Below, in pieces: positions 1 through 64,000 of a stretch of DNA of 64,000 nucleotides (positions are counted from its first letter, which is position 1; the number at the start of each line of letters is the position of its first letter). Source of the DNA: an uncultured Desulfospira sp. (GTDB taxonomy: Bacteria; Desulfobacterota; Desulfobacteria; Desulfobacterales; Desulfobacteraceae). The DNA lies in assembly GCA_963663165.1 (NCBI GenBank), contig OY760175.1:1376001-1440000 (forward strand), given 5' to 3'. Both the position numbers and the translations under genes were made by a program. The notes beneath the pieces were generated by a model, which ran no database searches, was not told where the DNA came from, and saw nothing but the letters and a program-made list of their open reading frames with translations.

Positions 1-151
1 AGTTGAACAGATATATATGGCCGTCAAAGGCGACATGAGAAAATTTAAAGAAATCTGTACAGACTGTCAGGACAGGGCAAAGGAGTTGAACCACAACTTT
101 GTTGATATCAATCTTGCCCTGGAATTTATATCCGACCTTCCTCCCCAGTAA
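1..151 (+). CDS. 3' end of a gene truncated by the window edge, possibly the lid region of a transposition-helper AAA ATPase
   Basis: Frame 2 is open: VEQIYMAVKGDMRKFKEICTDCQDRAKELNHNFVDINLALEFISDLPPQ, stop TAA at 149-151. 'G.MR' resembles an AAA lid motif. Confidence 0.4.
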   Translation, partial: VEQIYMAVKGDMRKFKEICTDCQDRAKELNHNFVDINLALEFISDLPPQ

Positions 152-176
152 TCCTTATCACAATTTATCTGCACTA

Positions 177-213
177 ACAGGCCACCTTGTGTTAGCACCA
201 AGGGCGGCCTTGT
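177..213 (+). terminator. Hairpin, probable terminator
   Basis: AGGCCACCTTG...CAAGGGCGGCCT imperfect stem just downstream of the stop at 151. Confidence 0.45.
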
Positions 214-603
214 TGTATCTGTTCATTATATAATGGTGCCGATGCCTGCTTGATCTATTGTTAATGTCTTGAAACCACAGACCATTTTTGAGTTCTTTTT
301 GGACCGTTACATTATTTTGCAATTATTCTTTTGATGACGATTTCACTCAACACTTTTAAATCACAATAAAAACATTGATTTTTATCGGTAGCATCAAGCC
401 TCAACACCGTTACAGTATTTGAAGCTCGTCAAAAGCTGTGATTATTGGCAAAACCTTCTTAAGGGTCTATAGTCTGTGATACTTGATATCTTTAGCGAAT
501 ATTCTCGATTATAACCGGATTGCAATATTTTGAATCTTTGATAAAATATTTATTCAGTAATGTTGAGGCCATCACAACAAAAATAGAGAATAGAGGGCTT
601 ATC

Positions 604-825
604 ATGCATCACAACACAATTTCTCCCAGCGAACAAGAAAGGTTCATTCTGGCCAAAATCAGGATGCTGCCTCCGGATAAAATTGCCGAGGTTTCAAATT
701 TTGTGGACTTTATCAGCCAAAAAAACCAGGACCGGAAACTGAGCAAAGCCGCCCGTGAAATGGCGGAAGACGCATTCAAAAGAGTCTGGGATAATGCCGA
801 GGATGACGCATATGATCGCCTATAA
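604..825 (+). CDS. Putative antitoxin (DUF2281-like) of a type II TA pair
   Basis: 73-aa ORF from ATG604 (LPPDKIAEVSNFVDFI...VWDNAEDDAYD). It overlaps the start of the downstream PemK-like toxin. Confidence 0.75.
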   Translation: MHHNTISPSEQERFILAKIRMLPPDKIAEVSNFVDFISQKNQDRKLSKAAREMAEDAFKRVWDNAEDDAYDRL

Positions 826-1150
826 CTTCGGGGATGTTATACTGGTGCCATTTCCATTTACTGATCAGAGTACAAGTAAAAAGCGCCCGGCGGTCATCAT
901 CAGCTCAAACTCATATAATCAAGAACGGCCGGATGTTGTAATTATGGCCATCACCAGTCAAATCCACGGTTCTGGTTATTTTGGTGATATCCGTATCCAA
1001 AAATGGCAGCAGGCCGGTCTTTTAAAAGCATCAGTCATCAAGCCGATTCTGACTACCGTTGAAAAAGGCCTCATCATAAAAAAATTAGGCTGCCTCTCTG
1101 ACAATGATCAAGAAGCCTTGAACAAAGGACTGCAAACTATTATTGGATAA
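812..1150 (+). CDS. PemK/MazF family toxin (endoribonuclease)
   Basis: GDVILVPFPFTDQSTSKKRPAVIIS and AITSQ motifs; ATG812 lies inside the antitoxin 3' end. Confidence 0.9.
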   Translation: MIAYNFGDVILVPFPFTDQSTSKKRPAVIISSNSYNQERPDVVIMAITSQIHGSGYFGDIRIQKWQQAGLLKASVIKPILTTVEKGLIIKKLGCLSDNDQEALNKGLQTIIG

Positions 1151-1198
1151 TTCTATCATTTTTTTATGAGATCGGAACATATAAAATAGAAGCCAGCA

Positions 1199-1310
1199 AC
1201 CTTAAATCGATGTTTTTGGGGGTAAAAACAGTCGATTAAGCCCGTTTTAGGCCCCCAAATAAGCAGGTAATCCTTTAATAACTGCTGGTTAGCGTGGCCC
1301 GACCCCACCG
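1199..1310 (-). repeat. Dispersed ~110-bp repeat 'A', inverted copy
   Basis: Its reverse complement matches the copies at about 2817, 3000 and 4683 (ACCAGCwGTTATTAAA...CCTAAAACGrGCTTAATCGACT...CCCCCAAAA...TTTAAGG). Confidence 0.85.
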
Positions 1311-1384
1311 CGACCCACCGCGGTCCGTGCCCACCGCGCTCCGTCCGGCACCCAAGTCCCAACTATGTACTTTTTTTCAACATG

Positions 1385-1424
1385 TGTGAAAACTTTTTCA
1401 CACCGTTGTGAACTTTTTTTCACA
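1385..1424. promoter_or_regulatory. Tandem palindromic upstream activator sites for a sigma54 enhancer-binding protein
   Basis: TGTGAAAACTTTTTCACA (1385-1402) and TGTGAACTTTTTTTCACA (1407-1424), 22 bp apart and about 150-190 bp upstream of the -24 box. Confidence 0.7.
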
Positions 1425-1573
1425 ATGAGTGTTTTCCCTGATTTTTCAGCTTTCATTTTTTAATGGGGTTGTATTAAGACAATAAATAATTTCGTCTACA
1501 ACCGTTTGAATTATAAGCTTTTTAAATCCATAAATCCTAAAAGAAGAAAATAATTGACACTTTTAAAAAATTA

Positions 1574-1589
1574 TGGCACTGTTATTGCA
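1574..1589 (+). promoter_or_regulatory. Sigma54 (-24/-12) promoter of the PEP-CTERM gene
   Basis: TGGCAC-TGTTA-TTGCA matches the TGGCAC-N5-TTGCW consensus. Confidence 0.85.
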
Positions 1590-1790
1590 TTTATAGATTA
1601 GCGTTACACAATGAAAAAAGTAGCAAACTTAAAATTGTACCATCAGAAAGGAGGCTAAATTAGGTACAGGGTTTGGTAAGAATTTTAACTTGGGGATAAA
1701 TTAAGTATCGTCCCCGGAATTTTGAAATTTAATTAAGAAGGGGGCTGTCCCCCCGGAATTAGAATTAAGACTTAAAAGAGGATTATAATC

Positions 1791-2720
1791 ATGAAATTTT
1801 TACGTTTGTTATTAGTGGCAAGTTTGTTGGTATTGTTTTCCAACAGCGCTTATGCTGACCCCTTTGCCATAGACCTTGACGGTGATGGTGATCTTGATAC
1901 TGGTACGGGTATCGGTGGTGCTTATGTAGATGAGATAGACTACTCAAGCTATGGTATTGTAGACCTTTACATTAATAGTATTACTACGGAACTTTCAGGT
2001 GATTTTAATGAACTCGCAGTCATTAAAGTTAGCGACAGTGAATTTTCTGGTGTTGGTGATTATGAAATGACAATTGTTCTTCAGGGTTCCGGTACCTTCA
2101 CTGCTGATTATGAGACTAATACTTCAGGAGACATCATAGTGGGGGATCAGGATTTTAGTTTCACTTCCGGTTCGCTGTCGATATACATAGACGATGGCAC
2201 TAATGTAAATTTCCTATCCACAGTTGCTGATGATGGAACTTATGTCGGTGCGGACGATGGTGACAAGGTTGCGACCTTCACCTTGACAACCGGCAACGGT
2301 ACTCTTCAGACTACTGAAGGTGAGACGGACAATGTTGATATCTGGAGCCTTCTTCTCGACTCTATTGCAGAGGACACCTTTTTCTTTGAAACTGGAATTG
2401 ATTTTAATGATGTTCTTGATCTAATTGCCGGGATTTTCGTACAACTCTACACCAATGATACCAACGAAGTACTTACTGATTCTGATATAATTGCCGGTCT
2501 TGAAGATGATCTTCAAAATGAACTTGCCGATGGTAATTACACTGAGATGTCCGGTGTTATCAAAGATCCAGATACAGGTGACGTAGTAGCTGAAGCTACC
2601 AGAATTTATGTTGAAACAGAAGGCTCGGCTGAGTTCTCTATCGTTCCCGAACCTACTACCATGCTTCTTTTCGGGCTTGGCCTTCTCGGCTTTGCCGGCT
2701 TGGGCAGAAGAAAGATTTAA
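1791..2720 (+). CDS. PEP-CTERM sorting domain protein, acidic (similar to flocculation-associated PepA types)
   Basis: Signal peptide ending SAYA; C-terminal VPEPTTMLLFGLGLLGFAGLGRRKI; GAGGA RBS. Confidence 0.95.
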   Translation: MKFLRLLLVASLLVLFSNSAYADPFAIDLDGDGDLDTGTGIGGAYVDEIDYSSYGIVDLYINSITTELSGDFNELAVIKVSDSEFSGVGDYEMTIVLQGSGTFTADYETNTSGDIIVGDQDFSFTSGSLSIYIDDGTNVNFLSTVADDGTYVGADDGDKVATFTLTTGNGTLQTTEGETDNVDIWSLLLDSIAEDTFFFETGIDFNDVLDLIAGIFVQLYTNDTNEVLTDSDIIAGLEDDLQNELADGNYTEMSGVIKDPDTGDVVAEATRIYVETEGSAEFSIVPEPTTMLLFGLGLLGFAGLGRRKI

Positions 2721-2752
2721 GCTTTAGATTATCGTTTTTTACTTTCGTTACA

Positions 2753-2787
2753 AAAAACCCGGTAGCTTGTGAGGCTACCGGGTTTTT
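2753..2787 (+). terminator. Rho-independent terminator, potentially bidirectional
   Basis: AAAAACCCGGTAGC-TTGTGAG-GCTACCGGGTTTTT perfect stem. Confidence 0.9.
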
Positions 2788-2816
2788 GTTATTGTGCGAT
2801 TATGGTCAAAATCTAG

Positions 2817-3176
2817 GCGGGGGTCGGTCCGCGCCAACCAGCTGTTATTAAACGATTAACTGTTTAAAAACTGCCCTAAAACGAGCTTAATCGACTCTTT
2901 TCACCCCCCAAAACACTGATTTAAGGATTTAACCCCAAATTCGATACTGTAAAATGGTATGGAAAGAATACGATTTTTAATATCCATATCATCCTTACGG
3001 GTCGGGGTCGGGCCACGCAAACCAGCTGTTATTAAACGATTAACTGTTTAAAAACTGCCCTAAAACGAGCTTAATCGACTCTTTTCACCCCCCAAAACGC
3101 TGATTTAAGGATTTAACCCCAAATTCGATACTGTAAAATGGTATGGAAAGAATACGATTTTTAATATCCATATCAT
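2817..3176 (+). repeat. Tandem duplication (period 184 bp) of repeat A plus the 3' end of the AAA ATPase gene
   Basis: 2820-2992 is near-identical to 3004-3176. Confidence 0.9.
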
Positions 3177-4422
3177 AGCCTGCCTGTGAAATTTTTATGC
3201 CAAAGTCAGATTTGAACGTATCAATAAACAGATGCATGCTTTTCATGTGCCCGTTGGCGCCGGATTTAACCTCAACGGGGATAACTTTCTCATTTTTTAC
3301 AATAAGGTAGTCTATTTCGGCGGTACTGTTCCGGGCGGCGCGGGCCCAATAATAAAGCGACGGCTTTGTATAGGCAGACTGATTTGCCATTAACTGCTGC
3401 CCTACAAACTGCTCGGAAACAGCGCCTTTAAAAATATCTGTAAAATCTTTTGCCCGGGCTGTTTCACCATAAATGTGATTCATTGCATGCATGAGTCCAA
3501 CATCAAGAAACAATGCCTTAAAATAGTTTTCTTTTGCACCGGCTTCTAAAGGCAGACCGGCGCCGCTTGTGGATTTGATCCTGACAATAACGCCTGCCAT
3601 TTCCAATAATTCAACAGCCTCTTTTAACTCTCTGGATTTAATGGAGCTGTCAATATTGGTGTAAACAAATTTTTGGCCCACCATTTTAGGCACGGCATAG
3701 AATACTTTTCGCAAATATCTGTGTTTCACTTTTTTTGCGTATTTCCCAAAGTCATCCATATACGTGTCAACTATTGACTGCTGGATTCTCTGGCATTTTT
3801 CAATATTTCCGGATAACCTATACTCCTGAAGCACCGCCGGCATACCACCTAATAAAAAGAATTTTCTAACATATTCAAGCAAACGGATATGAAGCGCCTC
3901 AGGCAATTTTTGCAGTTCAACTTTATTGTTTATATGTTTTCTCAGGGCTGTTTCGCCCATTGCATCAAGAAACTCCCCGTATGACAGGGGAAACATATAC
4001 AGGTACTGGACCCGGCCAACGGGCATACGAAAATTCTCAGAGTTCAAAGTAAATTCAACCAAAGATCCGGCGGCAATAACATGTAACTTGGGAAGTTCCT
4101 CGAAGAAATACCTTAATGCCATAATGGCTGCCGGGCAATCCTGTATTTCATCTAAAAAAAGCAATGTTTTTCCAATACTGGCTTGCTGCTGGGAAAACAA
4201 AAATATTTTTTCTAGAATTTCAACGGGATCAATACTTGTAAAAATCTCTTTATATTCAGGGTTCTTTTCAAAATTGAGTTCAATATAATTTTCAAATTCT
4301 TCCTTCCCAAAATGCCTGACCACATATGTTTTTCCAACTTGCCGTGGGCCACGGATAATTAATGGGCGCCTGTTTGATTCGGCTTTCCATTGCACAAGGA
4401 CTTCATATACATCTCTTTTCAT
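3085..4422 (-). CDS. AAA+ ATPase with DUF4143/PD-(D/E)XK-like C-terminus (AAA_14 family)
   Basis: Walker A GPRQVGKT, Walker B LFLDEIQ, GGMP, and C-terminal EIDYL...PVEVKS. Confidence 0.9.
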   Translation of the reverse strand: MKRDVYEVLVQWKAESNRRPLIIRGPRQVGKTYVVRHFGKEEFENYIELNFEKNPEYKEIFTSIDPVEILEKIFLFSQQQASIGKTLLFLDEIQDCPAAIMALRYFFEELPKLHVIAAGSLVEFTLNSENFRMPVGRVQYLYMFPLSYGEFLDAMGETALRKHINNKVELQKLPEALHIRLLEYVRKFFLLGGMPAVLQEYRLSGNIEKCQRIQQSIVDTYMDDFGKYAKKVKHRYLRKVFYAVPKMVGQKFVYTNIDSSIKSRELKEAVELLEMAGVIVRIKSTSGAGLPLEAGAKENYFKALFLDVGLMHAMNHIYGETARAKDFTDIFKGAVSEQFVGQQLMANQSAYTKPSLYYWARAARNSTAEIDYLIVKNEKVIPVEVKSGANGHMKSMHLFIDTFKSDFGIKISQAGYDMDIKNRILSIPFYSIEFGVKSLNQRFGG

Positions 4423-4590
4423 TATCCATATCTCGTATTATAAATGGTTAATGAATTATAAAAGGGAGATGGCCGAAATACAAGGATATTTTCTATAGAA
4501 ATTGGACTTTTTCCAAGGTAAAAACAGATGTTTTTTGGACAAAATCCTGTCTGCGCCTTTGCACCGAGGGCTTCGCCCTATTTTTTTATA

Positions 4591-4673
4591 TTCTCACGCT
4601 AAGGCGCTAAGGCGCAAAGAAACAGCATTGCCCAAGGGGAATTTAAACTTTGCGCCTTTGCGCCTTTGCGAGA
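4591..4673. repeat. Octamer-based inverted repeat 'B' (GCGCAAAG/CTTTGCGC hairpin)
   Basis: CTCACGCTAAGGCGCTAAGGCGCAAAG...CTTTGCGCCTTTGCGCCTTTGCGAGA. Confidence 0.85.
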
Positions 4674-4682
4674 TTATGGTTA

Positions 4683-4798
4683 GGCGGGGGGGCGGGCCAC
4701 GCCAACCAGCTGTTATTAAACGATTAACTGTTTAAAAACGGCCCTAAAACGAGCTTAATCGACTTTTTTCACCCCCAAAAACACTGATTTAAGGATTT
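4683..4798 (+). repeat. Repeat 'A' copy
   Basis: Near-identical to the copies at 2817-2930 and 3000-3114; sits just past the Uma2 stop codon. Confidence 0.9.
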
Positions 4799-4806
4799 GG
4801 CTGATC

Positions 4807-5394
4807 CTATTTTGATTCAAACCTAATATCCCAATAGATTTCAGACAGCGGCAACTGGCAATTAACGGATTCCATCTTTAAAATCCGGTCTTCACCTTCG
4901 TATGAACGATATTCCCACTTACCGCCATCACCGCGTATAAATTGTTCAACATGATACTCATCCTGAGAAACAAGTATATACTCCTGAAGCGTCGGAATGG
5001 CCCGGTAATAAGCAAATTTTTTGCCTCTGTCAAAAGCCTCGGTTGACTCAGAAAGGATTTCCATTATAACAACCGGGTTTGTCAGCGTGTCAAATTCATT
5101 ATCTTCAAACTCTGGGTCACCGCAATGAATTACAATATCAGGGTAAACATAGTTGTCTGCAATTTTCACACGCATATCATTGGAAACTGCTTTACAGGCG
5201 GAGTTATCCGCTTTGAATTTATTTCTTAACTCCCCTGCCAGGTTGGCATTAATATAAATATGATTTTTTTTTGCGCCAACCATGGCAAAGACTTCACCAT
5301 CAAAAAATTCATGTTTAACATCAAGAGCGTTTCTTTCAAGGTCAAGATACTCCCCTGGTGTCATTTTATTTTTATCCTGAGCCTGTGAGGTCAT
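4807..5394 (-). CDS. Uma2 family endonuclease (DUF820)
   Basis: KHEFFDGEVFAM, YVYPDIV, EILSESTEAFDRGKKF, LQEYILV; GGAGG RBS before ATG5394. Confidence 0.92.
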   Translation of the reverse strand: MTSQAQDKNKMTPGEYLDLERNALDVKHEFFDGEVFAMVGAKKNHIYINANLAGELRNKFKADNSACKAVSNDMRVKIADNYVYPDIVIHCGDPEFEDNEFDTLTNPVVIMEILSESTEAFDRGKKFAYYRAIPTLQEYILVSQDEYHVEQFIRGDGGKWEYRSYEGEDRILKMESVNCQLPLSEIYWDIRFESK

Positions 5395-5474
5395 CTTTTC
5401 CCTCCCATTTTGATTCAATTTGCCTGAATGACTTTATACACATAATAATATACGTGCGGTTTGCCCCCCTGTCT

Positions 5475-6686
5475 CTAATATAAAAAACCAAATAAGAATA
5501 AAGGGATTTCATACCTGGAGCTAAAAAGGATGTCGTCTTTAACTAGAAATGCCTGGTCCAGATGGCCCTTTATCTGCTTTTTGCCCTTGTTTTTCCCGCC
5601 AATTTCAAAAAAAAGGCCATTGACTTCAAAATCGCCGGTGTCACTGTAATGGATCTTATGGCCACTGTTTTGTATCATTCTTATAAAAAAAATCTCCCTG
5701 ATGGTTCCAAGTTGTGAGGAAAAGCCTGTCTCATCACTGACAGCTGCATAAATATCAGGATTATCAAGATAGATTTTTTCGGTCTGCTTGAGCAGACCGC
5801 CACCGGATTTGTTCTTTTTCACAAGTTCTGCCAGACCAGATTCGTTCAAAATATTCAAATAATTCTGAACGGTTTTATGATCCAGGCCTAAGGTTTTTGC
5901 AATGCTGTTTCGGTTCAATTCCCCCGGTGGGACTGTGGAAAGATAAGAGATAATCCGCTTAAAAAAATGCAGATTCTCTGTCTTTAATTTGTAGAAATTG
6001 GCAATGTCTTCAAAAACGGTTTTTTCCACTACCCTTAATATTTTCTGATGATAGGTTGCCGTCCCCTCCAGGTGAAAAGGATAATACCCCCGGCCCAGAT
6101 AATTTTTAAAATGGCCTTTAATTTTGTTAATGCCGACCGTTTGAGCACTTATATCTGAATGGTTATTCAGAAGAATGCTAAGTTGAACCGGGGCCATATC
6201 CACCACGTTGTTAAACAGGAGATACTCCCTGAACGACAGCCCTTCCAGGCGGTACAGGACCCCTCTTCTGGACAGGTCGTGGCTTTCCCTGACAAGGTCA
6301 ATACTCGAACTTCCCGAAAAAACAATCCAGACATCCGGGTAGGCATCATAAATATTTTTTAGCTCCTGATTCCAGTTGGTATATTTATGTATTTCATCCA
6401 GAAAAAAATAGTGAACGCCGTGTTCTTCAAGCAATTCATTTACAAATTCAATCAGAAGCCCGTTAGAAAAATAAATATGGTCCATTGAAACATAAATGCA
6501 GTCATCCGGGTTTTCCATTTTTTCTTTTATGTATTGAAGCAGAAGCGTTGTTTTTCCTGTTCCCCTGGGACCAATTACGCCGGTTAAACGGCTGTCCAGG
6601 CGAAATGAATCGAAAAGGTAGCGGTGATGGGGATATTGAATTGAGTTTAGCAGTCGTTTATATGTTTGAATAAAATAAGATATCAT
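5475..6686 (-). CDS. AAA+ ATPase (AAA_14 family) with HTH-like and C-terminal nuclease-like regions
   Basis: GPRGTGKT, FFLDEIHKY, DLSRR, GYYPF, FEIGGKNKG. Start is probably ATG6686. Confidence 0.88.
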   Translation of the reverse strand: MISYFIQTYKRLLNSIQYPHHRYLFDSFRLDSRLTGVIGPRGTGKTTLLLQYIKEKMENPDDCIYVSMDHIYFSNGLLIEFVNELLEEHGVHYFFLDEIHKYTNWNQELKNIYDAYPDVWIVFSGSSSIDLVRESHDLSRRGVLYRLEGLSFREYLLFNNVVDMAPVQLSILLNNHSDISAQTVGINKIKGHFKNYLGRGYYPFHLEGTATYHQKILRVVEKTVFEDIANFYKLKTENLHFFKRIISYLSTVPPGELNRNSIAKTLGLDHKTVQNYLNILNESGLAELVKKNKSGGGLLKQTEKIYLDNPDIYAAVSDETGFSSQLGTIREIFFIRMIQNSGHKIHYSDTGDFEVNGLFFEIGGKNKGKKQIKGHLDQAFLVKDDILFSSRYEIPLFLFGFLY

Positions 6687-6688
6687 CT

Positions 6689-6739
6689 GGAGTATATTCC
6701 AACTTATTATCATTTTTTTGGGAGTATACTCCAATTATA
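6689..6739 (-). promoter_or_regulatory. -10 box followed by two palindromic operators upstream of the AAA ATPase
   Basis: TATAAT (minus strand, 6734-6739), GGAGTATACTCC (6721-6732) and GGAGTATATTCC (6689-6700). Confidence 0.55.
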
Positions 6740-6909
6740 GGAAAAAATCAAACTTTGCAAGGGGGGGGTTATCGGGTGACCCTACGACCATGCCTTCATT
6801 TGGAACACGGAGAATTGGCACGATACTAATTAATTGGATTGAATAATTGGGCAGTAAAAATTACATTTTACCCTTTGGCCTATCAAAAAACCCGCCCTCT
6901 ATTTTTATA

Positions 6910-6983
6910 TTCTCACGCTAAGGCGCTAAGGCGCAAAGAAACAGCATTGCCCAAGGGAGGTTAAGCTTTGCGCCTTTGCGAGA
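6910..6983. repeat. Repeat 'B' copy
   Basis: Direct copy of 4591-4673, including the AAACAGCATTGCCCAAGGG loop. Confidence 0.85.
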
Positions 6984-6989
6984 TTATTT

Positions 6990-9005
6990 TTATCTTCGCA
7001 AGGTTCTAACCTTCATATCGTCAGCAAACCCAAACCGGAACAGCATGATCTGTCCCCGGTTTTTATCCCTCAATACCGGGAAAAGCCGGTTATATTCCGT
7101 TTCAACCTCTTCAAGGACCTTTTGATGTCTTTTGAGGAACCCGCTTTTTCCTTCCAGTATCCAGCGCAGATAAAACAGGGTGATGGCCGTCATGGGCTGG
7201 AAGGCCATGTCCAGCGAGGTGATCGTAAGCCAGAGTCGTGAAAGGGCCCTTCCACCGGCCAGAAAATCTTTTTGATCAACCCCGTTAACCGTTAACAGGG
7301 CAGCACCCGAACTTCTGACAATCCCCTGGTATGAATGCAAGGCCACCATTCTGCCAAGCCCCAATGTGTTGGCCACATTCATTACAGCCCAGGGCCGGGT
7401 CATCTTCAGGAAGACCTCCCCTGCCGGGCCGGCTTCAAGGTTCTTTAAAGGAAAACCGTCCCGGGTTTTAAGGGCTTCCTGATCCGTAAACCGGATCATT
7501 TTCATCAAATGCTCATGCAACGGCCGGTATTCGGTCCTGATCCGGTCAATTCGATAGATGATTTTGGCAAGGGCCTTGAGCCTGTCCTTTTGGGTGATAA
7601 AATCAAGCCTGGCCCCGGGAATCTCCTTGATACTTGATTCAACGGACTGGCGCACCGAATCGTCAATGGCTTTTTTCTTATAAAATTTCCGGTTGGTGTG
7701 GCGCTGCCAGATAAAATCAGAAAGCAAATCCTTTTTAGCCTGATCCGGTATCAACCGGACAGATGCCAGCAGGTCATTGTCCGTTTTGCCGGTTTCGTCA
7801 TCAACCCGGGCCGTTATGCCAAAGGAAGACGCGGCAATCTTAATGTTTTCCAGCCCGGCCCCGCAGGCAATTATTGAAGCGATCTGCCGGAAATTAAAAA
7901 AGGACCGGTCGCAATCCTGATCAAGATACAGGTCAATCCGGTTTTTATCCTTGGTAAATTTCGAGGGCTGGCAGTTATCCCCTGAAGGTGCCTGAACCCC
8001 GGCCCGGATCAGATATTCCAGCACAGGGTCTGAAATGTCTTCATCCTTCTCCGGTGCCGGAGAAGGCCGTTCCGGGGCGTCTTCCCGTAAGCCGGGTTTG
8101 TTTCTCTGGAGCAGGAATTTAACCACCTTCATTTTTATTTTCTGTACCGGGTTTTTATTTCCCATGAACAGGTAACCCTTCTTCAGGACCTGAAGATAAG
8201 GGTCATACTGGAAATAATGGGGAGCCGGCTTCACTTTGCCTTTGCCCAACATTACCTTCAAGGCTTCTGCCGCCGCCATTCCGGAACATATCTGGCATGA
8301 AGCGTTTAAAGAAGGCCCTGCCTTTGAATCCAGGCTTACTTTTTTAAGATCCATGTATTTGACATGGGTGGCCTTTGGGGAAAGCCCTAAGGCAAAGGAA
8401 AGGTATTTTTCCTGATCCGGCATTTCGGGGCGGATATTAAAATATTCGTCAAACCCCATCCCGCCGGGAGAAAAAATCAGCATGGCCCCGCTGAAACCCA
8501 TGGGGCCGGCGGTGATCACATGAAGCCCTTTTTCCACGGCCCGTTTAAACAGCAGCCGCCTGATTTCAAAACAGAAGAAATCCAGCCCGTCAATCACCAC
8601 ATCCACCCCGTCAAGAAACTCATCAAGGTTAGATTCACTGATGCCCTGTTTGAACATGGTGATGTTGATATAGGGGTTGATGGAAAGGGCCTGCTCCGCC
8701 ATCACTTCAATTTTGGGCCTTCCAAAGTCCGGTACCCTGGCCCCGAACTGGCGGTTGATATTGGCCGGCTCGTAGGTGTCAAAATCAGCGATATGGAAGT
8801 TGCCCACACCGGACCGGACCATGGTGATCAGATGGACCCCGCCAACCCCTCCCATGCCGGGGATGGCCACCTTTGACCTTGCAAGCTTTTCCTGCTCCTG
8901 TTTGGTCAGAAGCCCGATATTCCGGGAAAAGGCCTCGGCAAAATAGCCTTCTTTGGTGGTGATGCCAAAGGATTCAATCTTTTTATACAGAGAATCAAGC
9001 TCCAT
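6990..9005 (-). CDS. ThiF/MoeB-like adenylyltransferase fused to a nitroreductase-like domain
   Basis: AFSRNIG, GMGGVGG, ADFDTYEPANINRQ (E1-like N-terminus); APSGDNCQP and RHTNR (nitroreductase-like C-terminus). Confidence 0.88.
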   Translation of the reverse strand: MELDSLYKKIESFGITTKEGYFAEAFSRNIGLLTKQEQEKLARSKVAIPGMGGVGGVHLITMVRSGVGNFHIADFDTYEPANINRQFGARVPDFGRPKIEVMAEQALSINPYINITMFKQGISESNLDEFLDGVDVVIDGLDFFCFEIRRLLFKRAVEKGLHVITAGPMGFSGAMLIFSPGGMGFDEYFNIRPEMPDQEKYLSFALGLSPKATHVKYMDLKKVSLDSKAGPSLNASCQICSGMAAAEALKVMLGKGKVKPAPHYFQYDPYLQVLKKGYLFMGNKNPVQKIKMKVVKFLLQRNKPGLREDAPERPSPAPEKDEDISDPVLEYLIRAGVQAPSGDNCQPSKFTKDKNRIDLYLDQDCDRSFFNFRQIASIIACGAGLENIKIAASSFGITARVDDETGKTDNDLLASVRLIPDQAKKDLLSDFIWQRHTNRKFYKKKAIDDSVRQSVESSIKEIPGARLDFITQKDRLKALAKIIYRIDRIRTEYRPLHEHLMKMIRFTDQEALKTRDGFPLKNLEAGPAGEVFLKMTRPWAVMNVANTLGLGRMVALHSYQGIVRSSGAALLTVNGVDQKDFLAGGRALSRLWLTITSLDMAFQPMTAITLFYLRWILEGKSGFLKRHQKVLEEVETEYNRLFPVLRDKNRGQIMLFRFGFADDMKVRTLRR

Positions 9006-9091
9006 GGAATTTCTCCTTTATTTCCTGTTGGAAAATATTATTGTCTGCCACAAAAACAATTGTGCATCTTTATATTACCGCCATACCCAAA

Positions 9092-9133
9092 AGCTAATAG
9101 CTAATAGCTAAAGGCTAATAGCTAAAAAGCTGA
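9092..9133. repeat. Heptamer tandem repeats (AGCTAAT-like, about 6 units)
   Basis: AGCTAAT AGCTAAT AGCTAAA GGCTAAT AGCTAAA AAGCTGA. Confidence 0.75.
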
Positions 9134-9135
9134 TC

Positions 9136-11406
9136 TCATACAAACCGCCCCCCTCTTTTGTCCCAGAAAAGCGCGACAGAAGGAAGCAGGAAGATGTCCC
9201 CGGCAACCGCGGTGATCATGATCACGGCACTTAACGACCCGAAATTAATGGTGGGGACAAATCTTGAAAACACCATCACCCCGAACCCGATACACAGGAT
9301 CAGGGACGAGAGCAGAATGGCTTTGCCCTTGCTCTTTATGGTTTTGGTTACGGCGTCTTGAGTGCTTTGCTTTTGGGAAAGATTAAGCTTAAACTCGGAA
9401 AGAAAATGAATGGTATCGTCAACCGCAATGCCGATGGCAACAGCGGATATCAAGGCCGTGGCCGTATTCAAAGGGATATTGAACAGCCCCATTATGCCGA
9501 AATTAAGAACAATGGGAAACAGGTTGGGAACAATGCTGATGCACCCTAAAGGAAAGGACCGCAAAACAAAGAACATGATGACAATGATGATTGCCGCCGC
9601 AGTTGAAAGGCTGTACACCTGCCCCTTTACCAGAGAATCTATGGTGTTAACATCCTGCAGCGCCCGCCCGGTTATCCTGATTTTCAAATCGTGTTTGGGC
9701 AGGGTTTTGAAAAAATTATTCAGTTGGGAAATTATTTTTTCCTGCTCGCTGGTGGAATGACGGGACATGCGAATGGATATCCGGGCATGGTCAAAGGTCT
9801 CATTGATAAAATCCTTGATATCATCTGCATCATAGAGCAGCAGGTATTGAGACACCAGCTGTTTTGAATCGGGTATGGTCAAAAATGACGGCTGTTCATT
9901 GTTAAAGGACTGGTTCATGTCCTTTATGAAATTCACAAAAGACATGCTCTTGTCAACACCGTCCACCTGTTCCAGAAAGGTTTGAATTTTTTCTATGATT
10001 TTTAAATTTTCAGGGTCTTTGAATTCATCCTGGGCCAAAGCGGTTAAAGAGATATCCAGGGTGCTGATACCGGCCAGATGGGTCTCCACAAAATCGGAGC
10101 TGACCCGTACCGGGCTTTTCTTTTTAAAATACCCCAGCAGATTGGTTTCGACCTTGATAGAGGATGCCAGTAAAATTGAAACCAGAGTCAGGACGACCCC
10201 TGCAGTTAGAATCAGGCGAAACCGGTTTAAAACAAAAGAAGCGGTTTTTTCAAGGGTGGCATGAATTTTAATGGTGGTTGTTTTTTCCTGAAAAATCCGG
10301 TCTGTGTTAAACAGCATCAGAACCGGCGGCATAAAGACAAAGGAAAAAAAGAATTCAAAGATCATTCCACAGGAGGCAATGACCGCGAAGTCCTTGATCG
10401 GGGGAATATCGCTCAGATACAAAGAAATAAATCCGATGGCCGTGGTCAGGGTGGTTAAAAAACAAGGTTTGATCACGTTTGTCAAAACATGGCCAAGGGC
10501 CGCACCTTTATTCTCATACCGGTCCAGCAGATCCCGGTCCAGATGGGAGAAAATATGAACCGTATCACAGAGGGCCAGGGCCATGACAACCGGCGGGACA
10601 ATGGTGGTCACGTTGTTCAGGGTGATGCCCAGAATGGGAAAAAGCCCCATGGTTGAGCCCATGCAGATGGATATATTGAGAACCGCGATCAGTGTCAGCC
10701 AGACATTTCTAAAGAAAAAGAAAACCGCCAGGGTGATAAACACATAGGTTATCGGAATAAAGGTGGCGATATCCTGTTTCATGTACCGGCTCAAATAATA
10801 ATTGGTGGTGGTCCATCCGGCTTTGAACACTTCTCCGGTCTGGTTCCGGTACTTTGAAAGAACCGCATCACACTTTTCAAGCAGTCTTTTTCTATAGCCG
10901 GGGTCATCGGGTTTTTCATACACCGAAACCACCACGGCGGCGGTTTTGCCGTCCGGTGAAATAAAATTCCTGGCATAAAGGGGGTTGGATAGAGCGCTTT
11001 GTTTTAAACGGTTAAGGTCTTTTTCCCGGTCCGGAATATGTTCAAGAAACTTTTGAACCATAAAAAAATCTTCTTCACCGATGGTATCGTTGGTATTGGC
11101 CAGGCTTTTGACCTCACGGATTTCTTCGATTTCTTCAAGATCCCCGGTGATCTGCTGCAACACCTCAAGGTTTTCTCTGGTAAAGATGTTTTCTTTTTTA
11201 AAGGCGATGATAAAGAACTCATCGTTGCCGAAAATTTCTTTGAATCCATCATAAAACAGGACATCCGGATCATTTTCAAGAGTGAAATAATCTACATTGT
11301 CCACGGTTTTCACTTTGGGCAGCTGGCTGAGAAACGGAAGGGATGCCAGGATGCTAAGGATCAGAAAAACCCATTTGTGCGTTATAATTGTATTCATGTG
11401 TACCAC
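9136..11406 (-). CDS. MMPL/RND superfamily transporter
   Basis: Two repeats of TM helices with large soluble loops; TTLTTAIGF and GIAVDDTIHF motifs. Confidence 0.92.
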   Translation of the reverse strand: MVHMNTIITHKWVFLILSILASLPFLSQLPKVKTVDNVDYFTLENDPDVLFYDGFKEIFGNDEFFIIAFKKENIFTRENLEVLQQITGDLEEIEEIREVKSLANTNDTIGEEDFFMVQKFLEHIPDREKDLNRLKQSALSNPLYARNFISPDGKTAAVVVSVYEKPDDPGYRKRLLEKCDAVLSKYRNQTGEVFKAGWTTTNYYLSRYMKQDIATFIPITYVFITLAVFFFFRNVWLTLIAVLNISICMGSTMGLFPILGITLNNVTTIVPPVVMALALCDTVHIFSHLDRDLLDRYENKGAALGHVLTNVIKPCFLTTLTTAIGFISLYLSDIPPIKDFAVIASCGMIFEFFFSFVFMPPVLMLFNTDRIFQEKTTTIKIHATLEKTASFVLNRFRLILTAGVVLTLVSILLASSIKVETNLLGYFKKKSPVRVSSDFVETHLAGISTLDISLTALAQDEFKDPENLKIIEKIQTFLEQVDGVDKSMSFVNFIKDMNQSFNNEQPSFLTIPDSKQLVSQYLLLYDADDIKDFINETFDHARISIRMSRHSTSEQEKIISQLNNFFKTLPKHDLKIRITGRALQDVNTIDSLVKGQVYSLSTAAAIIIVIMFFVLRSFPLGCISIVPNLFPIVLNFGIMGLFNIPLNTATALISAVAIGIAVDDTIHFLSEFKLNLSQKQSTQDAVTKTIKSKGKAILLSSLILCIGFGVMVFSRFVPTINFGSLSAVIMITAVAGDIFLLPSVALFWDKRGGRFV

Positions 11407-11417
11407 TCAAGTTATTT

Positions 11418-11598
11418 TATATGAAAGTCTGACTAACTACCCGTAAAGACTTTCAATATTTGTTGTGGGCGGATCTTGGTTGGATAACCAAATCAGCCCG
11501 TGGCTGTTATATGAAAGTCTCAGTAACGTCCTTAGAAGACTTTCAATATTTGTTGTGGACGGTTCTTGGTTGGATAACCCAAGCCGTCCGGTTTCTGC
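11418..11598. repeat. Two tandem ~90-bp units, each with two inverted repeats, upstream of the MMPL gene
   Basis: Unit = TGAAAGTCT-N16-AGACTTTCA + ATATTTGTTGT + a GG(G/A)CGG...TTGGTTGGATAACC...CC hairpin. Confidence 0.85.
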
Positions 11599-11855
11599 CC
11601 TTCAGGGTATGACGGTTAAAGGAAAATTTGTTTAATGGCGCCACCACGAAAAAAGAGGGTTGTTAATTGACAACTTATGTTTTTCCCGAATTTCTGTTGG
11701 GCGGTTGATTGATATTATCGCCGGCCTTGGATGCCGCCCCGTTTAGGTTTAGAAAGACCTTGTTTTCATAATTTAAGGTGCTGATTTATGTAAAATACCA
11801 CCAAACATTCTTAAAAACAAGCCTGAAAATTGCCCTGCACCTGAAACCATATTGC

Positions 11856-11884
11856 TTGACTGTGGCAGCCACACCTACTATAGT
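11856..11884 (+). promoter_or_regulatory. Sigma70 promoter with a palindromic operator in the spacer
   Basis: TTGACT-N17-TATAGT; TGTGGC-A-GCCACA at 11861-11873. Confidence 0.7.
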
Positions 11885-11991
11885 TACCTTTAACTTTGTA
11901 TTTAAATTACGATAGGTTGTTTTTCAAATCAGGCAGATTGTATTCTAAAGTTCTTTAACGGGTAAAATCGACCATATGAAAGGGACTATAA

Positions 11992-12747
11992 ATGATTAAA
12001 AATGAAATTCAATACGATAGATTTCGATTTGGTATGGTTGACGATGAAGACGTGAAAAAAGATACCTTTAGAATGCGGTATGAAGTCTATGTGGATGAAT
12101 TTGGATTTGAAAAAAAGGAAGATCATCCCGATGGGTTAGAGACCGACGACTATGAAGATGAATCCATTCACTTTGCCTGTCTTAATGAAAACAATTCTGT
12201 TGTCGGCACTATCCGCCTGGTTCTTGGATCGGATAAGGGCTTTCCCATAGAACGCGCGGCAAATACAACCTTTATCGGCGAAAAGCCGCATTATTCCAAA
12301 ATAGGGGAAATATCACGGCTGACCGTTACCAAAGACTTAAGGCGGCGGCGTGAAGACGGTATGTTCGGTGTGGAAAGTTACATTAAAGAAAAAGAGGGCG
12401 GCATTCTGCCCGACGACGGAACCATCCCCAAAGAAATGCAGGGCAGAAAAAACCCCGTTATCGTACTGGGCCTCTACCAGGTGATGTTCCATGAAAGCCT
12501 GAGAAGAGGGCTTACTCACTGGTATATGATCACAGAGGAAAAATTATACTACGCATTAAAAAAATTTGGATTTTTGTTTCACCAGATTGGCGACCCGGTT
12601 CAGTATCACGGACAAAGAATACCCTATCTTGCTGATATTCAAGAACTTATGATCAATCTTAGACAGGTGGATGCCGGAATGCTTGATCTGATGATGGCGG
12701 GTGTTGAAGAAAAATACTACCCCGCTTTTTTCAGGAAAGCCGAGTAA
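11992..12747 (+). CDS. PEP-CTERM/exosortase system-associated acyltransferase (N-acyl amino acid synthase-like)
   Basis: FRMRYEVYVDE, ETDDYEDESIH, VGTIRLV, EISRL...LRRRREDG, YHGQRIPY. Confidence 0.88.
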   Translation: MIKNEIQYDRFRFGMVDDEDVKKDTFRMRYEVYVDEFGFEKKEDHPDGLETDDYEDESIHFACLNENNSVVGTIRLVLGSDKGFPIERAANTTFIGEKPHYSKIGEISRLTVTKDLRRRREDGMFGVESYIKEKEGGILPDDGTIPKEMQGRKNPVIVLGLYQVMFHESLRRGLTHWYMITEEKLYYALKKFGFLFHQIGDPVQYHGQRIPYLADIQELMINLRQVDAGMLDLMMAGVEEKYYPAFFRKAE

Positions 12748-13571
12748 TCCGTCAGGGCAAGCATGAAATCCGTTTTACGGTCCTGATCCACACCGGTAAA
12801 ATCAATGGCGCGGGACCGGCCCCAGAAAAAGAAATAATGCAGGTTTTTTTCAACGGGGAATTTGGAATAGACTTTTTTATATTCTTGTTCGGCGGTCCTG
12901 AGGTTGAGCCGCATGGCAACGGCCGGGTTGTTTTTCACATAGGCATATGCATTAACCTGCGCCATGGGTTCAAATAAAAGAATATCCCGGTATACCCAGA
13001 CATGTTTGGGGTGAACCGTGATGACCAGGTCATCCATATCAAGGTAATTGGCCGCATACTCATGGACAACCCGGTTCCCGAGCATGGGAATGTTCATGTT
13101 CTGCATCCGAAAACCGGGGTTTGACGCCAGGCAGCCGACTTCTACAATTTTTCTTCCCTGTTTCCTTAAACCATCAAGTTCACTGTTAAACACCGCATCC
13201 ATGGGCAGGCCGTCGTCGCTGTCCGGGAACAAACTGACAGTATACACCGGAATCTGTTTTGAATCCGGTTCTTCATAAAAGCCTATGAACACTTTTGATG
13301 AGGGATTGGAATGGTGAGGAATGATGCGCATTGCCGTACTGGACGGATCACTTAACCCGGCCTGGACATAAACATCGTGGAGCAGCCTGAAACAGGTGGT
13401 ATAATCATCGGGGCTTAACGCCGGCCTGAATAAAACACTTTCAAGGTTAAGACGTATCCCGGGTATCTGAGACCGGATCAGCTTTTGGCGCAAAGACTCA
13501 GGAAGGCGTTTAATCACTTTTTTCTTGTATTTTCTGGATAAATTACGAACAGGTATTTTGGGAATATGCAT
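12717..13571 (-). CDS. FeeM-like N-acyl amino acid synthase domain protein
   Basis: DSDDGLPMD, GRKIVEVGCLA, DLVITVHPKHVWVYRDILLFE, NPAVAMRLNL. Overlaps the convergent gene by 31 bp. Confidence 0.82.
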   Translation of the reverse strand: MHIPKIPVRNLSRKYKKKVIKRLPESLRQKLIRSQIPGIRLNLESVLFRPALSPDDYTTCFRLLHDVYVQAGLSDPSSTAMRIIPHHSNPSSKVFIGFYEEPDSKQIPVYTVSLFPDSDDGLPMDAVFNSELDGLRKQGRKIVEVGCLASNPGFRMQNMNIPMLGNRVVHEYAANYLDMDDLVITVHPKHVWVYRDILLFEPMAQVNAYAYVKNNPAVAMRLNLRTAEQEYKKVYSKFPVEKNLHYFFFWGRSRAIDFTGVDQDRKTDFMLALTDYSAFLKKAG

Positions 13572-13721
13572 TATGATTTTCGGCCATATAAACGAACACT
13601 ATTTGAAATTTCACCGTCCACGAATTCCGATTAACATTCCGCACTGCTTATCAAAAGGAAATTTTGCCACCACCTTGGGTGCAATAGTACATCAAAGTGA
13701 AGATATCAAGTAAAAAATTGG

Positions 13722-13820
13722 TTAGGGACTTGGGGTATGGGATTTGGGTCTTGGGGTGTCTTTTAGAGAATTTCCGGTTGTCTAACGTCTCAAGTCTAAT
13801 GTCTAAATATCTCAGGTCTC
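13722..13820. repeat. Heptamer repeat arrays (TTGGGGT-like, then GTCTAAT-like)
   Basis: TAGGGAC TTGGGGT ATGGGAT TTGGGTC TTGGGGT ... GTCTAAC GTCTCAA GTCTAAT GTCTAAA. Confidence 0.65.
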
Positions 13821-15782
13821 TTAAATTCCTCCTTTTGAGCGGATTATTTTTTTCAGATCCGGCAGGCGCTCAAGGCATTCCTCCATGCCGCAACGCATTA
13901 AAGAAAGCCCCTTGTGAAAATCATCCCAGGCATACCCGGTCACATCGGGATAAAGGACCATGTCCGCTTTTTTGGCAAAATCCCCCGTGGCCCGTCCATG
14001 AACAATACTGATGGTCCGGGAAACAATGTTCTTAATTCCCGGGGCCTTTGAGGCGGCGCACCCTGCCCTGGCGGTCCGGGGTTCAATGCAGACGGCCATA
14101 ACCATGTCGGCACCTTTTCTTAACAGGACATCCACGGGAACAGGGTTTAAAAGGCCGCCGTCCACTATCCACCGGCCCTGGTGGCGGTAGGGGGAAAAAA
14201 CTGCCGGAATGGCAATACTGGCCCTGACCGCATCCGTAACCTTACCGGTTTCAAGAACCACCTCTTCCCCGTTCACAATGTCCACCCCAATGATATACGC
14301 CGGTATCATCAGGTCCATAAAATCGGCATTGTTAATGGCGCTTCGGACCAGGCTGGCGGCCTTGGCCCCTTTTAAAAGCCCCTGCCTGGGAAAAGTATAA
14401 TCAAATATTTTTTTTCGGGCCTGAAATTTGGTCGGGAAAAGGTCAACCGTGCTTTTTTGAAGTTTATCCACAGAGGCGGTGGCCGCGTAAATTCCCCCGA
14501 CCAGAGCCCCCATGCTGGCCCCTGAAATCATATCAATATGAATGCCGGCCTCTTCCAGCACCTTGAGAACCCCGATATGGGCCCACCCCCTGGCCGCACC
14601 GGCCCCAAGAGCGATGCCAAGGCGGATTCCGGCAATTTCCCTGGCCACGGCCCGGGCCCCTTTGACCGGAAAACACTTGGTGGTATCAATCCGGTCATTA
14701 AAGGCATCCTCGGACCGGTCCACCCAAATGTTGGGGGTTTCCGGCAGGTTCAGCAGCTGCCTTAACTCCTGGCGGGCAATTCCTGTGTGGCCTTTAAGGT
14801 GGCTGACCCCCATCCTGATCCGGCCTAAAAAGGCACTGGGCCCGCAGATCTCCTCCAGTTCATTTAACCGCTGCTGCACATGGCCAAGCTTTTCTCTGGT
14901 GTTGTTCATGAGCAGCATTGTCCGGTCGCAAAGCCGGACAAAAAGCTTTTCCATGGCCGTTAAGTAATGGGACAGGTTAAAAAAAACAATATCATAGTTG
15001 TGGCGCAGGCCTTCCATGAGGGCGGGCATCACCTCGGGCAGCCGGTTTGAAAACCCCGTGGTCAGCTGAAGTACGGCAAATCCGGATTCATGATAAAACC
15101 ATGTGATGTCTGACGGATCGTAACTGTTTTCCGGCAGCAGCCTGAAAAGACCGGGATCCGGGCAGGCCATACCGGACATCCCATATTTTTTCATGATGCC
15201 TTCAGGCTCAAGGTGGGGTTCAATCACCAGAACCTTTTTGGAAGATTCATCAGCGATATGAAAGGAGACCGTATAAAGAAAATGGGATACCCCAAGGCCC
15301 GGGCCTGTTGCTGAAACCGCATAAAAAACAGGGGTATTCTGTTTCCTTAAACGGTCCTTTTCCCCGGTGGACATCTGCTTGGCGTAATACCGGCTCAAGT
15401 AAAGCCCGATACTTTTATTGTCTTTGATCAGTATCTCGAAATTCGGACGGGTCAGGCAGAATAAGGTGCAGTCCAGGGAAACGGTTACCGTAGAGTTTCT
15501 CGGCTCACCAGAGAGAAGCGACAGCTCGCCGAAAAAATCCCCCCGTTTTAATTGGGCCAGATATATTTTCTGGCCATTGATTTCCCGGGCAACCGAAATC
15601 ATGCCGGACCGGATAATATACATGGAATCCCCGGGATCACCCTGGCGGCAGATGATGTCGCCTTTTTGAAAGGCCTGCTTTGTAAACAGGCTGGCAACGC
15701 CAGCCACCTGCTCACCGGGGACAGAAGAAAACAAGGGGACATTCTGCAAAAATTCAATCAGATCCTGAAGGGTCTTTTTCAT
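13821..15782 (-). CDS. Cyclic nucleotide-binding domain + patatin-like phospholipase
   Basis: GDFFGELSLL...PRNSTV (cNMP-binding); GAGAARG, GASMG and DGG (patatin). Confidence 0.92.
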   Translation of the reverse strand: MKKTLQDLIEFLQNVPLFSSVPGEQVAGVASLFTKQAFQKGDIICRQGDPGDSMYIIRSGMISVAREINGQKIYLAQLKRGDFFGELSLLSGEPRNSTVTVSLDCTLFCLTRPNFEILIKDNKSIGLYLSRYYAKQMSTGEKDRLRKQNTPVFYAVSATGPGLGVSHFLYTVSFHIADESSKKVLVIEPHLEPEGIMKKYGMSGMACPDPGLFRLLPENSYDPSDITWFYHESGFAVLQLTTGFSNRLPEVMPALMEGLRHNYDIVFFNLSHYLTAMEKLFVRLCDRTMLLMNNTREKLGHVQQRLNELEEICGPSAFLGRIRMGVSHLKGHTGIARQELRQLLNLPETPNIWVDRSEDAFNDRIDTTKCFPVKGARAVAREIAGIRLGIALGAGAARGWAHIGVLKVLEEAGIHIDMISGASMGALVGGIYAATASVDKLQKSTVDLFPTKFQARKKIFDYTFPRQGLLKGAKAASLVRSAINNADFMDLMIPAYIIGVDIVNGEEVVLETGKVTDAVRASIAIPAVFSPYRHQGRWIVDGGLLNPVPVDVLLRKGADMVMAVCIEPRTARAGCAASKAPGIKNIVSRTISIVHGRATGDFAKKADMVLYPDVTGYAWDDFHKGLSLMRCGMEECLERLPDLKKIIRSKGGI

Positions 15783-15871
15783 ATCAAAATCTCACAGGGT
15801 AACCGAATGCAACTTGCCTGCAATGTAAACTTACCAAATACAATTTCAGTGCTTCGCACTGAAATATTCTA

Positions 15872-15950
15872 TTCTCACGCAAAGGCGAAAAGGCGCAAAG
15901 ATTAGTTCCCTATAGCAGTGTTTTTCTTTGCGCCTTTGCGCCTTTGCGTG
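15872..15950. repeat. Repeat 'B' copy with a different loop
   Basis: TCTCACGCAAAGGCGAAAAGGCGCAAAG...CTTTGCGCCTTTGCGCCTTTGCGTGA. Confidence 0.8.
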
Positions 15951-15993
15951 AATTTTTATGGCATCCGGCAGGACTGTAAATTTTCAAGAAATC

Positions 15994-18270
15994 CTAAATA
16001 CGCTTATCCCGCAAATCAATCCCCCGTGCCTCCAGCTTATCACGGATTTCATCAGCCAGGGCCCAGTTCTTTTCTTTTCTGGCCTCTTCCCGCTGCTCTA
16101 TCAATTTAAGGGTTTCACGGTCAAAAGACGGATGATCAAAGGAAAAAATGCCCAGTACCGAATCTATTTGTTTAACCATATCCAGAATCTGCTTGGCGCC
16201 CGTTGCATCAATAAACTGATTGTCCACAAGGATATTAATTTCCCGGATCTTTTTTAAAATATTGGACAAGGCCCCCGAAATATTAAGATCATCATCCATG
16301 GCAGCGTTAAATTCATCGCCCATACTCTGAACCAGATGATCCAGCCCGGAAAAGTTCTGCCCCTGGCCGACCTGGTTCAAAGTTTCAACAAAGTTGTCAA
16401 ACCGTTTGAGCACCTTGCCGGCTTGTTCCAGGCGTTCGTCAGACCAGACAACGGGTTTGCGGTAGTTGGTGGACAGCAGCATAAAACGGATTTCCCTTGC
16501 GGTTAAGCCGCTTTCCATCAAGGCCGGGATATTTAAATGCCGGCTTGTTTCATCCACCTCTTTGCCGTCCAGCATTACAGGGCCGCAGTGCATCCAGTAA
16601 TTGGCCAGCATCTTTCCGGTGGCCGCCATGCCGATGGCGATTTCATTTTCATGGTGGGGGAAAATCAAATGCCGGGCACTGGTGTGGATATCAAAATTGG
16701 GGGATAAATATTTCATGGCCATGGCCGGGCACTGGATATGCCAGGATGGCCTGATGTTCCCCCATTGGGTCTCCCAGTATATCCCTTTTTTCAGTTCATT
16801 TAGTTTGGCCCGTTTGAGCAGTGTGAAGTCTTTGGGGTTGTCCTTTTCATAGTCGTCCAGATCCACTGTGGTGCCGACCTTAATCTTATCAAGTTTGACC
16901 CCGGACAGCTCTCCGTAGCTTGGCAGCCTTGAAATGTCAAAATAGACAGATTTGAGCTTTTCATATCCAAACCCCTTACTGATGATTTTTTCCGTTAAAT
17001 CAATCATCTCCTTTACATGATCGCCGGCAAGGGGGAAATGGTTTGCCGGACGGATAGAAAGCAAATCAAGATCCTGCCGGAACATCTTGACATATTTCTG
17101 GGTAAAGGTTTCAAGATCAACGCCTTCTTCTTGTGCCCCCTCAATGGTTTTGTCGTCAATGTCCGTAATATTCATCACATGATTAACGTCATACCCTTTG
17201 TAACTTAGATACCGGCACAGCAGGTCTGAAAACACAAACCGCCGGGCTTCGCCCAGGTGCATCCTGGCATGGACCGTGGGGCCGCAGGAGTATATCCCGA
17301 CATTGCCTTTTTCATTGGGGATAAAGTCCGTTTTTTCACGGCCCAGGGTATTATAAAACCGGATTGAGCTTTTCTTTTCCGGTGCGGAAAACAGCGTGGT
17401 ACTCAGATACCGTTCCCCGCTGTCCGGCAGGATGGTGACAATGGTGCCAGACTCAAGCTCCCTGGAAAGATTGACGGCTGCCGCCATGGCCGCCCCGGAA
17501 CTCATGCCCACAAAAAGTCCCTCTTTTCTGGCCAGCAGCCTTGCCATTTCAAAGGCTTCATCATCTTCAACGGAAACGATCCTGTCCAGCCGTTTTTTAT
17601 CATAAATCCCCGGGGGATAGGATTCTTTCATGTTCTTGAGCCCCTGGATTTTATGCCCTACCCCCGGCTCCACCCCGATGACCTGGATAGCCGGGGCCTT
17701 TTCCTTAATCTTCCTGGAAATCCCCATGAGGGTTCCGCAGGTTCCCATGGTGGCGACAATCATGGACACCTGGCCCTGGGTCTGATTTAAGATTTCCTCA
17801 GCCGTGCCATGGTAATGGGCCATCCAATTGGCCTGGTTGTTGTATTGGTCTACATTAAAATAAAGATCCGGATGCTCCCGGGTCAGCCGGTATGCCTCTT
17901 CAATGGCTCCGTCTGAACCCAGATGGCTGGGGGTCAGGATAATCTTCGCCCCCCTGGCCTCAAGGATTCTTCGCCGTTCCAGGCTGACCGCCCCGGACAT
18001 GGCCAGCAACAGCTGGTACCCCTTGACCGAACAGACCATGGCAAGGCCGATGCCGGTATTCCCGCTGGTGGCCTCGATAACGGTCTTATCTTTTGTCAGC
18101 TCCCCTGACTTCTCCGCCTCCTGGATCATCCAGAGAGCGGCCCGGTCCTTAATGGAACCGCCCGGATTCATATACTCCAGCTTGGCCAGAATCCGGACAT
18201 CCGGATTATCCTGAACGTTCACCTGCACCAGCGGGGTATTGCCGATGGTATCTATTAATGAATTGTACAT
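15994..18270 (-). CDS. cysS: Fusion of cysteine synthase (CysK/CysM-like) and a cysteinyl-tRNA synthetase-like domain
   Basis: IGNTPLV, NPGGSIKDR, EATSGNTG, PDSGERYLST; then YSCGPTV, NITDIDDK, WHIQC, FPHHENE, ADEIRD. Start is probably ATG18270. Confidence 0.9.
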   Translation of the reverse strand: MYNSLIDTIGNTPLVQVNVQDNPDVRILAKLEYMNPGGSIKDRAALWMIQEAEKSGELTKDKTVIEATSGNTGIGLAMVCSVKGYQLLLAMSGAVSLERRRILEARGAKIILTPSHLGSDGAIEEAYRLTREHPDLYFNVDQYNNQANWMAHYHGTAEEILNQTQGQVSMIVATMGTCGTLMGISRKIKEKAPAIQVIGVEPGVGHKIQGLKNMKESYPPGIYDKKRLDRIVSVEDDEAFEMARLLARKEGLFVGMSSGAAMAAAVNLSRELESGTIVTILPDSGERYLSTTLFSAPEKKSSIRFYNTLGREKTDFIPNEKGNVGIYSCGPTVHARMHLGEARRFVFSDLLCRYLSYKGYDVNHVMNITDIDDKTIEGAQEEGVDLETFTQKYVKMFRQDLDLLSIRPANHFPLAGDHVKEMIDLTEKIISKGFGYEKLKSVYFDISRLPSYGELSGVKLDKIKVGTTVDLDDYEKDNPKDFTLLKRAKLNELKKGIYWETQWGNIRPSWHIQCPAMAMKYLSPNFDIHTSARHLIFPHHENEIAIGMAATGKMLANYWMHCGPVMLDGKEVDETSRHLNIPALMESGLTAREIRFMLLSTNYRKPVVWSDERLEQAGKVLKRFDNFVETLNQVGQGQNFSGLDHLVQSMGDEFNAAMDDDLNISGALSNILKKIREINILVDNQFIDATGAKQILDMVKQIDSVLGIFSFDHPSFDRETLKLIEQREEARKEKNWALADEIRDKLEARGIDLRDKRI

Positions 18271-18446
18271 TATATATTGTCTTTCCCTGCCTTGTATTCC
18301 CATTCAAGTTTACCCATAGCCTTTAAATGATTTTCTACACCATAACGTTCCTTAAAATCAATGGGAGGTTTGGCGTACGAAGCCCGGAAACCGGAAAGGA
18401 TAAGCTGATTTAAAGCCCTTGACTTGAGATTACACCCAGAGACCGC

Positions 18447-18481
18447 TTCTAAAGTCTATGGTCTAAAGTCTAATGTCTATT
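18447..18481. repeat. Heptamer repeats (GTCTAAA-like)
   Basis: TTCTAAA GTCTATG GTCTAAA GTCTAAT GTCTATT. Confidence 0.7.
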
Positions 18482-18491
18482 TCCGATTTTT

Positions 18492-18758
18492 TTGAAAAAG
18501 CTGCCCATCGGCATACAGACCTTTTCCAATATTATCGAAAACAACTATTGCTACGTGGACAAAACCCCCTTGATCGCCAAACTGGTCACCCAGGGGGAAT
18601 ACTATTTCCTGTCCCGGCCCCGGCGTTTCGGCAAAAGCCTGCTCATCGACACCATTGCCCAGGCCTTTCATGGCAGAGAAGAACTTTTCCAGGGCCTTTA
18701 CAACTGGAACTGGGATAAGATCACCGGACAGGTAGAAAAAATACCATCGTATTCTTGA
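18492..18758 (+). pseudogene. N-terminal fragment of an AAA-ATPase-like/PD-(D/E)XK (DUF1703-type) protein
   Basis: KKLPIGIQTF...YVDKT...FLSRPRRFGKSL; ends after 88 aa, far shorter than usual for the family. Confidence 0.8.
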
Positions 18759-18818
18759 ACTTATCAGGGGGTGTTCTCTTGTGGAAAACACCCCCTTCAA
18801 AGACAAACGGGCGGTTTT

Positions 18819-21800
18819 CTAAGGCGACCATTTATATCCAAAAAGCCTAATGAACATTTCCATATCCGTTTCATCAATACCACCGTCGTTATCGAAATCT
18901 GCCTGCGGGAAATAGGCATCATCTCCGGAACTGCTGCCGAATGCACCGGCCATCAGCACGAGATCGGCTCCGTCAACATCATTGTCTATATCAAAGTCAC
19001 CAAAAGGCGGGGCTATATCCGGATGGCTTTTTCCATCAAGAGGATCAGAACCATTTGTAATTTCCGTGTAGTCGTCAAATCCGTCAGAATCCGTATCGAT
19101 ATCAAAGGGATCGGTTCCATATAAAATTTCGGATTGGTTTGAAAGACCATCCCTATCGGCATCGCCGTCTTCAGAGAATGTCGTAAAATGCCATACGGCC
19201 CCCAAAGTCTGAAGTTCGCTGTCATCTTTAGACAGGATACGCCAGTAATAGGTTGTGCCGAAATCCAGTTTTTCCAGAATAGAAAATTCTGAAAGACTGG
19301 TGGTTCCGAAGACTTCAAGGTTGTCACTATCCGTTGCCATCAGTATCTCGTATACCAAGGTGTCGTTAGAATCCCTGTCCCCACCTTCCCAGGAAAGCGT
19401 TGGCAGCACGGAAACCTGTAAGGCACCTGAAGCCGGATCCGGAAAATATGGCACCAGTGGTGCATGATTGGACTGCCAGGGCATGCCGAAAATTGAGACA
19501 AACCGCTCCAAGTCCTTCTGGTCAATGATATCATCCTCCACCAAATCCGTTTCCGGATCAAAGGCGGCATCCCCGTTGACACTGCCAAAGGACTGGACCA
19601 GCCTAACAAGATCCTTCCCATCGGCATCCTGATCCGAGTCGAAATCTCCGAACAACGGAAAATCCGGGAAGGAAAACTGGCTTAACGGGCTGGTTCCGTT
19701 CCTAATTTCAGAACAATCATCATACCCGTCCTGATCCGTATCCGCTTCAAACGGATCGGTCCCCAATTCTATCTCTTCAGCATTGGTCACCCCGTCTCCA
19801 TCTGCATCTTCCATGGCCGCAAACGTGTGAAAATGCCAGACAGGCCCGCTGGCCTGCAAGCCGTCATTATCCGTTGATACAATGGACCAGAAATAAGTGG
19901 TATTGAAATCCAGATTCTCTAATATGGATGACTCAATACTTTCTATGGTTTCAACCGTAAGCATGTCACTGCCGTCAGTGCCTAACAGGATATCATATGA
20001 AACCGTATCCTCCGGATCAGAGTCCCCCCCCTGCCAGGAAATCGGCACAGATACGGATATGTTTTTGGCCCCGTCTTCCGGGGATGGAATTGAAGGGGGA
20101 TAAGGGGGATGATTTACATCGGGAATCCATGTTATGCTGCCCTGGGCATAAGATATACAGGTGGTTTCTTCATCAGATATCTGAGCGTAAACATAATAGG
20201 TCCCTTCCTCAAGCCCGGATACATCCCATTCATAACTGTCCTGATCCCCATCCGCATCTTCACTGATATCGCCAACGATTAATTCCCCGTCCTGCCCTTG
20301 TGAATCCGTGTCATAATACAAGGATATAAGGGCGTCGGAATCCGGATCTATGTCTTTCCATTCTATTGCCATTACGCTGGCCGGGCTTTCATTGGTCAAT
20401 GTCGTATCCTCATCAGGTGTTGCCAACTCAATAAACGGGGGATTGTTATATGTGTCCTTTAAAACAAAAAAGGCTCCCACTGAACTCCAGTCTCCGTATT
20501 CACCGTGGTTGTCCATAAGCCGGGCACGCCAGTAATACCATTTGCCGTTCTCAAGCTCTAAAGGAATGGGAAATTCAAACCCGTCAGCCAATGTTTGGTT
20601 GATTAGCGGGGCCTCCATTTCCGGATCCGTGTATACCGCCACAGCCATCCGGACCGATTCCCCGTCCGTATCCTGCCCCGGGTGAACGGATAAGGTGGGA
20701 TTGCTGTGGCCGATCCAGGAAAGATGCCCGGGGTTTTGAATCACCGCCTGATCAGGCGGCTCATTAGCGGAATTGATAAAAAATCGGCCATATACCCATT
20801 TACTGTAGCTGCTGCCATCCCCTGCCCGGACCCGCCAGTAATATAAGGTATCATCATTTAAATTGCTGACAGTCCATAGAACAGAATCATCCGAAACCTC
20901 CAAATCCCCTTCACCGGACGTGATAAGATCTGAGGAGTCAAAGGTCTGGGACACATCGACCTGGAATTCATATGAAACCTCATCCCCGTCAGGATCATCC
21001 ACAACGCTGGCCGATAACTCAAGATCAGTGGACTGGATCTCGGCGTCCTGGGCGGGATAAAGCAGATAAGGTTCCTCAGGCTGCTGATTGGCGGTATTAA
21101 CGGTAAAGGAAACCACGGGCCCCGTTGAAGCTGCGCCATTGGCATCGGTTGTGGTGACCTGCCAATAATAAATGGCCCCATCTTCCAGGTCTGTATCCAC
21201 CTGCCATGATACGGTAAAACTTTCCATATCTGCGGTACCGGTGCCGGATGCCGCCGGATCAACCAGTTGAGAATCAGCATACAAAACAAATTCATACGAC
21301 AGTGTATCCTGGTCAGGGTCTGTGCTGCTCTCTGAAACCAGAACCGGGCGAAGGCTGCCGGTTTCTCCTTCATTTTCAGGAAAAACCGGATGGTGGTCCA
21401 AAGGCGGTTCATTGGCCGTATTTACAAAAAAAGCCCCGTGAACCCACAATGAATATGCGATACCGTCAAAGACACGGGAACGCCAGTAATAGGTTGTATT
21501 TTCCTCCAAGGGCACCGGCAGGGCCCAAAGGGCAACATGATCTGATGCTGTAATCCCATCCTGTTCGGTGATTTTCCGGCTAAATCCCTGATCCTCATAC
21601 AGTTCAAATGCATATGTTATTGTTTTGCCGCCCGGTTCAACACTGCAATACACAGACAGATCCGGGGAAAGCACGGATACCGATGCGCCTGGTAACGGCA
21701 AAAGGACTTCAGGCGGATGGGGTGCGTAATTTATAGTGTCCGGTGCTGTACCATTTAAAAATTCATCCGAATCCGACATTCCGTCTTCGTCATAATCCCC

Positions 21801-23492
21801 GGTACCGTCCCGGTCCAGGGTGCCGAAATATTGAATTTCCCACTGATCTTCCAAACTGTCACAGTCGGTGTCGTCAACCGGGCATATTTCAACTGTGGCA
21901 GACCTTGATGTCTCTAAGGTTCCGTCCGATGCGGTAAAGGATAACTGATGCTGCCCTGCCTGGCCTTCCTCAGGGGTCCACTGGAACCGGCCGGTTCCAT
22001 CGCCAAGATCATTAAAAACCGCGCCATCAGGTATTTGATCTGCCGTCAGTACCGGCACAGTTCCATCAGGGTCACTGGCCTTGACAGTAATGGAAAGCAG
22101 CTGGTTTTCCACACCGGTATAGCTGGGAATATACTGCATTACCGGAGCTTGGGGGCTTGAATCAGGTTCCTCAAAAATAAACAAATAGGAAATGGCGGCA
22201 TCTGCATCAAACAAATTAACAAAATATTGCCACGAATCATTGTCATTTCTGATTTTCGATAACCAGACATTTTCTTCTTCAATAACTTTCCCGTCGGAGC
22301 GGATAACCTGCTGGATCTCCTTTTCCCCGTCAAAAGGATCTTTAAATTTTAAATATAAAAAGGCCTCAACAGACGGGACGGTTACAATATACACAGGGCT
22401 TGAGCCGTATTGCTCCAGGATCAGCGACCCGGAATAATCGGTTACATCAGAATCGGATCCCTCAGATTCGTACACCCGGACAGTGTCGTCATCCATGGCC
22501 AGAAAATCCAGCATCTCATCTGAGTCTGAAAGGTCTACCAACACCTCATGAAGAAGAAAATGGGTGGTCACATTCCCTATCAGGGTGATTAAACCGGCTC
22601 CGGATACCTTGGAACCGGAGAACTCTGAAACAAATTCAACAAACTGTCCGGACAGGCTGCTGGTCATTATCCATCGGGCCGTGGTGCATGCCCCGGATAA
22701 AATAGTGCCGAAATCGGCCAACAGGGACGGTGTTTCTTCCTGCCCATTCACACAGGTCCCCTGGATAATAAACTCAACTGCCATATCCTGGCCGCTTGAA
22801 GATATCCTGGGTTCGGCAGATTCGATTGTTAATTCATCGGCAGGCCCGGTACCGTTATTTTTTACCCGGACACCCAAGGAAAAAGGAACCGGTGCTTCAA
22901 TCTCGTCGGTCATTAAATCATCGCCGTAAACCTCTTTGGGAATAAAATAATCCAGGTCAAGCACAGCAGATGGTTTGACAAAAATAATCTGAGGGGTTGC
23001 GTTAATGGAAAAAGGCTCATCACCGACGGTACCCGTAACATTGGCACCCACATAGTAAAGGGTTCCGGCCTCCACTAAACCGGATGCGCCGGACAGGGGG
23101 GTTATAGACCAATCGACAGTTGCCTGTCTTGACGCAGAAACCACCCCCTCTCCCTGGATGTTTTCTATGTTCTCCATGCCGTCCATCTGAGTTAAAAACA
23201 GTATGCCGTCCGTATCTGAGTCTGATGAATAAATAAACTGCGTACCGGTTGCATCTTCAAAAGAAAGGGTAACCCTTATATTTTCTATATCCTCATCAGA
23301 AAGCCAGTTGCTGATTTCAACCTGCATGCTGAAAGGTGCCTGCTCCGCTGTCAGGGTTTGATTAATCTCAATTCCTATCTCTATTTTGGAATCTGCAGCA
23401 ACCACCACTGCATTGCCTTCCCAAATAGGAATCAGCATGCAGGCGATTGCCAGGGCAGTCCGGAATTTATTTTTGTTACATGCATCTAACAT
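18819..23492 (-). CDS. Giant acidic secreted/surface protein with Ig/FN3-like repeats, TSP3-like Ca-binding repeats and dockerin-like modules
   Basis: Hydrophobic N-terminus; repeated YYWRxR strands; DxDxDG repeats; two GDFDxDxDxDGxDL modules. Confidence 0.85.
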   Translation of the reverse strand: MLDACNKNKFRTALAIACMLIPIWEGNAVVVAADSKIEIGIEINQTLTAEQAPFSMQVEISNWLSDEDIENIRVTLSFEDATGTQFIYSSDSDTDGILFLTQMDGMENIENIQGEGVVSASRQATVDWSITPLSGASGLVEAGTLYYVGANVTGTVGDEPFSINATPQIIFVKPSAVLDLDYFIPKEVYGDDLMTDEIEAPVPFSLGVRVKNNGTGPADELTIESAEPRISSSGQDMAVEFIIQGTCVNGQEETPSLLADFGTILSGACTTARWIMTSSLSGQFVEFVSEFSGSKVSGAGLITLIGNVTTHFLLHEVLVDLSDSDEMLDFLAMDDDTVRVYESEGSDSDVTDYSGSLILEQYGSSPVYIVTVPSVEAFLYLKFKDPFDGEKEIQQVIRSDGKVIEEENVWLSKIRNDNDSWQYFVNLFDADAAISYLFIFEEPDSSPQAPVMQYIPSYTGVENQLLSITVKASDPDGTVPVLTADQIPDGAVFNDLGDGTGRFQWTPEEGQAGQHQLSFTASDGTLETSRSATVEICPVDDTDCDSLEDQWEIQYFGTLDRDGTGDYDEDGMSDSDEFLNGTAPDTINYAPHPPEVLLPLPGASVSVLSPDLSVYCSVEPGGKTITYAFELYEDQGFSRKITEQDGITASDHVALWALPVPLEENTTYYWRSRVFDGIAYSLWVHGAFFVNTANEPPLDHHPVFPENEGETGSLRPVLVSESSTDPDQDTLSYEFVLYADSQLVDPAASGTGTADMESFTVSWQVDTDLEDGAIYYWQVTTTDANGAASTGPVVSFTVNTANQQPEEPYLLYPAQDAEIQSTDLELSASVVDDPDGDEVSYEFQVDVSQTFDSSDLITSGEGDLEVSDDSVLWTVSNLNDDTLYYWRVRAGDGSSYSKWVYGRFFINSANEPPDQAVIQNPGHLSWIGHSNPTLSVHPGQDTDGESVRMAVAVYTDPEMEAPLINQTLADGFEFPIPLELENGKWYYWRARLMDNHGEYGDWSSVGAFFVLKDTYNNPPFIELATPDEDTTLTNESPASVMAIEWKDIDPDSDALISLYYDTDSQGQDGELIVGDISEDADGDQDSYEWDVSGLEEGTYYVYAQISDEETTCISYAQGSITWIPDVNHPPYPPSIPSPEDGAKNISVSVPISWQGGDSDPEDTVSYDILLGTDGSDMLTVETIESIESSILENLDFNTTYFWSIVSTDNDGLQASGPVWHFHTFAAMEDADGDGVTNAEEIELGTDPFEADTDQDGYDDCSEIRNGTSPLSQFSFPDFPLFGDFDSDQDADGKDLVRLVQSFGSVNGDAAFDPETDLVEDDIIDQKDLERFVSIFGMPWQSNHAPLVPYFPDPASGALQVSVLPTLSWEGGDRDSNDTLVYEILMATDSDNLEVFGTTSLSEFSILEKLDFGTTYYWRILSKDDSELQTLGAVWHFTTFSEDGDADRDGLSNQSEILYGTDPFDIDTDSDGFDDYTEITNGSDPLDGKSHPDIAPPFGDFDIDNDVDGADLVLMAGAFGSSSGDDAYFPQADFDNDGGIDETDMEMFIRLFGYKWSP

Positions 23493-23523
23493 TGTCTTAT
23501 GTTTCCTGTGGTCAGAAATAAGA

Positions 23524-23544
23524 CCCCCCCCCCCCCCCCCCCCC
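23524..23544 (-). repeat. 21-nt homopolymer (poly-G on the coding strand) upstream of the giant surface-protein gene
   Basis: C21 on the + strand, 32 bp from ATG23492. Confidence 0.9.
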
Positions 23545-23567
23545 GATAAAAATCATCCGTTTGGTTA

Positions 23568-24947
23568 GGGATGTGGTAAAATTAAAACCCACAATTCATT
23601 CCTCATAGCATGGAATATCAACAGCCCATTTTTCAATCCCTGGAATCCGAATAATTTTGTTTTCTATATTATTCACGGCGGACTTGACCAAACGTACCCC
23701 TGTCGGGTAAACACCTTTGATTAATTTGACGACAGGATTTTCTCCTTTCCATGTCATTGTTCGACATAGACCGAGAACCTTTTCAATTTTGTTCAGCAAT
23801 TCGCCTTTCCAATGATTTTCCAAAACACCCCAAACTCGCTCTATTGGGTTGTATTTACTGTGGTACGGGGGATAGTACACCAAACTAATATTTACAAATG
23901 CTGATTTGGCAAAGTCCACGAGGCGACTAATGAATTGGCTCCTTCGGCTACTATTTTCCGGCCCATTATCAAGATTGATCACCAGTGTATGTGGGGCGAA
24001 TCTTGCGTTCAAAGAAGGCCAGAGTGATTCCAGCGCATCAATCATGAAATCAGAGGTGATGTTGCTTTCAGTGAAGTACATATAATTTTCATCCAGAGCA
24101 GGTATGTTGATACCGAAAAGTTTCAAAAGGGAATCGGGTTTAAAATCATGGTCCGCCGCTTTAAGATTGCAACGACTATATCCGCCTCGGGAATAAGGCC
24201 CTATTTTAATAGTGGCTTTTGCGTCCATTGAGATACGTAAAACGCCATCTGTTTCATCGGCTAGTTGGTTTGTCCTATGCACATATTCAAAAATGATGTC
24301 TGTTTCAGGAATTTTTTTTTACCTTGGCTTTGGCGACCTTCTTCAGTTTAAAACCCAATTTATTCATTATGGTGGATAGAGTCCGTACTGTTGGCATATT
24401 CTCAGGGTCATATCCCATGTCGTCAACTAATCGACGGAATACTTCATTCGCAGATATTGGGGAATATAAATTCTGGGTACGGAATGTAGGATCAGTCTGA
24501 CATATAGGGTTTACAATACGAGTTATGTCCTCTTTTAAATTCGGAAAATGTTCTAAACACGATTTCCGGCCTCGTCCGGAAAAATTATCAACACAGGTAA
24601 CTCCGCTTTCTATTTCCCGTCGCCCTTTGATTATTGTTTTCCGATCCCAACCCAGTTCTCTTTCAGCCTTTAGTTGTCCGCCGTGCCCCATAAGGGAGAC
24701 AACGCGTGCCATGAATTGGCGCCGTTCATGGCCTTTTAATTTGCTTCGAGTGGTATTCAGAAAATCCTTTAGTGGTGGCGTTAATTCCGATATAGTTTTG
24801 GGTAAATTGTGCTTAGAATGATCAAACATGGTCCTCCTGTATTTTTTATGTAATCTTCCATGTTGACCATAAACTATCGATTCCATGTTGTCTATAGAAA
24901 TCAGAATTCAGACTATGGAATTGTGGATATTAATTTTTCTGAGGCCC
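23568..24947 (-). mobile_element. ISAzo13-family insertion sequence, copy 1
   Basis: Imperfect IRs GGGATGTGGTAAAATTAAAACCCACAATTC / GAATTGTGGATATTAATTTTTCTGAGGCCC; TTA target duplication. Confidence 0.92.
23596..24829 (-). CDS. ISAzo13-family transposase, two frames joined at an A9 run
   Basis: SMDAKA, DHDF, LDNGPEN, YPPYHSKYNPIERVWG; AGGAGG RBS before MFDHSK. Confidence 0.88.
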
Positions 24948-25002
24948 TTAATTGTTTACCGGACATATCTTAAAGTTTAAAAAGCAGGACCACAGGCGGC
25001 TG

Positions 25003-26796
25003 TTATAGAAAAAACCAGATGCTGTCATATTCCATTGGCGCCTCACCAGTTTCTGCCAATCGGACTAAATAATCCAGAGTTGCCACATCTTTATAAAGAT
25101 AGGTATCACAGGAGACCAGATTCATATCCCATGGATGAAATTCATACAGCCTGCGGCCATCCGGAAGAATGGTCAACAGATCCCGATGCTGCCTGGCCAG
25201 AAGATAATTTTTCCCCAGACCCGGTATATTGAAAACCGCATCATCCGTTCGCCGAAGCCCCGGCACCAGCCGTGCTTCCTCTTTTTGTTCCTGAAGGATT
25301 CTAGCCAGGGGAACCCGGTATGCATTGGTTTCTTCTTTGCCTTTGGGCATAAACGTATAATAAGGATCAATACCCACTCTTCGAAGCAGCATCCTCAGCA
25401 GGGTGCTTTCAAACCGCCTTGACGTAAAAAACGTATATACCTGCTGATTATATACGCCGATTCCCTGCCGTTTGAGCCGGTCAACGGCGAGTGCCGTATC
25501 CGGCGTCACTTCATATGGATGTTCAATATGGGTCATGACGGCTATTTCACGCCGGCCGGGCTCCCGGAACCGGCCCAGGATCTTTGCCAGTTGGTCTGTA
25601 ATCCGCATGGGTAAGGTCACCAATACACGGCTGCCGATACGGATGCAGTCAATATGGTCAATTTCGCAAAGACGGCTAAGCAATGACTCGATTCTCTGGT
25701 CCGGAAGGATAAAGGGATCACCGCCGGTCACCAGGACCTCTTTAATCGCAGGGTGTTTTCGTATCCAGTCCACGGCTGCTTCTATTTCAGCCTCACCGGC
25801 AAAAGAATGCGGGGCCATAACTTCCTCAATCTCCCAATTCCGCTGGCAGTACACGCAAATCTGAGGGCAGGTCATGACCGGTTTCAAGATGGCCACATTG
25901 GGATAACGCCGGGTTACCAGATCTACCGGCGACGTATCGGATTCGAGCATAAAATCAAAAGAGCTCCGGCCGAATTTGCGATGATCCGCCATATGGTCGA
26001 CATAATCTTCAGGCGGGAAAACCTGGGCCCTGATGGCCTGATCATTGACACCTGCTCCCTCTTCCATAAGTGAAAGATAATAAGGTGTTATGCCAAAGGG
26101 AAGCTTTTCTTTTCTTGCTCTTTTAATCAAAGCGTACTGGGCATCTCCTATGTCCATTAGATTGCGGACCGAATCTGCATCGTTAACCACATTCTTAAGG
26201 TGCCATTTCCAGTTGCCCCAGTCGTTTTCATCCGCCCCGAGTTCTTCAAGTATCCGGCTTCTCTGTTTTAACCTGAGTTGAACAGCCTTTTGTGTCAGGC
26301 CATTGGCATAGGATGCCATTTTATGGTCAACCATCTCACCGATCTGGTCCAGCTCAGCCGATCTGATCACGGCCTTTTCCCGGCCTGAAAGCTGATCATT
26401 TTCCTTATGCTCAAACAAAAACTGGAAATCGGCCCGGCCCTCAATGCCTTTTACCCAATTAATCATTTCCGCATAAAATCCCGGGGATAATTCCTCTCCG
26501 GTCTTTCCCTTTGCAATATCCCATACCGCCTGGACCGCATTAAATCCACTGATAGCTTCCGACCGCTCAGAAAAAACATTATGAAGCACCACGCTGCAGT
26601 CCCTCATCCTTATCAACTGGTGGGCGGGAGGATAAGCCCCATTGGAAGGGGAACGAAATAATTGTGAAATCCTTCCCAGCAATGTTTCCCGGACTTCTTC
26701 AAGAGACCTTAGTGCATCAATTCCCTCTAAAAGCTTTGCAGACTCTTTTTTAAAATTATCTATATTGTATAATTTTCTATAATCCCAATTGTCCAT
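25003..26796 (-). CDS. KamA family radical SAM protein (lysine 2,3-aminomutase-like) with N-terminal extension
   Basis: W+WHL+N, ITPYY, TRRYP, CPQICVYCQR, VTGGDP, RIGSR, HIEHPYE. Start is 26796 or 26832. Confidence 0.9.
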   Translation of the reverse strand: MDNWDYRKLYNIDNFKKESAKLLEGIDALRSLEEVRETLLGRISQLFRSPSNGAYPPAHQLIRMRDCSVVLHNVFSERSEAISGFNAVQAVWDIAKGKTGEELSPGFYAEMINWVKGIEGRADFQFLFEHKENDQLSGREKAVIRSAELDQIGEMVDHKMASYANGLTQKAVQLRLKQRSRILEELGADENDWGNWKWHLKNVVNDADSVRNLMDIGDAQYALIKRARKEKLPFGITPYYLSLMEEGAGVNDQAIRAQVFPPEDYVDHMADHRKFGRSSFDFMLESDTSPVDLVTRRYPNVAILKPVMTCPQICVYCQRNWEIEEVMAPHSFAGEAEIEAAVDWIRKHPAIKEVLVTGGDPFILPDQRIESLLSRLCEIDHIDCIRIGSRVLVTLPMRITDQLAKILGRFREPGRREIAVMTHIEHPYEVTPDTALAVDRLKRQGIGVYNQQVYTFFTSRRFESTLLRMLLRRVGIDPYYTFMPKGKEETNAYRVPLARILQEQKEEARLVPGLRRTDDAVFNIPGLGKNYLLARQHRDLLTILPDGRRLYEFHPWDMNLVSCDTYLYKDVATLDYLVRLAETGEAPMEYDSIWFFL

Positions 26797-26923
26797 ATTT
26801 CCATCCCCATAAATGCTTCTAATGGTTTCCACTTTCTATCAGATCAGACAAAAAAACCAAAAACTTTCCAGTAACAACCATCTTTCCCTGTTCCGTGAGA
26901 TGGGTACGATTATAGGCGTACCT

Positions 26924-29146
26924 TTAGTCCTGTGGGCTTATAAAATTCATTTTCACAGAAATATCCTCGTGATTCTCTGTGGCCACCACTGCTTCCTGGA
27001 CAATAATGGATACGGTTTCCTGATCGGTCTGATCTCCATCACTTACAGAAAAGACAATACGGTGGATTCCAACCTGATCCTCTTTCGGCGTCCAGGAAAA
27101 AAGTCTTGTTTCCGAATTAAATGATGCCCCCTCCGGTAAATTCTCAGCAGAAAAAACCAGCGTATCATACCGGTCACGATCATCGGCCTGAATTTTAAAT
27201 TGAATCAATTCTTCTGCAAGGACACGTTTTGCGCCGATGCCGTTCATTTTGGGAGAAAAGTTGTCTTGGCCTGGTGTAGCTGTTCTAAAATTCTGCTCAT
27301 AATATTCATTTTCATTTCCGGATGCATCCGTGCTGCTCACATGAATTTCAAACCTTTGAATACTTGAAATTTCAGGTAAATTTTCGAGCTTGGCCACATG
27401 GTTTCTTGTTAGGCTAAGATCAATATATTCAGCGTCAGTTCCAGCCGCATATTCAATTTTATAGGCAATTTCTGTTGTTGACAGTTCATCCGTATACCAG
27501 TTAATTGTTGCACTGTTCTCTGATATTTCTGTGACATGGACATCAGTAATGAGTGGTATTTGATTATCTTCACCTGAAGGTGTTTTCACAACAAGAATAT
27601 TGCTTTCAGCACTGCGTTGATCCAATGAATCCCAGGCGATAACTTTATATTCGTAATAACCGTTCGGATTAACACGCTCATCTGAGTAAGACGTTTCTAT
27701 ACTCATATCGATTGGCCATCCGTTTCTGAAAATAACATATCCGGCAAGGTGGTTATCGTCAGACGCAGGGTCCCAGAGGAGAGAAACGCAATCGGATGCA
27801 ATTCTTTCTGCTTTTAGATTTTGAGGCGAAGACGGTGGTTCCATATCCTGCCGGTAATAATTTTCTACAACCAAAAATACATGAATAATCGGTTTTCCCG
27901 GGGAAAAAAGGCCATCCACTTCAGGTTCTGAAACATATAAAATATGCTGCTCATCATCAAATGCCATACCGCCTATACCGGTAAATCGCTGGGTATGATG
28001 GCCGACTCTCTCTATGGAATTAAACATATAGTCATGAAGGTTGAAAACGGCATAAGGCTGAATCTCGTTTGAAGTTAAATCGCCTTGTATTACTTTTGAA
28101 AACAACACCGGATCATAAAACAGCATGGCCGCATAATCCGGATTGGAGTGATATCCTTTTGAACCGTGATCATCAGGCTGCAGGTCGCCATAAGTTTCCA
28201 TTCCGCTTGCAGCGGTCCTGAACCCTTTTGAACCGCCGATGATAATGGCCTGCTTAAAATCAGAAGTCGCCCATACGCCGTCATTCAATTCATCTCTATA
28301 ACTAAAATTAGCAACCGTATAGGGTTTTTCGTATTTCAAAAGTTTTATGGCATTCATGGAACTGCCACTGCGCGGAGATGCCTCTGCGGCCCATGGCTTG
28401 ACCGCATAGAGTGTGGGTCCCAAACTCCCGCCACGGGATCTTCCTGCCACCATGGTATGCCCGTTGATGTAATTTTTTGAAAATTGTTCAGGGATTTTAA
28501 AAAGATACCGGCTGGTGGCATTGGATGCAACATTTCCCAAGTTCCAGACACCCTGGGAGTTTAATTGGGAGAAATCCAGTTCACAGGAGCCAAAGGTCAG
28601 TTCATCATCCGGCGGACAATAATAATTATACATAACCCAGTACAATTTATTCTGCTTTGGCTCGTCTTGGATTTGAACGACTTGAATGTCAGATAATGTC
28701 GGCGTTGTAAGTCCTGAAGACTGCCTACCGCCGGTTATTTCCACAAACCCTTGTAATGTTGTTGCAACCGGCAATTCATCGATATTTTTAGTGGGAGAAA
28801 CAACCGGCTTGGGGATAGAGAATTCTGAAATCATGCTCTTATTTGTTTTTCCATGACTTATCAAAGATCCTGGGAACCCGTCCTGATCACCTGCTGGATC
28901 CCCGTCAGCCCTGAAAGTCATGCCCCTGCCCCCCCCATTCCATTTGGTATCACCGGAAGTTTCGTCTGGCAGTCTGAAAGCACCTAAATAAACAAAATCA
29001 GACGTTGGATTTATCAATCCCAGTTTATCTTCATTGTTATTCGGGGAGGATACTGAAAAATTTATATCCACGCCCTGGGCCGCTAAAGGAGAAACACCGA
29101 TTAAAACACTGATGGCTATTATTAAAATATAAATGACCATTTTCAT
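26924..29146 (-). CDS. Secreted protein with FN3 and Ig-like domains
   Basis: Signal peptide; PPSSPQNL...LWDPASDD...GYVIFRNG (FN3); LPEGASFNSETRLFSWTP (Ig-like). Confidence 0.8.
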   Translation of the reverse strand: MKMVIYILIIAISVLIGVSPLAAQGVDINFSVSSPNNNEDKLGLINPTSDFVYLGAFRLPDETSGDTKWNGGGRGMTFRADGDPAGDQDGFPGSLISHGKTNKSMISEFSIPKPVVSPTKNIDELPVATTLQGFVEITGGRQSSGLTTPTLSDIQVVQIQDEPKQNKLYWVMYNYYCPPDDELTFGSCELDFSQLNSQGVWNLGNVASNATSRYLFKIPEQFSKNYINGHTMVAGRSRGGSLGPTLYAVKPWAAEASPRSGSSMNAIKLLKYEKPYTVANFSYRDELNDGVWATSDFKQAIIIGGSKGFRTAASGMETYGDLQPDDHGSKGYHSNPDYAAMLFYDPVLFSKVIQGDLTSNEIQPYAVFNLHDYMFNSIERVGHHTQRFTGIGGMAFDDEQHILYVSEPEVDGLFSPGKPIIHVFLVVENYYRQDMEPPSSPQNLKAERIASDCVSLLWDPASDDNHLAGYVIFRNGWPIDMSIETSYSDERVNPNGYYEYKVIAWDSLDQRSAESNILVVKTPSGEDNQIPLITDVHVTEISENSATINWYTDELSTTEIAYKIEYAAGTDAEYIDLSLTRNHVAKLENLPEISSIQRFEIHVSSTDASGNENEYYEQNFRTATPGQDNFSPKMNGIGAKRVLAEELIQFKIQADDRDRYDTLVFSAENLPEGASFNSETRLFSWTPKEDQVGIHRIVFSVSDGDQTDQETVSIIVQEAVVATENHEDISVKMNFISPQD

Positions 29147-29213
29147 TTTTTCATTCTCCCGGGAATTCGTAATTTAGTTCATTTGGATTTGCCGCAGCAA
29201 ATTAAAAACGAAT

Positions 29214-32201
29214 TTAATTAAAATCCCTGCTACGGGCTTTCAACAATGGCTGAAAACCATTACATTCCGGCACACATGAGCTAACATTTGGCGCTGGGGA
29301 AGCATGGCCTGAATCCGGAATCTGTGTGATATCAAACTTTGGTAAAGATATCTCAACAATGGATCTTTTATAAAGGGGGGAATATTTGGAAATGGACTCC
29401 CCAAGGATACATCTCATCTTCCATAAATCTATTGGGCCAATGGCATTAAACCGGATTGTTCCGGCGTCGGAAAATGAATTTTTAACCACAGTACTTTCTG
29501 CCTCAAGAATATCCATAAGCCACATCCTGATGCAATCCTGGGGAATATTAAAAATCATTTTCAAGATTGACAAATACTCCACATCCTGCTGCCCCCTGCG
29601 AAACGCCTTCAATCTGACAGACGGAATTGGACCATTTTCATCCGGGTAGAATAAGGAAGTTGCTTTCCCCTGAATCCATGTATTTTCATCCCCAATGGTC
29701 TGCCAGGGCAATACCCCGGTTGCTCCGTTGGACCACGCAAAAAGGCTCCATAGAACCGGCTGCAAGTTAGAATCATTAATGGCATTCGCGGTCCCATATT
29801 CAGCAAAATAAGATTTATAATACAGGGACTCATCTTTTTTCATTCTCAATTTCTGAGCATTATTCCCGCCAATATATTCTATATCAACAACGCCTTTGAG
29901 CAGGTCCCGTTCATACTGGCTATAGGAAATATCTCCCCGATACCAGACTTTTGCATCCCCTTTCACAGGCTCAACCGCGGATTTCCACAACAGCCCGAAC
30001 CAGCGAAGCGCCCAGAAGTCCTGGGTATTCATGGGCTCATCAAACAGCCATGGCGCAGAACTCTTATTATCTTTTTTCCGGTAATATATTTTATTGTTAA
30101 GGTAAAATTGGAAATTGGTATTAAACCATTTTTTTTCATTAAGATGAGAGACAAAAAGGGCAAAGGCGGTTTGCAGTTTCTCTGAATATTCCGGTTCAAA
30201 TGCCTCATCTGCCCAATAAGAAGGCCGATAATATTGAAACAGATTTACAGGCCAGTTTTCATTAAAGGGAAGATACATGACATCAACCGGTTCTCCCTTC
30301 CTGGGCAAGTCGTTAAACGCTGAACCGTCCAACAGAGGGGCTGCCATCTCGTCCCAGTGACGCCATTCAAACCGGTCTCCTTTCCACAAAGGAGCAAACG
30401 AAGGGATGCCGTCCCATCCATAGGGTAGCCTGTTTAGGCAGGTACGGTGTTCATGGGCCAAACGATAATATTCATATCCTTTGAAAGGCAAAAAGGTGTC
30501 ATACGTATTCATCTCAGGAACAAATGAAAGTTTGTTTGGAAGGGTAAAGTCCCACACCGTCAAATCGACATCCAGCGCCAGGATATTATTTTCCGATCGA
30601 ACGACAACCATACCCTTTTTTAAGCCTGGTGCTATATCATGTGGGATATAGACTTCCAGTATTAAAGAATGGTTCATCTGCCCCTCTACTCTTGTTTTAC
30701 CGGCTGTTGATGGAATGGAAAAACTCCCCGATGAAGGGATCAGAGGATCCGGGAGTACAGCAAATTTATTGTCTTTATGGTCGATTGTTTTTACATACCC
30801 AAACTCGTATAGCCGTGTGTTTAAATTTGCCTTATCCTTGAATTCGTATGTAACGGATATATTATCACTGTCCCCCTCAACATTGAGCTGAAAGGAGACA
30901 TGTTCATTTTTTGCGCCATAAAGCCGGACCCTTTTTTGTTTCCCGGAAAAAATATGATTTCCACTTTTATAGCCCTTGACTTGAACCGGTATCATCCGGC
31001 CTGATACAGGATCAATTTTATCCAGCACATCAACAACACAAACCTTAAGATTCCCAAGAGCCGGAAGAACCGTATTGGGGGAAAAGGTCTGAACAGCTAC
31101 AGCAGGAAGGCTTATTGGTTTTGGCCCTGATGACAGTTTGATCTTTTGCCTAAAAGGCTTGCTTATATTCCCTGCACCGTCAACGGAACGAATCTGCAAC
31201 GCTATGGTTTGACCGGGAGCAAAGGGCAAATCCTGAATATGCATTTTAACAGGCGCGCCATACTCTTTTGCCATGGGAATTAAATATCTTGGAACTTCTT
31301 TTTTGCCCCCTTCATGCAAATAGTTTACAAAAAAACCGATAGTGCTACTACCGCCGGCATCCCTGGGAGTATTCCAGGAAACCACTGCTTCACCGGCAGG
31401 GAGGCCATTTGTTTCGGTCCTTAACGCCGATACAGGTTCGGGCGGTTCGAAATCTTCGCCATCTGTCCAAATTTCAATCCAGGGGGCATTTTTTTTCTTC
31501 TCTTTGCTGTAGCAAAAGCGGTTAGGAAAATATGAGTATTTAAACTCTCCATTTTTCAATGACCAGATATTCCCAACCTCGTCAAACACACAAAACCCAT
31601 GACTGATTCCGGCAACCCTGGCAGAGACTACCTTTGGGTCAACGGCACAGGTCTGCCAGCCGGAGAAATCAGGCAAGGAGCTTTCCGCAAACCTCCATAT
31701 TGTATTCCCCCGGCCAAAAACAGCATCCAGTATTGTGCTTCCAGGGTATGCCCAATCTTTTTCCAAATATTTTGCCTGAATAAAACAAGAACTTCCTTGT
31801 TGGGGATGATATTTTTTCGAAGTTCCTTCGCCCCATTCACCGGCCAGACTTGAAACCCCCAACCGGGAGAAAGGCAACCCACCAGACGACAAAGACCTAA
31901 AGTGAAGCAACGCTCCGGTTATGATCTTTCCTTTTAGCGGCACAGCATCAATATCTATAAGAATAAACTCCTGCTGCCCCTTCAGCTTTAGCTTTCCTGC
32001 CCCTCCGTTATTGCTGTTTCGTTCTCCTTTTGCGCCGGAGACCCATGTATCCCTTGTAACTTTATACTGTTCACTTTTGCCTTCGGGCGGCCAGAAACGC
32101 TCCTTTCTCAAATTTTCAGCAAAAGAAATAGATTGTGTCAAAAATAAAAAAAGCCCACACAGGGCTAAAAATAAAAACAATTTGTTTCGGTAAACAACCA
32201 T
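29214..32201 (-). CDS. Secreted protein with a DUF4091/glycoside hydrolase-like C-terminal region
   Basis: Signal peptide; VWDFTLP, DEP, PSVRLKAFRRGQQDVEYL motifs. Confidence 0.7.
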   Translation of the reverse strand: MVVYRNKLFLFLALCGLFLFLTQSISFAENLRKERFWPPEGKSEQYKVTRDTWVSGAKGERNSNNGGAGKLKLKGQQEFILIDIDAVPLKGKIITGALLHFRSLSSGGLPFSRLGVSSLAGEWGEGTSKKYHPQQGSSCFIQAKYLEKDWAYPGSTILDAVFGRGNTIWRFAESSLPDFSGWQTCAVDPKVVSARVAGISHGFCVFDEVGNIWSLKNGEFKYSYFPNRFCYSKEKKKNAPWIEIWTDGEDFEPPEPVSALRTETNGLPAGEAVVSWNTPRDAGGSSTIGFFVNYLHEGGKKEVPRYLIPMAKEYGAPVKMHIQDLPFAPGQTIALQIRSVDGAGNISKPFRQKIKLSSGPKPISLPAVAVQTFSPNTVLPALGNLKVCVVDVLDKIDPVSGRMIPVQVKGYKSGNHIFSGKQKRVRLYGAKNEHVSFQLNVEGDSDNISVTYEFKDKANLNTRLYEFGYVKTIDHKDNKFAVLPDPLIPSSGSFSIPSTAGKTRVEGQMNHSLILEVYIPHDIAPGLKKGMVVVRSENNILALDVDLTVWDFTLPNKLSFVPEMNTYDTFLPFKGYEYYRLAHEHRTCLNRLPYGWDGIPSFAPLWKGDRFEWRHWDEMAAPLLDGSAFNDLPRKGEPVDVMYLPFNENWPVNLFQYYRPSYWADEAFEPEYSEKLQTAFALFVSHLNEKKWFNTNFQFYLNNKIYYRKKDNKSSAPWLFDEPMNTQDFWALRWFGLLWKSAVEPVKGDAKVWYRGDISYSQYERDLLKGVVDIEYIGGNNAQKLRMKKDESLYYKSYFAEYGTANAINDSNLQPVLWSLFAWSNGATGVLPWQTIGDENTWIQGKATSLFYPDENGPIPSVRLKAFRRGQQDVEYLSILKMIFNIPQDCIRMWLMDILEAESTVVKNSFSDAGTIRFNAIGPIDLWKMRCILGESISKYSPLYKRSIVEISLPKFDITQIPDSGHASPAPNVSSCVPECNGFQPLLKARSRDFN

Positions 32202-32219
32202 GACCCTATTATAAATTGA

Positions 32220-33749
32220 CTATTTTACCTTGTCAGCCCCCGAAGAAGAACCATTTGCAGGGCCAATATATTTTCGTGCGATGACCACGTTATCAATGTA
32301 CATATGCTGATCATATGGAGAAACGGCTTTCCCGCCATGATATAATGAAAGAACAACCTCCTCAATTCTTAGATCGAAGGTCTTCCGAAACAATATATCA
32401 TTCTTCTCAAATACTTGGTATCCATCTACCCAAGCCTTTAAAATCCCGTTTTTAATTCCAGGAGAGTTCAGTTGCACATATTGCTCAATACAATACCACC
32501 TGTTTGTAACCGGAAACCCTGATTCTCCAGGAGACCAAACCCAATCACCCCCATATTGCTCCGGCTGGTCTGCATAATAACAATAAGAACCTATAGGGGT
32601 CATCCCGAATAACGGATTGCTCTTTTCCTGAACCGTTGGTAAAAATAGTCCCCTGGCAGACCACCCGTCATAACCATTCGGTTTTCTCCCCCCCCAACCG
32701 GCTCTATTATATGTACCCAAAAAACCTGAAAGTTTTCCTACTGAAACGGTCTGATTCCAATCATCTCCCAACCGAAGATAATACCTGAAAAATACTTTTC
32801 CCGGCTCACTACCCATTTTTTCCATGAACTTGAATCTTAACCCACCTCCTAAATTTTTTCCTTTTTCTAACCAGATACTCAAAGCCTTTCCTGAAAATGG
32901 AACAAACTTTCGCGTCGTATCAGACTCCACAATCCTCACAAAATGTTCGGCTGTAGACCATTCTTCTATAGCCTTTTTCTTTTCAAAATCAGAAAAGAAT
33001 ATTACGTCTTTATGACTTTCTATCCCTTTGTCATTCACGTAGTTTTTTGCTATTCCGTTTTGTTCCTTTTTTAATTTAGTTTCACCGGGTCCGCATAGGA
33101 AAGCACCAACCAAAATATGTGACCCAGATTGAGCAAATGAGGTCATTTTTAAATATGCACTTTTTATCGTTTGACCTGATAAACCGTTGAGTGGAAAGCG
33201 AATTAAAATATTTTTCCCATCAGGCCCGGAGCCTACGACTAAGGTCTTGCTCCTACCACCAACGCTCTTATAAGTTGATTTGTCCAGGTAGGTATCCGCC
33301 TCCGGTTCGATTGTTATTTTTTCGCCGTTATCCAAAGTGATATTTAGAAACGGCCTTTGATTGCTATATTCGCTACACTCGCGACTTCTAAAACTATAAT
33401 CGCCATTCCCTGCTATTGCGTGTAAAAATATTCCATTGTTCTGAACTGTTCCCTGTAACCACTGTTTTACAAGATCTGTAATGTCCCATTCAACATTTTG
33501 TATCGAATCCGTGTCTTTTATATATGCTTGAGAATAAGGAGACAGTCCCTGGGGAAGTCCTTCTGCATCAATCCAATCACCCTGAAAATGCTTCCATTTC
33601 AAGTGGGCAGCTTGGTTATAATAGTCTCTGCTGGCACCGTCTTTTTGAGCTGCCCCCCCCTCCACCCAGAGGCAGTAATTCCCAAATGCTAATTTACAAA
33701 AATAAAAGAAGGATAAAAAAGTAACAAGTATAATCGAATTCAATCTCAT
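32220..33749 (-). CDS. Secreted DNRLRE-like domain + polysaccharide lyase-like domain protein
   Basis: True start MRLNSII (signal peptide) at 33749; WDITDLVKQW...NNG; FRYYLRL...GKLSG, RWYCIEQYVQLN, DNVVIA. Confidence 0.75.
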   Translation of the reverse strand: MRLNSIILVTFLSFFYFCKLAFGNYCLWVEGGAAQKDGASRDYYNQAAHLKWKHFQGDWIDAEGLPQGLSPYSQAYIKDTDSIQNVEWDITDLVKQWLQGTVQNNGIFLHAIAGNGDYSFRSRECSEYSNQRPFLNITLDNGEKITIEPEADTYLDKSTYKSVGGRSKTLVVGSGPDGKNILIRFPLNGLSGQTIKSAYLKMTSFAQSGSHILVGAFLCGPGETKLKKEQNGIAKNYVNDKGIESHKDVIFFSDFEKKKAIEEWSTAEHFVRIVESDTTRKFVPFSGKALSIWLEKGKNLGGGLRFKFMEKMGSEPGKVFFRYYLRLGDDWNQTVSVGKLSGFLGTYNRAGWGGRKPNGYDGWSARGLFLPTVQEKSNPLFGMTPIGSYCYYADQPEQYGGDWVWSPGESGFPVTNRWYCIEQYVQLNSPGIKNGILKAWVDGYQVFEKNDILFRKTFDLRIEEVVLSLYHGGKAVSPYDQHMYIDNVVIARKYIGPANGSSSGADKVK

Positions 33750-33769
33750 TTCCACACCATATAATATCG

Positions 33770-34459
33770 TTGATCGATATCTTCTTTTTTTTTTAAAATG
33801 CATAATAATTGAGGGGGCCATTGAATTAAAACTTTTGATTATCCTTTTTCTTAAAAAATATACAATTGGTGAATAATGGGGCCTTGGCGGTTGAACTGTA
33901 AAAATTAACTTCACAGGTTTCAGATTGAATCTATCACAAAGCGTTGATAGCGTTTTAGGAGAAAAATAAAAGGTATGGTCCTTATGAACCAACTCTTCTT
34001 TACCCAAAAACCAAGTTTTTAAGTTATTAAAGTTGAGAGCGCCTGGCACGCCGATGATTATTTCTCCGCCTGGTAAAAGAAACGATTTTGCCTCTCAATA
34101 AACAAGCCAGGATAATTGAGAGGCTCAATAACATCACCTGCCAAAACAACTTCAACTTTTTTATTCAGTTCCATCTTTTCAGCATCCATGACAAAAACAT
34201 TATCGAATCCGTTTTCTTTTAGAGTTTGAATCCCCTCCCTGGACAAATCAATTCCGATAATTTCCTTGGCACTTTGCTGGAGATTTAAGTGAAATAGATT
34301 TCCTTCAGTAATTCGTTGTTGTGTTATTGAAAAATCTGAACATCCCACATGCAACAGCACCTTGTTATTAACCTGTGAACAAGAATACTTGTTTCTATCA
34401 AATTCAAGATGACATTTTTCCCCAGAATCATAAATCTATGAAGGTTTATAAATTGACAT
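33770..34459 (-). pseudogene. Class I SAM-dependent methyltransferase pseudogene
   Basis: VLLHVGC, GIDLS, AGDVIE, LLPGGEIIIGVP motifs spread over two frames; TAG at codon 8; frameshift near 34090. Confidence 0.8.
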
Positions 34460-34478
34460 ATCAACACCGTTGCTAAAT

Positions 34479-35654
34479 TTATTTATTATTTAAAATTTGT
34501 TGAAAAAGCAACTCAAGCTTTTCCGAAGCGTCTAAAGCATCAAAGCGCTTTTTTGCGATGGGGATAAATGACTTAAACGTCTGGTTATATTTATTTTGGT
34601 TTTGGCAATAGCTTTTTACTGAATTTACCATCTGTCCAATATCTCCTGTTTCAACCATAATAGCAGGAGTGTCTCTTAAGACCTCTCTTAATCCTATACA
34701 ATTATAGGCGATGACAGGTGTTCCTGCGATTAAAGATTCTGCCGGCAATAATGGACACGCTTCCCAATAGGAAGGAACTATCAGCAAATCAATACCTTTA
34801 AGTATTCCATAAATATTGGGCTGAAAATCCATATGCTTAAAATAATTATTTATTTTATTGTCATTAATAGCGCTTGTAAATTTACCAAAGAAGCGCCCAC
34901 TTCCAACAGTAAGCACCTGTATTTCGTCTTCTTTAATCCCATCCGAACGTAACTCTTTGATTAACTCAATCAGATCCTGAAAGCCTTTTCTTGGCATAAA
35001 CCTTCCCATAAACGATAGTAAAACAACATTCTGAGCAACACCCAACTGAGCCCTTAATTCAGGGAAACTATTTCTTTGTGTAAAATTATTGATATCTATG
35101 CCATTTTTTATCACAGCTATACTTTTTTCAATAGAAGCCAATCCAGGTAGATACTCCAATAAATTCTCTTTGGCATCCTCACTAACCATGTTTATAACAT
35201 CAATTTTTTTCAGCATTACAGTCATAAAGAATCTTTTAACAGGCCCGAATGCTCCAGAAAAGTCCTCCTCCCCCTCATATCCCAAAATGCTGTGAGAAGT
35301 CATTATATGCGGTTTGCCGGATATTAAATTGACGACTGATGTAATAATCCCGGCTGTAAAACCATGCGTGTGCAACAGGCTTATCTGTGAACGTAATAAG
35401 CACAAAATTAAATTTTTAACCATTGAAAGCGAAGTGTATTTTGATGAACACTTGATGATATTAACTTCAAAAGCACTTAAATCTGAACGTAATACCTCTA
35501 TTTCGTCGGTAGGTGCGGTTAAAATGGTAAATGAATATCTATCTGGGTCTAAATTCCCGTACATAAACTTCAAGTAGGTTCTTATTCCCCCGACTAACCA
35601 TCGAGCCACACAAAGAACATGAATTTTTCCTGATCTATCTTTATTAATCGTCAT
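34479..35654 (-). CDS. Glycosyltransferase family 4
   Basis: GGI, HTHG, IKNGID, MGRF..RKG, PSYWEACP..PAES. Confidence 0.9.
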   Translation of the reverse strand: MTINKDRSGKIHVLCVARWLVGGIRTYLKFMYGNLDPDRYSFTILTAPTDEIEVLRSDLSAFEVNIIKCSSKYTSLSMVKNLILCLLRSQISLLHTHGFTAGIITSVVNLISGKPHIMTSHSILGYEGEEDFSGAFGPVKRFFMTVMLKKIDVINMVSEDAKENLLEYLPGLASIEKSIAVIKNGIDINNFTQRNSFPELRAQLGVAQNVVLLSFMGRFMPRKGFQDLIELIKELRSDGIKEDEIQVLTVGSGRFFGKFTSAINDNKINNYFKHMDFQPNIYGILKGIDLLIVPSYWEACPLLPAESLIAGTPVIAYNCIGLREVLRDTPAIMVETGDIGQMVNSVKSYCQNQNKYNQTFKSFIPIAKKRFDALDASEKLELLFQQILNNK

Positions 35655-35700
35655 CGCTATTCCACCGGACTTAATGAGAAGTTAAACTAAATATTTTCTG

Positions 35701-36981
35701 CTATGATGATTTTATAATTTTTAACACGGTCAAAAGATTTTTTTTTCGAAAAACATAAGTTCGCATAAACGTGAATAAAAGAGAGAGAAAGGGTTTTGGA
35801 TCATCCCAAGCCAGATAAGCATACTCTCTTCTTCCTTTCACAGATCGTATAACCTCACCCAAAGATACTTTTTTTTTCATCAAGTACCCATCAAAAGAAA
35901 AAACAGCTAATATCTCCCTAATAATATCAACCCAGATTACTTTTATTTTTGGGGGCTTGATCCATTTAATTTTCTCACCTAAAATTTCTTTATATGCCAT
36001 ATATTCCATATTCATTCCGCAACGTGCTGACAGTCGGTTCTGTGTTGTGGACCTTGCATTAATCTCGACAAGTTTCAGCTTTCCGTCACTGTGATCTCTT
36101 TGAATTTCCGCTTCTGCAAACCCGGTATAACCGATTGATTTAAGGCATTGCACCGCCAAATCCACGGCACCCGGTTCCCACACCGTAAAACAGGAACTGG
36201 CATTCCCGAAGTCAATTGGCTGGATCCGAAGTTTTTGATAACAACATGCAGCTTTTAGATTTGAATCCCGGTCAAAATACATATTAACGAGATACCGTTC
36301 CGTCCCTATGAGCTCTTTTTGAACAATAATATCGTCTTCTTCGCAGGACACTTTCCGGTACACTTCAACAAGTTCTTCTGCTGAGCTGGCTTTAAGGCAT
36401 TTGTTGCCAAACTTAGCCACAAACGATGTAGACTGAACTGGCTTTAAAATGCAGGGATAGTCGAGTTTCTGACTGATTTTCCTGACTTCGGCCATGTTCT
36501 CCGGGACATCGGTTTTTGCATGGGGGATACCAAACTTGCGGAGGGTATCATAAAATCGAATTTTATCTACCAGGATCTCAACAACCTTGATAGGGGCCAT
36601 TGGAAGGTGAAAATACGCCTCAAGTTTTTTCCTGTGGCGAAGAACACACATGAGCTGGAGATCCCCGGATACAAACATTACCGGTTTTAATTTACACTCC
36701 CTGCCTACAGCCGCCAGAAAAGATATAAATTGTTCTTCAAAATCTTTATAATCAGGGCAAATCATTCTTTTTGCATATCGTGACAGAAAGGTAATATTTT
36801 GCCGTTTACTGTCTATGGATAGAACAGGAACATTTTCTCTGCCCAGATTAAGAACAATACCATAGCCATTGGAATCCCCGGAGTTTAAAACAACGGCACC
36901 GGATCTGTTCCTTTTACAGGCCAAGTGATTAAAAGAGGAGAGGGTTTTCAAATCATTCATATTGAACACGTTGGTTTTCAT
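35701..36981 (-). CDS. ATP-grasp carboxylate-amine ligase (D-aspartate ligase-like)
   Basis: LVDKIRFY, YPCILKP, IIVQKELIG, EAEIQRD, LVEINAR. Confidence 0.82.
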   Translation of the reverse strand: MKTNVFNMNDLKTLSSFNHLACKRNRSGAVVLNSGDSNGYGIVLNLGRENVPVLSIDSKRQNITFLSRYAKRMICPDYKDFEEQFISFLAAVGRECKLKPVMFVSGDLQLMCVLRHRKKLEAYFHLPMAPIKVVEILVDKIRFYDTLRKFGIPHAKTDVPENMAEVRKISQKLDYPCILKPVQSTSFVAKFGNKCLKASSAEELVEVYRKVSCEEDDIIVQKELIGTERYLVNMYFDRDSNLKAACCYQKLRIQPIDFGNASSCFTVWEPGAVDLAVQCLKSIGYTGFAEAEIQRDHSDGKLKLVEINARSTTQNRLSARCGMNMEYMAYKEILGEKIKWIKPPKIKVIWVDIIREILAVFSFDGYLMKKKVSLGEVIRSVKGRREYAYLAWDDPKPFLSLLFTFMRTYVFRKKNLLTVLKIIKSS

Positions 36982-37109
36982 TAAGGCGCCCTATCAAAAG
37001 TATAATTATCAGCAAGCTGTTTTATTCTAAAGCATCGGTGATTCGCAATAATTTTTTCATGCTTTGTTGTGGATCGTTTTTAATTTATAATCCTGGTAGG
37101 TTGTGGTCG

Positions 37110-38027
37110 TTATTTAATTGGTATGATCGCAACAAACCTTGCAATACTGTAAATGGTAAATAAAAAAAATATGGGAAAAATTTTAAATGAGATCCCTATG
37201 CGTTTAATAACTTTAAGGGTCTGAAGTATTGGCGGCAAAAAAAATAACGATAAAGACAAGATCATTATTTTAAAGGAGAATAGTCCCGTTCCGATCAAAA
37301 ACAATATGATGCTTGCTCCGGTTACTAAAGGAAAAGCCAGGCTGGGAATCTCCTGGAGTTTTAACCCATGATTGAAAAGCCCTTTGAAATTATCAGCACC
37401 ATGCCATTTTTCTTTATTGAAAAACTCTTTTATTGTTTTGGGTTCTCTTAAATGAAAAATTTTTACATCAGGGTCATTAACCATTTTCCATGACCGTGAA
37501 ATTCGATATCCGATATCCGCATCTTCACAGGTTATAAGAGCAGGATCAAACCCGTTTACCTGATCAAAAGCCTCCTTTTTTACGATAAAGTTGCTTGACG
37601 AAAGCCAGTTGGTATACCCTTTTTGGGGAATCTGCTTCATCAATGACCATGTCTTCTCAACCCATGAGGTATCTGTTTCAGGAATTTCCGGTTTTGATCC
37701 TACAGCCGCTACCGTTTTATCCTTCAACACTTTTACAGCATTGATAAGCCAATCCTTATCCGGAACACAGTCTGCATCAATAAAAGCAAAAATCTCACCA
37801 TTGGCTGCTTGTGCTCCTTTGTTGCGTAATTCACCTATGTTACCCTGTTTAACCTCAAGAACAACAGAACCCTTTTGCTGGGCAATGTTTTTTGTTTGGT
37901 CAATAGAATCATTGTCGACAACAATAACTTCAATTTGAGACTGATCATAATTCAAGGAGTAAATACCATCCAAGCATTGTCGAATGTAATCTTCTTCGTT
38001 TTTAGCAGGTATAATAATTGATAGCAT
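37110..38027 (-). CDS. Glycosyltransferase family 2
   Basis: SIIIPAKNEE, VVDNDS, RNKGA, FIDADC, CEDAD. Confidence 0.92.
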   Translation of the reverse strand: MLSIIIPAKNEEDYIRQCLDGIYSLNYDQSQIEVIVVDNDSIDQTKNIAQQKGSVVLEVKQGNIGELRNKGAQAANGEIFAFIDADCVPDKDWLINAVKVLKDKTVAAVGSKPEIPETDTSWVEKTWSLMKQIPQKGYTNWLSSSNFIVKKEAFDQVNGFDPALITCEDADIGYRISRSWKMVNDPDVKIFHLREPKTIKEFFNKEKWHGADNFKGLFNHGLKLQEIPSLAFPLVTGASIILFLIGTGLFSFKIMILSLSLFFLPPILQTLKVIKRIGISFKIFPIFFLFTIYSIARFVAIIPIK

Positions 38028-38670
38028 AAGGATGTATCTCTATCCAATATATATGTTGGCTACTTTTTTGAGTAAAGACCAGACTGTAACCCGGCAACCT
38101 TGTGACACAATTTTACAATTAAAGCCGAAAGCATTGTAAAGAAGGGGGACAGCGCACATGTAATTATCAAAACAACACAGAGCTTTATTACCCCGTATAG
38201 TATTGTTTTTTTATCCGGCTCAACTAATCCAAAAACCACTTCGGATAAATAAATACCAAATGTATGCAATAAAAAAATGGAAAACACATGCTTATGAAAA
38301 AAATTGAACCCCTTCTGAACATAAATATTTTTTTGTATCAGCCGTACAATCTCATTTTTAAAAATCAGGAGAAGCCCTATCATGGAAAAACTTCCGGAAA
38401 CAAAATACAAATCCGGTGGTAAATTGTGGAACCCAAAATCAAAGTTTAATTGCAGGCCATATACCAAGGCAACAGCAAATAAAATGCAAATAACGAACAA
38501 TTGTATACCAAAACGTCTAAGGTTTTGGATATTGTTCTGATCGAACAGAACAAAGCCCGAAATATAGAAACTGCTGAAAACAACCGGCTTATACATATCA
38601 TTGCCGATTATTGTAAAAACGGACCGTGCATCACAAAAAAGTCCAATTGAACTGAAAGCAACAAAGCTTA

Positions 38671-40051
38671 GGGATGTGGTAAAATTAAAACCCACAATTC
38701 ATTCCTCATAGCATGGAATATCAACAGCCCATTTTTCAATCCCTGGAATCCGAATAATTTTGTTTTCTATATTATTCACGGCGGACTTGACCAAACGTAC
38801 CCCTGTCGGGTAAACACCTTTGATTAATTTGACGACAGGATTTTCTCCTTTCCATGTCATTGTTCGACATAGACCGAGAACCTTTTCAATTTTGTTCAGC
38901 AATTCGCCTTTCCAATGATTTTCCAAAACACCCCAAACTCGCTCTATTGGGTTGTATTTACTGTGGTACGGGGGATAGTACACCAAACTAATATTTACAA
39001 ATGCTGATTTGGCAAAGTCCACGAGGCGACTAATGAATTGGCTCCTTCGGCTACTATTTTCCGGCCCATTATCAAGATTGATCACCAGTGTATGTGGGGC
39101 GAATCTTGCGTTCAAAGAAGGCCAGAGTGATTCCAGCGCATCAATCATGAAATCAGAGGTGATGTTGCTTTCAGTGAAGTACATATAATTTTCATCCAGA
39201 GCAGGTATGTTGATACCGAAAAGTTTCAAAAGGGAATCGGGTTTAAAATCATGGTCCGCCGCTTTAAGATTGCAACGACTATATCCGCCTCGGGAATAAG
39301 GCCCTATTTTAATAGTGGCTTTTGCGTCCATTGAGATACGTAAAACGCCATCTGTTTCATCGGCTAGTTGGTTTGTCCTATGCACATATTCAAAAATGAT
39401 GTCTGTTTCAGGAATTTTTTTTTTACCTTGGCTTTGGCGACCTTCTTCAGTTTAAAACCCAATTTATTCATTATGGTGGATAGAGTCCGTACTGTTGGCA
39501 TATTCTCAGGGTCATATCCCATGTCGTCAACTAATCGACGGAATACTTCATTCGCAGATATTGGGGAATATAAATTCTGGGTACGGAATGTAGGATCAGT
39601 CTGACATATAGGGTTTACAATACGAGTTATGTCCTCTTTTAAATTCGGAAAATGTTCTAAACACGATTTCCGGCCTCGTCCGGAAAAATTATCAACACAG
39701 GTAACTCCGCTTTCTATTTCCCGTCGCCCTTTGATTATTGTTTTCCGATCCCAACCCAGTTCTCTTTCAGCCTTTAGTTGTCCGCCGTGCCCCATAAGGG
39801 AGACAACGCGTGCCATGAATTGGCGCCGTTCATGGCCTTTTAATTTGCTTCGAGTGGTATTCAGAAAATCCTTTAGTGGTGGCGTTAATTCCGATATAGT
39901 TTTGGGTAAATTGTGCTTAGAATGATCAAACATGGTCCTCCTGTATTTTTTATGTAATCTTCCATGTTGACCATAAACTATCGATTCCATGTTGTCTATA
40001 GAAATCAGAATTCAGACTATGGAATTGTGGATATTAATTTTTCTGAGGCCC
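38671..40051 (-). mobile_element. ISAzo13-family insertion sequence, copy 2
   Basis: Same ends as copy 1; TTA target duplication; A10 at the frameshift run. Confidence 0.92.
38699..39933 (-). CDS. ISAzo13-family transposase, two frames joined at an A10 run
   Basis: Same protein as copy 1 apart from the length of the A run. Confidence 0.88.
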
Positions 40052-40676
40052 TTATCATTACAAGCAGTAATAAATATTTATTTCCTTTATAAAGCCTGAA
40101 ATACAGTGGAGAAAACAAAAAGATAATAAATAAGGTGTTTAGGAACCATACCTGGCCAATTGGGAACGGCATTTGAGTCGGGCGTATCTGGAGCCAACAT
40201 AGAATATTTCCAAAATTTGGGGACGGCAGATGCCCCTGGGTTATTATGAACACGATCAAAGAAAGAATGCATAACAGATAATAGGGAACCATTAAATTAA
40301 TCCCAAAACAAGCGTGAGATAAGTAATAAAAATGAGATAAAATCCTCGAAACGCCTATCAATAAAAGGTATAATAAGTTTACCACAACGAAATATACCAA
40401 ATTGAAAGGACGTTTCGAGTGAATAAAAATATCAACAAAAATTTGGCAAAACGCAAGAAAAAAATAAGCAAAAAGCTCAACAAAAGAGATTGGGATGAAC
40501 AGCCAGCCCCCATGTTTAAAGCATCCAACATTCAATACGAGATTGACGGTCGCCTCCAAGGGGTTGCTCCCGGCGGCATAGGGTTAATTCATATGCTTGC
40601 CAAAAAGACCGGCCTTCTGAAAGAAATTGATAAGGAGCTCGAACTGCTTAAACGCCATTTGCCCTATCATGAATCA

Positions 40677-42055
40677 GGGATGTGGTAAAATTAAAACCCA
40701 CAATTCATTCCTCATAGCATGGAATATCAACAGCCCATTTTTCAATCCCTGGAATCCGAATAATTTTGTTTTCTATATTATTCACGACGGACTTGACCAA
40801 ACGTACCCCTGTCGGGTAAACACCTTTGATTAATTTGACGACAGGATTTTCTCCTTTCCATGTCATTGTTCGACATAGACCGAGAACCTTTTCAATTTTG
40901 TTCAGCAATTCGCCTTTCCAATGATTTTCCAAAACACCCCAAACTCGCTCTATTGGGTTGTATTTACTGTGGTACGGGGGATAGTACACCAAACTAATAT
41001 TTACAAATGCTGATTTGGCAAAGTCCACGAGGCGACTAATGAATTGGCTCCTTCGGCTACTATTTTCCGGCCCATTATCAAGATTGATCACCAGTGTATG
41101 TGGGGCGAATCTTGCGTTCAAAGAAGGCCAGAGTGATTCCAGCGCATCAATCATGAAATCAGAGGTGATGTTGCTTTCAGTGAAGTACATATAATTTTCA
41201 TCCAGAGCAGGTATGTTGATACCGAAAAGTTTCAAAAGGGAATCGGGTTTAAAATCATGGTCCGCCGCTTTAAGATTGCAACGACTATATCCGCCTCGGG
41301 AATAAGGCCCTATTTTAATAGTGGCTTTTGCGTCCATTGAGATACGTAAAACGCCATCTGTTTCATCGGCTAGTTGGTTTGTCCTATGCACATATTCAAA
41401 AATGATGTCTGTTTCAGGAATTTTTTTTTACCTTGGCTTTGGCGACCTTCTTCAGTTTAAAACCCAATTTATTCATTATGGTGGATAGAGTCCGTACTGT
41501 TGGCATATTCTCAGGGTCATATCCCATGTCGTCAACTAATCGACGGAATACTTCATTCGCAGATATTGGGGAATATAAATTCTGGGTACGGAATGTAGGA
41601 TCAGTCTGACATATAGGGTTTACAATACGAGTTATGTCCTCTTTTAAATTCGGAAAATGTTCTAAACACGATTTCCGGCCTCGTCCGGAAAAATTATCAA
41701 CACAGGTAACTCCGCTTTCTATTTCCCGTCGCCCTTTGATTATTGTTTTCCGATCCCAACCCAGTTCTCTTTCAGCCTTTAGTTGTCCGCCGTGCCCCAT
41801 AAGGGAGACAACGCGTGCCATGAATTGGCGCCGTTCATGGCCTTTTAATTTGCTTCGAGTGGTATTCAGAAAATCCTTTAGTGGTGGCGTTAATTCCGAT
41901 ATAGTTTTGGGTAAATTGTGCTTAGAATGATCAAACATGGTCCTCCTGTATTTTTATGTAATCTTCCATGTTGACCATAAACTATCGATTCCATGTTGTC
42001 TATAGAAATCAGAATTCAGACTATGGAATTGTGGATATTAATTTTTCTGAGGCCC
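40677..42055 (-). mobile_element. ISAzo13-family insertion sequence, copy 3 (nested)
   Basis: Same ends; TCA target duplication; one Ala-to-Val change and a 1-bp shorter T run upstream of the RBS. Confidence 0.92.
40705..41938 (-). CDS. ISAzo13-family transposase, two frames joined at an A9 run
   Basis: As copy 1. Confidence 0.88.
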
Positions 42056-43794
42056 TCAGATCATGTCGTCAACATGGCATATAATATTCTTGCCGGTGGC
42101 ACCTGCCTTCAGGATATTGAGCTGCTCAGAAACAATGAAGCCTGGTTGAATGCTCTGGATGCAGAAATTATCCCCGATCCCACTACAGCCGGAGACTTTT
42201 TGCGCCGGTTTTCCAAGGAAGATATCATAACTCTGCAGGACGTCAAAAATACCATCCGGAAAAAGGTATGGGAAAAGCAGCCGCAAAACTTCAAGAAAGA
42301 AGCCATCATCAATATCGACGGCACTATCAGTGAAACAACCGGCGAGTGCAAACAGGGTATGGACATCTCTTATAATGGTAAGTGGGGATATGCCCCTCTG
42401 ATAGTCTCTCTGGAAAAAACAAGGGAGCCTCTTTATATAATCAATCGATCCGGCAATGCTCCGTCCCACCTCAACTCTGCGGGTTGGGTGGATAAGTCCC
42501 TTGATCTGCTGGAAGGCACTTTTAAAAAATTATACGTTCGGGGTGATACTGATTTCAGCCTTACTTCCAATTTTGACAAATGGGATCAACGCTGTACCTT
42601 TGTCTTTGGCATGGATGCCAGATCAAACCTGATAAAACTGGCCGGTGGCCTTTCAGATTCCGAATGGGAGATATTTGAAAAACAGCCGCAAGCAATCAAA
42701 ACAATCCCCAGAAAACGTCCTGAAAATATCAAACTTCAAGTGGTCAAAAAACGCAATTTCAAACGTCTTGAGACCGCCTGTGAACATATAGCCGAATTTG
42801 AATATAAACCTGGTAAATGTCGGCAACCCTACCGGATGATCGTGCTGCGCAAAACAATAAATGAGTATAAAGGCGAACGTCTATTGTTTGACGATATCCG
42901 TTACTTTTTTTACATCACAAACGATTGGAAAAAATCAGCCAGGCACCTGGTGGATTTTTACCGGAAACGGGCGGATCACGAAAATGACATTGATCAGTTG
43001 AAACATGGCGTGCATGCAATGGCTAATCCTTCTGATTCCCTAAATGCCAACTGGGCCTATATGGTTGTTGCATCTTTGGCATGGGATCTGAAAGCCTGGT
43101 ATGGAATGATGATGCCGTATCGAGCTTTAGGTCTTTCCATCGTCCGTATGGAATTCAAACGCTTTATCCAGACATTTATAAATATCCCTTGCTTGATCAT
43201 ACGTTCCGGCAGGGCCATTAAATATCGAATCATTGGTTATAACAACAGGCTCACAAGCGTGTTCAAGTTTTTTAACTCTTTGAAGACTGCCTGGGTTACA
43301 TGATGCCTTTGCTCCGGACAGTTATTGCAAACGGGCTGCAATGGCGAGTCTAAAACCTGTAGATTTCAAAAGGGAATTTAAGCAATGAACCACAACACAA
43401 TCGGCAGTATTCCAAAAAACATCAGGACTCGTGCGTCTGTTTGATGGAAATTGGAGACACAAAATAATAGCTCGGGGCGCCGATTGCTTATGAGAAATTC
43501 ATTTTTTATAACACGCTTGTTTTGGGATTAATACATCTTTTTAAGTAATACCTGGATATACTATATTCCCTCTCAAAACTAAAAAAAGACACTGCCCCAG
43601 AAATAAAAAAGAATATCGGAACAAAAACGTGCAGAAACTCTGAGTAAGGCCGATAGTGAGAATGGTCACAAAAAATCATGGAAAAATTGAAGATAATTTG
43701 CAAGATATGTCAGGTTTGAGGCAGAAGTTCCCCTGTTTATCTCGCAAATAATCGTGAAACTCCTGCCTCCCCACCCAATAACAGGGCAGGAGAT

Positions 43795-44382
43795 ATGCTA
43801 TCAGAAGTTCTGAAAAACGAAAGTTTTTTTTGGGATCTATACAAAATAGATCTGGCAACAGCCGAACGTTATAGACAGATGAAGTGCCCCCACTGCCAGG
43901 GACCGTTGTATTATGCCAATTATCCGCGCAAACCCAGGGGGGAGCCTGAAGGGTTGTCTGAAGAATGTTTTTTACAATTCAGTTTATGTTGCGGAAGGGA
44001 AGGCTGTCGACGTCGTTTGATCCCGCCAACCTGCCGTTTCCTTGGTAAAAACATTTACTGGTATGCGGCCATTCTGACGATTGTGTCCGACTGGCAGAAC
44101 CAATCTGTAGGTATCACGATGTCCAGGTTTGCTGAAACAATCGGTATCTCCCGCAACACCCTTAGCCGCTGGGTCAGCTTATTCAAAGAAATATTTCCAA
44201 CAAGCTCTCAATGGAAGAAAATCCGGGGCCGAGTACCTGCAAGCGTAAAAAATGATCGTCTTCCAGCAAGTTTGGTCAACTTCTATCTGCATCAACAGGC
44301 GTCCATCAAAAAAACGTTGATCTCCTGTTTGTCATTCTTGTCTCAAGGCAGTGAAATATCACAAAAAATAAGGGCCGGGTAA
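43795..44382 (+). CDS. Transposon accessory protein with Zn ribbon and HTH (DUF6431-like)
   Basis: CPHC...CCGREGC; IGISRNTLSRW HTH-like segment; AGGAG RBS. Confidence 0.7.
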   Translation: MLSEVLKNESFFWDLYKIDLATAERYRQMKCPHCQGPLYYANYPRKPRGEPEGLSEECFLQFSLCCGREGCRRRLIPPTCRFLGKNIYWYAAILTIVSDWQNQSVGITMSRFAETIGISRNTLSRWVSLFKEIFPTSSQWKKIRGRVPASVKNDRLPASLVNFYLHQQASIKKTLISCLSFLSQGSEISQKIRAG

Positions 44383-44497
44383 TCTCACGCAGAAGATGGG
44401 CGTGGCCTTGGGCGCTCAACTGTTCTATCAAAGGGGCCGGGATTTTTATCAGCATTTCGCTGAAAATTTTAACTCAAAATTGAAAGGACCCCGGCCT

Positions 44498-45943
44498 ATG
44501 AACAGTAAAAACCAAAGTCCGGTTGATAACTGGGCTTTGTTTCGCTTCTCAGTCGTTGGCGGTTTGCTGGCAAATCCGCCGGCCAAAGGTGAGCTGCGCA
44601 AGGAACTGGAAAAGCTTTCCTATCAGATTTACACCCATCCCATCACGAACGAATCAACGGTATTTCATTTTTCAACTATTGAAAGCTGGTATTACAAGGC
44701 AAAAAATGCCCAGGACCCCATTATTGCTTTAGGGCGGAAAGTTCGTTCTGACTATGGCGGTTCAATTGTATTCACACCTGAACTGATCCGGATGCTGGGC
44801 AGACAATACCGGACTTATCCGAACTGGAGCTACAAACTGCACGCAGATAATTTCGCAGCAGAACTCCAGGAAAAGGAGGCTTCAGTATCGGTACCATCCT
44901 ATGCCAGTGTCCGGCGGCGGATGATCGAAAGGGGGTGGACCAGGAAGCCCTCAGCAAAGAAAAAACAGACAGCGGGTATGAAAATTGCCGCAAAGCGGTT
45001 CGAAAGCCATGAAATCCGAGGATACGAAGCAGAATATGTTCACAGCCTGTGGCATCTGGATTTTCATGAAGGCAGTCTGCGGGTGGTGGATAACAACGGT
45101 AACTGGTATACGCCCAAAGCCTTATGTATTCTTGACGACCATTCCCGCCTGTGCTGCCACATCCAATGGTATTCAGGAGAAACCACCCAGGATTTGATTC
45201 ATGGATTGACCCAGGCATTTTTCAAAAGGGGGCTTCCCAGGGCACTGATGACGGACAACGGATCTGCCATGACCTCCCATGAGTTTTGCAACGGTCTTAA
45301 AAAAACAGGGATACTTCATGAAACGACACTGCCCTACAGCCCTTATCAAAACGGTAAGCAGGAAGCCTTTTGGGGAACCCTTGAAGGCAGATTGATGGCC
45401 ATGCTGACCCGGGTGGACCCTCTGACACTGGAATATCTCAATCACAGCAGTCAGGCCTGGGTCGAGATGGAATATAACAAAACCAGGCATAGTGACATCG
45501 GCACATCTCCTGTTCAACGCATGCTTGAAGGCAAAGATGTTTCCCGGCCGGCACCGGATGAAGAGCAACTGAGGTTCGCCTTTACAGTCTGCGAATCCAG
45601 AAATCAGCGAAAATCTGACGGTACCGTGTCCATCAACGGGGTAAGATTTGAGATCCCTTCCCGGTTTCACCATATCCCTCGGTTACATGTCTGCTTTGCC
45701 AATTGGGATAAATCCATGGCCTGGCTCATGGACCAGAGAACCGGCAAACAGATTGCGCAGATCTACCCCCAGGACAAAATCAAAAATGCTTCAGGAAAAC
45801 GAAAGATCAAGTCGAGACCTGAGCATACCATTCTACCGGATGAAACATTGAAAGAATCCGAGCCTGCATTATTAAGAAAACTGATGGCCGAGTATGCCCA
45901 AAGCGGCATGCCTCCAGCCTATCTTCCCAAAGGAGAATCATGA
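44498..45943 (+). CDS. DDE transposase/integrase (rve core, Mu-like C-terminal domain)
   Basis: LWHLDF, ILDDHSR, LMTDNGS, PYSPYQNGKQE, DGTVSINGVRFE. Start is probably ATG44498. Confidence 0.9.
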   Translation: MNSKNQSPVDNWALFRFSVVGGLLANPPAKGELRKELEKLSYQIYTHPITNESTVFHFSTIESWYYKAKNAQDPIIALGRKVRSDYGGSIVFTPELIRMLGRQYRTYPNWSYKLHADNFAAELQEKEASVSVPSYASVRRRMIERGWTRKPSAKKKQTAGMKIAAKRFESHEIRGYEAEYVHSLWHLDFHEGSLRVVDNNGNWYTPKALCILDDHSRLCCHIQWYSGETTQDLIHGLTQAFFKRGLPRALMTDNGSAMTSHEFCNGLKKTGILHETTLPYSPYQNGKQEAFWGTLEGRLMAMLTRVDPLTLEYLNHSSQAWVEMEYNKTRHSDIGTSPVQRMLEGKDVSRPAPDEEQLRFAFTVCESRNQRKSDGTVSINGVRFEIPSRFHHIPRLHVCFANWDKSMAWLMDQRTGKQIAQIYPQDKIKNASGKRKIKSRPEHTILPDETLKESEPALLRKLMAEYAQSGMPPAYLPKGES

Positions 45944-46767
45944 ACAACAAACAGCTTCTGGCTTATTACGGCCTTAAATGGAACCCTTTTTTTCCTAATA
46001 TCCCCGTGGAAGCCTTATGGCATCCGCCATTGATGAACAGTTTTATTTTTCGTCTTGAGAATATGACCCTGAACGGGGGCTTTGCTTTGATCAGCGGGGA
46101 CCCCGGCCTTGGCAAATCCAAGGCGTTGCAGATGATTGCCCAAAAGTTCGGTAAACTTGACGAGGTAGTTGTCGGGGTAATGGAACGTCCCCAAAGCAGT
46201 GTCGGAGACTTTTACCGGGAAATGGGAGTTTTGTTTGGTGTCAATTTGAGCCCTGCCAACCGGTACGGCGGGTTCAAGGATCTTCGGGAGCGCTGGAAAA
46301 GTCATGTAAAAACCACCTTGTTCCGGCCCATCCTGCTCATAGATGAGGCCCAGGAGATGCTGACCGGATGCTTAAATGAACTGCGTTTGTTGAACAGCGC
46401 GGACTTTGACTCCCAAAACCTGTTGACCACCGTGATTTGCGGCGATGACCGGCTCCCGGAACGGTTCAGATCAAGATCCCTGGTATCGCTGGGAAGCCGG
46501 ATGCAGTTCCGGCTGACGCTGCTTCCCTATGTCCGGGATGACCTGCTGGATTACATGGATCACAGCCTGAACCAGGCCGGCGCCCCGCACTTAATGACGA
46601 AAACTCTGATCAGGACCCTTGCAGACCATTGCGCCGGCAACCTGCGGGTTCTTAACAATATGGCCGCAGACCTGCTGACTGCGGGGATTGAAAAAGAACT
46701 CAATCAATTGGACGAAAAGCTTTTTATGGAAGTCTATTCCAGACAGCCGCCCAATAAAAAATCATAG
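45940..46767 (+). CDS. ExeA-like AAA ATPase (transposition helper)
   Basis: YGLKWNPF, GDPGLGKS, LIDEAQ, GNLR; ATGA overlap with the transposase. Confidence 0.88.
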   Translation: MNNKQLLAYYGLKWNPFFPNIPVEALWHPPLMNSFIFRLENMTLNGGFALISGDPGLGKSKALQMIAQKFGKLDEVVVGVMERPQSSVGDFYREMGVLFGVNLSPANRYGGFKDLRERWKSHVKTTLFRPILLIDEAQEMLTGCLNELRLLNSADFDSQNLLTTVICGDDRLPERFRSRSLVSLGSRMQFRLTLLPYVRDDLLDYMDHSLNQAGAPHLMTKTLIRTLADHCAGNLRVLNNMAADLLTAGIEKELNQLDEKLFMEVYSRQPPNKKS

Positions 46768-46776
46768 GAGAACAAT

Positions 46777-46959
46777 ATGGGTATTTATGATGATCCGGAC
46801 ATGAAACTGGAAGAAATCACACAGGAATTGGAACATTTTATCCTGGATATGGTCCTTGCCGGACTTGAAAGCTTGAATATGGAATATCGGGCCTTCAGGC
46901 GATTCCAGAAACAAAGGCTCACGGAAAAGAACCGTCATAAAGAACACGAGCCGTTTTGA
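46777..46959 (+). CDS. Small hypothetical protein inside the transposon
   Basis: 60 aa with an AGGAG RBS, placed operonically after the ATPase. Confidence 0.6.
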   Translation: MGIYDDPDMKLEEITQELEHFILDMVLAGLESLNMEYRAFRRFQKQRLTEKNRHKEHEPF

Positions 46960-46996
46960 ACGTACGCCCGGACTCCAAAGGTCCGGGCCTGCCTCA

Positions 46997-47785
46997 ATGG
47001 AAAAAATACTTTGGAAAATCGGCAATTATTTTAAGCACCGCTTCAGCCTGGCAGTTCTTGATGAAATTAAGGGCCGGTGGCCCGTTCTCCCCTCTTGTAA
47101 AAACATCCCTTATCTTAAAGCTGAAAATGCCGGAGGAAGGCACATCCTGATCAGACCTGATCCTGTTATTCAGCCTTATTATTTTCTTGCCGACGATTTA
47201 AACATTGACCTGCTTATCCGGCATCATCAATCCATATCAAACCGCTTTAAACCAGGCAGGATGGTTATAGAAACATCTCCCGGCAATTATCAAATTTGGA
47301 TTCACAGTGACCGTCCGTTAAGCCTTCCCGAAAAAAAGTATTGGTTGGAAAACATGCACAGTGATCCCGGCGCCGACCCGAAAAACAGGTGGGGCAGATG
47401 CCCCGGGTTCAGGAACAGAAAAGCAAAACACAGAACGCCTTCAGGACAATACCCTTTGGCAAAGCTATTATGGGTGGACTGGAAATGCCAGGCTATTGTC
47501 CCTGAAATAGAATTATCCTCCCAACCTCAAGAAGTCTTTTCCCATCAACCCCGGGGGGGAGTGTGCCATAACGGTAATATTTCCCGCTCCCTCTATGATA
47601 AGGGTGACGAATCTGCCACTGATTTTGCATATGCTCTGGCCCTCTATAGAAGAGGTTTCTCACGAATGGAAATTTACAATCGCATTATCAATGAAAGGCA
47701 GGATTGGATTAATCATGCGGGTGAACGAAAAAAAACACAGTATCTGATCAGGACATTACAGAAAGCTGAAAAAATTATCAGTTAA
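46997..47785 (+). CDS. RepB'-family DNA primase (IncQ/RSF1010 type, AEP superfamily)
   Basis: YLKAENAGGRHILIRP, LADDL, VIETSPGNYQIW, DPGA...GRCPGFRNRK; C-terminal helical domain DESATDF...YLIRTL. Confidence 0.85.
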   Translation: MEKILWKIGNYFKHRFSLAVLDEIKGRWPVLPSCKNIPYLKAENAGGRHILIRPDPVIQPYYFLADDLNIDLLIRHHQSISNRFKPGRMVIETSPGNYQIWIHSDRPLSLPEKKYWLENMHSDPGADPKNRWGRCPGFRNRKAKHRTPSGQYPLAKLLWVDWKCQAIVPEIELSSQPQEVFSHQPRGGVCHNGNISRSLYDKGDESATDFAYALALYRRGFSRMEIYNRIINERQDWINHAGERKKTQYLIRTLQKAEKIIS

Positions 47786-47949
47786 AATCGGGCTCTCTTG
47801 GCCTCCGGGAAAGCCCTTATTTACCATGAAACGTTGTCCATGAATTATCGTGATTGCTCTCACGATAGAACCAAAACCCCCCTACATGTCCGAAAACAAT
47901 TGCAAAAATTGCAATCGTCCTCACATAAGATAGGAAATCGCTGTCTGTC

Positions 47950-49860
47950 TTAGAAAGAGTAGCTGCCATCGCCATCGAAAAAAATTCTATGAAACAACTC
48001 CAAGGTGATCAATGAAATAATAGTGGCAGAAGACCCTGAAGCATAATCTGTTTTTTGATCTAAAAAATTGTTCACCAGTTGTTCTAAAAATTGCTTATCA
48101 AAATAGCCCCGGCTTGTTGTCCGAGAATCCAGTAGTAACTCTTTAACATATTTTGGATTTCTTTGGATTAGCCATTGATCAATCGGCATATCAAATCCTT
48201 TTTTTTTCTTTCTCAACGTTTGTTCAGGAAGAATATTGCCCATGATTTTCTTAAGAATGTATTTACCCTCTCTGCCCTTTATTTTCATTGAAACAGGTAA
48301 GGAAGCCACAAATTCTACCAACTCTCTATCATGAAAGGGGCTTATTGCAACCAACCCGTGAGCCATTGTCATTCGATCCACCTTCACCATCAGGTCATCA
48401 GGTGCATATGAATGGGTATCAAAATAAAGCATTCTATCAATCATCTCGAAACCGGACACTTCCCCGTATAACGACTCCGCATAGGAGAGCGGGTTGTTTT
48501 TTTTGTTTATTTCCATCATATCTGATGAATAAAGGCAGGGTTTCATAAGCTCGGGAACAGGCATATTGCAAATAATTCGCTGCATCTCAATGGGAAATGT
48601 TTCTCTGTACAATTTTCTTTTTATTTTATCATTCAAAGAAGATGTGCCGGAAGATATGGGAAGCCTTTTAATAATTCTATTTACAAATTTGTTCCGAAAA
48701 AGAAAGTTTAAACGAGAATCATTCTCCCTATGGTCCAAGGCTTTCATATAATGGCCTGATCCCCCTAAAATCTGATCCGGCAAATCTCCTGTCAAGACAA
48801 CATCAACTTCACTTTTGGCTAATTTTGAAGCAAAATATGAAGGTATGGCAGAGGTGTCGCTAAAAGGTCCATCATGGAACCAGACCAATTTTTCAACGAG
48901 ATCTGAAAAATCACTTCCGAACTCAATGATTGTTGAGTAGTGTAATAGCCCTAAATGATCTGCGACTATTTTTGCATCATCAATTTCGTTATATTCTTTT
49001 TCCCTGAATCCACCTGAAAACACTTTAAAAGGTGAGGGGCGAATCTTGCTCATTGCAGCCACAACACTGCTTGAATCCATCCCGCCACTAAGAAATGCTC
49101 CTGCATCCGGATATTTGTCTAAGCATCTTGAAACCGCTTTCAGGAATATGTCGTAAAATTGAGCACAATAGAATTCTTCACTTTGTTCTTCAGCCTCGTG
49201 ATGGTATTCAAACTGCCAGTATCGTTTTTCTTCAACACTTGATTCTTTAAAAACCACCATATGCCCGGGGCGTACCTGGAAAACGGATTGAAGCATGGTG
49301 TTAGGACTTGGAACATACCAATAAGATAAAAAATCATCTATTGCGCCAAGGTTAACCCTTTTTTCAATAAGCCCGGTTCCAATTATCGCCTTTATCTCAG
49401 AAGCGAATAGAATGGTACCGTCATTCTTTTTTGTATAAAATATTGGTTTCGCGCCCATTCGGTCACGTATCAGAATCAACTCTCTTCTTTTACCGTCCCA
49501 AATAGATATACTGTAAGATCCGTCGATCTTATCAACACAATCCTTCCCATAATTTTTATACAGTTGCAAGACAAGTTGGGCATCTCCCAAACTTTCGCAT
49601 AGAGCCGATTTATCACCAGTCTGACAAAGAATATCTCCATCCATGGCCACCATGATATCTTCTTTTGTATCTATGGCATGGACTTTAGAATCCCTTCCCC
49701 CATAAGTGTGGTATCGTACCCCTGCTGAAAACGGCATAGAAGAGTCGTTCACCCATGCGTATTTCCCCCGATGACAGATAGCACCAAGCATTGTTGTGAT
49801 TAACCCGTGTTTTTCATTTTGATCAATTTTGCGACTATGGATTCCTGCAATTCCACCCAT
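47950..49860 (-). CDS. asnB: Asparagine synthetase B-like amide synthetase with a degenerate glutaminase domain
   Basis: RDRMGAKP, FASEIKA, LSGGMDSS, KVDRMTMAHGL, KKKGF; N-terminus MGGIAG lacks the Cys. Confidence 0.85.
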   Translation of the reverse strand: MGGIAGIHSRKIDQNEKHGLITTMLGAICHRGKYAWVNDSSMPFSAGVRYHTYGGRDSKVHAIDTKEDIMVAMDGDILCQTGDKSALCESLGDAQLVLQLYKNYGKDCVDKIDGSYSISIWDGKRRELILIRDRMGAKPIFYTKKNDGTILFASEIKAIIGTGLIEKRVNLGAIDDFLSYWYVPSPNTMLQSVFQVRPGHMVVFKESSVEEKRYWQFEYHHEAEEQSEEFYCAQFYDIFLKAVSRCLDKYPDAGAFLSGGMDSSSVVAAMSKIRPSPFKVFSGGFREKEYNEIDDAKIVADHLGLLHYSTIIEFGSDFSDLVEKLVWFHDGPFSDTSAIPSYFASKLAKSEVDVVLTGDLPDQILGGSGHYMKALDHRENDSRLNFLFRNKFVNRIIKRLPISSGTSSLNDKIKRKLYRETFPIEMQRIICNMPVPELMKPCLYSSDMMEINKKNNPLSYAESLYGEVSGFEMIDRMLYFDTHSYAPDDLMVKVDRMTMAHGLVAISPFHDRELVEFVASLPVSMKIKGREGKYILKKIMGNILPEQTLRKKKKGFDMPIDQWLIQRNPKYVKELLLDSRTTSRGYFDKQFLEQLVNNFLDQKTDYASGSSATIISLITLELFHRIFFDGDGSYSF

Positions 49861-49885
49861 AAGTTCCCCCTGAAACGGTAATTGC

Positions 49886-51181
49886 TTATGGTTTCAATTT
49901 TTCAGACAAAATCTGATTTTTCAGCGCTGTCTCAAGACAGGTTGACAATGATAATAATATCCAGAGGATCTCGGTGTACAAAATACTGTGAGTCATCATA
50001 CTGCCTAAGCCATAGGTTATATATATTACACTTAAGGAAATGGCCGTAAGATGAATAGTATTCTCAAACGGTACCATTTGGGATAATTTATGAATATTTT
50101 TTATTTCAAAAACCGTTTTCAGAATGATGTACAAAAACAACAAGATCCCAATGGTGCCAATTTCACTATAACAAAGGACATAGGTGTTATGAGGGTCCAT
50201 TCCCGGATTCCTGGGATCATAGTCCGGTACGATATTCGCAAAATTATTCACACCGACACCCATGGGGTGGTCTTTAAAAATAGCAATTGATGCAATCCAA
50301 AAATCGAGTCTGTCAGGCCTTTCCTGTATAAACAACGAATCCTTTTCAACCCAACCACCCACAGAGTCGTCCACCGTACCCATTCTCTCGATAAATGAGC
50401 TGCTTGCTAACATGAAAAACATAACAAAAGCTAACAAATAGTATAGCGCAAATTGTTTTCTATAAACTTTAGGAATTTTAAAAACCGGAACAAATTGCCC
50501 AAAAAAAACACCCAAAAAAACAGCTCTGGATTGCGTCAATATAAATGCATTAAACATTATTGCAATACTTAAAACTATCGGAACTTTCTTCCATAAAGAA
50601 GATTGAAACATCTTGAAACCGATAAAAACGATACTGGCCATTAAGAAAGCCCCTAGTTGATTGGCTTCGGAAAAATCATTACCGCCAATGCTTTCTAACC
50701 TTCCACTGTTAATGTCACCACTGACATGTCCCTGATATGCCAAGAATAACCCGCATAAAATTATTGTCCATATTACTATATTTACACTCTTCGAGGTATA
50801 AACAACTCGAAAAAAAAAGAAAAGAAACACAAACATTTTTATAATTTTCGTTAAAAACTTGGTGGTCCCGTCATCTATCAACACTCCGAAGTAATTGGTT
50901 ACAACCCAAGCCGTCGCAGCAAAAAAATAAAATGCCACTTCCTTTTTAGAAAAACTCCAGTTTAACTTGCGACAATGAATAATACACCCCAGAATAAGAA
51001 CGACCATTGAAAATAAAGATGGCCGACTAATGATTTCCATAATTGGACGACACCACCATGCCCAGGGATTAACTAAGAGATAAACACAGAGATACCCTAT
51101 AATTCCCAGAAGAGGGTTTATAAGGGCACCGAAAAACAGAGAAGAAAAGACACAGAGTGCTATTAGTGATGTAAGAGACAC
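49886..51181 (-). CDS. O-antigen ligase/Wzy-like polymerase family membrane protein
   Basis: Multi-TM protein; LTQSRA, RLDFW, HPMGVG, DPHNTY; GTG start. Confidence 0.85.
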   Translation of the reverse strand: MSLTSLIALCVFSSLFFGALINPLLGIIGYLCVYLLVNPWAWWCRPIMEIISRPSLFSMVVLILGCIIHCRKLNWSFSKKEVAFYFFAATAWVVTNYFGVLIDDGTTKFLTKIIKMFVFLFFFFRVVYTSKSVNIVIWTIILCGLFLAYQGHVSGDINSGRLESIGGNDFSEANQLGAFLMASIVFIGFKMFQSSLWKKVPIVLSIAIMFNAFILTQSRAVFLGVFFGQFVPVFKIPKVYRKQFALYYLLAFVMFFMLASSSFIERMGTVDDSVGGWVEKDSLFIQERPDRLDFWIASIAIFKDHPMGVGVNNFANIVPDYDPRNPGMDPHNTYVLCYSEIGTIGILLFLYIILKTVFEIKNIHKLSQMVPFENTIHLTAISLSVIYITYGLGSMMTHSILYTEILWILLSLSTCLETALKNQILSEKLKP

Positions 51182-51213
51182 AAATACCGGTTATCGTAAG
51201 TAAGGTTTTTTCT

Positions 51214-52371
51214 TTATAAGCACGCGTCTATGATATTAACCATTTGGCGCATGTCTGTTTTTGTAAGGGACTGGTGAACGGGAAGCTGGATACAATGTTT
51301 TGAATAGTAAGAGGATACCTCGCATATATTTATGTCGATCCCATCCCAGGAGATGTTTCCAAACCTTGAAATATTAACACTCTTTTTTCTAAGCTTTTTG
51401 ACAATTTCATCTGAATTTTCGATAATAACAGGGTAATTATAGGGAACAACATTTGTGAGAGGGGCTTTGAAAAGAGATTTTATTCCGTTAAATTGACTTA
51501 CAGCCTGCTCAAGAATCTTAAAATTTGAAACTCTTTGCTCAATTATCTTCTTTTGATCAGATATTTGATAAATTAGGTTAGAAAACCAGGGGGCTTTCCA
51601 ATTTGTATATGTATCTTTCACCTTATCTAATGAATATGGATTTTCTTTTTTTTCATGAATAATTGAATGCATCTCAGACGGCTCTTCATTTTTTGACTTT
51701 ACTTTTAACCAAACTTTGTCCTTTATTCGAAGGCATTTATTTACTAAGTAGGGCAAATCTCCCATCTCTAATGTATTGATCCCAGATTTAATCTGAAAAG
51801 GAAGGGGCGCATGCTTAAAATGAACCCTGTTTGCAATTTTTTTATTGTTTATAATCAAAAATCCGCCATGGCAAACCGGTAAAAATTTCCATAGACTCAT
51901 AATCGCCATATCTCCAAAAGAGCCAATTGGAAATTTTCCAATCTTTCCGAAAAAGGTGTGGGCACAATCTTCAATTAAACAAAGATTATTTTCCCGGCAG
52001 TATTTCTGCACAGGAACAATATCATTGGGAAATCCAAAATAATGAACTAAAATAAGTGCTTTTGTTTTTGATGTTGTTTTAGCTTTTATATCAGATATAT
52101 CGGTAGTACAGTTGGGTTCTATTTTATAAAAGACCGGAACAAGGCCTGATTCTAAAATAGGATAAACCATTACAGGGCAGTGATAAGCCGGGAGAAGGAT
52201 TTCGTCCCCCTCTTTTAATCCCAGGCATTCGATTCCAATTTTCAGGGCGCTTCTCGCATTTATCGTCGAATAGCAATCACTATGATTCACTGCCCGCAAT
52301 GAATCATCCTTTTTGAAAAATGGCCAGCCTAACATATTCTTTGTGATGAATGGGTATTGTGCAATATACAT
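51214..52371 (-). CDS. DegT/DnrJ/EryC1/StrS family PLP-dependent aminotransferase
   Basis: LLPAYHC, LVHYFG, IEDCAH, SLWKFLP, LPVHQ. Confidence 0.85.
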   Translation of the reverse strand: MYIAQYPFITKNMLGWPFFKKDDSLRAVNHSDCYSTINARSALKIGIECLGLKEGDEILLPAYHCPVMVYPILESGLVPVFYKIEPNCTTDISDIKAKTTSKTKALILVHYFGFPNDIVPVQKYCRENNLCLIEDCAHTFFGKIGKFPIGSFGDMAIMSLWKFLPVCHGGFLIINNKKIANRVHFKHAPLPFQIKSGINTLEMGDLPYLVNKCLRIKDKVWLKVKSKNEEPSEMHSIIHEKKENPYSLDKVKDTYTNWKAPWFSNLIYQISDQKKIIEQRVSNFKILEQAVSQFNGIKSLFKAPLTNVVPYNYPVIIENSDEIVKKLRKKSVNISRFGNISWDGIDINICEVSSYYSKHCIQLPVHQSLTKTDMRQMVNIIDACL

Positions 52372-52407
52372 AGTGAAATAAATCTCTTTGCTAATAAAAA
52401 AGGAGGA

Positions 52408-53853
52408 TCATGATTTTAAACTCAACCAAATCCTTTTGATATCGGAATAAGTTTTTCTTGAAAAAAAATAAAAATACCCAGTGTAAATAAATATGCCTGT
52501 TGATATATGAACAATTAGAGCCATTAAGGTACTATTGTTTTGAAAAACCGTCCATTTGACAAGGCCGATCACCATCACCATCAAGCAAGAGGCGATCAGT
52601 GCATGACGAATTCTTTTTACGGATTCAAAAAGACTAGCCTGAATATCTTTAAGTACATGATAACAAAGATAAGAAAAAAGAAAGGGATAAACCGATATCC
52701 AACTGACTGCCATCCCGGTCAAACCGAACCGGGATAGAATCCAGAAGCTTAACGGCATAAAAATGGCGGAATAAACGGAAAACATAAATACAGCTTTTGT
52801 ATTCCCCCTTGCTTTAAGCATTACCAGAAGTATTCCTTTAAAAGACAATAAAATACCCAAAAAACAAAATATTTTGAATGCAAAGAGGCTAGGGAGCCAT
52901 TTAGAAGAAAGAACAACAATGATAATATCTTCTGAAATGGCAAACATTCCCAGAAAAACAGGAAAACAGAACAAAGAAATTAAATAAATAACCATATAGT
53001 AATACTTAAGAAAATCTTCTCGATTGTCCTGTAATTTTGAAAAAAGGGGGAAAACGACTCCCTGGATAATAAATACGCCTTTGTCAACCGGCATCCGGGA
53101 AAGACTGAGTGCTACCGAATAATACCCAAGAATTGTCTGTCCCAGAAGTCTTCCGATCAAAATAACATCCATTCTGCTGCTGAAATAATCCAGCACATAA
53201 TGAGCCGTCACGGGAAGGCCGTATTTCAGCATTTGTCCAGCGCTGGAAAATGAGAATTCAAACCTGGGCAGCCATCTTTTATAAACAAGGATTAATAGCA
53301 TCAAAGTAAAGTCTTTGGCGACCTCTCCAATTATCAAACTCCATACCCCCCATCCCCTCAAGGCCAGGACAAGGCTGATCAATATATTCGTTACTCCTGA
53401 AGCCATTTCGCAAAAAGATCTTTTTTTGAATTCAAAATCCCTGGCCATCAGCCGGTTAGGGATTTCTTTTATGCTCAGAAACAGCAGGCTGACACCGATA
53501 ACCCTTACAGCAGGAATAAGTTCCGGGGCAGAGAAAAAATCAGCCCAGGCAATCGCCGCAAACCAGGTAATAGCATATAAAGCGACAGCAAAAGAAGTGC
53601 AAATCCAAAATGCAGTATAAATATCGGCTTCACTAAGGTTTTTTTTCTGAAGCACGGCTTCACCAATACTCATATCGAAAAAAATCGTGACGAAAAATTT
53701 ATACGCCAGGACCATCCCCATTAAACCGTAATCATCCGGAGACAGTATCCTGATCAGTACTAGGGTGACGCTCCAAGCCAAAATCTGTCCGGCAGTCCTG
53801 GCCAGGCCAACCCAAAAAACACTTTTTACCGCCTGTTGTTCTAAATTCATCAA
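52408..53853 (-). CDS. Wzx-type polysaccharide flippase
   Basis: RILSPDDYGL, GWGVWSL, LGYYSVA, VFPLFSK, LSSKW; many TM helices. Confidence 0.9.
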   Translation of the reverse strand: MMNLEQQAVKSVFWVGLARTAGQILAWSVTLVLIRILSPDDYGLMGMVLAYKFFVTIFFDMSIGEAVLQKKNLSEADIYTAFWICTSFAVALYAITWFAAIAWADFFSAPELIPAVRVIGVSLLFLSIKEIPNRLMARDFEFKKRSFCEMASGVTNILISLVLALRGWGVWSLIIGEVAKDFTLMLLILVYKRWLPRFEFSFSSAGQMLKYGLPVTAHYVLDYFSSRMDVILIGRLLGQTILGYYSVALSLSRMPVDKGVFIIQGVVFPLFSKLQDNREDFLKYYYMVIYLISLFCFPVFLGMFAISEDIIIVVLSSKWLPSLFAFKIFCFLGILLSFKGILLVMLKARGNTKAVFMFSVYSAIFMPLSFWILSRFGLTGMAVSWISVYPFLFSYLCYHVLKDIQASLFESVKRIRHALIASCLMVMVIGLVKWTVFQNNSTLMALIVHISTGIFIYTGYFYFFSRKTYSDIKRIWLSLKS

Positions 53854-54902
53854 TGCAATTCCTGTAATGTGCGCAGCTTTCTCAAACCGGTAATCGCCTG
53901 TTTAAAAATTGGGGCCCGGTAATAATTCAAATGATAAATTTCCCGGATGTCCACAGCCCACTGCTGCATACGCTGGGTGGCTTTTCCATAGTACTCAATG
54001 GACGAGACCCCTGGGGTATTGAAAAGATGTTTATGCACTTCATAATACATCAGCATTCCAGGTGAATAGTCTTTTTCTGTTTCATCATAAGCGATTTTCA
54101 GTATGACGACCATTCCATCACCCTGTATGGTCAAAGCAGACGCTACCACTTTTTCACCAAATCTTAGTTGATAAATCCGGGCGCACTTTCGGATAGCAAA
54201 CCGGCTCAACATGTCTACATAAAACCGTCCTCTGTGATTGTTTTTATTAACCGCAGTTCCGGCTTTTCCTTTCCATCCGGTGGACTCCAACTTCCCATAA
54301 TCCTCAACACCGGCCTGCATCTCTTCCGGATCAGTTAGCACATGAAATGACCAGTTAATATTGTTCGTGCTTAACCGGTTCTTTTTTTTTGTGATATTCC
54401 GCTTTAAATTTTTACTTCTATCCTGCCAGTAATCTTCAAAGGACCTGTCAATAGGAATCCTTATGGTATCAATAAATTTAATTTTTTCCTGGACCTTCCC
54501 TCTATGATTTGTTGCAACTGTTAGATAATCAGTATCCAGCTTATAGAATGCGAAAAGGCAGACATAGCCGGGAAGAGATCTCATTAAAGATAAAATAGAA
54601 GAATCGGCTGTCCCCTGCTCTGTGTTTTTAATCAATGCGAATGTAAATGGGCCTGTTTTTGGAAAAAAGGTTTCCCAAACCCCAACCCGTTTTTGCTTTA
54701 ATAAGACCATCCCATCACAGCCTTCTTCCCCTTTTAACGCCAGATGCAACCCAGATGGAGCAAAATATTTTATTATCTGCCCTACATAATCAACGTGCAT
54801 TAACGGGTGTTCACAACATAGAATATCTTTCCCTAATTGTTGCCAGTTGGTATTGTAAGTATCAAAAGCAGTGGCATCTTTTATAATCCATTTATCAGTC
54901 AT
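53850..54902 (-). CDS. GNAT family acetyltransferase (CelD/BcsL-like)
   Basis: SFEDYW..RSKNLKR, LESTGWKG, AYDE..KDYSPG. Confidence 0.82.
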   Translation of the reverse strand: MTDKWIIKDATAFDTYNTNWQQLGKDILCCEHPLMHVDYVGQIIKYFAPSGLHLALKGEEGCDGMVLLKQKRVGVWETFFPKTGPFTFALIKNTEQGTADSSILSLMRSLPGYVCLFAFYKLDTDYLTVATNHRGKVQEKIKFIDTIRIPIDRSFEDYWQDRSKNLKRNITKKKNRLSTNNINWSFHVLTDPEEMQAGVEDYGKLESTGWKGKAGTAVNKNNHRGRFYVDMLSRFAIRKCARIYQLRFGEKVVASALTIQGDGMVVILKIAYDETEKDYSPGMLMYYEVHKHLFNTPGVSSIEYYGKATQRMQQWAVDIREIYHLNYYRAPIFKQAITGLRKLRTLQELH

Positions 54903-54919
54903 ATTACTCCAGAATATAA

Positions 54920-55438
54920 TCAGTGCTTTTTTCCAAGGCTATCGACGTAATGAACTTTCCCATCACTGCCCATGTATTGAAATCCCACATCTCTCATCAC
55001 CGAGTAACCTGTATATATGGCCTTAACATTTTTTACTCCGGCCTTTATCCACTCGAGGGCAACCTGCCCACTTTTCTCTTCAGCACCTCAACCGCAAAAA
55101 ACGAGAATGTGTTTATTTTTAACCGCTTTTAATTTTTTTAAAAGCTTGGGATTCATTTCCTGTCCCATAGGAACTGTAACCGATCCGATAACCTTATATC
55201 TCTTATTCATATCCTCCCCCACACCAAAAAGAATGGCCTGCCCTGCGGAAAACAAGCCAAAGGCCTCTTGGGCCGCCACTCTTGGTACGGTGGGGTATAG
55301 AATTTCTGCATCTCTAGGCTCCATTTGCAGCAACCGTAGAAATGAGGGATGAATTTTACCCGTCTTTTTGCTATTTCCTGAGGCTCCTATTGGTAAAAAC
55401 AATACCATTAAGGCCATAAATATAATTATTTTTTTCAT
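54920..55438 (-). CDS. Secreted rhodanese-like selenoprotein (Sec at the in-frame TGA, codon 117)
   Basis: ILVFCG-TGA-GAEEKSGQVALEWIKAGVKNVKAIYTGY continues the rhodanese fold; SECIS-like hairpin follows; the read-through ORF ends 17 bp before the next gene. Confidence 0.8.
55057..55069 (-). promoter_or_regulatory. Candidate bacterial SECIS apical hairpin
   Basis: GGGCA-GGT-TGCCC, starting 18 nt after the UGA, with a G-first loop. Confidence 0.65.
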
Positions 55439-55470
55439 ATCCCCCCCCTCCATGTGGGCAGAAAATTGTT

Positions 55471-56466
55471 TCAATAAGACCCAACGGATAGACTATACGG
55501 TTCCCAATAAAAATCCTGTAACCGGACAACGCCCTGGAAGCATCTTGGAATTTGGAAAAGATTGGATGTATGGTCGGAAGGGCCTATTTCTGTGGTGACC
55601 GAACATTCGAATGAAAGCTTTTTTAAAATTTCAATTGTATCTTTGTTATACATATCCTTTTTGCCGAAAGGGTATGCAAACGTGGTCATTTTTCTGCCGA
55701 TTTTATCTTCAATCAACGTTTTTGAGGCTGCTATTTCTTCTTGGGCCTTTGAATAAGGCAGTCGGCTTAAAACCGGATGACTAATTGTATGGGCACCAAA
55801 TTCAATATTATTATCGGCCATCTCTTTGATTTCATCCCAGGTCATCATGATATTATCAAGGCCGCTGAAATCATCAATTTCAAGACAATCTTCCAGTTTT
55901 GATATGTACTCAAGCCGCTCATTATTCTCGGCGTTTTGCAGATGATTCATTATTATTGAAGAACCTGTTTTTCTCTCATCTCTGGAATGCAATGACAAAT
56001 GAAATGATTGCTCTCCCAATTTGATATCCAGTATCTCTTTTTTAGTCATCATGAACATATACCGGAATTTGATAAACCAGGGAGGAAGGCCATCTTCAAT
56101 ACGGCCGGCCAAAAGAAAAATGGTTGCCGGGACATTATACTTTTTCAGTACAGGGTAAGCATTGACATAATTATCCTTAAACCCGTCATCAAAAGTAATT
56201 ACCACACACCCCTTCAATGATTCGTTGTTTTTAATCCTTCTGACATACTCTGTCAGCGAAATGATATTATAATTTGCAGCCAAATGAGCGATGTGAATTT
56301 CAAAATCAGTTTTCGAAACCTCGGCGTAAAAGCCGGTTGGCGTATCAGGGATCATGTGATACATCAAAATGTAACAGCGATTTTTTAAAGCATTCAAGCG
56401 ATAAAATTTCAGCTGGAACAACCCTTTTTTTATGACTTCCTTTGAGTTTGTTTTAAAATTTGGCAT
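55471..56466 (-). CDS. Polysaccharide deacetylase family protein
   Basis: ILMYH, ITFDDG, GAHTISH, FAYPFG. Confidence 0.92.
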   Translation of the reverse strand: MPNFKTNSKEVIKKGLFQLKFYRLNALKNRCYILMYHMIPDTPTGFYAEVSKTDFEIHIAHLAANYNIISLTEYVRRIKNNESLKGCVVITFDDGFKDNYVNAYPVLKKYNVPATIFLLAGRIEDGLPPWFIKFRYMFMMTKKEILDIKLGEQSFHLSLHSRDERKTGSSIIMNHLQNAENNERLEYISKLEDCLEIDDFSGLDNIMMTWDEIKEMADNNIEFGAHTISHPVLSRLPYSKAQEEIAASKTLIEDKIGRKMTTFAYPFGKKDMYNKDTIEILKKLSFECSVTTEIGPSDHTSNLFQIPRCFQGVVRLQDFYWEPYSLSVGSY

Positions 56467-56484
56467 GTATGGTTCCCCAAAAGA

Positions 56485-59148
56485 TTAAAAAGAGAAAAAT
56501 CTCAATAACAGTCTTAAGTTATCTTTAACAAGCCACCTTAAAGATGTTTTATCCACGGGTTTTCCATAGCGCTTTGGTGTGGTTGCTTTGGAAGTGATAA
56601 CTGCTTCATTGTTTTTCAGGCAATAAAATGAAACAAACATATTTTGCATCAAAATTGCCAATGGCCTTGTAAGGCATCCGGATTCATGCATTAATAATCC
56701 TTTGCAGGCCTCTGAAAAGAAAAATTCGGCCTTCTCTTTAAATATGGGCTGTAAATTCTCCGGTGCGTACCCGGCCGCAATAAATAAAACATTTGATTTT
56801 CTGATATCATTTGCAGCTCTTGTGGCTGGATTGGGGTAATCAAAGGATTCTGAAAGCGTAAGAATCGGGACTTCATTATCCACCATCCATTTGGCATAAT
56901 GGATAAGGGTTTCTTTTGCATAACAAAACATAACGTCATATTCTGCCCATTCTGCTTTCAGGCGAAGATACTTACAGACGCCTTGCAGGAATATGGTGTA
57001 AGACCACCTGATATTTATTTTTAACAAATCCCTGGCCGCCAGGTCGTCTTCAGGATGGACACATTCTCGAATCAACGATTCAGCCTGAAAAAGATATTGC
57101 CGGTCTTTTGATATCATAAAGGCATCGAGCAGTACACTGAGCATGTTTCCTGACCCCCGATCCGGCCCTTCTGCATGGCCGTATGGTTCCATGGGTTTTT
57201 TGCCGGACAGATGCTTTGCCCAGTTAATTGTATTGCGGGCCATCTTTTTAAGTATTGCTACAGGATGGCGGGGGCCTTGAATAAGCCCGGATACGAATTC
57301 GGCAAGTTCAAGGGTCCCGCTTTTTATATTCTCATCACCAGTCAAAAAATAATAATTAACCAGCCCTCCGGTGTAGACATGCTGAGAGGACGGCCCTCCG
57401 CCGTGATGTTTGTATGAAGCTGCCGGCCCGTCTTCAAGACTGTATTGATTATCTTCTTTGAGAACCAGCTTTGAAAAACTTCGATGGGTAGATGTCCCTG
57501 CTGTTGCGAAATGATCCGTATGCCAGAACATGCCGTGATTGTAAGCACAGGCGTCTTTACTGGTATGGTATATATCAATGTCTGTTACATGAAGGGCCAG
57601 CTCTTTGGCAAGCTGAAACCATTTTTCCGCCCCGCTGCTTATATATTGGAAAACAAAACTGTTAATGAGATCATACTGGTTGTTATAATGAGAAATTATT
57701 GGTTTTTCCCCAAGATAAAGCCGGTTTTCATGGTCGGCATATAAATCTCCAAAATTTCTCCATCCATACTCATCAATAATTTCTCTTCTCTTTTCAAATG
57801 AATTTTCTCCTTGAATGGCTGAACGAACCAGATCAAATATTTTTTTATAGGGTTCTTCTTTAGGAAGTTCACTCTCCGGCAAGAGGTATGGGATAGCGTT
57901 TGAAGCAACATACCACTTAGCATTCGGCTTCACGCCTACCGGATCATGGACCCAGTCTAAGGAATCATCATACTTGGCCTGACTGGAAAAATTAAAGCAC
58001 ATTTGATGGGTTTTCTGCTCTCCGCCCTGAAGTTCAAAGATATCATTAAACTGATCAGGAAATAATGATATCGTTAATGCTTCCCCGTCAGACTCGAGGG
58101 CAGTAGGGAAATTCTGCCAGAAATTCTGAACCGTTACCGTCATTGTACAATTATTATTGGATAGGGATAAAACCGGTGATGCACGCAGTCCCTGATCAAG
58201 AATATTATCGCCGAATGACACCTTGTATCCTTTGAAAGACACGGGCACATTCTTAAACCGGTTAAAATGGTTTTTGGACTGCCAGTTGTCTCCGCCGCTT
58301 GAATCCTGATAAATAAGTACGGGTTCCCCATGGGATGAAATCTTAGCGCCGGGCTTTATTTTCCAGAAATTTGAATATGATCCGTCAGAGCCCGTCTCAA
58401 GTCTAATCCCCAGGTTTTTAAAAAAGAAAGAGCCTTCTTTCCCAAGATCCCAAAAGCCCTCCGGATGGACTGCAGGGTTTGGATTTAAAATCGTAAAGTC
58501 ACAAAAACAATAGCTGCAGTCTCTAAAGAAGGAAAGACGGGATTTAAATTTCAGGTCCGGATTGCTGTTTTGCTCAGAAAAGCAACCCTCAAAACATAAA
58601 ATAAGTTTTACAGCGTTGCTTCTCTCAACTTTGCAACATTCAATCTCAGGCGTATATAATTCATCATTTTCCCCTTTAAGAAAGGTCAGGGACCGGTCCA
58701 GGGAGACGCGCTTCCCATTTACCACAACAGCATTAAATGGTTTAAACTGATTTTTGTCTATGTAAAATTCCGAACACCCGGTTTGAATCACAAATTCTTG
58801 AGCATCTTCTTTAAAAGCCAATCCATTTTGTTTCTCGCCTGAATCTTTAGTGTCTTTGACATCTAAAATAAATCGTTTACATCCGAATGGCGGCATGGAT
58901 ATCAACAGGTCAAACAATACCCATTTAAGGCTTTGATCCGGCCACCGGTCCAGCACTGTTGCCCCGGATGGTACACCATCACCATTTTCATCCACTAATC
59001 CAATAGATGAAGAATTTAAAAATTTCCCCTGAGGGAATGGGACTCCCAGTGATACGGGTTCAAAATAGCGGTGCTTTCCTGATTTATCTTCCAACTCAAA
59101 AAGGATTGGGCTGTCTTTGTCTGTTTTATGACTTTGCATAAGACTCAT
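56485..59148 (-). CDS. Large hypothetical protein, possibly exo-rhamnogalacturonan-lyase-like
   Basis: PVSLGVPFP...RWPDQSLKW N-terminal module; NFWQNFP; YGWRNFGD, HYNNQYD, H..DID. Confidence 0.6.
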   Translation of the reverse strand: MSLMQSHKTDKDSPILFELEDKSGKHRYFEPVSLGVPFPQGKFLNSSSIGLVDENGDGVPSGATVLDRWPDQSLKWVLFDLLISMPPFGCKRFILDVKDTKDSGEKQNGLAFKEDAQEFVIQTGCSEFYIDKNQFKPFNAVVVNGKRVSLDRSLTFLKGENDELYTPEIECCKVERSNAVKLILCFEGCFSEQNSNPDLKFKSRLSFFRDCSYCFCDFTILNPNPAVHPEGFWDLGKEGSFFFKNLGIRLETGSDGSYSNFWKIKPGAKISSHGEPVLIYQDSSGGDNWQSKNHFNRFKNVPVSFKGYKVSFGDNILDQGLRASPVLSLSNNNCTMTVTVQNFWQNFPTALESDGEALTISLFPDQFNDIFELQGGEQKTHQMCFNFSSQAKYDDSLDWVHDPVGVKPNAKWYVASNAIPYLLPESELPKEEPYKKIFDLVRSAIQGENSFEKRREIIDEYGWRNFGDLYADHENRLYLGEKPIISHYNNQYDLINSFVFQYISSGAEKWFQLAKELALHVTDIDIYHTSKDACAYNHGMFWHTDHFATAGTSTHRSFSKLVLKEDNQYSLEDGPAASYKHHGGGPSSQHVYTGGLVNYYFLTGDENIKSGTLELAEFVSGLIQGPRHPVAILKKMARNTINWAKHLSGKKPMEPYGHAEGPDRGSGNMLSVLLDAFMISKDRQYLFQAESLIRECVHPEDDLAARDLLKINIRWSYTIFLQGVCKYLRLKAEWAEYDVMFCYAKETLIHYAKWMVDNEVPILTLSESFDYPNPATRAANDIRKSNVLFIAAGYAPENLQPIFKEKAEFFFSEACKGLLMHESGCLTRPLAILMQNMFVSFYCLKNNEAVITSKATTPKRYGKPVDKTSLRWLVKDNLRLLLRFFSF

Positions 59149-60313
59149 ACATGGTTTCCAGTTTTTTAACACGCTCAGAAAAAGAAAAGTGATTTTCAAT
59201 CCGTTTTCTGCTTTGAACAGCAAAATTCACTCTTAACGATCCATTTTCCAGAAGGTTGATCACTTTTTCAGCAAGGCTTTTATAATCGCCCAGATCACAA
59301 AGATATCCGGTCTTCCCGTTGGAAACCAATTCAGGTACACCGGACACTGAAGTTGAGACCACAGGTATTTCCATAGCCATGGCCTCCAGAACCGTATTTG
59401 GAAGCCCCTCAACAATAGATGTCATTAAAAACAGATCAAAAGATGAATAAACATTAAAGAGATCATTTCTATGGCCGGTGAAATGGATTGATTTTTCCAA
59501 CCCCAAATTTCTAACATCCTGCCTTAGCTCTTCAAGTTCATCAGCCCTTCCATCTCCTACAATTACAAATTGTGTGCCCGGTAATTGATCGGTTACTATC
59601 TTGGCAACTTTGATAAATGTTGGAAAATCTTTTTGATAGCTGATTCTTGCGACAGTCCCAACCAGGGAATCTGTGTCTTTTACACATAATTCATGTCTTA
59701 AAACGGGTGAATGGCCGTTGTTTTTTTTCCATATTTCAGTATCAATACCATTATAAAGGACTATAATATCCGTTTCCTTGAACCCTCTATCGATAAGTTG
59801 TTGTTTTGTCGCACCAGATACAGCCATGGCCGGTTTAGAAAACATTTTCATTAGAAATGCAGCCACCTTATCCCTTACAAGATAGTTCAAATACGCTTTT
59901 AATGAATGAAAATCATTCCGGTCATAGTCCAGAAGAAGGTGGCAGGTAAAAACAATAACAAGCTTGGGATTCAGTATCTTCAGCAGCCACCCGTACAGCA
60001 ATGTTTTATCATCATGGGCGTGAATCATCTCTATTTGATGCTTTTTTAGCAGGCGATGAAGTACAAATAAGCATCTTAAATCCAGAAGCCTTCTGTCATG
60101 GACTTCAACATAGGGAATTCCCATCTTTTTTGCCCGGTCTGTGATCTGAAACTCTTTGTTTTTAGGATCTCTAAGGTATGCTACCAGGACAAAAACCTTT
60201 TTTTTATCATGCATTTTCGCTGAATTTAATATGGTTTTATCCGGTCCGCCGCCGCCTTTATAGGTGCCTCTGAAATCCATTATTCGCACTATACTGCTTG
60301 TTTTCCGGCCCAT
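59126..60313 (-). CDS. Glycosyltransferase family 4
   Basis: GGGPD, NGID, VARIS.QK, EGLPNTVLEAMA. Confidence 0.92.
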   Translation of the reverse strand: MGRKTSSIVRIMDFRGTYKGGGGPDKTILNSAKMHDKKKVFVLVAYLRDPKNKEFQITDRAKKMGIPYVEVHDRRLLDLRCLFVLHRLLKKHQIEMIHAHDDKTLLYGWLLKILNPKLVIVFTCHLLLDYDRNDFHSLKAYLNYLVRDKVAAFLMKMFSKPAMAVSGATKQQLIDRGFKETDIIVLYNGIDTEIWKKNNGHSPVLRHELCVKDTDSLVGTVARISYQKDFPTFIKVAKIVTDQLPGTQFVIVGDGRADELEELRQDVRNLGLEKSIHFTGHRNDLFNVYSSFDLFLMTSIVEGLPNTVLEAMAMEIPVVSTSVSGVPELVSNGKTGYLCDLGDYKSLAEKVINLLENGSLRVNFAVQSRKRIENHFSFSERVKKLETMYESYAKS

Positions 60314-60317
60314 CAGG

Positions 60318-60839
60318 TTATTGACCTCTCAACTTATAATTTGCAGGATTCCCGAATGCCGTTGTCTTATTCGGCATGTCTTTATCCACCACCGCATTTG
60401 CCCCAATTTTGCAATCGTGGCCAATAGAGATTTCTCCAATTATCTTAGCACCCGCACCAATCAACACACGATCGCCTATTATGGCAGCCTTGCCATATCC
60501 TCCCCTGTCGCCGACAGTTACCTGGTGATAAAGGGTACAATAGTCGCCCATTTTAACCGAAGGGTGGAAGATAATCCCCCCAAAATGATGGATTCTCAAT
60601 CCTTTGCCAATGGTGCATTGTGCCGGGATGGAAATACCTGTAGTGATTTCAATAAATCTTTCGATAACGTATCTGAACGGCTGGGTGGGAATTTTTTTTA
60701 AGTGGCACCAATGAAAAAAACGGTAAGTTGCCAGGGCCTGAAACCCGGGAGAAAAAATTCCCCTTAAAAATATCCGTATGGAGGATTCCCCGGTATGGGT
60801 GGAAAACCGTTTTAAATCTTCTTTTATATTGTCAAACAT
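60318..60839 (-). CDS. Serine acetyltransferase-like (hexapeptide repeat) O-acetyltransferase
   Basis: TGISIP, IGKGLRIHHFGG, IGAGAKI, IGANAVV, GNPA. Confidence 0.88.
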   Translation of the reverse strand: MFDNIKEDLKRFSTHTGESSIRIFLRGIFSPGFQALATYRFFHWCHLKKIPTQPFRYVIERFIEITTGISIPAQCTIGKGLRIHHFGGIIFHPSVKMGDYCTLYHQVTVGDRGGYGKAAIIGDRVLIGAGAKIIGEISIGHDCKIGANAVVDKDMPNKTTAFGNPANYKLRGQ

Positions 60840-61981
60840 TAGTGTTTTGACAGGATTTGCCGGTATATCGTTTCATAATCTAAGACCATTTTTTCAATGG
60901 AAAAAAAGTCCGTTACATGTCTTCTTGCCTGCTCACCCATTGTCTTTCTTTGTTTCACATCGTTTATCAGGAAATCAAGGGCTTCAGTCATACTTTGATG
61001 GTTTCCCAATTCAACGATCAACCCGCTTTTATTATGGTCAAGAATTTCTTGAATCCCGCCGACATGGGTCGATATTACCGGCAATCCGGCTGCCATGGCT
61101 TCAAGAACGGAATTGGAAATATTTTCAAAAAGCGACGGCTGTACATAGATATCCATCAATCTCAAGCAGTCAGGGATATCTTTTCGCATTCCCGTAAGAA
61201 TGACTTGGTCCTGAATGCCGAGTTGAGACGACATCTTTTGGATGCTTTCTTTTTCAGCCCCGTCTCCCACAAGCAGCAGTTTGCAGTTTTCCCTGACACC
61301 GGGCGAAAGCATTGAAAAGGCTTTAACCAGATTTTTAATTCCCTTAACCGGATCAAACCTGGCCACAGACCCGATTATAGTATCTGTTTTCCTGATTCCG
61401 AACCGGGTTCTTGCGTCGCCTGAGTTGCCATCCTGGCAGGGTTTGAACACATGGGTGTCAACGCCGTTGTAAATGACATTGATTTTTTGAGGGACTATGC
61501 CGATATCTGAGGCATATTCTTTTTTGGATACACCGGAATTGGTTAGAATTCCATCACAAAAATACGAAAAAAACCGCTGGGCAAGAATTCTTCTCTTTGG
61601 AATCTGGATGGTGTCTTCCATTGTTTTGCCGCGATAGGAATAAATAAATTTTTGTTTTCTTCCAATGGCTTTTGCGGCTATCAATCCTTCGGCGTAGGTA
61701 GACCACCCCATGGAATGAATAATGTCAACACGATTTTTTTTACAAAAGGATGCGATCTTACATGGAATGGAAAAATCGTTTCCGTCATGTTTATCCAGGG
61801 AAAATACCTTTTTTTTCGAAACATCTACGTCTTTCAAAAAGGCATTTTCATACGGATAAAAACTACATACATGGTTGGTGATGTTTTGGCTCGAATGATT
61901 CAGGATATTGGCAACGACACGCTCTGTACCGCCAAATGAAAATCGATGCAAAAGATAAAGAACTGAAACCGGCACGCCCAT
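60839..61981 (-). CDS. Glycosyltransferase family 4
   Basis: GGTER, IYNGVD, VARFDPVKG, ENISNSVLEAMA. Start is probably ATG61981. Confidence 0.92.
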   Translation of the reverse strand: MGVPVSVLYLLHRFSFGGTERVVANILNHSSQNITNHVCSFYPYENAFLKDVDVSKKKVFSLDKHDGNDFSIPCKIASFCKKNRVDIIHSMGWSTYAEGLIAAKAIGRKQKFIYSYRGKTMEDTIQIPKRRILAQRFFSYFCDGILTNSGVSKKEYASDIGIVPQKINVIYNGVDTHVFKPCQDGNSGDARTRFGIRKTDTIIGSVARFDPVKGIKNLVKAFSMLSPGVRENCKLLLVGDGAEKESIQKMSSQLGIQDQVILTGMRKDIPDCLRLMDIYVQPSLFENISNSVLEAMAAGLPVISTHVGGIQEILDHNKSGLIVELGNHQSMTEALDFLINDVKQRKTMGEQARRHVTDFFSIEKMVLDYETIYRQILSKH

Positions 61982-61983
61982 CC

Positions 61984-63042
61984 CTATACTTTTTTCTGGG
62001 TCCAGACGGTATATTCTTTTCCGGACAATGCGATTAAACCGCCAACACAAAGGGCAACAGACTCAATGACAAACCGTGTAAAATGGGGCACCAAAAAAAC
62101 TGCCAGCAGCCAGGGGGAAACACGGACAAGACTAATAATAAAAAGCGGTAACGCCATTACAAAGGTGATGATAAACAGATAACGAATCAGCTTATGCAGG
62201 GTGAAGTGAAACAAAACAGACGCGGGCAGTCGGTGAATATATTTAAATATTCTGTAATAGCTCCAGAATACCCTGTTTGATGCCCTCATCCTGGCTTTGA
62301 ACGAGTCTCTTATTTTTCTTTTTTCCAGTTCGGTAGCGGTGGCGTTCGGATTAAAGACGCATTGTTTTTTTTGTTCAAAAATTAAAAAAGCAGTCTCAAA
62401 ATCGCTTAATTCATTTTCACGTTTGAGGTTGTAATTTTCCCTTCTCACACAGTAAAATCCGCCATCAAATCCAATGATGGCGCCTTGTCTTGATTGAAAC
62501 CGTTTAATGATGGTTTCCAGTTTCCAGTATTTTCCGGACAGATCCTGGTGTTTCATATCGGTTGTTATGGTTACATCTCCACAGGTACCGGCAATCTTGT
62601 CGTTTTCAAACACCTGAATTAATTTTTCTATGGAATCTTTATCAAGGAATACGTTGGCATCGGTAAACAGCAGCAAATCAGATTCAGATTGATTGACCGC
62701 ACAAATCTGAGACTGATTCTTCCCTTTGTTTTCCTTGTTGTTGACGACTGTGTCTTCATCTTTTGCATACTTTTCAAGCAGTTCAAGGGTATTGTCTGTG
62801 GAGTTATCGTTCACAAAAGTATGATGAATATGGGGGTACTGGATTGAATAGCAGTTAATGAGTTTTTCAAGGATAAACCGGGACTCATTTTTAAAACAGA
62901 TGATGTGTTCTATGGAAAGTTTTTGTTTAAGGGGATTATTTGATCGCTTAACTGTTTTTGTTTTGTAATAATATAAAATGGTTATCAGAATATATACAAA
63001 ATGGATGACTCCTAAAACGGCTGGAACCAGTAACAATCTCAT
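61984..63042 (-). CDS. Glycosyltransferase family 2, membrane-anchored
   Basis: NDNSTD, LFTDAN, YWKLE, RMRA, HKLIRY; N- and C-terminal TM helices. Confidence 0.88.
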   Translation of the reverse strand: MRLLLVPAVLGVIHFVYILITILYYYKTKTVKRSNNPLKQKLSIEHIICFKNESRFILEKLINCYSIQYPHIHHTFVNDNSTDNTLELLEKYAKDEDTVVNNKENKGKNQSQICAVNQSESDLLLFTDANVFLDKDSIEKLIQVFENDKIAGTCGDVTITTDMKHQDLSGKYWKLETIIKRFQSRQGAIIGFDGGFYCVRRENYNLKRENELSDFETAFLIFEQKKQCVFNPNATATELEKRKIRDSFKARMRASNRVFWSYYRIFKYIHRLPASVLFHFTLHKLIRYLFIITFVMALPLFIISLVRVSPWLLAVFLVPHFTRFVIESVALCVGGLIALSGKEYTVWTQKKV

Positions 63043-63059
63043 CTAATTCAGATTCCTAT

Positions 63060-63980
63060 TCAAATTGTCTTTTTAAAAACAGCTACTGTCCTGGCAGCAA
63101 AATAGATCTGGAGCAGTAGGAACAAATTACACATCAAACGGATATTCAGCGCGTTTTTTTTCTTATAAAGAACAACAAGGCTGGGAAGAAAAATTAAAAA
63201 AACCGCACTGATAAGAATGTACGGATTATTCAGCAGACCGCCGGAAAGGATCAACAGCGGGATAACCATGCTAAAATAAACGGGAACCATCAAACTTGGC
63301 AGCTCCTGCTTACGAATTCCATGGCTCCATAGCCCTTGCAAATTGCTTTGTCCTCTCCACAGTTCCTTGGTAAAAAAAGCGGCTGCCGTATGGGCTTCAC
63401 CTAAATGGACCACTTTTAAATTTGTGTCGGAAAGAATTTTGCCATATCGGCTTATCCTGTAGCAAAAATCCACATCCTCGCAGGTTACCAGCGATTCGTT
63501 GAACCCGCCAATTTTCATAAAGTGGTTCTTACGGACAAAAAGATTCATGGACTCCAGCCAATCCACATATTCAAGTTCGGATTCTTTTTTTCGGATCACA
63601 AACCAGGCTTCCTGAACCCATGTGGGATTTTTTGGTATTTCGGGCGGCGCGCCCCATGCGGCAAGACGGTTATCCCGGATATGAAAAGATACCCTTTTAA
63701 GCCATTGGGGGCTCACAATACAGTCAGCATCAACAAAAGCAAGGATTTCCCCTTTTGAATGTTCAGCCCCAAAATTTCTAAGCCCGGATACGTTTTTACC
63801 AGGCTCAGTAAAAATTTTCACATCAAACTGTGCTGCAATCTGTTTTGTTCTGTCTGTAGACCCGTTATCCACCAAAATGGTTTCATAATCCGTTTTTGGA
63901 AATTCAATATTTGAAATGGCCCCCAGGCAGGACGCGATAACCTTTTCTTCGTTATATGCCGGAATGATAATTGAGATCAT
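63060..63980 (-). CDS. Glycosyltransferase family 2
   Basis: SIIIPAYNEE, DNGSTD, FVDADC, CEDVD. Confidence 0.92.
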   Translation of the reverse strand: MISIIIPAYNEEKVIASCLGAISNIEFPKTDYETILVDNGSTDRTKQIAAQFDVKIFTEPGKNVSGLRNFGAEHSKGEILAFVDADCIVSPQWLKRVSFHIRDNRLAAWGAPPEIPKNPTWVQEAWFVIRKKESELEYVDWLESMNLFVRKNHFMKIGGFNESLVTCEDVDFCYRISRYGKILSDTNLKVVHLGEAHTAAAFFTKELWRGQSNLQGLWSHGIRKQELPSLMVPVYFSMVIPLLILSGGLLNNPYILISAVFLIFLPSLVVLYKKKNALNIRLMCNLFLLLQIYFAARTVAVFKKTI

Positions 63981-64000
63981 TGGAGATAATTATTAAGCCA

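Follow-up and report, generated by a model that had tools for sequence, protein, structure and literature searches.

What does a DNA primase do inside a transposon of 4 kb? The question arises from an element in the genome of an uncultured Desulfospira sp., found within a stretch of 64,000 nucleotides that we refer to as the window (contig OY760175.1, positions 1,376,001 to 1,440,000). Transposition by replicative or copy-out routes is held to rely entirely on the replication-restart machinery of the host, and phage Mu is, to our knowledge, the only case in which the handover from transpososome to replisome has been worked out. Here we ask whether the element is real, which of its parts are new, how the primase is distributed among relatives, and which role best accounts for it (Table 1).

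The element is a genuine, recently active transposon. Its first bases are TGAGAATGGTCAC... at 43657 and its last are ...GATTGCTCTCA at 47862. The terminal inverted repeats (33 nt, 73% complementary) form the longest inverted pair in the region, the left one being probably a transposase-binding end. A BLAST search with 43657-47862 of the genome to which the window belongs gave 11 copies, of which nine are contiguous and align exactly from end to end (bases 1-4206); one of the others lies across contig ends, and one is interrupted twice. Five of the 11 are identical over all 4206 bases, and the five ORFs are intact in all nine contiguous copies checked. Direct repeats of 3, 3, 4, 5, 5, 5, 6, 6 and 6 bp flank these nine, so the 6-bp duplication (CGATAG) is real, though its length varies from 3 to 6 bp. 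Removal of the element and one CGATAG in silico leaves an 85-aa minus-strand ORF, continuous across the junction, whose halves align with successive parts (positions 3-29 and 42-77) of the Pfam Acyl_transf_3 profile, albeit weakly (E = 1e-3 and 1.5e-4). With the element in place, this host gene is cut short at 43506. The exact ends, the duplication and the restored host frame reported in the initial annotation are thus all borne out.

Table 1. Features of the transposon and its insertion site; positions are those of the window
Feature	Position	Strand	Basis or remarks
Transposon, 4206 bp	43657-47862		TGAGA...TCTCA ends, CGATAG duplication
Target-site duplication, left copy, CGATAG	43651..43656	.	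Sequence; 3-6-bp repeats around 9/9 contiguous copies
Target-site duplication, right copy, CGATAG	47863..47868	.	Sequence
Left terminal inverted repeat, TGAGAATGGTCAC...	43657..43685	+	Genome copies start exactly here; end sequence kept in primase-less relative
Right terminal inverted repeat, reverse complement TGAGAGCAATCAC...	47834..47862	-	Inverted-repeat search, genome copies, conservation in primase-less relative
Zn-ribbon and HTH protein, 195 aa; core gene 1 of Tn6049 family	43795..44382	+	Invariant Cys, HTH region
DDE transposase, 481 aa from the homologues' ATG	44498..45943	+	Pfam rve, E = 5.8e-13
AAA+ ATPase, 275 aa, MuB-like	45940..46767	+	AAA_22, E = 4.6e-16
Small ORF, 60 aa; core gene 4	46777..46959	+	No Pfam family; 35-65% identical ORFs in relatives
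GC-rich hairpin, 8-9 bp, after the small ORF	46966..46988	.	z = -3.6
RepB'-type DNA primase, 262 aa, catalytic and helix-bundle domains; accessory module	46997..47785	+	Pfam, RepB' profile
Interrupted acyltransferase-like host gene, downstream part	43506..43656	-	In silico empty site, weak Pfam matches
Interrupted acyltransferase-like host gene, start	47869..47975	-	In silico empty site, weak Pfam matches

The backbone of the element belongs to the Tn6049 family of Cupriavidus metallidurans and is not new. The transposase is 46.9% identical to that of Tn6049 (96% of the query, E = 4e-133), and the order of genes on one strand, Zn/HTH protein ('Mob' or 'transposase'), DDE transposase, AAA ATPase and small ORF, matches the annotated pMOL30 locus. 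For these four genes, the earlier remark that no described family with this architecture was known is therefore not supported. A supplement table gives the Tn6049 genes as Mob protein, TnpA, ATPase and UF (PMC3414803), and Tn6049 is described as 3.5 kb long, present in 12 copies and encoding a gspA-like ATPase (PMC2864759). Its noted hosts are C. metallidurans CH34 and also the Pseudomonas aeruginosa plasmid pHS87a. Both elements are multi-copy, make a short target duplication and have a hairpin 3' of the small ORF. Tn6049, however, lacks a primase, whereas the element is 4206 bp long and has a fifth gene. The ends differ too: those of Tn6049 are given as 12-bp inverted repeats starting TGTGC, with a 4-bp duplication (PMC4739549), and those of the element are TGAGAATGG... 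/ TGAGAGCAA..., with 3-6 bp. Assignment to the IS21 family was rejected, as the ATPase matches AAA_22 only and not IstB (PF01695), and the transposase scores 37 bits against a cut-off of 160 for the NCBIfam IS21 transposase. The IS481 family was likewise rejected (NCBIfam equivalog, 104.6 bits against a cut-off of 224; five genes, not a single-gene IS). The annotation pipeline labels the Tn6049 transposase 'IS481 family', despite the sub-cut-off score of the element's transposase.

In the Zn/HTH protein, whose gene precedes that of the transposase in almost all of 79 relatives, a CxxC...CC...C pattern is invariant (C34, C65, C66, C71). Its HTH is weak in Pfam, and its model (pLDDT 90) has no specific fold match, only generic HTH matches with Z up to 4.6. 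In the transposase, D188, D253 and E289 are invariant in an alignment of homologues. All five co-oriented genes of the initial annotation are present on the plus strand, but homologues do not begin at 44396, the longer transposase start chosen there, and cover 93% of the long version. A 'Mu-like C-terminus' had also been proposed for this protein. Pfam shows none, yet residues 364-422 of the structural model form an all-beta segment, and Foldseek ranks TnsB (8e-10), IstA (1.4e-8) and MuA (6.5e-8) as closest to the model, whose mean pLDDT is only 60. The ATPase has invariant Walker A residues (G56, G58, K59, S60) plus D135 and E136, and its profile lies nearer to MuB (8xvb, E = 1.6e-6 over 223 positions) than to TnsC (E = 0.16). 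For the transposase and ATPase, dN/dS is 0.08-0.10; for the small ORF, it is 0.30-0.47. Counterparts of the small ORF occur in the primase-less element and in Tn6049. The hairpin that follows has counterparts at this position in Tn6049 and in relatives without the primase; it is a backbone feature, outside the primase module, and did not look terminator-like in a consensus scan. Among the ORFs and Pfam matches of the element we found no further cargo, relaxase or helicase, as first noted, and no TnsA-like second nuclease, resolvase or TniQ.

The primase gene is an addition to this backbone and lies after the core operon, before the right end. It matches both RepB_primase (PF16793; E = 1.5e-15, 58 bits against a cut-off of 24.3) and RepB_primase_C (PF22448; E = 1.7e-8, 34.6 bits against 26.1), and its profile aligns with RepB' (3H20, E = 6.7e-20) over both domains, residues 12-291. 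Primer synthesis by RepB' is reported to need D77, D78, D134, R145 and, in the helix bundle, R285 (PMC8567376). These align with D66, D67, D123, R134 and R252 of the element's protein, the first four invariant and the last nearly so; the LADDL and DP motifs pointed out in the initial annotation correspond to D77/D78 and D134. The equivalent of RepB' D238 varies between D and N. Judged by these residues, the primase inside the inverted repeats is catalytically plausible. Across 24 sequences 55-80% identical to the window protein, 71 columns are invariant, and dN/dS is 0.10-0.12. Every PF16793 match in the genome (11/11) lies inside a copy of this element. IncQ-type proteins are 23-29% identical, and the nearest plasmid relative (44% identity) is encoded on a mobilizable plasmid, with ParA on one side and type IV secretion genes on the other. 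A survey of the RepB'-type primase family counted 11 members (PMC5862659); the elements described here extend the known range of such primases beyond plasmids.

To see how the primase is distributed, we used 79 transposase-related loci drawn without regard to primase. Most of the wider Tn6049-like family lacks it: a close primase was found in only 3 of 35 judgeable loci, and the slot that it would occupy is empty in 16 of 40 judgeable ones. Where filled, the slot holds a RepB'-type primase (4/79), a DnaG-type primase with CHC2 zinc finger and Toprim (5/79), or an AAA_25 helicase (12/79) with RSF1010 RepA as its sole PDB match (E = 4.7e-11); no locus of the 79 has two of the three. Slot content changes at least 14 times on the labelled tree. 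That replication enzymes sit in the same place suggests that the elements help to copy themselves when moving. In the subfamily to which the window's element belongs, primase and transposase are passed on together, apart from one nested loss. This clade comprises 18 rows (11 with the primase, two nested ones without and five not judgeable), sub-clades match between the primase and transposase trees, and the primase was kept while the transposase diverged down to ∼65% identity. The sister lineage that lost it is 3542 bp long and reaches at least nine copies in one genome. Thus, in the subfamily, the primase remains within the element and its history follows that of the transposase. That close relatives mostly lack it, which the initial annotation had named as evidence against its proposal, is true of the wider sample but not of the subfamily.

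The same primase recurs elsewhere. Of 93 primase loci, 78 adjoin a transposition module of one of four kinds; the remaining 15 are mostly short contigs. Nearly the same terminal primase is carried by Tn6049-like elements, a second DDE-plus-ATPase family, IS21 elements with ParB, and elements with recombinases in trio. On the primase tree, classes A, B and D each require at least three switches, class D being the recombinase-in-trio elements, 12 loci of which end in the primase. That class is defined by a row of three tyrosine recombinase genes that overlap slightly, and one member (L194) has Phage_integrase ORFs at 268-1197, 1194-2105 and 2118-3104 ahead of the primase.

As a whole, the element is best explained as a Tn6049-family transposon with a RepB'-type primase that serves a replicative step of transposition, a reading that we regard as evenly balanced between right and wrong. 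We infer the role of the primase in part from a circular form. In one contig from a primase-bearing relative (L134), the two termini overlap exactly over 129 bp and the sequence repeats with a period of 4299 bp. The right and left element ends abut there with a 4-bp spacer. Because the element has no TnsA-like nuclease or resolvase and one relative occurs as this end-to-end circle, a replicative step is most likely. The route could be copy-out by way of a circular or tandem-junction form, or else a strand-transfer fork of the Mu type. The primase would prime element DNA left single-stranded during this step, and second-strand or lagging-strand synthesis over 4 kb would then not have to await the restart primosome of the host. 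The repeated filling of the slot by replication enzymes, the recurrence of the primase on other backbones, and its conserved residues, low dN/dS and co-inheritance with the transposase in the subfamily count in favor. Against it, the primase is dispensable in the family, and Tn6049 itself reaches 12 copies without one; the recombinase-in-trio elements bear the same primase, yet use tyrosine recombinases, with no Mu-type fork; and the host has priA. Also counting against it, we found no cognate priming site (the hairpin upstream of the gene being shared with primase-less relatives) and no circle or tandem junction in the window's assembled genome, and the circular form is a single contig among ∼160 loci.

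The primase might instead make an excised circle a short-lived replicon, priming on it, for instance at an extruded hairpin or transcription bubble, for host polymerases to copy. More integration-competent circles would result, and the scheme would work with any type of recombinase as long as the element has a circular stage. No other idea accounts for all four backbones, the recombinase-in-trio and IS21 elements among them. The sole circular contig does carry the primase, a helicase fills the same slot in relatives, and replication proteins are described in the recombinase-moved SCCmec (PMC7581432). But that contig might just as well represent a tandem dimer, initiator and origin-like repeats are both absent from the element, and none of the sampled family members combines helicase and primase. 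Moreover, the ratio of element to flank depth (∼5.7 and 8, a rough measure from contig data) is not above the genomic copy number. On this evidence we consider such a replicon unlikely. We are similarly doubtful that the primase is cargo unrelated to transposition, acting, for instance, in establishment of incoming single-stranded DNA, damage repriming or anti-defence and riding on compact vehicles. Most family members do without it, it switches between unrelated backbones, and its 44% identical plasmid relative lies between ParA and type IV secretion genes, all as cargo might. A gene of benefit to the host, however, should also sit fixed outside mobile elements, and the primase lies in one of the four compact kinds at 78 of its 93 loci, as their only cargo. 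The presence of two non-homologous primases and a helicase in one slot points rather to replication of the element DNA itself. That the primase is a neutral or decaying hitch-hiker from a plasmid fits nothing except its patchy distribution and is extremely improbable, being already contradicted by the intact copies (9/9), the dN/dS of ∼0.1, the invariant columns and the retention of the gene as transposases diverged.

Tentatively, and with somewhat more doubt than confidence, we propose that a large, phylum-spanning group of compact elements shares an interchangeable replication slot, filled by a RepB'-type primase, a DnaG-type primase or a RepA-like helicase. These would provide self-built priming or unwinding on the transposition intermediate, independent of the host restart primosome, and define an undescribed class of prokaryotic self-priming transposons. 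The group would then comprise all four kinds of backbone named above. Were the spread of such elements limited by priming or unwinding, one would expect what is seen here, a single slot filled many times over and one of its primases present on three other kinds of small element. Our literature searches found no paper describing such a primase in the replicative step of transposition. The elements also offer a tractable genetic system: they are 4 kb long, have one accessory gene with known catalytic residues, and come with natural sisters that have or lack the primase.

Among known systems, Mu (MuA/MuB), Tn7-like elements and Tn5053 (TnsB/TnsC, TniA/TniB) and IS21 (IstA/IstB) likewise pair a DDE transposase with an AAA+ target-DNA ATPase. 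We know of none described as encoding its own primase. Unlike that group, the element has no TnsA, resolvase or detected TniQ, and its ATPase is of the AAA_22 rather than the IstB_IS21 type. RSF1010 (IncQ) provides the counterpart for the accessory module: its RepB' has the two-domain layout of the element's primase and shares the catalytic and helix-bundle residues, and its RepA helicase is matched by the helicase in the slot of the element's relatives. The element, in contrast, has no RepC initiator, oriV or recognisable ssiA/ssiB, and its primase gene resides in a transposon instead of a plasmid replicon. Casposons, pipolins and the primase-helicase operon of SCCmec are, as described, further cases of recombinase-moved elements that encode DNA-synthesis proteins. 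Those are 10-60 kb in size, with a polymerase, or a primase-polymerase and helicase, whereas the elements considered here are IS-like, 4 kb long, and carry a single primase or helicase.

The ends of the element could be fixed independently, since nine contiguous copies in the genome that contains the window (6.74 Mb, one contig) match bases 1–4206 from first to last, five at 100% identity, one at 99% and three at 97%. No inverted repeat in the region is longer than the one made by these ends (33 nt, 73%). Two more copies, one spanning the contig ends and one interrupted by two insertions, bring to 11 the genomic count that the initial annotation had proposed to make. Direct repeats of 3, 3, 4, 5, 5, 5, 6, 6 and 6 bp, with no sequence in common, border the nine contiguous copies, in each of which all five ORFs are intact. 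Hence the exact ends and 6-bp duplication first annotated hold for the window copy, with duplications of 3–6 bp across the nine. Removal in silico of the element and one CGATAG restored an 85-aa minus-strand reading frame, the halves of which match Acyl_transf_3, weakly, at consecutive profile positions; this agrees with the earlier claim that the empty site restores a host frame. The acyltransferase-like host gene is cut short again at 43506, beside two other transposase ORFs. Promoter and terminator scans gave no more hits than shuffled sequence, and an Rfam search of 43300–48200 gave a single match, far under threshold. Ten of the 11 copies lie on the same contig strand, which may be chance. 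A tie between insertion orientation and replication direction was not seen, with six copies co-directional and five head-on as judged by GC skew. The interrupted copy carries insertions of ∼4063 and ∼1901 bp, each with a 6-base overlap of element coordinates, and the second falls within the primase gene, around residue 218.

Coordinates of the element, its genes and related loci (window positions unless a contig or locus is named; L, relative locus or contig; G000:C1, contig of the window's own genome)
Feature	Position	Description
Element	43657–47862	Left end TGAGAATGGTCAC, right end GATTGCTCTCA; CGATAG on either side
ORF1, Zn/HTH protein		195 aa; invariant cysteines CxxC...CC...C, then HTH
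ORF2, DDE transposase	start ATG 44498, as in homologues	rve E 5.8e-13; D188, D253, E289 invariant
ORF3, ATPase		AAA_22 (Pfam)
ORF4		60 aa; without family
ORF5, RepB'-type primase		Both RepB' domains above Pfam cut-offs
Neighbouring transposase genes	41414–43303	DDE_Tnp_ISAZ013-like fragment (minus strand) and 436-aa DDE_Tnp_1_4 protein, adjoining the cut point of the acyltransferase-like gene
Interrupted copy	G000:C1:4929062–4939243	Two insertions
Abutting element ends	L133:3090–3430	Also in L134
Primase among unrelated ORFs	L142:1559–2356	
RepA-like helicase	L113:8261–9286; L070, L071, L098, L114, L115, L118–L120, L125–L127	
DnaG-type primase	L086:3236–4174	
DnaG-type primase	L101:8337–9266	
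DnaG-type primase	L099:4837–5775	
DnaG-type primase	L100:5268–5894	
DnaG-type primase	L089:3246–3704 and 4909–5481	Split by an insertion

The backbone belongs to an already known transposon family, Tn6049. A plasmid protein search found the transposase to be 46.9% identical over 96% of its length to proteins of Cupriavidus metallidurans plasmids and P. aeruginosa pHS87a, and the Tn6049 locus of pMOL30 has four genes in the same order as ORF1–4, annotated as 'transposase' (181 aa), 'IS481 family transposase', 'AAA family ATPase' and a hypothetical protein of 71 aa. According to the portions of the sources available, Tn6049 is 3.5 kb long, with 12 copies in CH34 and a gspA-like ATPase gene in every copy (PMC2864759), and the pHS87a copy has inverted repeats of 12 bp with a duplication of 4 bp (PMC4739549). 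Scanning one genome for each species yielded at least 562 transposase relatives, from which 79 loci were kept; by record title their hosts include Desulfobacterota, SAR324, Campylobacterota, Bacteroidota, Acidobacteriota, Verrucomicrobiota, Planctomycetota, Myxococcota and others. Genes for the Zn/HTH protein, transposase and ATPase are syntenic in nearly all 79. One primase-less relative of 3542 bp, present in nine copies in one record, has a nearly identical left end and retains an ORF4-like small ORF, so the primase gene alone is the add-on. It occupies a slot between the small ORF and the right end.

Structure predictions for the core proteins were of uneven quality. The ORF1 model is confident (pLDDT 90), yet has no specific structural likeness, and the ORF1 sequence matched no solved structure below E 0.8. 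A TniQ-like nature found no support, TniQ being absent from the matches listed by Foldseek and by a wide structural search. For ORF2, the model is poor overall (pLDDT 60), with a confident all-beta segment behind the catalytic core; its best Foldseek matches are TnsB, IstA and MuA, over ∼470 columns. A 28-sequence profile of ORF3 matches MuB (E 1.6e-6).

ORF5 is plausible as an active primase. A 24-sequence profile matched the structure of RepB', the primase of IncQ plasmid RSF1010, across both domains (E 6.7e-20). RepB' residues D77, D78, D134, R145 and R285 align with ORF5 D66, D67, D123, R134 and R252, all of them invariant or close to it. In RepB', the available text reports no detectable primer for D77A, D78A and D134A, a level under detection for R145A and a halt at the dinucleotide for R285A (PMC8567376). 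The two-domain primase with intact acidic motifs described initially is thus borne out by Pfam domains, profile match and conserved D66/D67/D123. All 11 RepB_primase matches in the window's genome fall inside element copies. Against two relatives ∼80% identical (n = 2; pairs further apart were saturated), dN/dS was 0.10–0.12 for the primase, 0.08–0.09 for the transposase and 0.08–0.10 for the ATPase. IncQ-type RepB' proteins share only 23–29% identity with the element primase; the nearest plasmid protein (44%) sits between ParA and type IV secretion genes.

The primase is found on further backbones too. Scanning metagenomes with its profile gave 80 loci, and an order-level genome search found the gene in 8 of 201 genomes; the 93 primase loci from both searches were classed by neighbours. 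Class A (27 loci) is the Tn6049-like family of the window element. Class B (34 loci, e.g. L163, L183 and L149, on contigs of 3.4–5.4 kb) comprises a 148-aa ORF, an IS481-like transposase (207.7 bits versus a cut-off of 224), an AAA_22 ATPase and, last, the primase. Class C (L050, L048, L207, L201 and L209) comprises IS21-type elements in which the primase stands ahead of IstA and IstB, with a ParB-like gene between primase and IstA in the first three. Class D (12 loci, e.g. L194, L161, L169, L174 and L196) has three tandem tyrosine recombinases (recombinase-in-trio) followed by the primase as fourth gene. Similarity among four class D loci from different sources stops at one common point, ∼78 nt past the primase stop, which places the primase inside the element. 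Throughout, the primase adjoins one end of its carrier. The remaining 15 loci, mostly contigs <2 kb, are unclassed, and two of them look plasmid- or phage-like by neighbours (SSB, RadC and a MoxR-like ATPase; DUF5906 and HNH). L142, whose primase is of the window's own clade and 66% identical, may represent a fifth kind of carrier; the adjacent ORFs of 229, 194 and 563 aa are unrelated and without Pfam family, the 194-aa ORF having a weak partition-protein match. On a primase tree of 89 rows (four excluded because of stops or length, along with one copy identical to that of the window), context was clustered, with 18 changes versus 47 when shuffled. Even so, classes A, B and D each require at least three changes on well-supported branches.

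The initial annotation asked whether the primase stays within the inverted repeats and tracks the transposase. It largely does so among close relatives of the window's element but not in the wider family. On a transposase tree of 83 rows (two with stops dropped, identical rows merged), the window falls in a fully supported clade of 18, in which the primase is present in 11, absent in two and not judgeable in five; the broader transposase-based sample has a close primase in only 3 of 35 judgeable loci. Within the clade, the two primase-less rows cluster with two unjudged contigs whose size matches; this nested group is sister to two elements that carry the primase, and the pattern reads as a loss. 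Sub-clades L053+L147, L049+L136+L143 and window+L130+L132 agree between transposase and primase trees. L133 and L134 are discordant: their transposase is only 50% identical to the window's, whereas their primase groups as sister to the window's at 74% identity, indicating transfer of the primase module. Two further groups of the Tn6049-like family carry primases from other branches of the primase tree.

Other replication proteins occupy the same slot. A four-copy element in one record encodes, within the repeat unit, a 341-aa AAA_25 protein (Pfam E 3.7e-33) whose sole solved-structure match is the RSF1010 helicase RepA (E 4.7e-11). Of the 79 loci, 12 have a relative of this helicase directly behind the ATPase; none of the 12 has a primase, and five are truncated at a contig end. 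A DnaG-type primase (CHC2 zinc finger plus Toprim domain) fills the slot of two loci, and tblastn found it in five, with an insertion interrupting one of these and a contig end truncating another; in L101 it is followed by the right-end motif of the family. The insertion in L089 contains a 356-aa ORF without family. One slot holds a divergent RepB-type primase. Overall, the slot contains a RepB'-type primase in four loci, an ORF without assigned family in three and nothing in 16, nine of which are copies in one record. Another 39 loci are not judgeable, and many of these contigs stop 200–800 bp past the ATPase, as expected of cargo-less elements. The 21 of 79 with a replication gene are hence a floor, not a rate. 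Slot ORFs of L080, L089 and L095 were rejected as primase relatives (probability ≤0.4% in primase-profile comparison), and nothing beyond the two primases and the helicase could be identified. No slot among the 79 combines two of these three types. The labelled tree requires a minimum of 14 switches in slot content (at least 6 for RepB', 5 for DnaG and 4 for the helicase), and one record has sister elements with a RepB-type primase in one and a DnaG-type in the other.

What might these genes do? The element pairs a MuA/TnsB/IstA-like transposase with a MuB-like ATPase and lacks a second nuclease and a resolvase. Enzymes of Mu, TnsA-less Tn7 relatives and IS21/IS3-type elements cut and join 3' ends only, so completion of transposition needs DNA synthesis across the element. 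Such synthesis would occur at the strand-transfer fork or in copy-out of a circle, and the primase would lay a primer on the strand left single-stranded in that step. Of the self-priming element proposed initially, a real transposon with a plausible primase stands, on a backbone already known; a priming role in transposition is what we infer. The strongest argument for it is the convergence of two unrelated primases and a replicative-type helicase on one slot.

Contigs L133 and L134, a primase-bearing relative, support a circle or tandem route. They are circular permutations of each other, and L134 closes as a circle in assembly (exact terminal overlap 129 bp, period 4299 bp). A 4-bp spacer (TTTC) separates its right end (...GTCCGCGCTCA) from its left end (TGAGTGCGGAC...), and the contig may stem from a circle or from a tandem dimer. 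This relative is the sole such case among about 160 loci. The window's genome has no match to a right-end/left-end pattern with a gap of 0–12 bases, and no joint leading back from right end to left end was seen in the contigs of four out of four sequencing runs.

Several observations weigh against a priming role. Many family members have no replication gene in the slot, and recombinase-in-trio elements have no strand-transfer fork. A host without PriA was ruled out (priA scores 640 bits). Nor was a priming site found. In many class A elements a GC-rich hairpin, differing widely in stem sequence, lies 9–15 nt before the primase ATG, and 16 of 16 segments picked out by eye gave a well-folded stem-loop (z –2.0 to –6.3). 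Perfect stems of ≥7 bp precede the primase in 17/26 class A, 3/30 class B, 1/12 class D, 1/5 class C and 2/14 unclassed loci, compared with 129/3000 random windows. But a role like that of ssiA, the single-strand initiation site of RSF1010, was rejected, because primase-less relatives and Tn6049 have a hairpin at the same place behind the small ORF. Of seven tails without RepB'-type primase, those of L055, L088 (identical in sequence to L090), L074 and Tn6049 contain 8–14-bp hairpins, that of L104 does not, and in L070 a helicase gene forms the tail. The hairpin is thus a backbone feature behind which the primase was inserted.

A literature search covering few subscription journals gave no paper that connects a primase with Tn6049, with IS21, or with IS481-like or recombinase-in-trio elements, and an entry in ISfinder or TnCentral may exist. 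The available parts of three Tn6049 papers (PMC2864759, PMC4739549 and PMC3414803) mention neither primase nor helicase; in PMC3414803, 'primase' is absent from the main text, and both words from the supplement, which gives the Tn6049 genes as Mob prot / TnpA / ATPase / UF. In the accessible text of a Tn7-like cargo survey, 'primase' appears only inside the Toprim name (PMC8649781). A survey of archaeo-eukaryotic primases lists, in the portion available, 11 RepB' family members, either plain primases or relaxase fusions, and has the stem 'transpos' once, in a figure key (PMC5862659). The initial annotation knew of no described family with this architecture. The four-gene backbone is that of Tn6049; it is the primase-bearing form that appears undescribed, as does the broader occurrence of replication genes on compact transposable elements.

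What the first reader, a model, noticed from the sequence alone, without database searches (positions are those of the whole stretch)
54920..55438. Hidden selenoprotein: secreted rhodanese-like protein with a CxU motif inside the EPS operon
Seen: the ORF track stops at TGA 55088-55090, right at the rhodanese active-site loop (ILVFCG*). The frame continues 55 codons with the expected second half (EEKSGQVA..WIKAGVKNVKAIYTGY) and ends 17 bp before the next gene, closing a 185-bp gap. A GGGCA-GGT-TGCCC hairpin follows the UGA at SECIS-like distance, and the N-terminus looks like a signal peptide. Established: bacterial Sec insertion uses UGA plus an adjacent 3' SECIS, and rhodanese-related selenoproteins occur in deltaproteobacteria. 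Inference: a Sec-dependent periplasmic sulfur-transfer or redox function tied to EPS biosynthesis, which is an unexpected context.
Basis: partly seen in the sequence, partly recalled or inferred. Interest (0 to 1): 0.75.

Follow-up and report, generated by a model that had tools for sequence, protein, structure and literature searches.

The report
Exported rhodanese-like selenoprotein gene, CxU motif
A small gene inside a polysaccharide-synthesis cluster only looks cut short: its internal TGA almost certainly codes for selenocysteine, which makes it a divergent, so far unannotated member of a known group of rhodanese-like selenoproteins.

Summary
On the minus strand an ORF (ATG 55438) stops at TGA 55090-55088 after ...HILVFCG. 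The frame then stays open for 55 codons, to TGA 54922-54920, 17 nt before the next gene. The TGA and the downstream frame are kept in a Desulfospira MAG (L001). There the 55 downstream codons show 15 synonymous and 6 non-synonymous differences (dN/dS 0.08). In a library-wide search, 21 of 41 fetched relatives end exactly one residue after the conserved Cys. Twelve of 14 other full-length relatives have Cys at the TGA column. With TGA read as Cys, AlphaFold gives a confident rhodanese fold (pLDDT 92.8) that needs the downstream part. Cys115 sits at the canonical catalytic position and Sec117 at +2 in the loop. A conserved GC hairpin with a GGU loop lies 23 nt after the UGA and resembles the apex of the E. 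coli fdhF SECIS. CxU rhodanese-like selenoproteins are already catalogued (form 3, NF041203). This protein scores far below that model's cut-off, and the relatives whose annotation I saw are truncated and unnamed or 'hypothetical'. Not verified: the Sec machinery (none in the window) and any functional tie to the polysaccharide cluster.

The parts
54920..55438 (-). Complete selenoprotein gene: 172 codons plus the stop, with codon 117 = UGA (Sec). The true stop is TGA at 54922-54920.
   Evidence: The start at 55438 is supported by the GGAGG upstream, by relatives that begin MKK, and by a 1-nt indel in L001 that puts the upstream ATG out of frame.
55088..55090 (-). In-frame UGA, proposed Sec117.
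   Evidence: It is conserved as TGA in L001. 21 of 41 fetched relatives end here. Cys stands here in 12 of 14 other full-length relatives.
55094..55096 (-). TGC codon of Cys115, the canonical rhodanese catalytic position.
   Evidence: It is nearly invariant in alignment A5. It aligns with the loop Cys of PDB rhodanese domains. It is the first residue after strand 110-114 in the model.
55055..55071 (-). SECIS-like hairpin. The core GGGCA-GGU-UGCCC is at 55069-55057, flanked by a U.U mismatch and a G-C pair.
   Evidence: It is identical in L001, although the codons on either side changed.
54923..55087 (-). The 55 codons after the UGA. They encode helix 121-132, strand 138-141 and helix 145-151 of the rhodanese fold, plus a C-terminal tail.
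   Evidence: dN/dS is 0.083, and differences by codon position are 2/4/19. There are 15 synonymous and 6 non-synonymous codon differences. pLDDT is 95 or higher here. P0019 and P0051 are fragments of this part from other genomes.
55379..55438 (-). Predicted Sec-type signal peptide (residues 1-20, likely cleaved after GAS).
   Evidence: simple hydrophobicity and charge rule; 36 of 38 relatives alike. The cleavage site is inferred.
55441..55451 (-). Ribosome-binding site: GGAGG followed by a G run. GGAGG ends 8 nt before the ATG.
   Evidence: Read directly from the sequence.
55471..56466 (-). Upstream neighbour in the same direction: a polysaccharide deacetylase. Its stop lies 32 nt before the selenoprotein start.
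   Evidence: Pfam PF01522, E 4e-29. It is 96% identical to its L001 counterpart.
53850..54902 (-). Downstream neighbour in the same direction: an Acetyltransf_6 (GNAT, FemAB-like) protein that starts 17 nt after the selenoprotein stop.
   Evidence: Pfam PF13480, E 8e-20. It is only 22% identical to the L001 counterpart.

Best explanation
**What it is.** The gene at 54920-55438 (minus strand) encodes a 172-residue precursor of an exported, single-domain rhodanese-like selenoprotein.

**How the UGA is read.** UGA-117 is read as selenocysteine by the usual bacterial route: SelB with Sec-tRNA binds a hairpin in the coding sequence just 3' of the UGA. Here that hairpin is the GC-rich stem with a GGU loop 23 nt downstream.

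**The protein.** After removal of a Sec-type signal peptide (about residues 1-20), the mature protein has two parts. The first is a conserved N-terminal extension (IHPSF...PR...VPR). The second is a rhodanese fold whose active-site loop reads C115-G-U117-G-A-E120. Cys115 occupies the canonical catalytic place. Sec117 sits two residues on, in the same loop, and an invariant Glu closes the loop.

**Inferred chemistry.** The Cys/Sec pair forms and resolves a selenenylsulfide, or carries a persulfide or polysulfide sulfur. That would make it an extracytoplasmic redox or sulfur-relay protein rather than a classical thiosulfate sulfurtransferase, because the loop is acidic, not basic.

**Context and classification.** It is co-transcribed with a polysaccharide (PEP-CTERM/exosortase-type) biosynthesis cluster. 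Whether it acts on that pathway is not known. By domain and motif it falls in the catalogued CxU group of rhodanese-like selenoproteins. It is a divergent subfamily whose members whose annotation I saw are truncated and unnamed or 'hypothetical'.

**Shown:** the conserved UGA, selection on the downstream frame, the fold, and Cys at the homologous position. **Inferred:** Sec insertion itself, export, the chemistry and the role.
For: **1. Selection on the read-through frame.**
- In L001 (Desulfospira sp. MAG, 94% DNA identity) the TGA is kept and the frame stays open to a stop at the same codon, TAA there.
- The 55 downstream codons have dN/dS 0.083. Differences fall 2/4/19 on codon positions 1/2/3, and the other two frames are full of stops.
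- There are 15 synonymous and 6 non-synonymous codon differences; Fisher p is about 1e-7 to 1e-8.

**2. No separate start.** The first in-frame ATG/GTG/TTG after the TGA in the window is codon 147. Residues 118-146 therefore cannot come from a separate start.

**3. Relatives.** The exhaustive HMMER search gave 47 hits. I fetched 41 and left out six long multi-domain proteins.
- 21 end exactly at [FY]-C-x, one residue after the conserved Cys. P0003 does the same.
- 12 full-length relatives have Cys at the TGA column.
- P0019 is a 47-residue fragment 66-67% identical to the downstream part.
- Glu120 is present in all 16 full-length rows, read from the alignment.

**4. Fold.** AlphaFold2 on alignment A5 gave mean pLDDT 92.8 and pTM 0.80, with the blocks after residue 117 at 95 or higher. 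The secondary structure runs strand 110-114, loop 115-120, helix 121-132.

**5. Structure and profile matches.**
- Foldseek against the PDB gave 26 matches with E <= 0.001. The top 12 ranks are rhodanese-like domains or a protein of unknown function (2hhg, 8w14, 6mxv, 3nhv, 6bev).
- The A5 profile matched 6mxv at E 1.5e-23, with Cys115 aligned to the loop Cys.

**6. Hairpin.**
- It is identical in L001 although the codons on both sides changed.
- It is in the top 3% of TGA-following hairpins in the window.
- Its apex GCAGGU-UGC resembles the fdhF SECIS apex GCAGGUCUGC read from E. coli K-12.

**7. Genetic code.** TGA is an ordinary stop in this organism: 14 of 45 ORFs of 150 aa or more end in TGA, and this gene's own end is TGA.

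**8. Literature.**
- CxU rhodanese-like selenoproteins are catalogued as form 3, NF041203 (PMC13188914 table passages; PMC9312934 passages).
- Rhodanese-related selenoproteins are abundant in deltaproteobacterial symbionts (PMC1976440 passages).
- Thermodesulfobacteriota are among the phyla richest in selenoproteins (PMC13188914 passage).

**9. Export.** 36 of 38 relatives have a signal-peptide-like N-terminus, and 7 have a lipobox-like motif, mostly among the CxC relatives.
Against: - **Sec machinery not seen.** The window has no selA, selB or selD among the ORFs scanned (17 against Pfam, 30 against NCBIfam, 4 in both) and no tRNA at all. This is 64 kb of a contig of about 6.7 Mb, so it says little. 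The machinery stays unverified.
- **Rfam.** No Rfam family matches the region; only two chance hits with E >= 7.
- **Folding energy.** The folded 51-64 nt after the UGA are no more stable than shuffles: z 0.07 and -0.09. The proven fdhF SECIS gives the same result, z 0.10.
- **No covariation.** Only two nearly identical DNA sequences of the hairpin were available, so there is no covariation evidence.
- **Family cut-offs missed.** Pfam Rhodanese is below its cut-off (17.6 vs 22.2 bits). NF041203 is far below (24.1 vs 115).
- **Trp at the column.** Two full-length relatives (P0028, P0038) have Trp, not Cys, at the column.
- **EPS link untested beyond one genus.** The only other locus with DNA is a close relative, so the polysaccharide context could not be tested across the family.
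- **Model limits.** The spatial relation of Cys115, Sec117 and the N-terminal extension is inferred from secondary structure only.
Confidence: 0.85

Rival explanations
1. The TGA is a true stop. The gene makes a 116-residue protein, and the downstream 55 codons are either a separate small gene or untranslated.
For: Gene callers predict it this way in every database entry seen: 109-117-residue proteins. Separate small ORFs are annotated for the tail: P0019 (47 aa) and P0051 (51 aa). In L001 a K122M change creates an in-frame ATG at codon 122.
Against: In the window the first in-frame start after the TGA is codon 147. Yet codons 118-146 are conserved and belong to the active-site loop and helix 121-132. 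Full-length Cys relatives are single polypeptides. A 116-residue product would end inside the active-site loop and lack two helices and a strand of the fold.
Confidence: 0.04
2. It is a pseudogene. A nonsense mutation, or a sequencing error, hit a former Cys codon (TGC or TGT to TGA).
For: Cys is the residue at this column in 12 relatives, and TGA is one step from TGC or TGT.
Against: An independent assembly has the same TGA. Downstream dN/dS is 0.083, the same as upstream at 0.090. 21 mutually distant cluster representatives are truncated at the same column.
Confidence: 0.02
3. The UGA is read through, but not as selenocysteine. It might be read as Trp or Cys by near-cognate decoding or a suppressor, in an organism that lacks the Sec trait.
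For: The Sec machinery was not seen. Two relatives carry Trp at the column.
Against: TGA works as a normal stop in the same window, and in this same gene. A conserved hairpin sits at SECIS distance. The column is Cys in most full-length relatives, the classic Sec/Cys pair. The phylum is among those richest in selenoproteins (PMC13188914 passage). The CxU rhodanese type is a catalogued selenoprotein.
Confidence: 0.05
4. It is a selenoprotein, but the Cys-x-Sec...Glu site binds a soft metal (Cu, Hg, Cd) in the periplasm rather than relaying sulfur or electrons.
For: The site has two adjacent soft ligands plus an invariant Glu in an acidic loop, and lacks the Arg or Lys typical of anion-binding sulfurtransferase loops (read from the alignment). 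Metal-binding selenoproteins with adjacent Cys and Sec are listed in the PMC13188914 table (MbdU, HgcA).
Against: No metal-resistance or transport genes stand beside it. The fold and the place of Cys115 are those of catalytic rhodanese domains.
Confidence: 0.12

Closest known systems
Rhodanese-like domain-containing selenoprotein form 3 (NCBIfam NF041203 'rhodanese_LYCAU', CxU). [quoted passage not shown] The PMC13188914 table cites its reference 13, Zhang and Gladyshev 2005, for it.
   Same: - Rhodanese fold.
- Sec two residues after the loop Cys (CxU).
- Cys-for-Sec homologues exist.
- The best NCBIfam hit of the window protein is this model.
- Its CxC relatives score 41-94 bits on the model.
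- Function unknown in both.
   Different: - It scores 24.1 bits against a cut-off of 115, and only residues 104-146 align.
- It has an added N-terminal extension with near-invariant H30, P31, P41, R42, P49, P52 and R53.
- It has a plain signal peptide where several CxC relatives have a lipobox-like motif.
- The motif is VFCGU, not LYCAU.
- It lies in a polysaccharide cluster.
UxU variant of the rhodanese-related sulfurtransferase selenoproteins in Olavius algarvensis delta symbionts (PMC1976440, passages)
   Same: Same general family and bacterial group. Four relatives found here (P0017, P0021, P0027, P0035) end two residues earlier, right before the Cys column, as a UxU or UxC form would.
   Different: The window gene has Cys, not Sec, at the first position. 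I had no DNA for those four relatives, so the UxU reading is an inference.
E. coli fdhF SECIS element (read from NC_000913.3)
   Same: - A hairpin inside the coding sequence just 3' of the UGA.
- The apex GCA-GGU(C)-UGC.
- An unpaired U one step below the upper stem.
- Neither is more stable than shuffled sequence (z about 0.1 in both).
   Different: - The loop GG starts 23 nt after the UGA here, against 18 nt in fdhF.
- The loop has 3 (or 5) nt instead of 4.
- The lower stem is weak or absent.
- SelB binding is untested.
Single-domain exported rhodaneses such as PspE and the Wolinella Sud protein (2jtq and 1qxn among the PDB hits). That they are periplasmic is recalled, not tested here.
   Same: A small rhodanese domain outside the cytoplasm with one catalytic Cys. 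A sulfur-carrier role is a plausible analogue.
   Different: Those have no Sec, no second redox residue in the loop and no acidic loop. The profile E-values are only 1.8e-5 and 9.3e-6.

Membership tests
Bacterial selenoprotein gene (UGA recoded as Sec) | An in-frame UGA followed by a conserved frame that is under selection. | tested here: met
   TGA kept in L001, dN/dS 0.083 downstream, 15 synonymous vs 6 non-synonymous differences.
Bacterial selenoprotein gene (UGA recoded as Sec) | Homologues with Cys at the UGA column (Sec/Cys pair). | tested here: met
   Cys in 12 of 14 other full-length relatives, Trp in 2.
Bacterial selenoprotein gene (UGA recoded as Sec) | A SECIS stem-loop just downstream, with a small G-containing apical loop. 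| tested here: inconclusive
   The hairpin is present, conserved in L001, in the top 3% of the window and similar to the fdhF apex. There is no covariation data and no Rfam match.
Bacterial selenoprotein gene (UGA recoded as Sec) | selA, selB, selC and selD in the same genome. | not testable with these tools
   None are in the 64-kb window.
Bacterial selenoprotein gene (UGA recoded as Sec) | Selenium found in the protein. | not testable with these tools
   Needs 75Se labelling or mass spectrometry.
Rhodanese homology domain (Pfam PF00581) | Score at or above the Pfam gathering cut-off. | tested here: not met
   17.6 bits against 22.2, E 0.0055.
Rhodanese homology domain (Pfam PF00581) | Rhodanese alpha/beta fold. 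| tested here: met
   Model pLDDT 92.8. Foldseek's top 12 ranks are rhodanese-like domains or a protein of unknown function, with TM by target up to 0.66 among them. The family profile matches 6mxv at 1.5e-23.
Rhodanese homology domain (Pfam PF00581) | Catalytic Cys as the first residue of the loop between the central strand and the following helix. | tested here: met
   Cys115 follows strand 110-114, and the helix starts at 121. It aligns with the loop Cys of 6mxv and 3tp9.
NCBIfam NF041203 rhodanese_LYCAU (selenoprotein form 3) | Score at or above the curated cut-off of 115 bits. | tested here: not met
   24.1 bits for the window, 22.9 for L001, 21.6 for P0009.
NCBIfam NF041203 rhodanese_LYCAU (selenoprotein form 3) | A C-x-U motif in the rhodanese loop. 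| tested here: met
   C115-G-U117.
NCBIfam NF045521 rhoda_near_glyco | Score at or above the curated cut-off of 145 bits. | tested here: not met
   17.7 bits for the window and 24.1 for L001.
Sec-dependent signal peptide (exported protein) | A basic n-region, a hydrophobic h-region and small residues at -3 and -1. | tested here: inconclusive
   The simple rule is met, and is shared by 36 of 38 relatives. No trained predictor was available and there is no experiment.

The most novel reading that the evidence does not exclude
This gene would be the first recognisable member of an unannotated, almost always Sec-containing, exported rhodanese subfamily with the signature IHPSF...PR...VPR plus C-x-U-x-x-E. 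The subfamily would occur in Desulfobacterales and at least one Acidobacteria MAG. Its job would be tied to the polysaccharide or PEP-CTERM matrix locus it sits in, for example a selenium-dependent redox or sulfur-transfer step in making or modifying the biofilm matrix. That would be a new role for selenoproteins.
Probability: 0.12. Interest if true: 0.6.

Novelty: new member of a known kind. Interest (0 to 1): 0.35.

Why it matters
It corrects an annotation error that recurs in public data. The gene, and the relatives whose annotation I saw, are filed as roughly 110-residue unnamed or 'hypothetical' proteins. In fact they are most likely full-length selenoproteins.

It adds a divergent, exported, mostly Sec-containing branch to the CxU rhodanese group, whose function is still unknown.

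It gives that group a testable setting: a cultivable-type sulfate reducer and a defined operon.

If the operon link were functional, it would connect selenium to polysaccharide or matrix biosynthesis. No paper in the searched library makes that connection.

Tried and rejected
- **Rfam** scan of 54800-55500 at E <= 10: only two chance hits (IRES_Tobamo, flavi_FSE) and no SECIS model match.
- **Whole-stretch folding:** z-scores near 0. I dropped this as a criterion because the proven fdhF SECIS behaves the same way.
- **The search for related loci** with 30- and 5-row alignments failed for lack of a conserved 7-10-column stretch. The 4-row alignment worked but returned only one locus.
- **Word-index protein searches** were insensitive. 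They gave 2 hits, 1 hit for the 55-residue tail and 13 for the profile.
- **tblastn against plasmids:** no match.
- **The protein-atlas search** does not take a protein read under a changed code; I did not pursue it.
- **Scan for other UGA read-through candidates in the window:** 10 candidates. The others were read as antisense ORFs or neighbouring genes that share a frame, judged from coordinates alone; none were examined further.
- **Literature:** no paper holds both Desulfospira and selenocysteine. Nine hold Desulfospira and 'selen...'. I opened one of them, PMC11887813, and its match was an author's name. Three papers hold rhodanese and PEP-CTERM; I saw the listing only, and the titles look incidental. 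None holds rhodanese, selenoprotein, signal peptide and exopolysaccharide together.
- **Terminator reading of the hairpin:** the + strand scan lists it as terminator-like, but no + strand gene ends there.

Full report
**What is in the sequence**

The feature lies on the minus strand.
- An ORF starts at ATG 55438, with GGAGG ending 8 nt upstream. It runs 116 codons to ...NKHILVFCG and meets TGA at 55090-55088.
- The same frame continues for 55 sense codons to a second TGA at 54922-54920. The next gene starts at 54902.
- The hairpin GGGCA-GGU-UGCCC is at 55069-55057. Its loop starts 23 nt after the UGA, and its energy is -7.4 kcal/mol.

Each feature alone is only mildly unusual.
- 6.1% of the 5770 stop-to-stop intervals in the window are 55 codons or longer.
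- 76 of 2555 TGA triplets (3.0%) are followed by an equal or better hairpin under the same rule.
- The hairpin sequence occurs once in the window.

**Is the downstream part translated in this frame?**

It is 94% identical in DNA across the gene.
- It has TGA at the same codon and keeps the frame open to the same end, with TAA there.
- Upstream of the TGA, dN/dS is 0.090; downstream it is 0.083.
- Downstream differences fall 2, 4 and 19 times on codon positions 1, 2 and 3. The other two frames carry several stops in both genomes.
- Codon by codon, there are 15 synonymous and 6 non-synonymous differences (Fisher p about 1e-7 to 1e-8).
- In the window, the first possible in-frame start after the TGA is codon 147. 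A separate small gene therefore cannot explain the conservation of codons 118-146.
- TGA is otherwise a normal stop here: 14 of 45 ORFs of 150 aa or more end in TGA, as does this gene.

**Relatives**

The exhaustive HMMER search with the read-through protein (Cys in place of Sec) gave 47 hits at E <= 0.001. I fetched 41 and left out six long multi-domain proteins: P0016, P0020, P0023, P0026, P0040 and P0044. The representatives are at most about 50% identical to one another.

| Group | Count | Members or note |
|---|---|---|
| End at [FY]-C-x, exactly one residue after the conserved Cys | 21 | P0003 (78% identical) does the same |
| End two residues earlier, just before the Cys column | 4 | P0017, P0021, P0027, P0035 |
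| Full length with Cys at the TGA column | 12 | e.g. YCHCDGEQ, YCSCGAEQTS |
| Full length with Trp at the TGA column | 2 | P0028, P0038 |
| Fragment of the downstream part | 1 | P0019, 47 residues, 66-67% identical |
| Diverges near the end | 1 | P0029 |

- A truncation that recurs at one column in mutually distant proteins, paired with Cys in the full-length ones, is the classic signature of a Sec/Cys family.
- The four shorter proteins fit the UxU variant described for rhodanese-related selenoproteins of Olavius symbionts (PMC1976440, passages). Without their DNA this is an inference.
- A profile search of the larger, word-indexed collection gave 13 hits. All are 109-116 residues long and cover at most 67% of the query. 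The only name given by a source is 'hypothetical protein', for P0031 from an Acidobacteria MAG.

**Fold and active site**

Sequence models are weak on this protein.
- Pfam Rhodanese scores 17.6 bits against a cut-off of 22.2.
- NF041203 'rhodanese_LYCAU, rhodanese-related (seleno)protein' scores 24.1 against 115.
- NF045521 'rhoda_near_glyco' scores 17.7 against 145.

The structure prediction is clear.
- AlphaFold2 on the 39-row alignment A5 gave mean pLDDT 92.8 and pTM 0.80, with every 10-residue block after position 117 at 95 or higher.
- Foldseek against the PDB gave 26 matches with E <= 0.001. The top 12 ranks are rhodanese-like domains or a protein of unknown function (2hhg, 8w14, 6mxv, 3nhv, 6bev).
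- The A5 profile matches 6mxv at E 1.5e-23.

In the model, strand 110-114 (HILVF) is followed by the loop C115-G-U117-G-A-E120 and then helix 121-132.
- Cys115 therefore holds the canonical catalytic place, as in the HMMER alignments to 6mxv and 3tp9.
- Sec117 is at loop position +2.
- Glu120 is present in all 16 full-length rows of A5 (read).
- The 116-residue product would end inside the active-site loop and would lack two helices and a strand.
- I had no model coordinates, so distances between Cys115, Sec117 and the conserved N-terminal extension (H30, P31, P41, R42, P49, P52, R53) were not measured.

**SECIS**

- The hairpin is identical in L001, although the codons on both sides changed (K122M, E129K).
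- For a tool-based comparison I read the fdhF SECIS from E. coli K-12. Its apex is GCA-GGUC-UGC, with an unpaired U below the upper stem, and its loop starts 18 nt after the UGA.
- The window has GCA-GGU-UGC, with a U.U mismatch below the stem, and its loop starts 23 nt after the UGA.
- Neither element is more stable than shuffled sequence: z 0.10 for fdhF and -0.09 for the window. The missing z-score therefore does not count against it.
- Rfam gave no relevant match.
- With two near-identical sequences there is no covariation test.

**Export**

- The N-terminus has the layout of a Sec-type signal peptide: MKK, twelve hydrophobic residues, then PIGAS|GN.
- 36 of 38 aligned relatives share a basic-plus-hydrophobic start. 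The two exceptions look N-terminally incomplete.
- Seven relatives have a lipobox-like motif before a Cys, mostly among the more distant CxC relatives.
- No trained predictor was available.

**Context**

The gene sits in a one-directional run of genes. In order of transcription on the minus strand they are:
- GT2, GT2, GT4, hexapeptide transferase, GT4
- a 912-residue PcRGLX-like protein
- polysaccharide deacetylase
- **this gene**
- an Acetyltransf_6 protein, a Wzx-type flippase, a DegT aminotransferase, a Wzy-like protein and an asparagine-synthase-type amidotransferase

Related markers and signals:
- NCBIfam gives sub-threshold similarity to the XrtA/PEP-CTERM amidotransferase. Elsewhere in the window it finds a PEP-CTERM protein (PepA type, above cut-off) and a PEP-CTERM/exosortase acyltransferase (above cut-off).
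- The gaps to the neighbours are 32 and 17 nt. Neither the promoter-like nor the terminator-like sites found fall in these two gaps.
- L001 has the same order upstream.
- The deacetylase is 96% identical between the two genomes and this gene 94%. The next two genes are only 22% and 53% identical.
- dS inside the gene rises from 0.21 before the UGA to 0.82 after it.

The gene therefore lies at the edge between a conserved and a variable block of the locus. Whether it works with the polysaccharide pathway is not shown.

**Comparison with what is known**

- A 2026 review table lists five forms of rhodanese-like selenoproteins. Form 3 is NF041203 with a CxU motif (PMC13188914, passages).
- An earlier review calls it 'COG0607 form 2 (CxU)' and notes that most predicted selenoproteins have no known function (PMC9312934, passages).
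- The CxC relatives found here score 41-94 bits on NF041203. The window protein, L001 and the Cys form P0009 score 22-24 bits.
- By the field's domain-plus-motif criterion, this is a member of the CxU rhodanese kind. By the curated model, it is outside the equivalog.
- I file it as a new, divergent member of a known kind.

**What stays open**

- The Sec machinery of the genome.
- The DNA and neighbourhoods of the distant relatives.
- The nature of the two Trp forms.
- The chemistry of the Cys/Sec/Glu site.
- Any role in polysaccharide synthesis.

Supplementary tables of the selenoproteome papers were not opened. They may already list members of this subfamily.

Noticed in passing
window 23596-24886, 38699-39990, 40705-41938 (minus strand): There are three near-identical copies of an ISAzo13-family transposase gene (1382/1382 and 1322/1323 aligned bases identical). 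Each is split into two ORFs in different frames at a run of nine A (GGTAAAAAAAAATTCC). That looks like a programmed slippage site rather than decay. One pair of copies differs by a 1-nt indel somewhere.
   Followed up: partly
window 54923-55087 and neighbours; L001 6584-9303: The selenoprotein gene sits at the border of a conserved and a variable block of the polysaccharide locus. dS is 0.21 before the UGA and 0.82 after it. The upstream deacetylase is 96% identical to L001, while the downstream acyltransferase is 22% and the flippase 53% identical. A recombination end-point near the 3' end of the gene is likely.
   Followed up: partly
relatives P0017, P0021, P0027, P0035 (no window coordinates): Four relatives end two residues earlier than the others, just before the conserved Cys column. 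A form with Sec in place of Cys115 (UxU or UxC) would end there. No DNA was available to check.
   Followed up: no
relatives P0028, P0038: Two full-length relatives read C-Y-W where the others have C-x-C or C-x-U. The Trp may be a real TGG, or a TGA translated by a gene caller that used a code in which TGA is Trp. This was not testable without DNA.
   Followed up: no
L001 6364-6366 (codon 122): In L001 the K122M change creates an in-frame ATG five codons after the UGA. This explains why a 51-residue ORF (P0051) is annotated there for the tail of the gene.
   Followed up: yes
window 15994-18303 (minus strand): A 769-residue ORF joins a cysteine synthase (CysK/CysM type, residues 12-306) to a cysteine--tRNA ligase (residues 313-767) in one frame.
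   Followed up: no
window 1791-2720, 6990-9005, 11992-12747: Markers of a PEP-CTERM/exosortase system lie far from the glycosyltransferase block: a PepA-type PEP-CTERM protein and an exosortase-system acyltransferase, both above cut-off. Next to them is a 671-residue ThiF-like adenylyltransferase fused to an FMN-oxidoreductase-like part (PRK14851, 1072.7 bits against a cut-off of 1170).
   Followed up: no
window 18819-23492, 26924-29146, 29214-32201 (minus strand): Three large ORFs (1557, 740 and 995 residues) have no NCBIfam match at E <= 1e-10.
   Followed up: no
window 55234-55259 (minus strand): A terminator-like hairpin (11 pairs, then TTCTTTTTGG) lies inside the coding part of the selenoprotein gene. 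The region has 2 such sites, against 1.1 +/- 1.1 in shuffles, so this is probably chance.
   Followed up: no
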